This document shows, in pieces, positions 1 to 64,000 of a stretch of DNA of 64,000 nucleotides (within the stretch, counting starts at the first letter, position 1; the number at the start of each line of letters is the position of its first letter). Under the pieces are notes generated by a model. That model was not told the DNA's origin and made no database searches. It saw only the letters and a list, made by a program, of their open reading frames with translations. The stretch is from the NCBI GenBank assembly GCA_964016885.1, contig OZ024740.1, positions 80,724,001 to 80,788,000 of the forward strand, read 5' to 3'. The DNA comes from Eledone cirrhosa. Taxonomy: Eukaryota. A program made the position numbers and the translations under genes.

Positions 1-131
1 AGACCATCATATCGCTATCCGCCACCTGTGACACGTTCTCTAGAAAAGCAGCTCTGTCGAGAAGCAAAGCAGCTAATGTGTGTATCCTTCCATGCTTAGT
101 GTGTTACCCTGCCTGTTCTCGGCTCGGCAGA

Positions 132-169
<38 letters not shown>

Positions 170-396
170 AAATGGGGAGAAGAATACTGCAGATTGCACA
201 TGGATAACATGTTATAAAATGAGTCCCTCATCAGTGATTTGCCAACGATCATAGATATTTCATTGCATTAAAAATCATATACCTCACGTTGGTGCAATAA
301 TAACTAAATTAAGTTATTAGGACAATTAAAAGGCGTAAAGCGAGTGAGACAAGTAACAACAAAGAGGAAAGCTAACCGTAGAAAGGAAGGGTACAA

Positions 397-531
<135 letters not shown>

Positions 532-939
532 GTAATTGTTGTTGCAGGTGGCGACTGCGATGGAGTAGTTACTCTCGATTATAGAGTTTTTTGTTCTGGA
601 TATGGATATCACTGCGACCAACACCGCCACGGTCGCTCGATTCTCACGTCTCTCCACCGTAACCAGATAATTGATACTCTAGATAGCTTGATTTATCAGT
701 TAGACTTTATGGCTATACGGCACCACCTAACAACTACCCTGGGCTGCACAGCATTCTTCAAGTAAGCTTAGCCTCGTTCACAGCTCTACTACCACCGTCT
801 CCATCCTCGCCGTCGACACCGTCGGTGTTGATGTTGTTGTTGTAGACGTTTTAGTTGCCGACCGAATCACCACGAGGTTTTACGTTTTATACTGTAGTTA
901 TGTATTGTTTCTTTATTCCCTACTTTACCATTAGAGAAC

Positions 940-2335
940 AGTCAGGAATTAGAGAAAAACACCATGGAACGTAACCGGCAATTAGCTAACTCCATCCACC
1001 AGAGAATTAGAGTTACTATAGACTACCCAAGCAAACACCTCAACCATCGATTACCTGTACTAGACACAGAGCTCTGGTTAGAAACCATTAATAACAAAAA
1101 TCAAATCCTCCATTCCCATTATGCCAAACCCATGACTTCCAAATATCTGATCCACCGAAACTCAGCTGTTTCGGACCACACCAAAATCAATATACTGATT
1201 GCGGATTTAGTACGGGTGATTGGAAACGTGTCCCGCATGTGCAACCCCAAAGAACTAGAGAGACACATACAACACTTCATGCACCGTATGCAGTTCTCTG
1301 GTTACAACCAGAGAGATAAAATCAGAGTATATAGAGGAGCCAGAACCAAATGGGAAAAAATGGTAAATAATGAAACAAATGGGACCTCCCCCTTGTATAG
1401 GAGCAAATTTTGGAATAGAATAGACAGAACCAGGAATAAGGTTAATAGAATAAACTCATGGTATGATAGCAATAAATACCAGAGTGTAATGTTCATCATA
1501 CAACCCCTAGAGGTGAATTAGCATACACATTTAGAAGGGCCCTAGATAAACTTAAACTAAATATTAAGATAGTGGAAAGACCAGCTACCTCCATAAAAAC
1601 ACTTATTAGTAATACATACCCTTTTCAAAGACCTCCCTGTATAGATAAGAAATGCATAATCTGTAAACTAAGCCCCCATATTAACTGTAAAACTAGAAAC
1701 ATAGTATATAGCATAAGATGTACTGAAGGACAATATAGAGATAAGAATATAGTGTACATAGGTGAGACAGCTCGGAGTATAGGAGAACGATTAAATGAAC
1801 ACTGGCGAGAACTTCAAGATAGTAAAGAATCATCAGTAATCCACCAACATGGTAAAATAGAACATAAGGGCAAATTAGAGAACATAGAAATAAAAATAAA
1901 ATCGACACACAGAAAAGAGGCAATGTTAGACAAATCACAGTGGCAATAAACATAAATGAATTCCAACCAAAATTAAATAGAAAACATAAATGGAACAGCA
2001 ACATCACAACTTACAATTAAGGACAAAATGAAATCACACACATAGAACAAACAACCAACCAGTAACTTTTAAATAAACAAATAAATAATCAAATAAAAAC
2101 ACACACAGACACCCGGATGTAACTGATGCACAAACTAAGCACACAACACAAACATACACCCGGATATAACACATTTTATATATTTATAATTTAATTTATA
2201 ATAAATTGGAGTGAAAGCAACTTTTGCGTGTGTTCCTTATTAGCAACATGACCCTCCCAAAGTATAACAGTATCGGTTTCAACACATCGGTTTCAGATAA
2301 AGAATCTTGCTAAAGAAATTCAGAAACGAAATATA
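940..2335 (+). mobile_element. 5'-truncated Penelope-like retroelement (Neptune-like), copy 1
   Basis: RT C-terminus/thumb plus GIY-YIG ORF remnants followed by a 3' UTR ending at ...ttcagaaacgaa(TA)n; same sequence recurs at 21900-23246 (-) and 56680-57287 (+). Confidence 0.88.
964..2000 (+). pseudogene. Frameshifted PLE reverse transcriptase C-terminus + GIY-YIG endonuclease
   Basis: LPVLD, HYAKPM, RMQFSGY and PLYRSKFW motifs (964-1521); CxxC...CKTRNIVYSIRC...YIGETARSIGERLNEH (1572-1949). Confidence 0.88.
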
Positions 2336-2358
2336 TATATATATATAACCATATATAA

Positions 2359-2412
2359 TTTTATCTGACGAGGACGTACTGAAAGAACAGCACCGAAATA
2401 TATATATTAAAA
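2359..2412 (+). ncRNA. Minimal type-I hammerhead ribozyme motif (family D PLE terminus)
   Basis: ttttat-CTGACGA-ggacgtactg..cagcacc-GAAA-tatata-TA-ttaaaa; homologous to 17758-17824. Confidence 0.6.
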
Positions 2413-2456
2413 CATATATTTTGATTATGAGAATGTCTTCATTTATTATTATTCAG

Positions 2457-2526
<70 letters not shown>

Positions 2527-2530
<4 letters not shown>

Positions 2531-3043
2531 ATAATAATAAAATTGAAGACTAAAATCCAAAGAGGGCTCGATAAGGAAAATATATATCAAATATATAAGA
2601 ACCGTAGAGCAAATATTTATTAAAATAACAGATTAAAGTTTTAGCAAAGAATCGCTGCTTTCACCCTTAACGGGATCTTCTGAAACTAACAAAGTCAATC
2701 TGTAAACGCAGAGCTGGATATTTCAAAAAACGTTGCAACCGGAGGAAGACAGGAAGACGATACTTTGGTTTGTGGTAACGTTCGCTGGCAAAGAACGGGA
2801 AAAAACGAATAATACGTCATTAATAGGAGCGGTGAAAAACAATTACGCGCAAAGACAGAACCACGTTTATGGTATAAAAGAGGTCGTAGACTAATATTCT
2901 CTATCGTCTTCCTGTCTTCACCCGGTTGCAACGTTTTTTGAAATATCCAGTTCTGCGTTTACAGATTGACTTTGTTAGTTTCAGAAGATCCCGTTAAGGG
3001 TGAAAGCAGCGATTCTTTGCTTAAACTTTAATCTGTTATTTTA

Positions 3044-3050
<7 letters not shown>
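2527..3050 (-). mobile_element. Fold-back PLE-terminus-like element (family A) in (TA)n
   Basis: About 150-bp inverted arms 2612-2762 and 2902-3050 plus a one-sided tail; related fragments at 16788-16945 and about 34165-34325. Strand is uncertain. Confidence 0.65.
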
Positions 3051-3079
<29 letters not shown>

Positions 3080-3983
3080 AGAGAAGGAGAGAGAGGGAGG
3101 GAGAGAGATGAAGAAAGAGAGAGATGTGTGTGTATGTGTATGAAAACGATAAAGTACAAACAGGAAATGAATTACACTAAAATAAAAGATTCAAATCATT
3201 TCAAAACAGCAGAAACATAAAAAAAAACAACGGGAAAATCAAAGTGGAATCCTAAAATAAATCGCTGAAAAAGATGAAGAACCTCAGTTCATAACCAATA
3301 TCCTGGAAGGTTTGACAGATCAAACTAAAATGAAGGCCAATAATAAATCAAATGAACGGGCTTAAAATCAGAAACAGAATGCCTCACCATAAAAACAACA
3401 AAAATAATACAATTAAAGAAGATTCTAACATCGATTACACAATATGTAACTATTACAATGAGACCTCTGACCATATCAACTCCGGCATATCAACATGAAC
3501 CTGCCTAGTTTGAAGGTATACACAGGCAGTATAGAGTTGGCAGATATTTGTACCAATATATCAACGCTTAAACGGAAATCAGGTTTCAAATATCATATAT
3601 ATATATATATATATATATATTGAGAATTTGGTAAGATCATCTCAGGCGTATCTATCAAAACTGACAACGGAATGAAGTCAAAGCGCCCAGGTATTAGAAT
3701 TAAGGATTGGAATGTAGATCCATGCGTGCTAATATACATTCAGCTTCGTTGTGACCAACATACTGGGTGAAAGGAAGAAAACAAATCTATCGAATTGCAA
3801 GCAACTGAAATATACAGTATGTAAGGATATGAAAATGAAAACAAAAATAACCATAAGAATTGGAGTTCTAAATGTAATAAAAATGAACAAAGCATACAGG
3901 CTATTCTAAGGCTTATAACGGTAACACGATCAAATTTTGTCTGCTAAATACAGACTATTTGAGCGCGTGAGGCAAGGATAGAT

Positions 3984-4195
<212 letters not shown>

Positions 4196-4499
4196 TGTGT
4201 GTCCTGAACAAGAGCGAAAAAACAACAGCTTTGGTTTAATAGCAAGAAATGAGTGCCTCAATTTATCTGCGAGAGCCACAACTAATTATCAAAATAAAAT
4301 AATGAAAAAGGTGCTAAAATACCAAGTGCGATAAGTGATTACTACGGTTTTTGCTTGCAATCAAGCATGACTTGGTAGTATATACCCTGCTATCGCTAAG
4401 GGCTTTAGGTGAGCAAACAGTTACTAGCAGACACCAACACACCAGAGCAATCCTTCTGGGTGACAGCTGGAAGGTGAGAAAGTGGTAGTAGATGTGTGC

Positions 4500-4625
4500 T
4501 GGCACTTTTTTTTATCAACCCGGAAAGAATGAAAGGCAAAGTGTACTTCGGGGGGATTTGAACACAGAACGCAGTGTGCTTGAAAAAATATACACGTGTT
4601 CAACGACTCCGCGAAATCGACTTCC
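4500..4625 (-). mobile_element. Diverged partial tRNA-derived SINE
   Basis: ttatcaacccggaaagaatgaaaggcaaagt...gatttgaac matches the SINE body at 8361-8548. Confidence 0.65.
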
Positions 4626-5249
4626 TTGAACCAAGTAGAAGAGAAGTTTTGCGAAATATATTTACAGATACGAACAATATGCCGCCATATCGAAGTGAAA
4701 AAAGATTAGAAATGGTATAAACGAGTACTAATCACACGATCTAATTTTTAGGGACAGACCTGTCCAAACTGACATAGAGATAAAAAATCAAACCATTCAG
4801 ATATAATTATCGAGATCTGGCAAGAAAATATCTGAACGCTGATAGACATCGGAGGAAAACTGTCAAAATAAAATAATGTTAAAATGGAAATAAGTAGGAC
4901 ACATGCCGTAAAGGTAAAATCAGTACCAATAACAATTTATAACAAAGATGTGTAGAGAATATATCTGTTCTCACAACATTACATACATTCCAAAGCTCGT
5001 GGTACAAAAGCCATTTCAGCTCATTAGAACGTCTCCTAAATATCTCATTCATTTCGTACAATCGTCACTCAATAAACTAACACTATTCAATCCACACATA
5101 CTCTACACAATCAGCATTCAATAATATTAAATAAATGTTAATCCTACATAATTACTAATGCAACAATTTAACCTGAACATTCCGAAAACCTCCCTGAAGT
5201 CACCTTCTATATCATTATCCCCCAAGAATATGACATGACAAAGCACAAC

Positions 5250-5560
5250 AACTCGATAGATAACATAGGTCAGAGATCAGAGTGTATCTCCTGGTAGAAC
5301 CTATACTTCTACCGAATTCAGAAATCGCAGCTCTGATATTATGGACATCTGCTTAGAATGTCTTAGGAACGAATCGCTGGACAGATTTTAGGGACAAAAC
5401 CAACGGACAGGATACCTTGGGGTACAACCTTAACAAGACGGTTGGTTAACATCCATGAGCTTGGCTAGTTCCGCTTAGAAATCCAGCCGGATCAGTTGGA
5501 GACGGTTGCTTCTGACAGGAGCTTCTGGAAGGACTCTGCCCACGACCGTGTCTGGAATAA
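5250..5560 (+). mobile_element. Decayed 3' end of an RTE-clade LINE
   Basis: Manual translation across frameshifts gives RIQKSQL..GHLLRM..ERIAGQI...RLEIQPDQLETVASDRSFWK, resembling the RTE ORF C-terminus, followed by an A-rich tail. Confidence 0.6.
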
Positions 5561-5917
5561 AAAACAAAAACAAAGCAAATGTTCTCTAAAACCACAAGCC
5601 AATATTATAAACAATATCGCAACTGGTATAACACATAAAACACTAGATCGTTATTCAACTGAACGAAAGTAATATACGGAGGGCGCTATTCTAAATTAAT
5701 AATTAGTAGAAACAAGGCAACACATCTCATAATAAAGCATACAAACAAACTTCTAAAATCTTCAATTTTGCAAACAAACAAACAGAAGTTAACGTTTTGT
5801 AGTAACTAAAAGGAATCTCTTGAAAATATGATGCTAATATATATCCGTGTTCGTCATTTTTAATACATACATATATAGATACGTACATACATACATCCCC
5901 CCCCCACACACACACAG

Positions 5918-6048
<131 letters not shown>

Positions 6049-6296
6049 TATATATATATTTAAATAGCCATGTAAAAGGTAAACAGAAATAATAAACCAA
6101 ACGACAGACATACATTGAAGAAATATATTAGTATAACGCTTAAATAGTACAACATATACTTAACGTATCGGACACTAGTCCTATCAGAAGTTAGGGTTAA
6201 GAATAGAATATAAATAGAAAAAGGCGTTAGAAGAGGAAAGGACAGGGTTAAATAAGAAAAAAAAGAGGGAGAAACAAACGTGGGTATTTAGTCAGC

Positions 6297-6330
<34 letters not shown>

Positions 6331-6569
6331 CACATATATATGTAGCAGTCTGTAGGTTATCTAATTTATTTGCTACATAATCGCTGTTATACGTGTTTCG
6401 ACAGTAACTGTTACGTAACAGCTTTTCCATGTACAGAAAGTTGCATGAATAAAACTGACATGTATAAATAACATGTATAAATAACATGAACCAAAAATTA
6501 CTCATGCAGCTTCCATTCAATGATATGCCACGGACGGGGTATTGCCATATATATATATATATATATATA

Positions 6570-6860
6570 ATATAGAAAAGGCTCTAGACTAGAACTGTTT
6601 CATTCGGGAGAAATCATCAGGAAGCCCCGATGATTTCTCCCGAATGAAACAGTCCTAGTCCTGTAGAAGCCTTTTCTATATTAAATATTCATACTCTGCT
6701 ATGTATTGAATACCTTACTTACTGTGGTTACCCCCGAGTGAACACGGGATAGGAGTTGCTAGCTGATAGGAAACAGTACTCAATAGCGAAGTAGTGTTTA
6801 AAAATTCATTTCATTAAGGCTAAATAGTGATTCTTGTTCTTCTAAAGTTTCGCTAACATG
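6570..6860 (+). mobile_element. Fold-back PLE terminus with minimal hammerhead in both arms
   Basis: Arms about 6572-6620 and 6627-6680; c(c)GATGA-tttctcccgaat-GAAA-ca-GTC on +, and CTGATGA on the - arm; related fragment at 38595-38630. Confidence 0.65.
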
Positions 6861-6893
6861 ACTTACTATTTAGAATATACATACATATATATA

Positions 6894-6960
<67 letters not shown>

Positions 6961-7515
6961 GTGTGTGTGCGTGTGTGTATATTTATGTATTTATGTATGT
7001 ATGTATTTATGTATATATGTACTGTGCGAACATACATGTGTGTACGCTTGTGTACATGCGAGTGCGGGTCTGTATACATAGATATTTTACTGTTTACATC
7101 AATTTGTTCAAGCTAATTTATATATAGGAAGTTATTTTTGTTGGTCTTAGTGACTTTACAATTGGCTGGTTTTCCTACATTCAATACGTTGAAGATATTA
7201 TAGTTAACGAAATTATTATATGTTTATAACCTATCAGCATTTTTAGTACTTCAAGAAATATTACTTCGTTTCCGGATAGTAAATATACATAGATATATGA
7301 ATATATTTAAAGTACACCTCGCTTTTATTTATTCTCTTAATTCATTTTTTGTTTTGCTTGTTTCCCCCTCTTGCTTCATCTTAAAGACATAGACCATTAA
7401 TGTTGTTTCGATACACCCACACCCCTCAGACGCACAAATACACATAGAAACCCACACTGACGTACACATACAAACAAACACACACACATATATATATGTA
7501 AGTACACACGCACAT

Positions 7516-7586
<71 letters not shown>

Positions 7587-7589
7587 TAA

Positions 7590-8335
7590 ATAGGAAAAAG
7601 TATGAACCCGACGGCAGGGCTCAAACCGTTTCGACAGCTATTTCTAGTTTTTTTAGTCTGGTAAATAAATAGCCGAACTTTCCAAGGGTACTTCCTTAAA
7701 TGGAAATATTGTAGTTGTCAAGGGGATTGGTCAAAATTGGTAGAGGACACAGAAAAGTCTATCATGGCAATGGGTGCGGGGTGGGGATGGCTGAACTTGC
7801 CTGTAGAACGATAGGCGAGTGGGTAGAGCCGGTCAAGCGTAGAAGGTGAAATCTACACGGCAAATTCAAAGGAATGTCTAAGAAAAGGCCAGAGAAGGTT
7901 GGCGAAAAATGGTATCTTTAGAAAGTGAAGAAGGGACGTTATAGAGATAGTAAATCAAATGCGATTAGGAGACAAAGAAAAAATATAATAAAAAAGAATC
8001 TAATAAAAAAAATGAGAGAAATATGTAAAAGAAAGTAAGATTGGAAAGTGAGAAGTGAAAAAAAAGTCTAACACAGCTGCTATATTTCGGCCAAAGCCAC
8101 AGAATGAGTTGCTAGATGTGTATAATTGAAAAATTTAGTATTAAAAATTTAGTATTAAAAATTAATACCAGACTAAAAAAAACTCTTACTTTAGTCCACA
8201 AATAGCCGTCGAAACGGCTTGAGCTCAGCCGTCGGGGTCATACTTTCTCCTATTACCCACTCAACTACCCTAAGTATTGAGTACTCTGGTGCGTTATGGT
8301 CCATCTGGTTCCTTAACATAAATCCTCCGTTATAT
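7590..8335. mobile_element. Fold-back PLE terminus, family B (long copy)
   Basis: Inverted arms 7590-7665 and 8165-8252 plus tail ending in (TA)n; same family at 16964-17116, 21620-21830, 26577-26772, 51702-51912 and 54465-54545. Confidence 0.75.
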
Positions 8336-8360
8336 ATATAAATATATATATATATATATA

Positions 8361-8548
8361 ATTGTTTCTACTTTTGGCACAAGGCCAGCAATTATACAGT
8401 ACATTACTGGTACTTTATTTTATCGACCCCGTAAGGATGAAAGGCAAAGTTAACCTCGGCGGAATTTGAACTCAGTTCATAAAGGGACGTAACTCTATGC
8501 TTAAAGACATGGTGTCCGACTCTCTACCGATACTGCCAATCCACCGTC
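8361..8548 (-). mobile_element. tRNA-derived SINE (central domain resembles the Meta/CORE-type conserved SINE domains)
   Basis: Reverse complement has A-box tggcagtatcgg, B-box gagttcaaattcc, central gcctttcatccttacggggtcgataaaataaagtacc and 3' gtagaaacaat; multiple copies in the window. Confidence 0.85.
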
Positions 8549-8564
8549 ATATATATATATATAA

Positions 8565-8606
<42 letters not shown>

Positions 8607-8611
8607 ATACA

Positions 8612-8700
8612 TATACATACATACATACATACATACATACATACATACATACATACATACATACATACATACATACATACATACATACATACACACATAC
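8612..8700. repeat. (TACA)n tract abutting the 5' end of the R4-like LINE
   Basis: Directly visible. Confidence 0.97.
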
Positions 8701-11700
8701 ATCAGTCAACGCGATAAGTCGCATATTTTGGCGTGGGAGACTACTTATTAAATTTAAGATGAATACTATCTCCCACAGTAATGCCACAACTACAGCCAGG
8801 TTGAATAACTGGTTATTCTTCTAACTATCCATTCTGAAAACACCTTTTATTCTAATTCGTAGAGATATCCGACTAAATACATAATTCATTTTACAAGGAT
8901 TTGCTACAAACAGCATGATTGAACACAACATCAACAAACAAATTAAGGAAGTATCGAAGACAAATAACAAAGAAGGTAATCAAACTTTATTCAGTTGTAG
9001 CTACAGAAGAAACCGAAATTATAAATCGCATTAATTGTTATAAAATGGTAAAAAACAATCCCTCCATTGGCTATATGATTAGAATGAAGCTACACTGGGA
9101 CGAAATGCACCCAGAGCTAAATTATTTCACAGCGAAACAATTACGCCAACAAGCGACGTTTGTTGAAGGTAAAAATAAGATAAATATTATTAATTGTAAG
9201 TCCCCCACAACAAACATGGAATCAACAACACGTGCCACAGATCGCCATGCTACTAGACTTCCTAGCAGCCAGGTCGAACAGCGCCTTGAAACAACTATGC
9301 CTGTAAGAAACTTGACACCACCTGTAACATCTAAGTCTACCTCGAATGCTGGGGAAAACACTATCGTTAATAATAATAATCGAAGAAATAATAATAATAA
9401 TCGAATAAATGTGACACCACGTATACCATCCGAGTCTACCTCGACTGTTGTGCAAAATACTATCGATAAAGATAATCAAAAGTATAAACAAGTGAAAATT
9501 TCCCTCAGACGAAATCTTCCAGAGAGAAATTAACTCATGTATAAATATCTCTCTAGCTGAACGTGTTAAAATGACAATGGTGAATAAAAAACCAAATAAT
9601 GAAATACTACGTGTTATTGACGAAATAGGGGATGAATATTTACGACGGATAAAAACCCCAACATTTTGGCAAATCAACGCCTGTTTATATGCCTTAGCAA
9701 TGACAGTGAAGCATTATCTTGGTGATAGCAGAGATATTAACAAGAACAAAACACCACCAAAAATACCATCATATATAACTAAAATAGAAAAAAAGAGTGC
9801 TGACTTACGAAAAAACATAGGACATGTGACAATGCTCCTTACATGCAAACAAACACAAAAAACCTCACTCCTCACCAACAAAAAGTGAAAAATAAAATAC
9901 AGACGATGTTTGGTAACAGCAGAACCAGAACTCTCCAATATAAGCTGATCACCCTCAAACAAGAATTGAGAGCTGTTAGCGAAAAACGCCGATACCTGAA
10001 GAAGGTAGATGAGAGCAAAATGCTTAATAAAAGATTCAGATGAAACCAAACATCAGTCTATAGAGATATGAAGGACAAAATAATAAGTGTCACTGAGGCC
10101 CCATCCCAGAAAGACATAGATTCCTTTTGGAGAAAAATATGGGGTGAAAAGAAGAATTTCAACCAAGATGCAGTGTGGCTAAGAGAAATTCGAAAGAACT
10201 ATTGCTCCTACACTACAACAAAAACATACGAAATAAGTGAGGGTACCCTTGAGACTGTGATAGGAAAGCCCCAAGATAAGAAAACACCAGGAAGAGACAT
10301 GATTATCGGCTACTGGTACAAAAAACTAATATTCTATCGGAGGTATCTTACTGACTCTGCCAACAAGTTCTTAAGGGAGATACACTTATACCAGAATGGT
10401 TGACATTAGCACAGACGTTACTGGTCCCCAAGAACAAAGACACCCACTTGGCAAAAACTACCGACCCATTGCATGCCAGAACCTGATGTATAAGATGTAT
10501 ACAGCCTGCCTGGACCTATTCCTCCAAGATCACTGTGAAAATAATAACATCATCACAGATGAACAGGCAACTGGAAAGAAAAGGGTTTGGGGATGTGCTG
10601 AACAACTCCTAATCAACAAAACTGCGATGTCGCAGGCGCGACAACTTAGGAGGAGTATGACTACAGTCTGGCTGGACTACAAGAAATTTTCAATTCTGTT
10701 CCCCACTCTTGGATGATAGAGGCCCTCCAACTTGCTAAAGTCCAAGACATTATTGTCAGAGCCATAGAGAGGCTGTCTTATTTTGGGGCTACTATCCTAA
10801 GGTTAAAGACAGAGAAGGAGGACTCTATTTTCACTGATAAAATAAAATATTGCAGGGGTATATTTCAGGGGGACAGTCTCTCTGTGATATTGTTCATCTT
10901 GTCATTAAACCCCTTGTCCTTTCTGCTCAAGAAATCTGAGGGATACATCATTGGCTCACAGGAGAACAGAAATACGAACCTAACCCATAACTTCTTTGTG
11001 GACGACCTGAAACTATATGCCAAGAACATGGATGGGATGAAGAAAAATCTTGACCTCGTTACAACGTTCTCAAAGGATATAGGAATGGAGTTTGGCAAAG
11101 ATAAATGCTCATACATGACTGTAAAGCGGGGAAAAACAACAACCCAATCTAGCAACATTGTCATCAATGGTCTAACTGTTTCACCTATATCTAATGAGGA
11201 CTGCTACAGATACCTGGAGATAGATGAGAACATATCCTATAATGGTATCTGTAATAAAGAATGCCTAACCAGGGAATACTACACCCGATTAAGAAAGATC
11301 TGGTCCTCGGAACTCTCTGTGCAAAACAAAACAGTGGTTCACAATGTGTTTGCTGTACCTGTCCTAACACCAACGTTTGGAATACTCAATTGGACGATAG
11401 ACGAAATCCGATCTACGAACCTCGAAGCGTAGGAGCCCGCTTCTCGAGCAAGTCTATCTGCATGAAACAGATAAGATCATGAGAGTTGGGAAGGAACTCC
11501 ATGAGAGATATTGCCTGTGTGATAATCAAAATCTCACACCCAGGGATGTCACTCAGCAGTATCGCAGTGAATCCATGGATAAATAACTGCATGCCTATAA
11601 GCAAAAAATCATGCATGGATATGTTGCCAGGAAGCTCCAGAGTGAGAGTAGTATAGATAAGGAAAGTAGTCTATCTTGAACCAACAACCGCTATATTGGC

Positions 11701-12610
11701 TCCCACTTTGAAGGATACGCTTTTGCAATCCAAGAACAGGAGATTAGAACGAAATACCTGATTCACAAAAGAGATAGGGATGCAGGCAAAACACCTAGAT
11801 GTGATAACAAGTGCAGACTTTGCAGAACTAACATCGAGGATATCACCCATGTCATCAGCAGCTGTCCAAAGATGTCATCGCGGTACTATCTACCTATGAG
11901 GTATAATGTAGTGGCCAAAACATTGCACAATGCAGTTCGTAAAAAAGATAGCCCCGATAATAAACACATTAAAAGCTACAACAATGTGGAAGACATCCAT
12001 GTACATAATATGAAAGAGTACTGGTGGAATGTTCCAGTAAAAACCCCAATACAATGCAGGCGTAGCAGACCAGATATTATGATATGGGACAGGGAGAAGA
12101 AAACATGCACAGTAGTGGAAATTAGCTGCCCAGCAGATACCAATATAATATCAAAGATTAGTGAAAAGGAGAATATTTATGCAGAACTGATGAGAAATCT
12201 GCAGATACTCCACCCTGATTACACATTCAGATTTATGCCTGTGATTATTGGGGCATTGGATTATGTTAGTAACTGCCTCAATACAAATCGTGAGAAGATA
12301 GGCTTCACAGGAACAGAAAGAACACAACTAGTTAGGAAACTACAAGTACAGTCCATTAATGGAACAGTAAAATTATGTAAAACATTCCAAAAATGTTGCA
12401 TCTAATAACTGCATATACACATGTACAGATACAAAGTATATACACATGCACACATATAACTCAAAACATACACATACACACATACAATAACATCCATATC
12501 TACACATGCATGCATACATACATATCTACCTAGTTGATGTTGTTTAAATTCCAATGAGAGAGTCTTGTGTCTATGTTAGAAACCGACTTAGGATAGTAGC
12601 CCAAGAAGAA
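8700..12610 (+). mobile_element. Near full-length R4/Dong-clade non-LTR retrotransposon (RT + CCHC + restriction-like endonuclease)
   Basis: Single long decayed ORF with R4-type N-terminus, RT and C-terminal RLE; 5' UTR starts at (TACA)n; 3' UTR about 12405-12610. Confidence 0.9.
8914..12405 (+). pseudogene. R4-like ORF: N-terminal domain, reverse transcriptase, zinc knuckle, RLE; multiple frameshifts, stops and a deletion near 11.41 kb
   Basis: GYMIRMKLHWDEMHP; KTPGRD; NYRPIAC; WLDYKK; GIFQGDSLS; FVDDLKLYA; CRLC..EDITHVISSC (manual); RPDIMIWD..VVEISCP..EK..Y. Confidence 0.92.
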
Positions 12611-14328
12611 GACAACCTCTCTATGGCTCTGACAATAAAGTGGGTGTCTTTGTTCTTGGGGACCAGTAACGTCTGTGCTAATGTCAACCATTCTGGTATA
12701 AGTGTATCGCCCTCAGAACTTGTTGGTAGAGGTCAGTAAGATACCTCCGATAGAATATTAGTTTTTTGTACCAGTAGCCAACAATCATGTCTCTTCCTGG
12801 TGTTTTCTTATCTTGGAGTTTTCCTATCACAGTCTCAAGGGTACCCTAACTTATTTCGTATGTTTTTGTTGTAGTGTAGGAGCAATAGTTCTTTCGAATT
12901 TCTCTTAGCCACACTGCATCTTGGTTGAAATTCTTCTTTTCACCCCATATTTTTTCCAAAAGGAATCTATGTCTTTCTGGGATGGGGCCTAAGTGACACT
13001 TATTATTTTGTCCTTCATATCTCTATAGACTGATGTTTGGTTTCGTCTGAATCTTTTATTAAGCATTTTCCTCTCATCTACCTTCTTCAGGTATCGGCGT
13101 TTTTCGCTAACAGCTCTCAATTCTTGTTTGAGGGTGATCAGCTTATATTGGAGAGTTCTGGTTCTGCTGTTACCAAACATCATCTCTATTTGATTTTTCA
13201 CTCTTTGTTGGTGAGGAGTGAGTTTTTTTGTGTGTTTGTTTGCATGTAAGGAGCATTGTCACATGTCCTATGTTTTTACGTAGGTCAGACCTTTTTCTTT
13301 TCTATTTTAGTTATATATGATGGTATTTTTGGTGGTGTTTTGTTCTTGTTAATATCTCTGCTATCACCAAGATAATGCTTCACTGTCATTGCTAAGGCAT
13401 ATAAACAGGCGTTGATTTGCCAAAATGTTGGGGTTTTTATCCGTCGTAAATATTCATCCCCTATTTCGTCAATAACACGTAGTATTTCATTATTTGGTTT
13501 TTTATTCACCATTGTCATTTTAACACGTTCAGCCAGAGAGATATTTATACATGAGTTAATTTCTCTCTGGAAGATTTCGTTGAGGGAAATTTTCAATTGT
13601 TTATACTTTTGATTATCATTATCGATAGTATTTTGCACAACAGTCGAGGTAGACTCGGATGGTATACGTGGTGTCACATTTATCGATTATTATTATTATT
13701 TCTTCGATTATTATTATTAACGATAGTGTTTTCCCCAGCATTCGAGGTAGACTTAGATGGTACAGGTGGTGTCATGTTTCTTGCAGGCATAGTTGTTTCA
13801 AGGCGCTGTTCGACCTGGCTGCTAGGAAGTCTAGTAGCATGGCGATCTGTGGCACGTGTTGTTGATTCCATGTTTGTTGTGGGGGACTTACAATTAATAA
13901 TATTTATCTTATTTTTACGTTCAACAAACGTCGCTTGTTGGCGTAATTGTTTCGCTGTGAAATAATTTAGCTCTGGGTGTATTTCGTCCCAGTGTAGCTT
14001 CATTCTAATCATATAGCCAATGGAGGGATTGTTTTTTGCCATTTCATAACAATTAAATAAATCAATATTAAGTTCGCAACTCCAAGAGAAATGCGATTTA
14101 TAATTTCGGTTTCTTCTGTAGCTACAACTGAATAAAGTTTGATTACCATCTTTGTTATTTGTCTTCGATACTTTCTTAATTTTTTTGTTGATGTTGTGTT
14201 CAGCCATGCTGTTTATAGCAAATCCTTGTAAAATGAATTATGTATTTAGTCGGATAGCTCTACGAATTAGAATAAAAGGTGTCTTCAGAAGGGATAGTTA
14301 GAAGAATAACCAGTTATTCAACCTGGCT
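12611..14328 (-). mobile_element. Second, 3'-truncated copy of the same R4-like LINE, inverted
   Basis: Reverse complement matches about 8792-10450 then jumps to about 10751-10778; 5' end abuts (TATG)n at 14329-14385. Confidence 0.92.
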
Positions 14329-14589
14329 TTATGTATGTATGTATGTATGTATGTATGTATGTATGTATGTATGTATGTATGTATATATATAAAGAATGAA
14401 TAATAACAGGTAGACATCATAAAAAGGTAATTTATTCCGTGTGCTTACAAATGTTTCCACGGTGGTACTACAGCCTAGTTATGCTATGTACAAATTTACA
14501 AGTATTTGCAGAACTCAAATATCCAATGCTGTGACCACTGTATCCTCAGAGCAGAATGGTACAAATTAGTACAAAACTATCTCTACAAA

Positions 14590-15303
14590 ACTATCGATTA
14601 GTACAAATCTATCTCTTTCATTCTTTAAGTTAATCAACAAACATTTCCCTAGTTCCCATAAATACAGCAACATTCTGAACTCTAAAACTATAAGCCTATC
14701 ATACTGAACGGCACCAAACCTTGAAGCATACATAAAAAAACTTAACTTAAGGCAATTTAACAACTCTACAAAACAAAACATTTTAGTAACAGATGGGCAG
14801 AACGTAATATCTGCCTCCCAACCACTAAATGGGAGACGGGTATTACACAATCCATCTGTACCGCTATCACAACCTATCCATGGTACACCCGCTACCCACG
14901 ATGTCCATTGAAGAATGAATGCCTAAAGTCCAACATTGTTTACCAATGCACGGTTGTATCGAACGACCAGAAATGGTATTATATCGGATCTACCACCACC
15001 TCGTTTAAATCTCGCTGGTACCGTCATCGATTCTCAATCAAACATCCTAATCACCGTTTTGTGACCACGCTCGCCAACAAGACCTGGCAACTCCGTGAAC
15101 GCAACCAACAGTTCACCTTAAAATGGGATATACTTTCCAGCGCAAGTGCATATCGGAGTGGATTGAAGTACTGCAGTTTATGTAACCTTGAACTCTTTTA
15201 CATATTAAAATCCAAAAACAAACTACTAAACGATAGAATTGAACGATCATTATACTGCAACCACAAACTAAAAGCTAAATTCTCTCACTATAAAATAACT
15301 TAA
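14590..15303 (+). pseudogene. Naiad-type thumb remnant + GIY-YIG endonuclease
   Basis: KHFPSSHKY..SY*TAPNL; CPLKNECLKSNIVYQC..YYIGSTTTSFKSRWYRH..TTLANKTW..CSLCNLE..LLN..CNH. Confidence 0.88.
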
Positions 15304-15785
15304 CATTCGAACCCGTAACTATAACATCGCTTTCTAGCTAACCACCTTCTCTTCCCCCACACTACAAGACAATACACTGCTTATCACTATAAATGGTAAC
15401 TCAGTGCAATTCGTAGATTACTACTACAAAGTTCACTCACCACATAAACTTCGTCTGTCCCCTCTCTACCTCTCTCTCTACATCCATTACACTCTCTCTC
15501 TCGCTTTTGGCCTACCTCCCTCTCCACATCTATGAACCTGCCCTCTGGGGCAATAAATAATTCCGACCTTAACTATCAACGCATCTCTCCAAAAGTAACC
15601 AATATAATAAAACCCCTACCATAACATTTTGATTAAGATATCTACAAACCACTCTCTCCTACTTCTCCAACCCCTGCATATCTTTCTCTCTCTCTCCCTC
15701 TTCCCTACTTTTCTCTCTTCCTTTTCTACTCTATCTTCCCCAACAACCCCACTTAAGGGTATTTACATTGTACATTTTACCATTC

Positions 15786-15897
15786 TGCTCTGAGGATACA
15801 GTGGTCACAGCATTGGATATTTGAGTTCTGCAAATACTTGTAAATTTGCACATAGCATAACTAGGCTGTAGTACCACCGTGGAAACATTTGTAAGCA
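15786..15897 (+). ncRNA. Type-I hammerhead with 85-nt extended stem II; antisense copy at 14442-14553
   Basis: tgct-CTGAGGA-[tacagtggt cacagc...gctgt agtaccaccgtg]-GAAA-cattt-GTA-agca. Confidence 0.7.
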
Positions 15898-16089
15898 CAC
15901 GGAATAAATTACCTTTTTATGATGTCTACCTGTTATTATTCATTCTTTATATACACTCCGGAATACAGAAGGATCAGGAACTAAGTTTCTTCAACAATTC
16001 TTCCATAACTCGTAGAGTAACCTCTCACCATACGTCAACCATATCCAGTGTAGTAATTAACCATTACTACATCTTGGGTAATCCTATAC

Positions 16090-16135
<46 letters not shown>

Positions 16136-16138
<3 letters not shown>

Positions 16139-16602
16139 AAAAAAAGATGAAATCGAAAATGCAAATGGAGTCTTATTTTTAAAAAAATATATATATTTAT
16201 TTGGTTCGGTTTCGCAGTTCTTCTGCTTTTCAAAAGTAGAGTTGAGATGGAGGGTCTGTGGTTTTTCTCACATTGTCGAGTGATCCAATCTGCATACTGA
16301 GGTGTCGGTAAACAACAAAGATATACTCAAAATATATACATATATATATATATATATGATTATTTACATATACATATGTATATATATGTGTGTGTGTGAG
16401 AAAAACCACAGACCCTCCACCTCAACTCTACTTTTGAAAAGCAGAAGAACTGCGAAACCTGTAAAGGAACCAAATAATTATATATATTTAAAAAAAAATA
16501 AGACTCCAGTTGCATTTTCGATTTCATCTTTTTTTCTTTATACTTTCACTCGAGTAGGACACCTCGGTTATTTTTCATTTTAAAAAAAATCCTCACTTTC
16601 TT
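16136..16602 (+). mobile_element. Fold-back PLE terminus, family C
   Basis: Inverted arms 16136-16272 and 16396-16540 plus tail; same family at 27173-27484 and 54036-54370; hammerhead variant at 16431-16467. Confidence 0.78.
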
Positions 16603-16716
16603 ATATATATATGTGTGTGTGTGTATGTATGTATACACACATACACCCCCCCCCCCCACACACACACCCATATATATATATATATATGTATGTATGTATA
16701 TATATATATATGTATG

Positions 16717-16791
<75 letters not shown>

Positions 16792-16963
16792 ATAATAATA
16801 CATTTGAAGAATAAAATCCAAAGAGGGCTCGATAAGGATAAATATATATCAAATATATAAGAACCGTAGTGCAAATATGTTTCAGAAGATCCCGTTAAGG
16901 GTGAAAGCAGCGATTCTTTGCTTAAACTTTAATCTATTATTTTAATATATATATATATATATA

Positions 16964-17115
16964 TAGGAACAAGTATGACCCCGACGGCTGAGCTCAGAAT
17001 TAGCCGTCGAAACGGCTTGAGCTCAGTCGTCTGGGTCCTACTTGTTCTTACTACCCACTCTACTACCCTAAGTATTGAGTACTTTGGTGCGTTATGGTCC
17101 ATCTGGTTCCTTACC

Positions 17116-17116
<1 letters not shown>
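16964..17116 (+). mobile_element. Short fold-back element, family B
   Basis: gtatgaccccgacggctgagctc / gagctcagtcgtctgggtcctac arms plus conserved tail taccctaagtattgagtac..., flanked by (TA)n. Confidence 0.75.
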
Positions 17117-17149
<33 letters not shown>

Positions 17150-17193
17150 ACTCGCACACACATATATATATACATATGTATATGTAAATAATC

Positions 17194-17225
<32 letters not shown>

Positions 17226-17436
17226 TTTGAGTATATGTTGGTTGTTTACCGACACCTCAGTATGCAGAGTGGAGCACTCGACGAAGCACGTAGGCTGGTT
17301 TGGTTACTCTGGAGTAATGTAAAATAAAATAATTAAGTCAAATATTAAAAATATATATAGCATTAGATCTTTAATAAACGAAGCCAATTTTTTATATTTG
17401 ACTTAATTATTTTATTTTATATATGTATATATATAT

Positions 17437-17469
<33 letters not shown>

Positions 17470-17470
<1 letters not shown>

Positions 17471-17872
17471 TTAAAAGTTAACCAAGTTTCAATGAATAAA
17501 TCAAAGAATGAGTTTTCCTATAGATTGGAAGCACTCAACAAGATTGGTATTCCAGAGTTATTAATATTAATTCAATGCACTGGGTAATTGCTGGCCTTGT
17601 GCCTAAAGTAGAAACAATTAATATTAATTCAAAATATTAACAAAATACATATTCTTGTGATCAAGTATGTTTTATTATACATATTTCAGAGGTACTGAGT
17701 CACTACCATGACTGAATCTTAACCATCTACTATGTCAGGGTATGTCATGAATCGTCTTATTTTATCTGATGAGGACGTACTGTTGAACTTAACTCAGTAC
17801 CTCTGAAATATGTATAATAAAATATACTTGATACAAGAATACCTATTTTGTTAATATTTTGAATTAATATAT
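17470..17872 (+). mobile_element. Fold-back PLE terminus, family D, interrupted by a SINE 3' fragment
   Basis: Inverted arms about 17623-17700 and 17792-17870; SINE tail about 17576-17617 flanked by duplicated ttaatattaattcaa. Confidence 0.75.
17758..17824 (+). ncRNA. Type-I hammerhead ribozyme
   Basis: tattttat-CTGATGA-ggacgtactg..cagtacctct-GAAA-tatgta-TA-ataaaata; 8-bp stem I. Confidence 0.72.
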
Positions 17873-17980
17873 ATGAATATATATATATGTATTTATAAAT
17901 ATATGTAAAAAGGTAACAAGAAATAACAACAAAATCGGTAGGAATATATTAAGTTAACGCTTGAAGTAGCAGGAAGTGGC

Positions 17981-18016
17981 TATTAACGTTTCGGACGCTA
18001 GTCCTTCATCAGAAGA
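17981..18016 (-). ncRNA. Minimal PLE-type hammerhead; degenerate paralog at about 6160-6190
   Basis: Reverse complement reads ttctt-CTGATGA-aggac tagc gtcc-GAAA-cgtta-atag; stem I pairing is weak. Confidence 0.6.
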
Positions 18017-18539
18017 AAGAATAAGAAATTAGAAAGATTGAAGAGACAGACGGGCGGAATATATATGTACATACCTATGTATAGAGAAAACGAAAGATAG
18101 AGAGATAAATTTTATGTTCACACACACACACACACTCACGCACGCACACACGCACACACATATATATAACAGTGGTGTATATGTAAGAATATGCTATATG
18201 TTTATGTAGGATAAATATATTGGTAGCCTTCATATCAAAGAAGAAATCTTTTTTGTAAAAACAACAACATATTTTCCTTTATTTTAGAGTGTTAGTTGCA
18301 GTCGTAAATATCAGACAGTGCAGTTTCAATATTCATTGATCTTTTATCAGTGACATTCTCTCAAAGAGTACTGACATGGAAATAGACTAGTGTCTATGTA
18401 GATTTAACTGATGATCATTTGCTGGAATTTCTCAACTGCATGCAGAAAATAGACACCGGCTGAAAATGCTCATTTTCATACAGTACGGACTTGGCTGGTT
18501 ATAATTAATTGACAGTAACACTAAGACACTAACATTATA

Positions 18540-18718
18540 CGCAGTATCGGTAGAGGGTCGGACGCCATGCTTTGACGCATAGAGTTACGGCCCTTGCCAT
18601 TCTGAGTTAAAATCCCGCCGAGGTTAACTTTGCCTTTCATCCTTACGGGGTCGATAAAATAAAGTACCAGTAATACACTGGATAATTGCTGGCCTTGTGC
18701 CTAACGTAGAAACAATTA
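18540..18718 (+). mobile_element. tRNA-derived SINE
   Basis: Same family as 8361-8548 and 49197-49388. Confidence 0.85.
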
Positions 18719-20316
18719 TACTTAAACTCCGTCTTAATGCTACTGCCAGTATATATATAGAAGCTAAAGGACAAAAGTCCTGCTTGAATGGGGGATTTTT
18801 CTCTGAAGACTTTCTGGTGTCTAACACTCCTGAGAGTTTCTTACCACTGTACACACCCCCCCCCACACACACACGCACACAGACATATATATATATATAA
18901 GAAAATAATTTTTTTTTAATGTCCCACACAGGTAAAAATATAAGGAAAATAATTTGAAAATGCAACTGGAGTCTTTTAAGAATATTTACTTTACCGGTAT
19001 CACAGTTTTTATGATTATCAAAAGTAAAATTGATATGGTGGGTTTGTGTTTCTGCTGTGGTTCATATTGCTATTTGTTCAAAATGAAGTTTTATTGGGTG
19101 ATGTCATTCACGTGATTAGTTAAAGTTATTTTTGTGCCAGAAATGGATTGTCAGAAAATAAAAGAAGAGAAAAAAATGCAATGTTATGTTTAAGTGGGTA
19201 TGTCTAACGACAAAGTCAAATTTTAAGAGGTGTCTGGCTCAGGTACCTATTTGTTTAAAATGCAATTTTATTAGTTGATGACAGTCACGGGATTTAAATG
19301 ATTGTTTCAGGTTTAATAGAAGGTTTTTCATGTTTTGATCTTCATATCGTAAAGGTAGGTGTTTGTAAAAGTGGTAAATAATTTCTGGGGTTAACTACAG
19401 TTAACTAAGTAGTAAACACTTTTTCTTGGTTTTATGTTCTGTTTTTCTTAGAGCTTTAATATCTACCTTTTGTCCGTTTTCTTCCATTACATTATTTAGG
19501 CCAAGTGCGAAGAGTCTTTGAGGTGAAATATACAAGCAGGACCTGCTCTAATTGATAGCAATTTCTAATCATCATGTTGGTAAGTTGATATATTTCTTCA
19601 CAGAGTATTTACAAGCATTACAAGTATCACAAACATTATTTTGTTTTTATGTATTTTGAGGAAGTCATAAAAAATGCTAGTGATTCATCTGAAGCAGTTT
19701 ATGTAATGAAATGATTTTTGCGGTTAAATCTTTGTGATATTTATTTAGTAGTGTTAGAAGATTTCCCATTATTATTTTTTTTATTATTCATTGTCATGTT
19801 CTTTTCCATAGTAATTACTGTCTTCTAATATTTTGAATGCAAGTTCTCTACAATTATCTGTATCTATAGAAACATAAACGCTACCTGTATCGGTTCTCTT
19901 AATTGTAATTTCAATGTCTTTTGTAAAACATCTAGGTTTCTCCATTCTTGTTTGGAAAAATCTTGATTTTCAATGGTTTTTATGGAAAAATTCCTGTTTA
20001 CAAAGTAACTATCTAGTGATTTATTCTTTCCTTCCTTTCGCTAGACAACCATTTTATTTTAAACTAATGGGTCGTCATCATTATCACATAATTTTAAAAT
20101 ATTCACCTCACCTAAATGTAAGGGAGAATTCTGTAATGTCATGTTTAATTTGAAGAAAGTTTGATTGTTTCGATATAAGTGTCAATTTCTGTACTTCATA
20201 TTTATTTGAATACTTCTTTCGATAATATATTTACCATGATTTTCATGCTTTGAAGCCATATTATGCCCTGATATTTCTGTGTTTATCTGCATAAGGAGTA
20301 TTATTTTGTGCATCAG

Positions 20317-20527
20317 TGTGGTGGGTTTGCAGCATCGGTAGAAATCAAAACAACATTCTTTGTGGCATAGAGTAATGACCCTTTACATTCTTTCAAATCC
20401 CGCCAGAGTAGCTCTGCTTTTTATCTTTTCGGGTTGATAAAATAAAGTACTTGTATGCACTTGGGTGGATTTCGTTGACATATCTTCTTTCAAGTTAGTA
20501 ATGCTGTACCTCAAGTAGAAACAATTA
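20317..20527 (+). mobile_element. Diverged tRNA-derived SINE
   Basis: gcagcatcggtag...ttcaaatcccgcc...gggttgataaaataaagtac...aagtagaaacaatta. Confidence 0.7.
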
Positions 20528-21099
20528 ATTTACGCAGCACTGTAATCACTTGTTTTGTTATGTGTTTATCTAAAAGAAGATTTTTATGTAGGTATTGTTG
20601 TTTTGAAGAAGGCCTTTCTTCCTATGGTGGTTTTTATGAAATACTCCTTTAGAATTTCATGCATCCTGGTAACATTTCAAATGAAATTCAGAAGTTTTTT
20701 CTATAAGGCTGTATGTTTCTATAAGGCTATGTATATTTCTATAAGGCTATATATGTTTCAAACTCATTCCCCTAAAAATGTTGCTTTGCTAATTCATTTT
20801 ACTTTTCAAATTTAGTTCTGTAAAGATTTTGCTTTGATAATTTTCTTCATGAAAGTATTTCTTAATTGTATGTTGTCTGAAATTCCGCTTCGTATTTCCG
20901 GAACAATTTTGCCTTTCCTCTAATCACTCGAGTGATACGAAATCTGCGTTATGAAGATCGTATTTCCCTAATTTTTTAAACATATCCTATCATGTTCTTG
21001 ATGCACTCTTCTTCCATTTGTATTTGTGTATATACATCGAGGTTCTTAATTTTAGCATTTCTAGTTTATGTCTATTTTGTTTACATATTTTGTCATATA

Positions 21100-21236
<137 letters not shown>

Positions 21237-21243
21237 CTCTTTT

Positions 21244-21278
<35 letters not shown>

Positions 21279-21588
21279 CCAACCGTGACCATCTCCACTG
21301 AAAGTTTTCATGAAATAGTCTTTAAGGCTATACAGAGCATTTGATGTTATTCCAAATTGAAGGATAAGTGTTTTAAACTTTATTTTATCATGAGTTAAAG
21401 GTCTATTGATTTTTCCCTGGATTTCACTAAATTCTGTGGATGAATTTGTATCCTGATTCTCTTTTGAGATGAGTTTGAATTATTTTTCCTAAATCTTACG
21501 TTAACTACTTTTCCCATCTTGACGCCATAGTCGCATACATGTTATAGAATACTATTAGCTTCTCGCTAAAACAATTTCTATACCTTTC

Positions 21589-21619
<31 letters not shown>

Positions 21620-21624
<5 letters not shown>

Positions 21625-21827
21625 AAGAGTCATAACCCCGAAGGCAGAGCTCAAGCAGTTTCGACAGATATTTCTGGACAAAAATCGCAGTCCAGAAATA
21701 GCTGTCAAAACGGTTTAAGCTCTGCCGTCGGGGTTCTGACTATTTTCCTATTACCCACTCTACTACTCAAAGTATCATGTACTCTGGTGCATTATGGTCC
21801 ACCTGGTTCCTTACCACACTTCCTTCG

Positions 21828-21830
<3 letters not shown>
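21620..21830 (+). mobile_element. Short fold-back element, family B
   Basis: About 60-bp arms around the spacer aaaaatcgca, conserved tail, (TA)n on both sides. Confidence 0.75.
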
Positions 21831-21899
<69 letters not shown>

Positions 21900-21907
<8 letters not shown>

Positions 21908-23246
21908 ATACTTTGGGAGGGTCATGTTGCCAATAATAAAAACACGTACCAGTTGCTTTCACTCCAATTTATTATAAATTAAATTATACATTTAAAAATG
22001 TACAACTTTCCGGTTGGTTGGTTGGTTCCATAACCGGACGGTTGTTCATATATTGTCAAATTTCTTTCGTCACACATTGTCTGGCCTCTTCAGTGACCGG
22101 GGATTCGTCTCTTTGTTTTGTGCCTCTTCTTTGTCCTGTCCTACGCCATCTTGTTTTTGTGTGTGTTGTGTGCTTAGTTTGCGCATGTGTTACATCCGGG
22201 TGTCTGTGTGAGTTTTTATTTGTATATTTATTTGTTTATTTACATGTTACTGGTTGGTTGTTTGTGCTATGTGTGTGTGTTTTCATTTTGTACTTAATTG
22301 TAAGTTGTGATGTCGCTATTCCATTTATGTTTTCTATTTAATTTTGGTTGGACTTCATTTATGTTTATTTCCTCTGTGATTTGTTTAAACACTGCCTCTT
22401 TTCTGTGTAGATTTTATTTTTATTTCTATGTTCTCTAATTTGCCCTTATGTTATATTTTACCATGTTGGTGGAGTACTGATGAATCTTTTCTATGTTGAA
22501 GCTCTCGCCAGTTTTCATTTAATCGTTCTCCTATACTACGAGCTGTCTCATCTATGTACACTATATTCTTAACTTTACATCGTCCTTCAGTACATCTTAT
22601 GCTATATACTATGTTTCTAGTTTTACAGTTAATATGGGGGCTTAGTTTACATGTTATGCATTTCTTATCTATACAGGGATGTCTTTGAAAAGGGTATGTA
22701 TTAGTAATAAGTGTTTTTATGGAGATACCTGGTCTTTCTACTATCTTAATATTTAGTTTAAGTTTATCTAGGGCCCTTCTAAATTTGTAAGCTAATTCAC
22801 CTCTAGGCGTTGTATTGATGAACATTACACTCTGGTATTTATTGCTAACATACCATGAGTTTATTCTATTAAGCTTATTCCTAGTTCTTTCTATTCTATT
22901 CCAAATGTTGCTCCTATACAAGGGGCAGGTCCCATTTGTTTCATTATTTACCATTTATCCCATTTGGTTTTGGCTCCTCTATATATTCTGATTTTATGTT
23001 TCTGATTTTAACCAGAGAACTGTATACGGTGGATGAAGTGTTGTATGTGTCTCTCTAGTTCTTTGGGGTTGCACATGCGGGACACGTTTCCAATCACCCG
23101 TACTAAATCCGCAATCAGTATATTGATTTTGCTGTGATCCGAAACAGCTGAGTTTCGGTGGATCAGATATTTGGAAGTCATGGGTTTGGCATAATGGGAA
23201 TGGAGGAATTGTATTTTGTTATTAATTGTTTCTAACCAGAACTCTG
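21900..23246 (-). mobile_element. Neptune-like PLE copy 2 (5'-truncated), with hammerhead-like motif at 22055-22097
   Basis: ORF 22451-22954 matches copy 1 (PLYRS..TPRGEL..CKTRNIVYSIRC..ETARSIGERLNE); reverse complement gtca-CTGAAGA-..-GAAA-..-tgac. Confidence 0.88.
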
Positions 23247-23315
23247 TGGCTCTCTCTCTCCCTCTTTCCTGCTGTGTCTTATTATATATGATACATTTGA
23301 ATTCATATATATATA

Positions 23316-24922
23316 TATAGTATTAATTATACTATTTATGGTTATGCAAATACAAAAATCTTTTGCAGTTATATATATTTTTATAAACCCTAAACAGTGG
23401 TAGGCAGTAATATATTACTACCTTATTACCAGTAAGATAAATAGCTCAATGTAAAAACATCAGATGATTTACAGAGCAGTTATATGAATTATAAGAATCA
23501 AAGAACTGTTCAAAACATTGTTATGCTTACAACTGTTTCCTCCAAACCGAGGTTTGGATTCTTCGGAGCAATTTATTATTGAATGAACACTTATATGACC
23601 TCCTTATCAGCCAAGAGACATACAGATACATATGCAAATATTGTGGGTCAACATTCATTATAGCATTTAGTGTGGCAGTACACACTTAGAAATTACATTC
23701 ATATTAAAAGATACAATCAAAAATACAGCGATGATGCACTTCTACTTATAGAATATAAAAAATTTAATTTAGAAAGAACTAGAAAACTATTGCACAAGAC
23801 ATTCAAAAACTTTAACCTTAGTATCACCATGGACAAAAACACTAAAAATGTTAACTTCCTAGACGCCACACTATACCTAGACTCAAAAATATATACACCT
23901 TTCCATAAGCCTAACGAAAAACTCATTTACGTGGATACCAAGTCTAATCACCCTAGATCAATATTAAACTATATCTCTAAGGGGGTATCCAATAGAATCT
24001 CTAATCTATCCTATGACGCAAACATATTTAGCAAAAACTCACAATATTATAATCAAGCATTAGCTAGATCCGGCCATAATATGGAGATTGAGTTACTACC
24101 TAAGAAAACACATAGCTACAACATCATCTCGCACAATATGTCCATGAGGAAACCTAATAATATGAATAGCAACCACACGTACACTAAAGCGGAGGGTGCC
24201 ACCAGAAGTAACCATTACCACGGAAACTACCGTAGTACCTTAGGAAGAAACAACACACCAGACACTAAAAACAAAAATAGAAGAAGAAATAATACATTTT
24301 TCAACCCTCCTTTCAACCTAAATGTCTCCACCAACATACCTAGGGCTTTCTTCTCACTACTAGATAAAAACTTACCTCTAGGACACAAGTACCATAACCT
24401 TTTAAACAAAAACACTATTTAAATCTCATACTCGACGACGCCTAACTTAGCATACCACATAGCTAGCAGCAATAAAAGTAAAATTAATTCTTATTTCCAA
24501 CAAACGAAATCACAACAGGAGGTAAACCTTCTAAATACCTCTATAGCAAGCAACCATAATAACGGCAGTAATAATCGAAATAACAATAGTATAAGAAATA
24601 ACACTGGGGTCGACAACCCGAATGTCCAAAATCCTATAGCTACCACCCGGACTTCTGTACTGCATTATAACCAGCAGACTAACACCCAGGATAATTGTAA
24701 CTGTAGAGCTAATAGAACCTGCCCTTTAGATAAAAAATGCCTAACCAAGGATATCATATACTCATGCACCGTCACAACTAGCAACTCTTCAGAAACCTAT
24801 GTAGGCTCCACTTCTAACTGCTTCAAAATCAGATATAATTCACACATTCACTCGTTCAAAAAGCATAGTCTAGCCAACTCCACCTCACTATCTAGCTACA
24901 TACACTATCTAAAAACTAAATT
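23316..24922 (+). mobile_element. Truncated Naiad-type PLE: inverted pLTR (23316-23700, hammerhead 23524-23570 on -) plus RT C-terminus/thumb/GIY-YIG start
   Basis: DDALL..VNFLDATL..PFHKPN..YVDTKSNHP..FFNPPF..; CNCRANRTCPLDKKCL..YVGST; close relative of 30009-32400. Confidence 0.88.
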
Positions 24923-25035
24923 CATATACATATATATATATGAATTCAAATGTATCATATATAGTAAGACACAGCAGGAAGAGGCAGAGAGAGAGAGAGA
25001 GAGAGGGGGAGAGAAGGACAGGCAGAGAGAGAGAG

Positions 25036-25100
<65 letters not shown>

Positions 25101-25495
25101 AAATGAGAATAAGAAAGAGATGAGACAACAGGAGACAACGCGGAAAGTGAAGTCTATGATCAAAGAATATAAATGAGTAAAAGAAACAGTGTAATGTTAA
25201 ATACATAGCAATTCAAAAATTCTCGCTCATGTCTAAGATCATACAATGAATCAATGGGCGAAGACTACGGATAAACGGACGAAACAGTACAGTCACTCCT
25301 CATCAATCGACCGCTGGAGGTCATCATGATTTCGGTTATTTATGGTTAAAGCCACTAGCTCCAGTGCACAAGGGGCAGTAACAAAGGAACACAAGACATG
25401 AAGATTGGTTTTTAGACTGTTTACAGATAAATAAAATCTGCTACGGACTAACGTGCTGCCCACTGGGAAGACACACACACACACACACACATACA

Positions 25496-25548
<53 letters not shown>

Positions 25549-26576
25549 ACACACACAAACACACACACACACACACGCACACACGGATATATATATATTC
25601 GAGTGAAGTTGGTCGGTCATATGCAAGGTTGTCGACACGGGTAACAACTCAACCTCGAAGATGGTTTGTTAACTGTTGTGGAACTTTATAATGTACTAGG
25701 CCACCCGTGACCGGTTGGGTCACGTTCGCCTCAAAATATTTAAAAAAAACCATGTTCACTTAAAAATCATTTTTAAATAATTAAAATATATACAGACATG
25801 TATATAATGTGAAATGAAACTGGAAGGCCCATATATATATACGTGTATATAGATATGCGGGTGTCTGTGATCTACATACACTGATCATAGACCCACACAC
25901 ACATATATACACACACACTCATATATATATATATACACACAACAACACCCCATATTTCGGGAACTCGTACTTCGATTTACGCGAAAATTGTTTTATTCCA
26001 TTTGTATTCCCATTTCAGGTTCAACTTCCTTTCAAATTATTTTCCCATTATGTACCCTTTTGACTATATTACATTACAGATGAGCAAGCAAACAAGCAAT
26101 CACAGAGTTTTAGTAGTATGGATGTCTAGCAGTAAAAGACAGACAATGCCACCCACGCCTGAACGCGTACGACAGCTTGACCGGAGGATAGACAAACGCC
26201 ACCCAGAGGATAGAATGATGACGAAGATGGGATAATTGAACCAATGAAAAGGCTGAAATAACAGGTTACTAATATGTGCTGTAGATAGCTAATAGCTGCT
26301 GTGTTTAAACAAACAGAATCGGAGACGAACTCATATACCAAACATATCTAATGAACTTTCGATTACAGAGTCAGGATTCGATCTATAATAGATCATGCTT
26401 CGAGCTGATCAATAGAGAAACATATAATATGTTATAAAATATGGTATGATGCAACACTGAATCCTTGTTCCTTATAATTATAATATTATACTCTGGTCTG
26501 CGAGATCATCGAGTGCTCAACCGGCATACCGCCTACGGACGCATGTTACTTGCAACCTTACAGCTATATATATATA

Positions 26577-26772
26577 TAGGAGAAAGTATGACCCCGACGG
26601 CAGAGCTCAAGCCGTTTCGACGGCTATTTCAGTCCAGAAATAGTCGTCGAAACGGCTTGAGCTCTGCCGTCGTGGTCATACTTTCTACTATTACCCATTC
26701 TACTACCCTAAGTATTGAGTACTTCGGTGCGTTATGGTCCATCTGTTTCCTTACCACAACTCCTTCGTTATA
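26577..26772 (+). mobile_element. Short fold-back element, family B
   Basis: About 55-bp arms around agtcca, conserved tail, (TA) flanks. Confidence 0.75.
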
Positions 26773-27044
26773 TATATACAGGTTTTAATAAATCCCTATG
26801 AAATAATATATTGATAATGTTTCTAGGTATGAATCTCAATACACTTCAGCTTAAAGCATCAATTATATGCGTATAAACGATATATAGCAGAATATATGAT
26901 TTCAGAAACAACTAGCAGAAACAACTAGTAATTTGTACATGCATGCAGAACAAATATGTAAATTTAAATACATACTACTAGATGTCAAACGTATGGGTCC
27001 TTTTATCATCGAGAAGTATGTATTTAAATTTACATATTATTTGT

Positions 27045-27574
<530 letters not shown>

Positions 27575-27649
27575 AATATAAATTAGCGAGAATCGTATTT
27601 CGGCTTTGGAATTAGCGAAAAACAACTTCCGAGATGTGTGGCAAGCGCT

Positions 27650-27692
<43 letters not shown>

Positions 27693-28158
27693 AATTATGG
27701 TTCATAACTATTTTTACTCTACGAAAGGAGGAGTCGTTTGCATGGAGACGCCTTTCTAATGTCTTGAAATTATCTTCCCTTCTAATACAAATTCACTATT
27801 AATTATATTTGCACTCACCCGGTTATATTATTGGCGCGCTCACTCAAACACACACACATACACACTTACACACTTACACACTTACACACACATATATATG
27901 TAAGCATAACTGTGTATCATTTGATCAGAACTATATAGTCATACAGAAATTGATGGTTTATTTTGCCTAAATCTATTTATTACTTCATCGTTTCTATTGG
28001 AACGATAAATATTCATTTATTTGCCATTCAGACAATTAATACTTTATTAATATATTCTTGAAGACATATATACCGATATATATATATATATACTCTTTTA
28101 CTCTTTTACCTGTTGCAGCCATCCGGCTGAGGCCATGCTGGGGCACCATATATATATG

Positions 28159-28192
<34 letters not shown>

Positions 28193-28197
<5 letters not shown>

Positions 28198-28803
28198 CTG
28201 TCTGACCGGCAACCACTCTGTATAATCAGTTCCTGATTATTACTAGAATTCTATAAGAATCAAACATTCATGATTTTCAGCAAACAGGTGGAGTACTTGG
28301 CTCTGATATTTACCAATCAGTACGAAACAGAGCTCTGTCAGTTTTATCTCCCCTGTTTGCTGAAAATTTAAAGTAAGTGAGACTGCTACTACTCTAAAAC
28401 AATAGCGTAAGGTCTTCGAAATGCTTTTAATTAAGCATACAGTGTATTGCGAAATACACTATATATACATTCATATATATATCGCTATTTCAGAGCACCA
28501 ATTGTAATTTTCAATTTCTGCCTGACCGGCAACCGCTCTGTATAATCAGTTCCTGATTATTACTAGAATTCTATAAGAATCAAACATTCATGAATTTCAG
28601 CAAACAGGTGGAGTATTTGGCTTTGATAAGTACCAATCAGTACGAAACAGAGCTCTGTCAGCTTTATCTCCCCTGTTTGCTGAAAATATAAAGTAAGTGT
28701 GACTGTCACTACACTAAAACAATAGCGTAAGGTCTTCGAAATGCTTTTAATTAAGCATACAGTGTATTGCAAAATACACTATATATACATTCATATATAT
28801 ATA
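28193..28803 (+). repeat. Tandem pair of 320-bp non-coding monomers, each with a hammerhead (retrozyme-like)
   Basis: ctgaccggcaacc at 28202 and 28522; hammerheads at 28299-28343 (degenerate core) and 28619-28663. Confidence 0.8.
28619..28663 (+). ncRNA. Hammerhead with U3-A8 core and palindromic stem III
   Basis: ggct-TTGATAA-gtac caatca gtac-GAAA-cagagctct-GTC-agct. Confidence 0.75.
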
Positions 28804-29712
28804 ATATTAAGGATACTATTTATAGTTATGTATATTTTAAACTTTTTATAGTTATGTATATGTTAAAATATAAACAGGGAAGGTCAGTAATTTATTACTA
28901 CCTTATTACCAGTAAGATAAATAGCTCAATGTAATAATATCAGTTGTTCTACAGAGCAGTTATATAGAATTCACAAGAATCAAAGCTACGCTCAAAGCAT
29001 TTATTCACTTACAATTGTTTCATCCAAACCTAGGCTTGGTGTCTTCGGAGCATTTTTCAATGTTTGTACATATAATTGACTTCCTATCCAATGCAGGAGA
29101 CATACAGATACATATATATATATATATATTGATGTACAGTGGAGTGTCATATATTATACTATACTATATTTATACAGCAATTCAAATTTAAAACCAAAAT
29201 CAAAATTAAAATTAAAATTAAAATACATGCGGCAGATAACACAGATAATGTAAAGAGATAGTTTGATAATCAGATCTAGTAGATAGTGTATGCGTTAGTC
29301 ACACATGGAGCATGCAAGTGTGTCTCATTTATATACGATTATTGTGTGGCAAGGTGTTACATGTAATGAAAGCACTTTAAGCGGGTAAGCAAGAGTATTA
29401 TGGTGGTTGTAGTGGTGGGGTATTTTTTGTATAGATCAAAAATGTATGTGTGCAGAAAAATAAAAAGAAAAAGAAAAAGAAAAAGAAAAAGAAAAAGAAA
29501 AAGAAAGTTATAGTTTTCGCATCCACCACCATTTTCACATTCAGAAAAAGTAAGTGATAGTTTTTACATCCATCACATAAGCTAAATTTGAATTGCTGTA
29601 CAAATATAGTATAGTATAATATATGTCACTCCACTGTACATCAATATATATATCTATATGTATGTCTCCTGCTTTGGATAGGAAGTCAATTATATGTACA
29701 AACATTGAAAAA

Positions 29713-29759
29713 TGCTCCGAAGACACCAAGCCTAGGTTTGGATGAAACAATTGTAAGTG
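29713..29759 (+). ncRNA. Hammerhead with C3-C4 (U4C) core in the Naiad pLTR
   Basis: tgct-CCGAAGA-caccaagcc ta ggtttggat-GAAA-caatt-GTA-agtg. Confidence 0.62.
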
Positions 29760-30008
29760 AATAAATGCTTTGAACATAGCTTTGATTCTTGTGAATTCTA
29801 TATAACTGCTCTGTGGAACAACTGATGTTATTACATTGAGCTATTTATCATACTTGTAATAAGGTAGTAATAAATTACTGACCTTCCCTGTTTATATTTT
29901 AAAATATTCATAACTATAAAAAGTTAAAAATATACATAACTATAAATAGTATCCTTAATATTGTTAACTGCTCCATACTGTTGAGCTAACATACATTAAA
30001 TTACCAGT

Positions 30009-32400
30009 ATGCTGATCAAAGACCAACTTCCTATGTCAACTAAGAACATACCAATACCATCCAAAGATACATACGAAAAATTATTGATCAATAGTGTCAA
30101 CTCCTTTATCAATAGAGTGAGATGGAGGACATTGCATTATGATAAAAACAGATCTAACAAAATTGATGATACTAACAAATTCGACTCCTTCGGTTTTAAA
30201 ACTTTTAGAAGTCCCCCTCACAACACACTACTAAACTCCTTTGAAAATGACCTAATAAAACTAGTTAATAACATTAAATACAAAAAGCATCGTAATAGAA
30301 ACAACACCTACTTAAACTAACTTAACTCCTCTATTAATGGATTCAAAACAAGTAGTAAAATGATTGTGCACACGGACAAAACTAATAACATATATAGCCT
30401 GGATTATGATACATATAGAACATTTATATATAATGAACTACAGAGGATCTACAAGAAAACTACTATGAAAAACCTAGAAGATATTAATTAATTTGGAAGG
30501 CCGTAATATAGTGTCCAAACTGGAACTTCAGAGACATGCACAACCATAAAACCCGAACCCCGAAGATTTTCTCTGAAGGACCATAAGGAGGATTTCATTA
30601 GTAACCCTTCGATTAGACTAATCTGCCCTTCCAAGTCTGACATTGGCATTATCAGTAAAAAAAAATTAGATAAAATCATCCCACGGATTAAACACAAAAT
30701 ATACCTTAAACAGTGGGGAAATACGGGTGAAGTTATTGAATGGTTTAAGGATATCAAAGGACATCATCTACTCAAAAATTTATTCAGTTTGATATCAATT
30801 CATACTACACCTCTATTTCCCCTATCCTATTAAATAAGGCACTAATTATGGCCATGAACAATAGTGACCTGACTAGACCCCAGATTGATGTCATACTTGC
30901 GGCCCGTAAAACCGTAATCACATTTGAAGATCAGTTATGGACCCGCAAGGATACGCATAACAACTTTGACATAACCATGGGATCTAGTGACTCGGCGCAG
31001 TTCACTGATTTGGTGGGCCTATACCTACTAAACGAAATCCATAAGGACCTACCATACCTCAACGGTGGTTTGTACCGCGATGATGCACTACTCCTTATAG
31101 ACTATAACAAATTTAATACAGAAAGAACTAGGAAACTATTGCATAAGACTTTCAAAAACTATAACCTAAGTATCACCATAGACAAAAACACTAAAAACGT
31201 TAACTTCCTTGATGCCACCCTTTACTTAGACTCTAAAATATAAACACCAGTCCATACACCTAACGAAAAACTAATTTACGTAGATACCAAGTATAACCAC
31301 CCTAGATCAATATTAAACTCTATCTCTAAACGAATATCCAATAGAATCTCTAATCTATCTTATGACGAAACCATATTCAGCAAAAACTCACAATACTATA
31401 ATCAGGCATTAGGTAGATCAGGCGATAATAATGAGATCGAGTTTCTACCTATAAAAACACATAGTTACAGCATTATTTCTCACAATATGTCCCTGAGGAC
31501 ACACACTAATACGAAGGGTAGCAACAAACGTAACTCACACCAGAGAAGACACCAAAATACTATAAACGGAACACCTGAACAGATATAAAAAACAAAAATA
31601 GAAGAACTAATACATTTTTCAACCGCCCTTTCAATCTAAACGTCTCTACCAATCTACCTAAGGCTTTCTTCTCACTCCTGGATAACAACTTCCCACCTGG
31701 CCACAAGTACCATAGTCTTATAAATAAAAACACCATTAAAATCACCTACTCTACCACGCCTAACATAGCATACCACATTGCTAGTAGCAATAAAAGAAAG
31801 TTTAATACTTACTTTCAACAAACTAAAACACAGCAGGGGGTAAACTTTCAAAACAACGTAATATCTGCAAACCCTGATATCAATACTAATAATAGTAATA
31901 ACACTAATGAAATCAATAACATTGGGAGCGACAACCCCCATAGCCATAATGCAATACCTAGCAACCGGACTTCTACAAAATATAATAACCGACAGGTTAA
32001 CATCCAAAATAATTGTAACTGTAGATCTAACAGAACTTGCCCTTTATGTAAAAACTGCTTAATCAAGGACATCATCTACTCATGCTCGGTCAGAACTAGC
32101 AACTCTTCTGAAACCTAAATAGGCTCTACTTCGAACTGCTTCAAAACCAGATACAATTCACATCTCCATTCTTTCAAAAAACACACTTCACTATCTAGCT
32201 ACTTACACTATCTGAAAACTAGAAATAAATCATATACACTTCAATGGGAAATGATAGGTAAGGCGCCATCGTGCAGACCACCTAATACATTCTGTAACCT
32301 CTGTCTACTAGAGATCCATACTATAATCTTTTCGAACCTTAACCTCCTTAATAAAAAAAATCAGAAGTGTTTGCCAGCACCGCTTCCGGCACTCCTTCCA
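30009..32400 (+). pseudogene. Naiad-type PLE ORF (RT + thumb + GIY-YIG), several stops and frameshifts
   Basis: KNIPIPS..FINRVRW..FGFK..PP; DKTNNIY; LKDHK..RLICPSKS; FDITMGSSDSA..LYRDDAL; CNCRSNRTCPL; C.LCLLE. Confidence 0.92.
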
Positions 32401-33944
32401 AAACTGTAAACCCAATATATAACAATGTCAGACTTGAACCCATCACCGCTTCTAACACCACACCTCAAGGGCATACCTTACACTACTACACCACACTCTC
32501 TGATCCACCCTTCCCCCGACACAAATCATTCTATCTATGACTATATACCCTAGAAATATCCCCATCAACACCAACTTTTAATATAATTACTTTCAATTAT
32601 TTATAATTATATAGGGATAGAAATATAATACAGTCTATAGAAACTTTAAATACTAGATACGGCAGAGAATTATATATGCAATTGTAATTAAATGTATGGA
32701 GTAATAACATTAGATAAATATGGGATTAATTTATTAACATAAGGGATCTGTCTAACTTATATGTAGGGTGGTGCAATGGATTATATATGAATTATATATG
32801 CATGTATAACTTGATGGATGGATTAATGACATTGTAAATGAGGGATGTATTTGTCTACACAAGAGATGTATTTGATTTTGTCATGCAAACAGCCTTACGC
32901 TGCTCCATAACTTACCAGGGGTTATGTAGACAAAATTCTAATAGGTCCTCTGATATGTTTTGAAAGTAGACTGTATTTACAGTGAACTTTGATATAAAGA
33001 TATGGCACTTTGTATGGGAAATTCAATTATAGCACTATATAATAAAGAGTAATCAACTTCCTATAGATACCTTTAATACATTATGATAGAGTAGACTGTA
33101 TTTAAAATTGAAAATTAGATATAAATATATAACCTTTTATAAGGGACTCACTTGAGGCACCATATAATGTATGTTAGAACAATGAATTTAGTTATGAGAA
33201 TCAACTAGTTACCCCCCCCCCCCCCCCTTACGCATTTACTCCCCTTAATTACACACCTACTTCCGGGTAATAAACCACTGTAAATTCTCGCAGCAGAAAG
33301 AATGTATTCTATAAATATGGATTAAATAACACTGAGCCTCAATACGCTACAATAATTTAATGCATCAACCATTCAAAACGGAATCATCGTAACTTATGTG
33401 ATGGATGTAAAAACTATCACTTCCTTTTTCTGAATGTGAAAATGATGGTGGATGCGAAAACTGTAACTTTCTTTTTATTTTTATTTTTATTTTTCTGCAC
33501 ACATACTTTTTTGATCTATACAAAAAATACCCTACCACTACAACCACCATAATACTCTTTCTTACCCGCTTAAAGTGCTTGCATTACATGTAACACCTTG
33601 CCACACAATAATCGCATATACATGAGACACACTTGCATGCTCCATGTTTGACTAACGCATACACTATCTACTAGATCTGATTATCAAACTATCCCCTTAC
33701 ATTATCTGTGTTATCTGCCGCATGTATTTTAATTTTAATTTTAATTTTGATTTTAAATTTGAATTGCAGTACAAATATAGTATAGTATAATATATATCAA
33801 TATATATATAAGTATCTGTATGTCTCCTGCGTTGGATAGGAAGTCAATTATATGTACAAACATTGGAAAATGCTCCGAAGACACCAAGCTTAGGTTTGGA
33901 TGAAACAATTGTAAGTGAATATAGCTTTGATTCTTGTGAATTCT

Positions 33945-35444
33945 ATATATATATATATACTATAAAGCCGACGGCCGTATGTAGGTAACAAACTCTCCGC
34001 CAAACGGCTGGACCAAAAGCACCAAATTTGCACCATAGATGTAACTTTTTCCAAGTAAAAAAGTGAGCGTATTTTCGTCTACTGAATTTTGTTAAAAGAT
34101 TAAAGACATTATTTAAATATTCACTTCTTTGACATTTTCAAATGTCAACAGTTCCGGTTATACGACATTCCTAACGTCTTCACGAACCAAAGTATCATCT
34201 TCCTGATTTCTTTCGGTTGCAACGTTTTTCGAAATCTTTACTTCTGCGTTCACAGATTGATTTTTTTAGAAAACCCAGTTAGGGGTGAAAGCAGCGATTC
34301 GTTGCTTAAACTTCAATCTGCATACACAAAAACAAAATATAAACAAACGTATTTATTTCACGAAAGCACAGACAGCTTAGCGTCATTGATACTGCCGATA
34401 TGCCACCCAAAAGGTACTAGCCTGGCCGCAAGATCAGATTTTTCAGAAGAAAAAATGTTACTAGAGCAACAGAGAGACTAAGCTTCGCGATTACAATCAA
34501 CAAAGCTCAGGGTCAAACCCTAAAAGTGGCTGGCCATGGTCAATTGTATGTAGGATGCTCTAGTGTGAGCTCGCCAAACAATCTCTTCATCTTTGCTCCC
34601 GAGAGCCGAACAAAAACATATTGTATACCGTGTGGCTCTAACAATGTAATTTATGTATTTTCTGTTACTTGGAATTTCCATTATGGTTGTACAAATTATT
34701 GTAAAGTTTGTTAAAAAAGTTGTTCTCTGTTCAACCTTTATTGTTGTAACTATCAATTTTCTATAGCGTACTGGCTGAGAAAAGAAACCTTAAACTTTAC
34801 CCAAGCCAAATATTGTATTTATTAACATTTCTATCTGCAGGATCTTAGCAAGCTTACTGGCGCTTTAGTATGGTATTCAATTCTCATATCGTTTTTTATT
34901 GATATAGTGCTTATATCGCAGCTATTCATATGTTTTAAACATTAGATAACGATTGCTGATGTATATTGTACGACAGAATTAGCTGAAAAATATTTTGAAT
35001 GAACAAATAAAAGAGATGTAAAAGAGAGATGTTTGTTGGTTGGTTCCTTCGCGTATCACACGAAAAAACCGAAAAGTGACAATCGGAAAGTATGTACAGG
35101 ATTAGGATAAGAGTATATCCAGGAACGTTTATTGATACTAATTTTATAACACCAAAGAAGAAGAAAGACATACCACGTATGCTAACCAACCTGACTGCTA
35201 TTTCTAGCAGGTTGGGAATCAACCATAAGGGATTCTCTCTGCGAGTTCGTTGTCAGTGATGATCGTGTTTCGCGGCCTATGTCTCCAATTCCAACGGGGG
35301 TTTACACACATACACACTCACACACACACTCACACACACTCACACACGAACAATCACACAGACACAGACACATATACATAAATGTATATACACACACACG
35401 CTCACACACACTCACACACACATACCCACGAACACTCACACAGG

Positions 35445-35482
<38 letters not shown>

Positions 35483-35641
35483 CACAAGCACACACAAACA
35501 TGCACACACACACACTCACACACGCACACACACAATACACACACACTGTAAACAAGACAATGCATTCAATACAGACATTTTCTCTTCTGCAGGTTTTCTC
35601 TTATCATTTGTTAACCTTGGCGAAGCTGGGCACCTCAGCTA

Positions 35642-35642
<1 letters not shown>
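33945..35642 (+). mobile_element. Internally deleted non-autonomous Helitron
   Basis: Pif1 C-terminal remnant FAITINKAQGQTLKVAG..HGQLYVGCS (34480-34630); 3' end ccttggcgaagctggg..CTAG|T at 35615-35642; 5' end approximate. Confidence 0.72.
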
Positions 35643-35727
<85 letters not shown>

Positions 35728-36529
35728 ATATATATATATATATACTTACATTCACCCACACACTACACATGTATGTGCATAAGTGTCTGTGCTGGAGTGC
35801 GTGTATGTGTGTGGTTATGTGTTTATGTGTAGACGCTGATGATAATCTCTAGCGTTTCGCGTTCTTTTCCCATATGTGCGTCTACTTAGGCAAATTTCTG
35901 GTACTGCTGTCAAAATATACGGTTGTATTCATCCACAGCTGTCAAATTTCATAAGTTAGATTGATATCTCATGTCATGACAGATGTGTGCTTTTGCTTTG
36001 TAGATGTCTAACATTCGTTTCCAGTAAGTGTAATCTTCGTCAGTTGGGTCGTCTGATAGAATCATCTTGAACACTTTGGCATTCATTTAGAATAAAATTG
36101 TTTTAAACCAATTCGAACGAAGGCTCTTATTCAGACTTGTTCTGCCCGCCGTCTAACCTCCACAAGATCGGAACGTCAACAGCCCTTCTGAGAAAGGAGC
36201 CCTCCGAGGTGGGGTGGCTGTTGCAGCGGGTGTCGCTGGTCATTGTCTGCGAAATACCTTTGCAGTTTTGTCCATGGGGCCAACCTAATTTCAGAGCCTA
36301 GGTCCGGAGCCCATCGCCTCTCACCTTCCCACTTCTGAGGCCCTAGAGTCCGTGCTTTTGCTCCTTTATCCTTTCATTTATGGCATTTATAGTCCTTTCC
36401 TCTACTTTCCTTTACAGCCAGAGCTGCCCTTTTCCACGTTACTTAATTATGCTTTTATCTATCTTTCTTTTTCATATTTATGTAATCATCAATGGTCTTT
36501 AGGCCAACATTTTGAATCGACTATATATA

Positions 36530-36855
<326 letters not shown>

Positions 36856-39800
36856 TATATTGAAAGGATAACAAGGACGATTGATTACTCCTTCATTGCA
36901 TTTATTGATAGGTGACGCGCGTTTCGCCACTGATCAGCTCAAGGTTCGATCTATATCGATCTAGCCCGACTCTGTAATCAAGGTTCAATCTGTATCGATC
37001 CTACCCGACTTAATAATCGGCAGCTCGACGGACCCTCTCAAAATGCTATAAGAAAATGAACTACATGCTATGTGGTAAAGTCAGAGTTTCAAGAGTTTGA
37101 CAAAATGAGTTGTTTTGATTGGTGGGAAGGATCAAGGGGATGTACTGGCCTGTAGTAAATATTGGGGTGGATGTGATGGTGAGATGTTGGTGACGGTCGG
37201 TAGATGAGATGGGCTGTGGTGTGGTACCATACACACCCGCAACCCTATGTTCCCTACGACTACCCTAACCTACTACCCCACGCTAAATCCGACTCTGTAA
37301 ATCTACTGTCGCGCGCACACACAACCACCGCCACCACTAGATACATCCACATACTTCAACAATCATTAACATCATTAACATCATCAACAAATATCATCCC
37401 TCACTCCCAGATCGACTGTATTATATACGCCCCCCCCCCCCGTCTGCCTTACACTGTAACACACCGTAACTTCTGATCATGTAATCATCTTGTCGAACAT
37501 ATCACCCCAGCACCACCACCACCACCATGACCACAACACACATCGCCATACGTCCATAAACTCTTCTCCCCTGCGTTGCCTATGTCACCTTTTAACCTGT
37601 AACCCATCGCACTATTCGATCCTGTATATTTTTGTCGCTCACGACTCCACCACCACCACCATTACAAGACACAACTTCATACTTCATCAACACCGCCAAC
37701 ACATACCTCCACCCCCGACCCAACGCAAGTGTGTGTGTCTGTGTGTAAGTATTTTTTACATATACGGGAGTATAAATATGCGTGCGTGTACGAATATTTA
37801 TATATATATATGTGTGTGCACATAAATATATATATATATATCTGTTAGAACACGAAAAGTGTGAAACAACAGAATGTTCACTTTTCGTGTTCTAACATAT
37901 ATGCGTAGCTTCTTAAAAAATTTTTCGGGGATAGCCGTGGTGGTGGTGATCGTATGTCATTGGCTAATTTTCAACCAATCAGAGTACCTCTCTCTATATC
38001 TCTTCCACTGTTACTTACGCCTGTTTCTCTCTATCTGTTCCGTCTCTATATATATCTCTTACTCTTTCGCTTTGCACTCCTCCCCTTCAATACCATCTCT
38101 CCCCCTCTCTATATATTTGTTACTCTATCGCTGCACGCTCCTCTCCTTCAATATATCAATTACACACGCTTTACACTCCTTTATCCCCAGCGCCCCTATA
38201 TATACACCCCCCTCTCCCGCATCTATATTTTAATGTACCGTTGCACCGTGAATATATGTGTCTATATATATATATACATATATATTGTATATACACATTC
38301 ATGTATGTGTATACACACTCATGTATGTATATACACTGGTTTTATGTGTGTATTGTAAATTTGTACTGTTAAAACACGAAACTAACATTCGATTGACACT
38401 TTGATTACCTGTACAGGCAATAGTTATTAGAATGCTGTTGAAGTGTGTATATATTTTTGGGGGACATCCTGTATATACACACATTATATATAATACAATA
38501 AACAGATAAATACACACATATATATATGAGCTTATTTAATTATAAATATTGGGAATTTTTAACTCAGTTCAATTATATATATAAATGGTTTCTACAGGAC
38601 TAGAACTGTTTCATTCGAAAGAAATCATCATAATATTGAGAGGGGGGACTAGATAAAATATTTCAAATCAAATGTGTATAAGTTATAAGTTAAAATGTAT
38701 AAATAGAGTATGTGTGCGCGTATATGTGCATGTATGTGTATGTGTGTGTAGGTGTATGTGTGTGTATATATATGTGTGTGTATACGTGTGTGTGTGTGTA
38801 TATATGTGTATGTTTTGTATACGTGTGTGTGCATGTATGTGCCCATATCCGTATGTGTGTATTAATCTATGTATGTGTATGTATATATGTATAACACCTT
38901 CTCCATTGCCTCTCACCTTCCCTCCATCGTTGTCCTGCGCCACCCCCACCGATACTCCCCCACTCTCCATATTTGTGTCCGCATGCGCGCATGCACATAC
39001 ATGTGTGTATATATACATATGGCTGTGTATGCACGTGTGTCGATATGTGTGGGCGAGGGTGTGCGTATATCTTTTGTGTGTGTTTATACATCAATATATG
39101 TGCGCATATATACATATGTGTGTGTGTATACATATATACAACGTATTTGTTAGACGAAGACCGTCTAGCTATGTATCTCCGTAAGGACTTGACAACACCA
39201 ACACATCCACCACACCAGCACAAACGCCACCACCATAAACAAGAACACCACAACCACACCCCCACACACGCCAAACCGTCTACCGACAATCCACTAACCT
39301 CACACCACAGCCCATCCCAGTAAGCGACCATAACCACCATCATATCATCACATCCACCCCACATACTCTACAGGCCAAGGCCAACCCACCACCACCACAC
39401 CACAGCCCATCTCATCCACCGACCGTCACCAACATCTCACCATCACATCCACCCCCATATACACTACAGGCCACTACATCCCATTGATCCTTCCCACCAA
39501 TCAAAACAACTCATTTTGTAAAACTCTTGAAACTCTGACTTTACCACATAGCATGTATTTCATTTTCTTATAGCATTTTAAGAGGGTCCGTCGAGCTGCC
39601 GATTATTAAGTCGGGTAGGATCGATACAGATCGAACCTTGATCTGATCAGTGGCGAAACGCGCGCCACCTATCAATAAATGCAATGAAGGAGTAATCAAT
39701 CGTCCTTGTTATCCTTTCAATATATTACAATCTGTATAGCTCTACACCTCATCACAAAAGTGAACCTAAACATCGAGTGCTCTCCCGGTGAACCTGCAGT

Positions 39801-39864
39801 AACTCTTAGTTACACTCCCTGGATATTTAGCTCCTTTCTTTGTCGAGCGCTTACCTGGAACACC

Positions 39865-42345
39865 ATGGAATTGTTCTACAATACTTCCTCCCTAAATGAC
39901 ATTCCTATACCCTCGAAAGATGTCTACATGGACCTATTACTAAAGCAGACTAATAATTTCATCAGGAGGATCCGTTGGAGGGCCTACCACTACAACAACA
40001 GGAGGGCCCCTGGATCAATTGACAATCCCACCAACCACATAAAAAGACTTTTTAAATCAACGAAAAACCCACCGCACAACCCACTCGTAGAGGGGTTTGA
40101 GAGTAGGATCATTACCATGGTCCGGACAATTAGATTCAGGAAACATCGCGAAACCCTGACAGAAGTGCATTCCTGTCTGGGCTCGCCTCAACCTTAAAAA
40201 AGATCAAGAATAGCACAGGAATTATCGTACCAGCCGATAAAACAGGAAACCTATGCAATTTGGAGTACAAAACCTACAACAAATGCATTACAAACGAAAT
40301 CGCTAAAATATACAAAACATCAACACGAGAAAAACCTAGCACACATAAACAAACAGGCCAAAACAATAATGACCGAACTGACAGGCCCTATCCTTACAAC
40401 CCTAGGACACCGAGACTATTCTTTAAAGACCATAAACCGGACTTCCAGTTAAACCTACCGGTCAGGCTCATAGCCCCTTCCAAATCGGACCTAGGTAGAC
40501 TTAGCAAATCAATCATTGACCGAATTATACCTGAACTTAGAAATAGAACTAAACTCAGCCTATGGTCTTGTACAAAGGAGGTAATCGATTGTTTTTGTGC
40601 CATTGAAACTAAGTCGAATGTTCGATTAGTCCAATTGGACATTACGAACTACTACGCATCTATATCCCCAATCATCCTTAACAAGGCACTGATCTCAGCC
40701 ATGAACAGATCAAGCCTCATTAGAAAGGAAGTGGACATAATAATAACAGCTAGGAAAACTTTACTAGAATTCGACGGAAGTTTGTGGGAACGACAGAATA
40801 GACCAGATAGCTTCGACATCACTATGGGATCGACTTGCTCCGCACAGGTTACAGATATAGTAGGCATATACCTCCTTAATATATTAAAAGACGAGATCCC
40901 CTCCTTGGGCGGTGGCTTATACCGGGATGATGCCCTACTATTGACCCGTGGACTCAATAATAGCCAATTAAATAGACTACACAATCGACTTAGGTACAAC
41001 TTTAAGACCCAAGGTTTAGCAGTAGAAATTGAACCTAACAATATGACAGTTAACTATTTAGATGTCACCCTAGAATTAGACTCAGGCCTCTACCGTCCAT
41101 ACCACAAAATTAATGAAAATCTTAAATACGTCAACAGACACTCCAACCAACCGAAGAAGCATAATTAACTCAATAGTTAAAAGCGTCTCCTATAGAGTGT
41201 CCACCCTGTCGGCTAATGAAAACATCTTCAAGCAGCACGCGGAATACTACAACTCCGCACTTATAAACGCTGGTTATACTGAGAAGATTTCTTACATCGA
41301 CCCACATAGAACCGTAACACCACTAAACATAACCGGAACCTTAGAAACGAACATAGAAGAAATCTCCACACCTAGGACAAACAATAACCTAAGACCCTCC
41401 CTAGCCGGCAGTGCAGACAGCGCCACACTTGACTGTCTAGGAGATAAAGCCATACTCTCCAACCCCAATAACGACTCCGACTATCGCACACGTTTGCATA
41501 CTAATAGAGACAAAATACATAACGCCAATAGCTTACTTGGAACCACTATGACACATACGCCTGACCAAACCACACGCAAACTACCACCCAACCACAGAAA
41601 CCTCACTAAACACCGCAGAAACCGAAGTAGACCTGTCACATGGTATTCTATACACGTCGCCACTAACATACCGGGAACCTTCTTCAGGGCTCTCGAAAAT
41701 CTTTTCTACGCACACACAAATACCACAAGCTCTTCAATAGACACACCGTAACATTCTCTTTCTCCACAGCACCAAACCTAGGCCACACAATAGCACACAC
41801 TAATAGGGCAAACATACGGAAACACATGGTTTCCCACAACAAACCACCACCACAACCCAGAACGAAACCAGTCACACAACACAACACAACACAACAACCC
41901 AAACACCACACACACACCGCATAACACCAACCGCCAACGTGCCACCACACCGGTTACACCCAACTGCAACTGCAAAAAACGGGCCGAATGCCCACTAAAC
42001 GGGGAGTGCCTCGTTAAGAATATTGTTTACCGGTGTGATGTCACAGCCGGCAATAAGGAGTACTCATATATAGGTGCGACATCCACTACGTTTAAGGAGC
42101 GCTGGTATAACCACAGAAGCTCCTTCAAACATAGACTGAAACGACCCCAAACCAGACTGATCTGGGACCTCAAGGACAGGAATATTGAACCCCAGATTTC
42201 GTGGTCAGTGAAAAGACGCGTGACACATATCCCCAGAGACAGAAACCACTGCAGATTATGCCTGGCTGGGGAAATAAATAAATAAAAATCGGCCATAAAC
42301 TATAGGTCGGACATAATTGTCAATTGCCGACACACCAGGCTGAAC
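39865..42345 (+). pseudogene. Naiad-type PLE ORF (RT + thumb + GIY-YIG), frameshifted
   Basis: DIPIPSKD..FIRRIRWRA; ADKTGNL; FKDHKP..RLIAPSKS; QLDITNYY; FDITMGS..LYRDDAL..VNYLDVTL; CNCKKRAECPLNGECL..YIGATSTTFKERWYNH..CRLC. Confidence 0.92.
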
Positions 42346-43132
42346 ACCTTTTCCGCACAAACATTCGGGGGATGGCCACGCACTAACCATGACCCACCAT
42401 AATAATAACCACATCTGCCTCGTATCACCATCGCCCATCTCAACGAATTGATTAATTTTAATTTTAATTTAATTTTACTTTATGTTATTTTATTGTATTG
42501 CATGTAACCATCTGTAAGCCCGTATTTTGTATATCATGCCGCATACATCATCCCCACCAAAAATCACAATAACCATGACCCAGCATAATAATAACCACCT
42601 CTACCCCGTCTCACCATCGCCCATCTCAGCGAACTTATTTTATTGTACTGCATGTAACCATTTCTAAGCCCGTATTTTGTATATCATGCCGCATACATCA
42701 CCCCCACCAAAAAATCACATCACCATACAACCCTCATCCTTGCAACATTGTGTTAGATCGGTCTCCTATGATAGGTTTTACCTTACAATCCATAGTAAAA
42801 CGGGACCTTGTAAATACAATGTCGATCATATCACACCCTCGCCACCACCACCATGACCACAACACACATCGCCATACGTCCATAAACTCTTCCTCCCACC
42901 GTTCCCTATGTCACCTTTTAACCTGTAACCCATCGCACTATTCGATCCTGTATATTTTTGTCGCTCACAACTCCACCACCACCACCGCAAGACACAACTC
43001 CATACTTCATCAACACCGCCAACACATAACTCCACCCCCGAAAAACGCAAGTGTGTTTGTCTGTGTGTAAGTATTTTTTACATATATGGGCGTATAAATA
43101 TGCGTGCGTGTACGCATATTTATATGTATATG

Positions 43133-43208
<76 letters not shown>

Positions 43209-43216
<8 letters not shown>

Positions 43217-43472
43217 TAAAAAAATAATGAATAAAACAATGAAACAGTTCCTTATATTAAACAAAAAATAATGAACTTTTTTTGTTTAATATAAGGAACT
43301 GTTTCATTGTTTTATTCATTATTTTTTTAATATTTTATCTTGACTCTGTATTCCGTTTATCTTTCACCGAAAGTGATTTTTCATTGCATCTCTTCTTTCC
43401 ATGATATCCGGATTACATTGAGTTCTTCATACGGATTGGACACTACCGTAAACTCTTGGTAGATTTATCTAC
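43209..43472 (+). repeat. Fold-back hairpin (about 60-bp arms) plus tail nested in (TA)n within PLE 2
   Basis: 43209-43268 is the reverse complement of 43278-43338. Confidence 0.75.
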
Positions 43473-44612
43473 ATATATATATATATATATATATATGTCT
43501 ACATATATGTATATAGGTGAATCTGTGTGTATGTGTATGTGTGCGCGTATATGTGCATGCATGTGTATGTGTGTGTGTGTCTGTGTATGTGTGTGTATAT
43601 ATGTCTGTGTATACGTGTGTGTGTGTGTGTGTATGTGTATGTTTTGTATACGTGTGTGTGCGTGTATGTGCCCATATCCGTATGTGTGTATGAGTCTATG
43701 TATGTGTATGTATATATGTATAACACCTTCCCTCCATCTTTGTCCTTCGTCACCCCCACCGATACTCCCCCACTCTCCATATTTGTGTCCGCATGCGCGC
43801 ATGCACATACATTTGTGTAAATATACATATGGCTGTGTATGCGCGTGTGTCGATATGTGTGGGCAAGGGTGTGCGTATGTGTTGTGTGTGTGTTTATATA
43901 CACATATATACATATGTGTGTGTGTATACATATATACAACGTATTTGTCAGACGAAGACCGTCTAGCTATGTATCTCCGTAAGGACTTGACACCACCAAC
44001 ACATCCACCACACCACCACAAACGCCACTACCATAAACAAGAACACCACAACCCCACCCACGCCAACCCGTCTACCGATAATCCACTAACCTCATACCAC
44101 AGCCCATCCCAGTAAGCGACCATAACCACCATCATATCATCACATCCACCCCACATACTCTACAGGCCAAGGCCAACCAACCACCACCACACCACAGCCC
44201 ATCTCATCCAACGACCGTCACCAACATCTCACCATCACATCCACCCCCATATCACTACACGCCAGTACATCCCATTGATCCTTCCCACCAATCAAAACAA
44301 CTCATTTTGTCTAACTCTTGAAACTCTGACTTTACCACATAGCATGTATTTCATTTTCTTATAGCATTTTAAGAGGGTCCGTCGAGCTGCCGATTATTGA
44401 GTCGAGTAGGATCGATATAGATCGAACCTTCAGCTGATCAGTGGCGAAACACGCGTCACCTATCAATAAATGCAATGAAGGAGTAATCAATCGTCCCTGT
44501 TATCCTTTCAATATAATACACTCTGCATAGCTCTACACCTCATCACAGAAGTGAACCTAAACATCGAGTGCTCTCCCGGGTGAACCTGCAGTAACTCCTA
44601 GTTTTCCCCCCT

Positions 44613-44642
<30 letters not shown>

Positions 44643-44647
<5 letters not shown>

Positions 44648-45767
44648 GACAGGGGGGAAGAAAAAAATGGCTTCACTTGTGCTTTCAACAAATTTATTTT
44701 CTTCACAAAATCTAAAAAGAATTTTTCTTAAAAAAAATTATTTTATAAATTAAGTTGTTGGTTGTTGGTTAGGTCTTAGGAGTTCTTGGTTAACGTAGGA
44801 GGTATTGTTTCGTTTTTAGAAAGACCTTTCACGCTGAGGTGCGCTTGTCAAACTGATGTGTATGTGGTGTGTTGTTCTATATATAGGGATTTAACATGTC
44901 TGTGGTGTGGTGGGGGTTTCTTTTCTCCCCCTTTAATAAGTGCATGGGTGTAGGTGTGTTGAAAAAGTGTTCATAGCAGTAATGAGTTGAGACGGTGAGT
45001 AGGGTTGGGTGGGGAGAAATGTAGCAAGTGCGGCCTGCCCCGGTCATTCTCGAAAAATTCCTTTATTCAGGGGAAAAAGCTTTTAGTATTGCTTTTGTGT
45101 TGAGAATGGTCACAGGCAAAGTGTGTGTGTATGTACGTATATGCGCACATATATGTGTGTGTTGAACAAAGGACTAACTTTGGGATAGACGTAGAAAAAT
45201 TCTTCAGGAAAAAAAGAAAAAAATAATTATTCACAAACTTGACAGGTGCGATTTGCCTGTGACCATTCTCAACACAAAAGCAATACTAAAAGCTTTTTCC
45301 CCTGAATAAAGGAATTTTTCGAGAATGACCGGGGCAGGCCGCACTTGCTACATTTCTCCCCACCCAACCCTACTCACCGTCTCAACTCATTACTGCTATG
45401 AACACTTTTTCAACACACCTACACCCATGCACTTATTAAAGGGGGAGAAAAGAAACCCCCACCACACCACAGACATGTTAAATCCCTATATATAGAACAA
45501 CACACCACATACACATCAGTTTGACAAGCGCACCTCAGCGTGAAATGTCTTTCTAAAAACGAAACAATACCTCCTACGTTAACCAAGAACTCCTAAGACC
45601 TAACCAACAACCAACAACTTAATTTATAAAATAATTTTTTTTTAAGAAAAATTCTTTTGGGATTTTGTGAAGAAAATAAAATTGTTGAAAGCACAAGTGA
45701 AGCCATTTTTTCTTCCCCCCTGTCTTAATATACCTAACTGTACCAAGGATTACACACATTTTCCAAT
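44643..45767. repeat. About 1.1-kb near-perfect inverted repeat (arms about 478 bp, spacer about 130 bp) with a short tail
   Basis: 44643-45120 is the reverse complement of 45252-45730; (TA)n on both sides. Confidence 0.92.
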
Positions 45768-48005
45768 ATATATATATACATATATACATATAAAATGTGC
45801 TAAAAATCGTTCCGTGGATATTTGACAAAAAGAAATAGAGAGAGAGTAATTGATTTCTGAGAAGTAACAGTTAGACCAACTATATATATTAATTATATAG
45901 GTACCTTATAAAAGCAATGCATTTACAAATATCTGTGAAGAGACAGCACGCAACTATAATGAAACCTCCCGTGCGAGTATATATCGCAGAAAATTTCTTA
46001 GGTTATTAATGATTTTTTAAACTTTTAAGCTACGACTTTTCATGTCCCATTAACGACACGATATAAAATCATTAAAGATAAATTCTTAAAAGTAATGTTA
46101 AGTGAACAGATAAAACGCATATACAACAATATATAAATCAAAAGTTAAGAGACAAATGCATTGTTTATTTGATCAACTTTCTGTTACAAAATCTCGAATC
46201 ATCTTAAAAGAAAATTACGTTTATGTGCAGAAGTGTTTATTTGCAGAAGTGTCTAATGGGAAATTCTGCTTGATTTCTTATTCCTAGCACGCAACGGAAG
46301 ATGGTTTGACTGTTGAAACACACAAACGAAATGGCTATCCTAAATAATTTTTAAAACAAATGACATCCGATGTCTTGTAATTTGAAACAAATTCAAAATC
46401 AATAGAATGTAAATGTAATTATTTTACCATATAATGTATATCAGTGAAACTTTCAAAAATAATTGGTGTCTTAGATGACTAATTTATATATTTATTTTAC
46501 TATCACGAAATTACAAGCACATGACGGCATCGTACGTGTCATAAATTTATGTATTTATTAAGAACTTTGGGTTTTATTATACTCAGTATACTATGTAATG
46601 TCACTTTTGTTGATTGTAATTATGAAGTTTATTTCGCAACAACGTATTATAGTTTCCATTGCTACTCGAACAAACTTTTCTAAGTGGTATTTAGAACACA
46701 AAAACTATCCTAAAGCTTGTCATATCTCCCGTCTCTATTTTTGGCTGGTAATCAAATCTATCATCTGGTTTTAAATCCCCGCTTGCCCTTCGGGTGAATG
46801 TAACGGGGGACCCTTTTTCCTGCATATCACAGCGAACTGTAAATAGTAGTAGGCGCCGTCGTTTCTCATGTAAAGTCATTAGAAAGAAAATATCAAAAAG
46901 AAAACGGCAAATAAGTTTTGGTAAATCGTTGAAATAGTACTCTGAATGTATAACGTTAAATTTTATATTTTGTTATTAACGCAACATCAATTCTAATGGT
47001 CCAATACTAGAATAGTGATTTAAATAATCCTAAATGGTGTGAGGGGATCCACAAAGATGTTGTCGGCATATACTGTAGTGAAACTATTTGTAAATCACTA
47101 ACAAAGAAGGTGCTGGACAACATATACCAAGATAATGAAACAATAATGAATTCTGCAGTTTTGTCGCTATTTGTAGTACAGAACTCTCATTCTGATATAA
47201 TCCTTAATGATAGGAGAACAGAACCACTGGAGAGTGAAATCTGGCAGGCATGTTATAGGCCTCATCATCTCAGCTGATTGCTTCCAATTCCTATTGTGTA
47301 AAATCTGAAACAAATTACATTGGCTTTTCATTCAATGGATTATCAGTATTATTTCTGTCCCTTCACTAACTTCTATATCTCTATTCTACTAGATATTCGT
47401 CATTTAACATATTGGATTTCATGTTGATAAATGAAAATGTCAATGAATTACTGAGGCCAATACTATCGACTGTAATCTCCCCACAACATTTGAGCGTTTA
47501 CGTCAAATTTAGAAATCAATGACTTTCAGTATTTATTTTAGTCGAAAGAGAGGGAGAGTGTTCATTATCTTTGGAAGTTGTAAGTAACTGGTGATACAGT
47601 TGTTGTTGCTTTGAGCTAAGTCAGCCCCATTGTCATTACATATGCTTTCACGCTTTGATTGTGGCTTACCCGTATATTTCTATACCAGGGACTTTAGATA
47701 TTTTCCAAGACGGTCTGGCGTTATTTATAGGAGGCATAGTTACTATGTATTGTTTGTAGGCTTGAAGAAGTGCTCAATTTGGAATTTAGTTTGTTATAAC
47801 TGTAGGGAAAACGATGACAGGCAGGAAGTTCCAGAGGATTGCAGGCTTTGATTTGACGATAATGGAAAATACAGAGAGATAGCTTTAGTGGGAGAAAACA
47901 GAGTATGGATGATGGAAGAAGGGTCATAAACACATCAATTATGTTGTGTAGAAGGAAGCTAACTTTCTCAAAGATGCATAAAGTGTTGAAGTGGCAATTG
48001 AATAA

Positions 48006-48048
<43 letters not shown>

Positions 48049-48130
48049 GGAGGTGAGTTTTATTGTAGAACAATAATGCAATGCAAATATCGTATAAGTA
48101 CCAACCCAAAACTTTATTGGACTGGAGTAT

Positions 48131-48440
48131 ATAAGAAGAAATTAAAAGATGGTTAAAAAAGTTCCATGTATTTTAACCATGTATTTTAACTTTTTTAACC
48201 ATCTTTTAAAAGAAATTAAAAGATGGTTAAAAAAGTTCCATGTATTTTAACCATGTATTTTAACTTTTTTAACCATCTTTTAAAAGAAATTAAAAGATGG
48301 CTAAAAAAGTTCCATGTATTTTAACCATGTATTTTAACTTTTTTAACCATCTTTTAAAAGAAATTAAAAGATGGTTAAAAAAGTTCCATGTATTTTAACC
48401 ATGTATTTTAACTTTTTTAACCATCTTTTAATTTCTTCTA
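48131..48440. repeat. Four tandem 74-bp units, each an internal hairpin
   Basis: attaaaagat at 48141, 48215, 48289 and 48363; ttaaaagatggttaaaaaagtt pairs with aacttttttaaccatcttttaa. Confidence 0.93.
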
Positions 48441-48448
48441 TATATATA

Positions 48449-48643
48449 CGAGGGTCTGCTGTAGAGTTCATAGGCTGACCAAGATACTTTCATGGAATGA
48501 CCAAATAATGTTTCTTTTTCAACATAGCCCTTGGAAAGCAGCAATGTAGTTATTAATAAGAATTGAAATTAATGGATGCAAGATTTCACACCTCTTGCAA
48601 CAATTCTTCATAGTCAACCTATGAACCTATCAGTCAACCCTCG
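48449..48643. mobile_element. Tc1/mariner-like MITE
   Basis: Imperfect TIRs cgagggtctgctgtagagttcataggctgac / gtcaacctatgaacctatcagtcaaccctcg; TA on the left, TG on the right. Confidence 0.72.
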
Positions 48644-49196
48644 TGTAAATATATAATCACAGGCCAATAAGCTTATGATTGTAGATTTGTGATTTGTAAG
48701 TGTTTGTCAATGGGCCCAATGAAATGTCTTCAATGCAATTTATGATGCTCATGTGTATAGGAATAGTATGTGTCCGGTATCTGTGCACTACATTTACTTG
48801 AATCGCAGTTTAACATTTAAAGGATAAGAGCCCGAAAACGGCTGAAGCGTGTTTTTCTATTGAAGAATATGTCTATTCAGCTTGATGGGACCTTACGTGG
48901 TTGTCATGTGAGATCAGGAAACATTTTGATAATTAACATTTTAGACATAGTTTTATTAATTTAGACATGTTTTTTCATCAATACGAAACGAGTAATGTAT
49001 CTTTGTTTCCTCGTATTGTGTGTAAAATTAATGTTGGTTCTCAACTGTACCCCTTTGACAAAACCTCATGTTAAATATCTCATTCATTTTCCGGAATATA
49101 ACAGGGTGTAAACTGAGGTAGAATTAACTGATATTTTCGTGTTTTATTAAAGGGATTATTAATCACCTAAAAGCAATGTTATTATTAGATATAACT

Positions 49197-49388
49197 AGGG
49201 CGGTGAATTGGCAGTATCGGTAGAGGGTCGGACGCCATGCTTTCCAGCATAGTTACGTCTATTTACGGTCTGAGTTCAAATCCCGTCGAGGTTAACTTTG
49301 CCTTTCATCCTTACCGGGTCGATAAAATAAAGTACCAGTAATCAACTATGTAATTGCTGGCCTTGTGCCAAAAGTAGAAACAATTATT
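49197..49388 (+). mobile_element. Full-length tRNA-derived SINE
   Basis: A-box tggcagtatcgg, B-box gagttcaaatccc, conserved central domain, 3' aattatta. Confidence 0.87.
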
Positions 49389-50788
49389 AGATATCACTGA
49401 TGTTTATGTTTAGAATTACAATAAGATGTAAACAGTTGTATAATTCTCCTAGAAGTATGCATGGTTAAATACAACAGCAGAGTGTATGGTTATACGAATA
49501 GAAACGTGTAGATTGCATAACAGTTTCTTTGACTACCCCATAATCGATACCGATTATGGGTCAGAGGTGAAAAGGCTCATATACAAGCTTCTGCCGTCTC
49601 TCTGCTTTATCTACATCTTCCAGGAAGGATTCTATGTATCTGAGCTAACTAGCCAAAAGACACGCAATGCATTGCCACTACGTTCTCTCATACCCTATAC
49701 AGTATATTACCTTTTCATCGACCACCCACTAATCTCTGATCATTCCTTCTAAGAAATTCTCTTATTTGGAATTGTCTTACAGCATAAGATCCTTGTCTAT
49801 TTTTCTAGCCGCCAGGCTGGTGAGGTCAATTTGAACAACCTCTAGATTGAGGTATTCATTTGAAAGAATCTCAAACAGGTTAATAGCGGATATTTCTCTG
49901 CTCTAACTAACTATAAACACATGTAAGCTTCTAGTAAACTTAGATCGAGATCAAATGGAATATTAATAAACTTGTTGCAATTGTCATTTCAGTGAAACCA
50001 ATCTCCTTGATATTAAAATACCGGTCAGTTGGCATGCTTCTCTTTTCTGCCTAACATCGTTGCTTATAATAACTTCGCTGTATACTGAAATGTCAAACTT
50101 AGGTGAGACTACTCATTCTTCTCTAATACTAAAATTACACGACCATCTGTTATGATGTATACTAATCTAATTGTTTAATACACTGAAATCTATAGAGAAT
50201 AATTCAACAAAGAAATTCTTCCAAATACAGAATATTTGGATATCAATAATAGCGATATAATGACCTTTATTGATAGAGTTGACCATAATTCTTGGGATGG
50301 TTTACTCTTGCAGACTATAATACACTTCATATGATAATCATCTCAATCATATATATTCAGTTGAAAATATGTATATATCGTACAATGTCGAATATAACTT
50401 AATTTTGCTAGTTATTGCATGGTGCATTGGCAAGGTGTCAGCGAGATTTATCAATTTATTTATGAAGAAAAGATCGGTGTGTGTGTGTGTGTGGGGGGGG
50501 GGGGGTTAAGGAGAAGATGATAAAGTGCTCGTGGCCTTTGCCATCCTTCTCACACTGGAGGAATCAATAAATCAATACGGCTGATATATAAATTGAGGAT
50601 TTACAGATTAATTCTTCTAAGAAAAACGTGACGATGGGAAACAATAGATCGGGTCGACGAAGAGAGCTGAGGTTAGGGTTCATTGGTTGAACAGCAGTGG
50701 AGAAGGTTTATTTCAAGGATCAGGAGGAGGTGTTGTAGTTGATTTAAATGGCTGAGAGTACACGAAAACAGGGAATATTGTTGAAGAG

Positions 50789-50865
<77 letters not shown>

Positions 50866-50869
50866 TATA

Positions 50870-51473
50870 TAACGGTAATATATATCAAGAGGTATAAGTC
50901 AACATTTCATAATATATTTCTTTTATTACCGTTATATATATTTCAATGATAGCCACAATTCAACACCTTTGACCTTGCTGGACAGTTAGAAACAACGCAT
51001 ATAAAACATTAAGTTTTTTTCTTTATATTTTATATTTGTTTTAGGAGAATTTTATGTTTTATGTGTTACTTTTGTTTGAAGAGGTGATATCTGTTGAATT
51101 GTGGTAATCACGGAAATATATATATACCGGTCAGAAAAGAAGTAAGTTAGGAAATGCTATCTTATACCTCTTGATTATATATTTACTCCGGAGTGAACAT
51201 ACCCTCTTGTCGAGTTGGTTGAATGCTCTACCCTGCATGCTGAAGTGTTTGCGTTAAACTAAAACATAATCTCTAGTTGCAGTACATTGACCTTTTCGCC
51301 CCTGCCTTCTATCTTTACACACGGCACTAGACAAGATTATTTCTTCATCATACACACTCATCCGGGAACAGTTCTGTATGGCGCCAATTAGTGATTTGAA
51401 CTCGGGAATTTTATATTCTGCGAGTGAGAAGAACCCTCTGACGAAAGACTTCTCCTCAATAGATTCAGAAACG

Positions 51474-51478
<5 letters not shown>
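50870..51478 (+). mobile_element. Diverged fold-back PLE terminus
   Basis: Imperfect inverted arms about 50875-50965 and 51092-51185; ends with attcagaaacgaa(TA)n like the Neptune-like copies. Confidence 0.5.
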
Positions 51479-51512
<34 letters not shown>

Positions 51513-51663
51513 AATATATCAACTAACATAGGCGCACAGATGCACGTCCATGCCAGCAAATACACAGGTTATGTCATAGTACCTAGGTGGTTCAATGCAG
51601 GAGGGTGCAGAACAATAATATAAAAGACGTAAGATAAGAAAATAATTCTTTTCTTATCTTACG

Positions 51664-51701
<38 letters not shown>

Positions 51702-51703
<2 letters not shown>

Positions 51704-51912
51704 CAAAGGAATTGTGGTAAGGAACCAAATGGACCATAACGCACTAGAGTATTCAATACTTAGGGTAGTAGAGTGGGCAATAGGAAAAAGTATGGCCCCG
51801 ACGGCAGAGCTAAAGCCGTTTCGACGGCTATTTCTGGACGGCTATTTCTTGAGTCCAGAAATAGCCGTCGCAACGGCTTGAGCTCTGCCGTCGGGGGTCA
51901 TACTTTTTCCTA
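51702..51912 (-). mobile_element. Short fold-back element, family B
   Basis: Tail on the left, arms 51780-51840 and 51853-51912. Confidence 0.78.
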
Positions 51913-52457
51913 TATATATATATATATATATATATATAACTCGATTTCGGACAATGCCATCGCTTGATAGATAAGAATGAGCATCACGCACGTGGCATTT
52001 TAGTCCTGCTACAATCTTGCCTATGACCAGCAGTGCCTCGTAAAAATGTCACATATCAATCCATGTCCGTGCTTGAAGCTTTTTGGAGTGAGGAAACGCT
52101 TGACACAGGGCCAATCCCATTCTCTGAACATCGAATGCATTTACCCAAAATGTAGAACTCATGTACATCATTGGATGGTGTTATATCAGAGTGAGCTTCC
52201 ACGAGAAAGATATCTTAATGAAGACTAGGGGTCTCTCGGTCCCCGTAAAAAAGAAAGAAAAAAAAACTGCATGGCCGTTGGCTCTCCTGATTTCCTCCAG
52301 CCTATGACGGGGTTTTATTTTTCATCCCGCAGGGTATCCAAAATCACGCTCCTAACTAAACTAGCTAGGGGTTTTCAGGTTTAGTCGCCGGCGACACGAC
52401 CATGCACAGGTTGTATTGGGTTACATGTTACCAGTAGCGCTGAAGAGCGACCTGACA

Positions 52458-52515
<58 letters not shown>

Positions 52516-52628
52516 AGTTGAAAAAAATGAAAACGAAATTTCATTTCTCACTCTTAGTATGGCACTTACTTAAATGTAAGTATGTATGTATACGTACATA
52601 TATATATGTATACAGACGTACAGTAGCA

Positions 52629-52668
<40 letters not shown>

Positions 52669-52842
52669 TATAGACATATGCATACAGGTACACATACATA
52701 TATGCACGCATCAGTTTAGCCGACGTTTATTATAACGCCTGCTTTGTTCGTTTGTTTGTCAACAAATCGAACAACCTGAATTTATGCCATACGGTGTTAA
52801 GGCAACCACGTCACCTTTTTTTGTTCAACACTGACACAGGAA

Positions 52843-52883
52843 CGATGTACTAGTTTCAAGCTTGTTAGCTATCATCAGCACCG
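52843..52883 (-). ncRNA. Minimal type-I hammerhead ribozyme
   Basis: Reverse complement reads cggtg-CTGATGA-tagc taacaa gctt-GAAA-cta-GTA-catcg. Confidence 0.82.
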
Positions 52884-53327
52884 TTTACCCATCTGTCAGA
52901 TAGTTGAACGTTCGAAAGTATATACTTTCCTTATGAAAATTAACGGCTGAGCAGCCCAATTTGCATATTGAGTGAGTTAAATCGGTCAGGCATACCGAAA
53001 ACGATAAGTTGAAAAAAATGAAAACGAAATTTCATTTCTCACTCTTAGTATGGCACTTACTTAAATGTAAGTATGTATGTATACGTACATACATATATGT
53101 ATACAGACGTACAGTAGCATGCATATATATATATATATATATATACATATATATATACACATATGCATACAGGTACACATACATATATGTACGCATCAGT
53201 TTAGCCGACGTTTATTATAACGCCTGCTTTGTTCGTTTGTTTGTCAACAAATCGAACAGCCTGAATTTATGCCATACGGTGTTAAGGCAACCACGTCACC
53301 TTTTTTTGTTCAACACTGACACAGGAA

Positions 53328-53368
53328 CGATGTACTAGTTTCAAGTTTGTTAGCTATCATCAGCACCG
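53328..53368 (-). ncRNA. Minimal type-I hammerhead ribozyme (second monomer; one stem II mismatch)
   Basis: Same motif as 52843-52883. Confidence 0.75.
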
Positions 53369-53478
53369 TTTACCCATCTGTCAGATAGTTGAACGTTCGA
53401 AAGTATATACTTTCCTTATGAAAATTAACGGCTGAGCAGCCCAATTTGCATATTGAGTGAGTTAAATTGGTCAGGCAT

Positions 53479-53531
<53 letters not shown>

Positions 53532-53689
53532 AGTATGGGGTTAACCGAAAAGAGTTGTGCGGACAACATTATGGTCTTTCGGTTGTGAAGCAGATAAAAA
53601 GCAGTGCTCAACGACCTCTATAAATGGTGCATTATATATTAATAAAAGATCGGAGGCCATATTCAGTTGATTCAGGTTTATTTAAAACT

Positions 53690-53747
53690 CCGTTATATAT
53701 ATTTCACTAAGGACTATCAGTTATGATAGCCTGAGCTCTTCAGACAG
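53690..53747 (-). ncRNA. Type-I hammerhead in a further PLE-like terminus (about 53530-53760)
   Basis: Reverse complement reads ctgt-CTGAAGA-gctcaggctatc ataact gatagtccttagt-GAAA-tatata-TA-acgg. Confidence 0.7.
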
Positions 53748-54035
53748 TAAAACCGAAAAGGAACATTGAAAGTTCATAAGAAACCTTTAAATTTGGAAAA
53801 ATCAAATAATTTCCCCGAAAAAGATTTTCTTTTCATCATACAGCGGGCCAGCCTAACTCGTGGTGTTGTTTCTTCGACGGTCGGCCCCTGTATGACCCCA
53901 AGAAATTTGGCGGTGCATATTGTTTACCACAGCTGACCACAGCTGACCAGAGGACTCAACTCATCCCTATGGACTAGCGGAACACTCAGGATAAGAACAT
54001 CCCCTGACCAAGGACAACACTTTATATATATATAT

Positions 54036-54366
54036 ATAAAAAGAAAACAAGATGAAATCTAAAATGCAACTGGAGTCTTATTTCTTTATAAATATATATA
54101 TTTATTTGGTTCCTTTACCGATTTCGCAGTTCTTCTGCTTTTCAAAAGTTGAGTTGAGATGGAGGGTCTAAACCACAGACCATCCATCTCAACTCTACTT
54201 TTGAAAAGCAGAAGAACTGCGAAACCTGTAAAGGAACCAAATAAATATATATATTTAAAAAGAAATAAGACTCCAGTTGCATTTTCGATTTCATCTTGTT
54301 TTCTTTATACTTTCACTCGTGTAGGACAGCTGGGTTATTTTTCATTTTGTAAAGAAACCTCACTTT

Positions 54367-54370
<4 letters not shown>
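54036..54370 (+). mobile_element. Fold-back element, family C
   Basis: Arms 54036-54169 and 54176-54308; U3-A8 hammerhead at 54198-54234. Confidence 0.8.
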
Positions 54371-54428
<58 letters not shown>

Positions 54429-54599
54429 TACATAGATATGTATATATATATATATGTATGTATATAGGAAAGGAGTGAGTACCCCGACGGCTGAGCTCCG
54501 GCCGTTTCGACAGCTAGATTCGAACAGTTCGGATCTAGCTGTCGAAATATATTTAATCACCATACAGTAAACATAGGATACTCTTGCACCAACACTGTA

Positions 54600-55091
54600 A
54601 TAAAACTACATCACCGGCAAACACAGAAGCCCTCCACCGTACGGATTCTCGTGTAGAAGATCTGAAACATGTCCACTGAAACATGCTACACTCCGGCAGT
54701 GATATACGAAGCCGAGGTTACCTCCACCAACCAGAACCACCAAACTGAAGCCTGGTCCTATGTTGGTATGTCCGAGAGCCGGTTTAAAAACTGGTACCTG
54801 AATCACGAAACAACATTCAGATATACCGACAAAAAACACACCACCTCGTTCGCAAACCATGTATGAGGCCTTAAGAACAACGGCACGCCCTTTTCCATCA
54901 AATGGCGTATTTTGGAAAGATCTACCGCCTATGTAAATGGATCGAAAGTTTGTCGACTTTGTAATTCCGAAAAATGGATACTCTCACAATTAGCTTCAGA
55001 TAAGCTCCGCCTCAACAAACGGCTCGATTACTTTGGCGGTTGTCACCATGTGAAGAAGAATATTTTAGATAAATGGCTTAGGCTTGACTAA
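54600..55091 (+). pseudogene. Naiad-type GIY-YIG endonuclease fragment of a further PLE family
   Basis: VIYEAEV..YVGMSESRFKNWYLNHETTF..TSFANHV*GLK..IKWRILE..CRLCNSEK..LNKR..CHH (manual continuation). Confidence 0.82.
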
Positions 55092-55414
55092 CAGGTCGAG
55101 AAGTAACATTTGATTTACTGACTGTATTGTAATTCAGTGAAATTGGATCTTTTGAGTCAACTAGAAGAAATTATTGTGCTTCTATTTTCATTCAAAATTG
55201 ACTGTGGTCTCTCAAGTGTTACCTCCCCCGATCTTACCCTATGTTTAAAAAAGCATTTTCTAAACTTTTTTTCGTAAATCTTATGTTATATCCCTATAGG
55301 GAAAGCATAATCAAACCTAGGCGGCTATCTTTGTTTTTATCTTTCTCATGACAGGCTGAATGAATTGGGGCCCAGAACCCAACGAAACTTGAGCACCTGT
55401 TTATGTCACTGGTG

Positions 55415-55465
<51 letters not shown>

Positions 55466-55495
55466 ATATATACATATATATATATATATATATTT

Positions 55496-55574
<79 letters not shown>

Positions 55575-55576
<2 letters not shown>

Positions 55577-56670
55577 CCAAAGGTTTAACAAAGTTCGTTG
55601 GTTAATCAATGAATAAAGTTTCACAATAGATTAGAAGCACTCAACTGTGGGGTTTTCTGGACTTATTAATGTTACTTCAAAATATTAATAAATATAGACA
55701 TTCATGTGATCAAATATATTTTATTATACATATTTCAGAGTTACTGAGCTATTTCATCAGAACGTCCTCATCAGATAAAATAAATTGATGTCTGACATAC
55801 CTCAACTGTGCTGATGGTTCAATTCCAGTCTTGGCAGTGATTAGTTATGACAAAACTCAATATTTATATACCATAAGTTGTAACATGAAAAACTACATAT
55901 AATAGAGAGGGTACGTAGGAAATGGTGTATAAAAAATATATAATAATAAATATAATAATTATATATAAAGGCAAGTAAGAAATATAAACATTAACTACGT
56001 AACTGTTAAAAATTTAAATAATAAAATATGTATACTTCCGTATTACAGAAGGAGCAAATGAGAGAGCGAGAGAGCTAACTAGAGGAGGGAAAGAAAAGGA
56101 AAGAGAGATGATACTAAAAACAAAGGAAGGGGGGTTATGTGTGGTAATATACAATTACATAAGGAGAAGGAGATCCAACTTGATGCGTGACCGTTTTTTT
56201 TCCAAATATTAAGTTAATTAGAACTAATCTATTAATTAAATAACTTGAAATTTTTAGATTATAATATTTGAAAGAACCTATATTATTGTATTATATCAAA
56301 ATTAAAACAAATATATAGTGAAAAAAATAAATTTAACATAATTCCAAGGGTAATAAAGAGTATATTTAAATGATTGAATATAGTCAATAATTTAGTTAGA
56401 AAGATCAAAATTAATAATGTTACTAACTAACCATAAAGCTTATAAATATAATAAATATGATATTATTAAACCAGATTTATTTAGATATAAGCACTTGTAT
56501 AGTTTTTATATAAACTATAAGATTTAAATCGATATTTGTCAATTATATATAATATTAATTATTAGTTATAATTACACTTAAGAGTGTTATAAATTTGATT
56601 TCACTAGATTTTACGGTATTCAAAATTATACATCAAGTTAAGTACAGATTATTAATTTGTACTTAACTTG
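55575..56670 (-). mobile_element. Family D PLE 3' region with hammerhead at 55717-55782
   Basis: Homologous to 17470-17870; reverse complement tattttat-CTGATGA-..-GAAA-tatgta-TA-ataaaata; right boundary uncertain. Confidence 0.65.
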
Positions 56671-56679
56671 ATGTATATA

Positions 56680-57287
56680 AAATAGAATATAAGGGCAAAT
56701 TAGGGAACATACAAATAAAAATAAAATCTACACACAGAAAATACGCAATGTTTAGACAAATCACAGAGGCAATAAACTTAAATGAATTCCAACCAAAATT
56801 AAATAGAAAACATGAATGGAATAGCAACATCACAACTTACAATTAAGAACAAAATGAAAACACACACACATAGAACAAACAACCAACTAGTAACATGTAC
56901 ATAAACATATAAATAAAAAAATAAAATCACACACAGACACCCCGATGTAACACATGCGCAAACTAAGGTCACAACACACACAGAAACAAGATGGCGTAAG
57001 ACAGAACAAAGGAGAGGCACATGACAAAGAAAAGAACCCCAGCCACTGAAGAGGTCACAGAATGTGTGACGAAAGAACTTTGACAATATATGAACAACCG
57101 TCCAGTTGTGGAACCAACCAAGCACCCGGAAATTTATAAATTTATAAATATAATAAATTGGAGTGAAAGCAACTGGTGCGTATGTTTCTTATTGGCAACA
57201 TGGCCCTCCAAAAGTATAACAATGTCGGTTTCTACACCACACGTTTTCAGATAAAGAATCTTGCTAAACAAATTCAGAAACGAAATA
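56680..57287 (+). mobile_element. Neptune-like PLE 3' fragment, copy 3, with hammerhead-like motif at 57042-57084
   Basis: Matches 1855-2335 and 21900-22460; CTGAAGA-g gtcaca gaatg tgtgac-GAAA. Confidence 0.85.
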
Positions 57288-57309
57288 TATATATATATAT
57301 ATATATATG

Positions 57310-57703
57310 TAAAAGTTCTATTTAAATTGTTGGGATACAACAAGCAAATATTTTATAACTGATATAAAGCACTCAACAAATATTTGGAGTAAAAATACGA
57401 TATTAACAAATGGAAACTATATTTATAAAACCATATTTCATCAGATAAAATACAATATAGATCAGTTTTATGAATAAATATTGACAAACCCTTAAAAAAT
57501 GCAACCATTACTGTTGGAAGCTCCCAGAGCTTCCAACAGTAATGGTTGCATTTGTTAAGGGTATGTCAATATTTATTTATAAAACTGATCTATATTGTAT
57601 TTTATCTGATGAAAGCACACCCTAATTTAACTTGGTGTCCTTGAAATATGTATAATGAAATAAATATGGTTTTATAAATATAGTTTCCATTTGTTAATAT
57701 CGT
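57310..57703 (+). mobile_element. Fold-back PLE terminus (family D relative) with hammerhead at 57598-57662
   Basis: Hairpin centred on gctcccagagc (about 57525); arms 57397-57523 and 57527-57703. Confidence 0.8.
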
Positions 57704-57718
57704 ATATATATATATGTA

Positions 57719-57824
<106 letters not shown>

Positions 57825-58690
57825 TGTCCATACCGGCATTGTTTTGGCTTTATTATACACTAGCAGAAGTGCCCGGCGTTGCTCGGGGCTGAATTGCTTG
57901 AAAGTACTGTTAATGATTGCACTGAATTTATGATTATTCAGGCAAAGATTGATATAAGTTTACGCCGAATGAATATATTTGTAAGTGTATAGAAAGGCCT
58001 GTAAAGGGGTTCCTACCCCCTCGTAGAATGGTGTAAGAATTGAATATGAGGTTGCCTTGAAAAGGGCCATGTTATTGTTCTCATAATTGTAAGAATTTGA
58101 TAGTCGTGGAAGGGTGTGTAAAACGTTCGCATGTGAATAGGGCCTCTTCGTTTTCCACGAACGGCAGCGGATGTGCTGTTACAAAACTTCATGGTGTGTT
58201 AAAAGAGAATCGATGCCCTATGTAGGCAAGAGGGGAATTAAGTATGGGTAAGTAAATACGGGTAATTTATAAAATCTAGAACAATAGCATCTACTCACCA
58301 AGACTGTAGTGGTGCTGAATAGATGAATCACAACACGTCTGTGGTGGAGATGTTGTTTTCATTGATCGGCATTATGAGTAAATTTGTTGTTGTATAAAAT
58401 GATCTGTTGCTTAATTTTGAAAGTGTATGTTGCGATCGTGTTGTCGCTGATGTAAACTTTAATAGTGAGAGTGTAGATGTAGGGGTAGATGTCTCATGTA
58501 CGTTGGATATAGAAGATGAGGCTGCTGGTTTGATGACGAATGGATGGAAATAGAGGTGAGCGGAGGAAGGTGTTGGTTAAGTGTGAAGTAATTTCAGGAA
58601 ACGCCTAAAAATGTAAATGCCATCATAAAAGAGAGTCGTATGTAAATGAAATACTAACGTGTTGTTCCAAAATGATGAAGCGTAGTAATC

Positions 58691-61600
58691 CTATAAAACC
58701 TCCTTGTACACAATGTTTTTCGTTTTACGTTGTGGAACGAACGCGAAAGCATCACTCTTGCTGCAAACACGCAAGCAGCCAACGTGAAGCTGACCATGAG
58801 AGAAACATGGCTCCCCCAAATGTATTCCCGCCACAGACAGTGTTTGACCCTGCGCTTTGTTAATTGACATAGCGAAACATGGCCTTACTGGGAACTGGGA
58901 CCTCCGAAATGTGAAAGGTAGGTCTGCTCTTGATGGGAAAAGATGCATCCTAGGTATGAGCACAACGTTGCCTCGACCGCACCCTGTAATAATCGTGGCC
59001 TCAATCAGATTGGGAGATAAAGACTTAACGATCAAACGTGTGCCATTGCATTGTTTCGGGGGAACCAAATTTCTAATGAGCATTATAGGGGCACCAACTT
59101 GAAGTTTGAGAATGTGTGGTGGTAGTCCGGGGGGCTCAAAGGAATTGAGTACCTCTATTGGATAGTTGATGACGTCCTCTTGGTCAGGAGTTGTATCGAT
59201 AGACTAATATACATAGCCATCCCCAGGAATGAGGTTTAGCATTTGATCATTAATATGGTGAACAGTTTTATTCCTCGAGGCCAGAATAGCCCTTTGGCCA
59301 ATCCAATCCATATTCTGATAATTAGCTTGTAGATCTAGGAACACTGCATCTGTGAGATCAGAAGGCGTATTAACAATGGTACAAATGGAATCGATGGCAA
59401 TATTACCATTTTCATCCCCGGTTGTTTTGCCTTCGCCAAGTGCAAGGAGGGTGTGAGAAAATGCTGCTGATGTGATATCACGTCGCATATGAGCACGCAT
59501 GTTAGTGTTAAGTTTGAGAGTGTTCACCAGTGGCCACAATGTGGATGACTTAAGACACGCACTTACTGCATCAGCTCTAGTCCCTTTGGGAATAACGGGA
59601 AGTGTTTGCCGGAAGTCCCCTGAAAGAAGAAGTGTTATGCCTCCCATGGGAGCTGTAGAGTGTTTGATGTCTCTGAGAGATATATCTAGTGCCTCAAGAG
59701 CACCTCTGTGGGCCATCGTGCATTCATCCCAAACGATAAGCTTGCATCGTCTGAAGACTTCTGCCTGATCGGAGCTGTTACTGATGTTGCAAGTTGGTGT
59801 CTCAGTCTTCGCTAAGTCAAGCGGGAGCTTGAAAGTGGAGTGAGCTGTCCTGCCGCCTGGCAACAAAGTAGCCGCAATTCCAGATGATGCCACAGCTAGG
59901 GCAATGCCTTGTGTTCGCCTAATCTCAGTCAATATTAATTTGTTGACAAAAGTTTTCCCAGTGCCCCCAGGAGCGAAAAAAATCCCCCAGATTTGGCCCG
60001 GACTGAATTAACAACGGAGTTGTAAGCGAACTTCTGTTCTGGAAGTAGCTTTGGCTCATTCTCAGCTATGTACTGTGCAAGCTCGTCAACATTAAAACAT
60101 GTTTCACGCAGCAAATCTGAAAACAGTGTGTTTGTGCGTTCCCAGTTTGTTGAAGGTAGGCCATATACCGCCAAGGCACTACCGCCCATATCAAGTACAG
60201 TATCTTCGATTTCAAGCAGCGCCCTGTTGTAAATGAGGTCACTGTACCCGACCTCTATTGATGGATGTAGCCATTGAGCGTGACGCAGGAAATCTTCAGA
60301 CATATAATCTTTGTAGGTAAGCCATAAAGAGGCGGGATCAGCCAAGTCACACCATAGGAGTAGAATAGCGAAAAGCGATCTGATTTTTTTAGGAGATTTT
60401 AACGAAACACCCTCCATATAGTGGTGCCCCCATTGTGAATCATCCTCCAAAAGGCCACGCCGAAAGCAGGCTTCGCGGAAAGTATCACATAATACACTGT
60501 CAACAGTTGTGATGTCTTGAAAACTTAGTGGGCCTAAAACCTCATGGAGTAGAAGGCGCAGGTGAAAACACTCGTGTTGGTTTGGAGGTATAGTGTACAC
60601 TCTTCCTAGACAACTGTTAAACTTGACACCAGGATGTCCTTCAACATCCTGACCCGACTTCCTACGCACTCAATTGTTGTTTGACCACACATAGTAGGAC
60701 GGGACCTGAGGGTATAAAAGTGTTTTGGCAAATGTGTCAATTTGGCAAAGCCTAAAGAAACCGGTCAAAGTTGTTTGTTTTGGATTTGCCACCAATTGAA
60801 CAGCAGTCTGTTCAGTAAAGTAAGCTCGCTGGCCAATTTCCAAATGAACCGCTAGTTGTATGATGGCGGGGTGCCTTTGGTGAAGCGGAAAGCCGAATAT
60901 CCGCCAAAAAGCTTCACCACTGCTTATGTATCGACCTGCCATGTACTCCGACACCTCGTCCATGCTATTGTCCTTTTGAAGGCCGAACATGGCAGCGTCA
61001 GAACCCTTGTTAACATATTTACATATATACTTTATACACTTTACTGAATGACAGAACTCCACATTTATGTGAGCGTTAAAAGTTTTCATCAGAAATAGAC
61101 AGTACTGGACTACCCACCCATTATCCACTTGATGACCCCGTAACGACATAGTGAATCCACCATTGTCAGGGTGCCTTCGTCTGTACAGTGGGTATCCGTC
61201 GCGGCCGGTCTGGGTCTCCTCCAGGAACCTATTTGGGTATCGTTTAGTACACACATGGTCTTTGTAGCACGAGGAGAACTTTTGAAAACCGGGACCGCAC
61301 GGACCGTGCACCATGTGTGCCTTCACAATGTCGTACAGCTGCCGGTCAACAGTTGGGTCCGGGATTTCTGCTGCGATGATGTCATCAAGAACTGTCGGGT
61401 CTATTTTGTTGACCAACCAAAGCAAAATGTGCGCGTGTAGTATCCCTCTTTTCTGCCACTCAACAGTATACATGTGGCACTTAACAGACCCCAAAACCTG
61501 CCCTTTTTTTTTATTAAATCAATGAGCTTAGCGAGCTTCTGCCTGAAAACCCTTGCAATAATATCATGGCGATGGCAGTACTGCTGCCTTGGGATAAGTT

Positions 61601-63427
61601 CTCGCATTACCTCAAGCCACTTTGGATTACATGTAAAGGTGATGAATAAATCGGGTCGCCCATAATGCCGAACGTAAGTCATAGCGTCTTGTGTTCGCTC
61701 GTGCATGTACCGTGGGCCCCCTGTATAGGTTGAGGGGAGAATGCACATCTTGCCGATGTTGCGGGCGTCAGTGTCATTCCTGATGCCGTCACGAAAATGG
61801 ATGTAGGCGTCCGAGCGCAGCTGCTTCTGATTCAATTTGATGAAGCACAGTCTCTCGGACTCCATCTTTGCAGCCATGTCAACTGCAAACTGGTGAAACA
61901 GTTCCCGTGAGCTGTGCAAGGGGGCTAAAATCATTATGCCTTGTCATGAAGCGGTATGAGTAGAAAGCCATATATGAAACAGTTTTAGATATCGCAGCAG
62001 TGGGCTCGTTTGGTTTGTGGTGAGGAATGCCGAAATGGTACCCGTCTTCTCCGTACGGAAAAAGAAGGGGATACTGCAGGGCGTCATATGAACGATGCGT
62101 CTCATTAATACGTCGAAGACCACTGTCACGTCTTTGAAGAACTATGTCTCGCTTATTGTGCTGTCCACCGTGGAGAACTATGGCCACTTCATTGCACAAA
62201 GGAGCGTTATATCGGCGTGCGTGCTCCCTAGAAGGTCTTTTGTCAGCATCGATGACAATGGTGAAGTTTGGTGAAGGGGCTGTTTCCAAGGCGTATTTGA
62301 AACTGCGAATGTAGCTGTTGTGCTCATGAAGCATGTTTTGCAGACTGAGCAGCACGTCCCTGTCAAAATTGTCAGCGTCAGTGTTTGCAGGTGGTGGAAT
62401 AACGCCGAAACGCACATCAATTTGCGTATTGTAGTTTGAAATGAAATAAATTTGAAGAAACGAAGGTTTAGAATTTTGTAGTGGCTGGAGTGACCCAATA
62501 AGGTGGTACACCTGGCCCTGGACCTTGAAAGAAGGTATCCAACCAGTTTCTCTGACAACGTTAGCCCCGAAAGAAGTCATCTGAAATGCACAATTGTACT
62601 TCCTGATGAGTTGAAGGAATTTTGATGAGCTTGAGGTCGAACCAGTAAGTAATTCCTTCAAAGGGTCTGGCAGCTCCCGAAGAGGGGGCAAGCTGACCTT
62701 ACCGTTTAAGCAGCACATTGCAGGTGGTTCCCCAGCCCACTTTTTAGCATTGCAGAATTTGCAATTGAAGCACATTTCCCCAATAATTATGTCGGCGCGC
62801 ATTGAGTAATTGAAGTTGGGCTCATACTTGAAAGCCCGTAGATGCCAGTAAGGGCTGTGTGGATTCGTCAGAACGCGAGTAGCCTCGCGCCGTCGACTGT
62901 TCCGCTGGAATGTAGAACGTTGCTGGTCTGAGTCGTGGGAAGGTGTCGCATCAGTAGTAGAAGCGACGTTTGCAATGGTAATGGACCGGCCGTCTGCATC
63001 TTGAGAAGGCATGGAAGCAGTGAAAGCCGCCTCGTTCCTATGAAGGTGAGTGGTCGGTAGTTCTAAACGTTCCGAAAATCTTGAAACAGCAGTAACCGCA
63101 TCGTTTTTAGCCAGTCGAGTGGCCCTTTGTTGAGGGCCCTCTGAAGGAAGCCCTTGAATGAGCAGTAGCAGCGGCCTTTATAGCCATGCGATTCGACCTT
63201 GTTTCCGGACGCTCTGAAGCCCTGGAAGCAGCATCGTATGAAGCCGTTTTTGCTCGGCGTGCGTTGCACTGTTGGAAAGTTTCAGCAGCTCGTGATTCCG
63301 CTGAACGTAAGGCGCTCTGTGAAAGTCCGAAATTATTTTGTTCGGAGGACTCGTTTGCGGTAATCGCCTTTTGCGCGGCTGCTGCTGCCGTATGTCGGCC
63401 GAGGCGACTTCTCTTTTTCGGTGGCAT
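58691..63427 (-). pseudogene. Helitron Rep/Helicase (Zn-finger, HUH Rep, Pif1-family SF1 helicase), intronless, several frameshifts and stops
   Basis: CKFCNAKKW..MCCLNG; YDALQYPLLF; GRPDLFITFTCNPKW; EWQKRGILHAHIL; KYICKYVNKG; ASSGIAATLL..GRTAHS; IVWDE; GDFRQTLPV; FAMSINKAQGQT; HGQL. Confidence 0.95.
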
Positions 63428-63771
63428 TTTATGTGAAAAATAAAGGGTGAAAGTTACTTAAAGATAGAAATTGTAATGTGAATGAAATGTGGAAAAATTT
63501 TGACCGTGGAAGGAAAAGAAACAAATATTTGGAGTTGAAAGAGATTGTTTAGGTAAGTATAGCGACAGAGTGTGTAAAGTGTATTGAAACGTGAGTTGAA
63601 AGAAAGAAAATGAAGTGAGATTTGTAAGAAAGGAAGTTGTTTACGTACATGTGAAAATATTTGTGTAAAGTGTATAGAAACATAAATTGAAACAAATAAA
63701 ATGAACTGACATTTTTAAGAAAGGAATTTTTTTACGTACATGTTGCAAATGGCAAATGTTTGTGGTTATAA

Positions 63772-63911
63772 ATCCCGCACGTTGTTTAATTGAAGTGAGT
63801 GTGTGTTTGTATGCGTTTGGAAATAAATCAGTAAGTTTGAATTCCCGCACGTTGTTTAATTGAAGTGAGTGTGTGTTTGTATGCGTTTCGAAATAAATCA
63901 GTAAGTTTGAA
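63772..63911. repeat. Two tandem units of about 70 bp in the Helitron 5' region
   Basis: tcccgcacgttgtttaattgaagtgagtgtgtgtttgtatgcgtt..aaataaatcagtaagtttga occurs twice. Confidence 0.9.
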
Positions 63912-64000
63912 GTATAAAAGAGAAAGTAGCAAAATGTGTGGGTTGTAGATAGAGGAGGAGAGCAGATGATATGAGAGAGTAAAACGGACAGTATCACCAC

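What the first reader, a model, noticed from the sequence alone, without database searches (positions are those of the whole stretch)
28193..28803. Second retrozyme-like tandem (320-bp period) with a U3-A8 variant hammerhead
Seen: two 320-bp-period repeats unrelated in sequence to the 485-bp family. Unit 2 has ggcu-UUGAUAA-guac/guac-GAAA-cagagcucuGUC-agcu with a 12-nt palindromic stem III (ACAGAGCUCUGU). Unit 1 has a damaged core (CUGAUAU). The pair abuts a full Naiad-type PLE that could supply RT in trans (inference). Two independent candidate retrozyme families within 25 kb is notable.
Basis: partly seen in the sequence, partly recalled or inferred. Interest (0 to 1): 0.78.

Follow-up and report, generated by a model that had tools for sequence, protein, structure and literature searches.

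The report
Mobile RNA circle with swapped ribozyme
This is one copy of a young, widely scattered 320-base repeat that carries a predicted self-cutting RNA (hammerhead) with a swapped core base pair; its insertion footprints suggest it is copied from an RNA circle by the enzyme of a Neptune-type Penelope-like retroelement, and related copies show that the same core swap happened twice.

Summary
28193-28802 is a 320-bp tandem (1.9 units, 95%) in (TA)n. Unit 2 has a full type I hammerhead with U3-A8; unit 1 is decayed.

U3-A8 is the family state: 386 of 389 exact core matches in the genome, none C3-G8. Copies are dispersed. In 61 position-picked loci, 93 of 110 arms end at two fixed points about 28 nt apart. 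5' ends scatter round the unit, 78 of 81 long-enough arms run through the cleavage site, and none is joined to an ORF. This fits a non-LTR retrozyme copied from a circle by a Penelope-like enzyme (inferred).

Sister subfamilies have C3-G8. A tree needs two independent core swaps, and the stems covary.

It is broken, although intact 832-aa relatives exist elsewhere. The perfect palindrome is in only 30 of 95 motifs. This locus itself likely cannot release a circle.

Retrozymes and U3-A8 are both published. Cleavage, circular RNA and the mobiliser's identity are untested.

The parts
28148..28193 (.). (TA)n tract at the 5' side, the insertion target
   Evidence: TRF row 28148-28193; sequence
28193..28512 (+). 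Unit 1, one full 320-bp turn; hammerhead decayed (C at 28303 facing A8, A9U 28309, G10.1U 28310, stem I change 28342)
28513..28802 (+). Unit 2, ends at the family's first fixed 3' end (unit position about 290)
28595..28684 (+). Type I hammerhead domain of unit 2: long stem I with internal loop, core UUGAUAA 28623-28629 (U3-A8), stem II GUAC-CAAUCA-GUAC 28630-28643, GAAA 28644-28647, stem III 28647-28658, predicted cut after C17 at 28659
28460..28508 (+). Internal TATATATACATTCATATATATAT tract and the 26-30-nt tail ending ...CTAAT; these are the two 3' insertion ends of the family (unit positions about 290 and 316-319)
28803..29584 (-). Inverted pLTR arm of the neighbouring Neptune-type element, with its own minimal hammerhead (CCGAAGA at 29048); not part of the retrozyme
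29583..33949 (+). Neighbouring Neptune-type Penelope-like element: upstream partial pLTR (hammerhead 29717), broken ORF about 30000-32364 (three frames, 5 stops), 3' pLTR (hammerhead 33875); context only

Best explanation
The tandem is one decayed copy of a dispersed, non-coding 320-bp repeat family whose hammerhead core is fixed as U3-A8, and it is likely a non-LTR retrozyme that spreads through a predicted RNA circle copied by the reverse transcriptase of a Neptune-type Penelope-like element. Shown: the copy structure, the two fixed 3' ends in (TA)n, scattered 5' ends, read-through of the cleavage site, back-to-back inverted arms, no attached ORF, stem covariation, and two core swaps on the tree. 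Inferred mechanism: (1) a locus with two or more intact units is transcribed; (2) neighbouring hammerheads cut, probably as a double hammerhead through the near-palindromic stem III, while the monomer is predicted to fold into a locked inactive form; (3) the monomer is ligated to a circle; (4) a Neptune-type endonuclease nicks (TA)n and the RT primes about 140 or 170 nt downstream of the cut site, probably helped by the internal AU tract, then copies round the circle for up to 3.2 turns; (5) the second strand primes about 28 nt away, which gives the inverted arm with the extra tail. This locus has one intact ribozyme, so it likely cannot release a monomer.
For: Multicopy: 1689 first-look candidates, 40 scored, top 30 at 96-100%; 389 exact core matches. 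386 of 389 are U3-A8 and 0 are C3-G8. In 61 position-picked loci (110 arms), 51 arms end at unit position 286-296, 42 at 311-5, and 17 elsewhere. 72 of these 93 are followed by a TA run. 23 of 28 classifiable back-to-back pairs combine one end of each kind (binomial p=0.0004). 5' ends are uniform round the unit (chi-square p=0.25; 6 near the cut site, 6.1 expected). 78 of 81 arms long enough pass the cut site; 41 of 93 exceed 320 bp and 5 exceed 640 bp. Inverted arm plus one-sided tail plus microsatellite target is the described Penelope-like footprint (PMC8557442, passages). Arms of one locus share non-majority variants four times more often than arms of different loci (0.70% against 0.18% of sites). 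Of 346 motif hits in all fetched loci (duplicates included), 7 had a same-strand PLE ORF piece within 2.2 kb upstream; they were different families at different distances with no shared junction. Across 21 rows of 7 subfamilies, 94.8% of cells pair and 10 of 25 pairs change on both sides; slid controls give 33-48%. A tree without the ribozyme hairpin rejects one U3-A8 clade (AU p about 1e-71; p=0.0004 with only positions 3 and 8 masked). Unit 2 cofolds as a complete double hammerhead (-90.7 against 2 x -38.4 kcal/mol). U3-A8 is reported as active in vitro and natural (PMC3088659, passages). An intact, very young Neptune-type lineage is present.
Against: Self-cleavage, circular RNA and expression were not measured. 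In PMID-less preprint 10.64898/2026.07.22.740005 only 1 of 9 predicted dimers cleaved. Genomic copies show no selection on the core after insertion (2.4% against 3.3% deviation); the evidence for function comes from subfamily-level covariation, which is not independent across related rows. The unit has no significant similarity to either Neptune-type pLTR tested (best scores within or near the shuffle range). Their tails are about 165 and 140 nt, not about 28, so the mobiliser is not identified. The double-hammerhead fold was the predicted optimum for only some subfamilies (intermolecular stem III probability 0.99, 0.62, 0.99, 0.99 in four rows; 0.03, 0.24, 0.00, 0.07 in four). Rfam gave no hammerhead hit on unit 2 at E<=10. 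Only 61 of 389 or more family-A places were examined structurally.
Confidence: 0.78

Rival explanations
1. The family is a non-autonomous Penelope-dependent element copied from linear, uncut tandem transcripts or by template jumping on a linear monomer; the hammerhead is kept for another step, such as 5' release, and no circle is involved.
For: Read-through of the cut site would also follow from uncut multimers, and loci with 3 or more units exist (L050, L129). The monomer is predicted to be locked, so cleavage may be slow. Penelope-like elements form partial tandems without a proven circle (PMC8557442).
Against: 5' truncation on a linear template can only shorten arrays, yet the lineage persisted through 22% change, which needs multimers to be regenerated. 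There is no excess of 5' ends at the cut site, where a jump would start. Circles are the main form in tested animal retrozymes (PMC7229834, sections read).
Confidence: 0.12
2. The unit is the solo pseudo-LTR of a coding Penelope-like element whose full-length copies are rare.
For: It has the same insertion footprint as PLE ends. Animal retrozymes are often related to pLTRs (10.64898/2026.07.22.740005). The proximal stem I GCU/AGC and terminal ...CTAAT recur in Neptune-type pLTRs here. Most copies were not examined.
Against: Upstream of position 1 the copies continue into position 320 of the same unit, an inverted arm or unrelated DNA. No shared ORF junction was seen. A long-stem-II pattern search gave 29 hits, all clan variants, Neptune-1 pLTRs or one stray.
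Confidence: 0.07
3. It is a satellite-like or MITE-like DNA repeat spread at DNA level, and the hammerhead is a relic.
For: Many loci look like inverted-repeat elements (44 of 61 have arms on both strands). No RNA evidence is in hand.
Against: The arms are unequal and end at two different fixed points. 5' ends are random, as in reverse transcription. Stems and the 3-8 pair covary between subfamilies.
Confidence: 0.03

Closest known systems
Animal non-LTR retrozymes (coral, mussel, axolotl; PMC7229834, two of six parts plus passages read; 10.64898/2026.07.22.740005, parts 1-3 of 5 read)
   Same: About 300-bp low-GC head-to-tail unit, one type I hammerhead per unit with an extended stem I, non-coding, mostly monomers to trimers, living beside Penelope-like elements that are the proposed mobiliser.
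   Different: The core is U3-A8 rather than C3-G8. Copies are dispersed single insertions with back-to-back inverted arms and two fixed 3' ends; 'inverted' and 'microsatellite' do not occur in the main text of PMC7229834. Cleavage and circles were not tested here.
U3-A8 hammerheads: Schistosoma mansoni Cercyon PLE minimal hammerheads, about 1,300 hits (PMC4209133, parts 1-2 of 4 read); natural U3-A8 examples (PMC3088659, passages)
   Same: The same compensatory swap of the 3-8 core pair.
   Different: Here it sits in a canonical-type hammerhead with a real stem III inside a retrozyme, and sister subfamilies record two separate swaps.
Neptune/Nematis-type Penelope-like elements (PMC8557442, passages)
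   Same: Microsatellite target, inverted 5'-truncated arm, tail at one end only, hammerhead near the 3' end.
   Different: The 320-bp unit has no ORF, closes on itself, and shows no significant similarity to the two Neptune-type pLTRs tested.

Membership tests
Animal non-LTR retrozyme | Head-to-tail repeat unit of about 150-450 bp, GC under 50% | tested here: met
   320-bp period; GC 0.31 over 28001-29000; arrays up to 1030 bp
Animal non-LTR retrozyme | Type I hammerhead in the unit (family level) | tested here: met
   All core positions in 127-139 of 132-143 segments; covariation; core is the U3-A8 variant
Animal non-LTR retrozyme | 'Active' locus: two consecutive units with complete hammerheads (definition of 10.64898/2026.07.22.740005) | tested here: not met
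   At this locus unit 1 is damaged. Other loci do meet it, e.g. L019 and L021. This lowers the claim for the locus, not the family.
Animal non-LTR retrozyme | Non-coding and not attached to a coding element | tested here: met
   No ORF of 150 aa or more over the tandem; no shared ORF junction in sampled loci; sample only
Animal non-LTR retrozyme | Self-cleavage in vitro | not testable with these tools
   Needs a bench assay
Animal non-LTR retrozyme | Expressed as unit-length circular RNA | not testable with these tools
   Needs RNA data from this organism; see Tried and rejected
Animal non-LTR retrozyme | Target-site duplication | tested here: inconclusive
   Ends lie in (TA)n, so duplications cannot be read
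Type I hammerhead (Rfam RF00163) | Reaches the gathering score | tested here: not met
   No hit on unit 2 at E<=10; a C3-G8 sister copy scored 14.6 bits against 34. The model misses this clan; the core and helices are shown directly.
Naiad PLE (neighbour) | GIY-YIG endonuclease N-terminal to RT | tested here: not met
   The intact relative P0001 has the RT (YRDD) at about 370 and the endonuclease motif at about 710-730, read by eye; the neighbour is colinear
Naiad PLE (neighbour) | No canonical hammerhead in the pLTR | tested here: not met
   Minimal hammerhead-like motif with CCGAAGA at 29717, 33875, 29048
Neptune PLE (neighbour) | RT, Cys-rich linker, C-terminal GIY-YIG | tested here: met
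   CNCRANRTCPLDKKCL linker before VIY...YVG in P0001. Pfam gave no RT or GIY-YIG hit on P0001 and only weak GIY-YIG hits on two related pieces, so the motif reading rests on recalled motifs.
Neptune PLE (neighbour) | RT groups with Neptune rather than Nematis in a reference tree | not tested
   No reference PLE proteins were fetched

The most novel reading that the evidence does not exclude
This genome holds a dated fossil series of one RNA-circle lineage. In it the hammerhead's C3-G8 pair flipped to U3-A8 twice, once possibly through a mismatched C3-A8 stage that still transposed, to loosen a self-lock between the core and stem III. The insertion ends mark exactly where a Neptune-type enzyme primes on the circle. 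With intact Neptune-type elements in the same genome, this would be a ready system to prove who mobilises animal retrozymes and to watch a ribozyme core cross a fitness valley.
Probability: 0.25. Interest if true: 0.72.

Novelty: new variant of a known kind. Interest (0 to 1): 0.48.

Why it matters
Two steps in the animal retrozyme life cycle are still hypotheses in the papers read: that a Penelope-like RT is the mobiliser, and that the circle is the template. Here the copies carry the Penelope-type footprint in numbers. Priming is fixed away from the cut site, 78 of 81 arms read through it, and the tail is one-sided. A very young intact Neptune-type lineage lives in the same genome, so both steps can be tested directly. 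The subfamily ladder also gives natural C3-G8, U3-A8, U3-G8 and C3-A8 ribozymes on one backbone. Searches tied to CUGANGA or to Rfam miss such families, so retrozyme counts are probably too low. The locus itself is a dead copy.

Tried and rejected
RNA evidence: no RNA holder listed. The four listed runs have no library record, and X4's depth profile follows X1's across 12.5 kb, so nothing is concluded about expression. Rfam on the whole window gave only microsatellite-driven hits. A shared tail or pLTR homology with the neighbour's lineage was not significant: best 2 of 200 shuffles, a TA-rich match, among ten comparisons. With the second Neptune-type family the best was 11 of 200 among twelve. 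No pLTR was recovered for the third family at 39688-42285. Wobble-intermediate idea: U3-G8 copies (27) are not in excess over C3-A8 copies (45), so no propagating U3-G8 stage is seen. C3-A8 as a propagating stage in subfamily D is unresolved. About 14 copies carry it and both arms of L341 do, but the arms of L346 disagree, the tree does not group them, and C3-G8 copies of D were not counted. RNA-to-RNA replication: subfamily majorities differ by up to 22% while copies lie 2-6% from their own majority. The coding Neptune-type lineage shows a similar excess (8.5% between majorities, copies 0.1-3.8% from their own), so this does not single out the retrozyme. The first tree needed one swap because my filter dropped subfamily E; include it. 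Literature: four hammerhead-variant or taxon searches and two retrozyme searches listed no paper on this family. 'Octopus' was my guess from composition and is unverified. PMC1986816 (3-8 exchange kinetics) is not held, and supplements of the 2026 preprint are closed and of the others unread, so a listing of this family or of U3-A8 retrozymes there cannot be excluded. Earlier scan notes: three look-ups were empty.

Full report
Observation. TRF reports a 320-bp period, 1.9 copies, 95% matches at 28193-28802, flanked by (TA)n. A strict scan of both strands finds a type I hammerhead in unit 2 with core UUGAUAA at 28623, a 4-bp stem II, GAAA, the palindrome ACAGAGCUCUGU and a predicted cut after 28659. 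A long outer stem I closes the domain (z -6.3). Unit 1 has C at position 3 facing A8, plus A9U and G10.1U. Rfam does not see the motif.

Family. The window lies in a 3.0-Gb genome. The unit gave 1689 first-look candidates, of which 40 were scored; these are not copy numbers. A 30-nt pattern allowing C or U at 3 and G or A at 8 matched 389 times, control 0, and all 100 listed were U3-A8. The C3-G8 pattern with one mismatch found only one U3-G8 and two C3-A8 copies, so 386 of 389 are U3-A8. Copies lie 2.7% from the column majority (199 segments, 86 loci). The perfect palindrome is a minority state, 30 of 95 motifs, against 28 ACAUAG and 9 ACACAG.

Insertion footprint. I took 61 loci from the first 100 listed pattern matches: 21 supplied and 40 fetched. 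The window's own locus, seven loci already fetched by similarity and nine later loci on contig 2 were left out. Of 110 arms, 51 end at unit position 286-296, 42 at 311-5 and 17 elsewhere; 72 of the 93 run into a TA tract. Of 38 back-to-back inverted pairs, 28 had both ends classifiable and 23 of these pair one end of each kind (p=0.0004). 5' ends are uniform round the unit. Of 81 arms long enough to reach the cut site, 78 pass it and 3 stop within 10 nt. 41 of 93 exceed one turn and the longest array is 1030 bp. Arms of one locus share private variants four times more often than arms of different loci, as expected if one template gave both. An inverted 5'-truncated arm, a 30-40-bp tail at one end and microsatellite targets are described for Penelope-like elements (PMC8557442, passages). 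Priming far from the cut site with free read-through fits a circular template; uncut multimers or template jumps are the rival.

Not a pLTR, in the sample. Upstream of position 1 the copies continue into position 320, an inverted arm or unrelated DNA. Of 346 motif hits in all fetched loci, duplicates included, 7 had a same-strand PLE ORF piece within 2.2 kb upstream. They belong to different families, and none shares a junction; in L075 an arm abuts a truncated endonuclease.

The neighbour. 29583-33949 is a Penelope-like element with an inverted pLTR arm at 28803-29584. Its relatives include dozens of open 832-aa frames; eight fetched copies differ by 5-18 of 2496 bases. The order is RT, Cys linker, GIY-YIG, read from motifs by eye because Pfam gave no relevant hit. 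The pLTRs carry a minimal hammerhead with CCGAAGA. Naiads have the reverse order and lack canonical hammerheads (PMC8557442), so this is Neptune-type; Nematis was not excluded. The window copy lies in three frames with 5 stops. Its nearest relatives differ by 2.4%, roughly the age of family A, so the lineage was active then. But the unit shows no significant similarity to this or a second Neptune-type pLTR, and their tails are about 165 and 140 nt. Only short terminal motifs recur (...CTAAT and ...TTCATATA or TTTATATA), which is suggestive and untested.

Lineage. Diverged copies near family-A loci led to sister subfamilies with C3-G8: B (1991 candidates) and 311 matches with position 7 other than G. 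Copies chosen by core pattern form a ladder A-C-M1-M2-B-D-E with nearly additive distances, 16% in the backbone and 22% overall from A to E. A second U3-A8 subfamily, E, made up roughly half of 109 matches and sits at the opposite end. With positions 3 and 8 masked the tree needs two changes and rejects one U3-A8 clade (59 rows, p-AU 0.0004). With the whole ribozyme hairpin removed it still rejects it (68 of 163 rows, thinned at random). The root is unknown. M2 copies are the most diverged (4.8-5.8%, but heterogeneous) and the tips the least, which favours two gains. In 21 rows, 94.8% of cells pair, 10 of 25 pairs change on both sides, and slid controls give 33-48%; rows are related, so this is not a probability. 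The ribozyme domain changed faster than the backbone between subfamilies (0.19 against 0.08 for B-E).

Folding. Secondary-structure prediction, which ignores tertiary contacts, puts most monomers in a locked form in which positions 3-5 pair with the 5' strand of stem III (probability 0.70-0.99 in C3 subfamilies, 0.97 in family A with the perfect palindrome, 0.56 in the ACAUAG variant, 0.02 in E). U3 weakens this lock in sporadic M2 copies (0.01 against 0.96). Unit 2 cofolds with itself as a complete double hammerhead, but four of eight rows tested do not. A locked monomer and an active dimer is the classical scheme (PMC4209133); here it is a prediction.

Known context. Non-LTR retrozymes with type I hammerheads are expressed as circles in coral, mussel and axolotl, and Penelope-like elements are the proposed, unproven mobiliser (PMC7229834). 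A 2026 preprint links them to pLTRs and found cleavage in 1 of 9 dimers. U3-A8 is known from Schistosoma PLE hammerheads (PMC4209133) and other natural examples, with activity reported in vitro (PMC3088659). My searches listed no paper on this family or on repeated swaps within one lineage; supplements were not seen.

Verdict. A real retrozyme-type family, a new variant of a known kind; this locus is likely a dead dimer. Its value lies in the footprint statistics and the natural series of core variants. Interest 0.48.

Noticed in passing
window 27342 (-), 16434 (+), 54201 (+), 54145 (-): A second, unrelated hammerhead-like family with a U3-A8 core (UUGAAAA, stem II gcagaagaacugc, stem III ccgg). 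It forms back-to-back arms in (TA)n with two 3' ends about 65 nt apart; 31 motif hits in fetched loci, parent not found.
   Followed up: partly
window 29717 (+), 33875 (+), 29048 (-), 23566 (-); L194-L201: The Neptune-type pLTR hammerhead has U4C (CCGAAGA), also in all eight young intact copies; 7 copies with CUGAAGA were listed.
   Followed up: partly
L194-L201 and one search list: A very young Neptune-type subfamily with dozens of open 832-aa frames under 1% apart, probably still active; its lineage changed about 10% since the window copy's subfamily.
   Followed up: partly
L265-L269, L272 (relatives of window 14591-15300): A second Neptune-type family whose pLTR hammerhead-like motif (CUGAGGA ... 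GAAA cacuug UA) has an insert of about 80 nt in stem II.
   Followed up: partly
window 52513-53483, minus strand, about 52845-52880: The 485-bp repeat has a canonical CUGAUGA core on the minus strand with stem III cuag and a U-U mismatch at the base of stem II; 25 related motif hits in fetched loci.
   Followed up: partly
window 17766 (+), 55774 (-), 57606 (+), 53743 (-), 57045 (+): Further minimal hammerhead-like motifs; the one at 57045 lies 292 bp behind an endonuclease piece of the other Penelope-like family (898-2154 type).
   Followed up: no
L330, L335-L347: About 14 subfamily-D copies have a mismatched C3-A8 core, in both arms of L341; possibly a propagating intermediate on the way to subfamily E, unresolved.
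   Followed up: partly
L075, about 1900-2100: A subfamily-B arm abuts a Neptune-type fragment cut inside its endonuclease; a template switch or a later deletion.
   Followed up: partly
window 58691-63177 (-): Broken frames that look like a Helitron Rep/helicase gene; the label is recalled from motifs, not tested.
   Followed up: no
window 8791-12405 (+), inverted partial copy 12638-14331: A non-LTR retrotransposon remnant with an RVT_1 hit (E 1.5e-13) and a 1.7-kb inverted duplicate at 95%.
   Followed up: no
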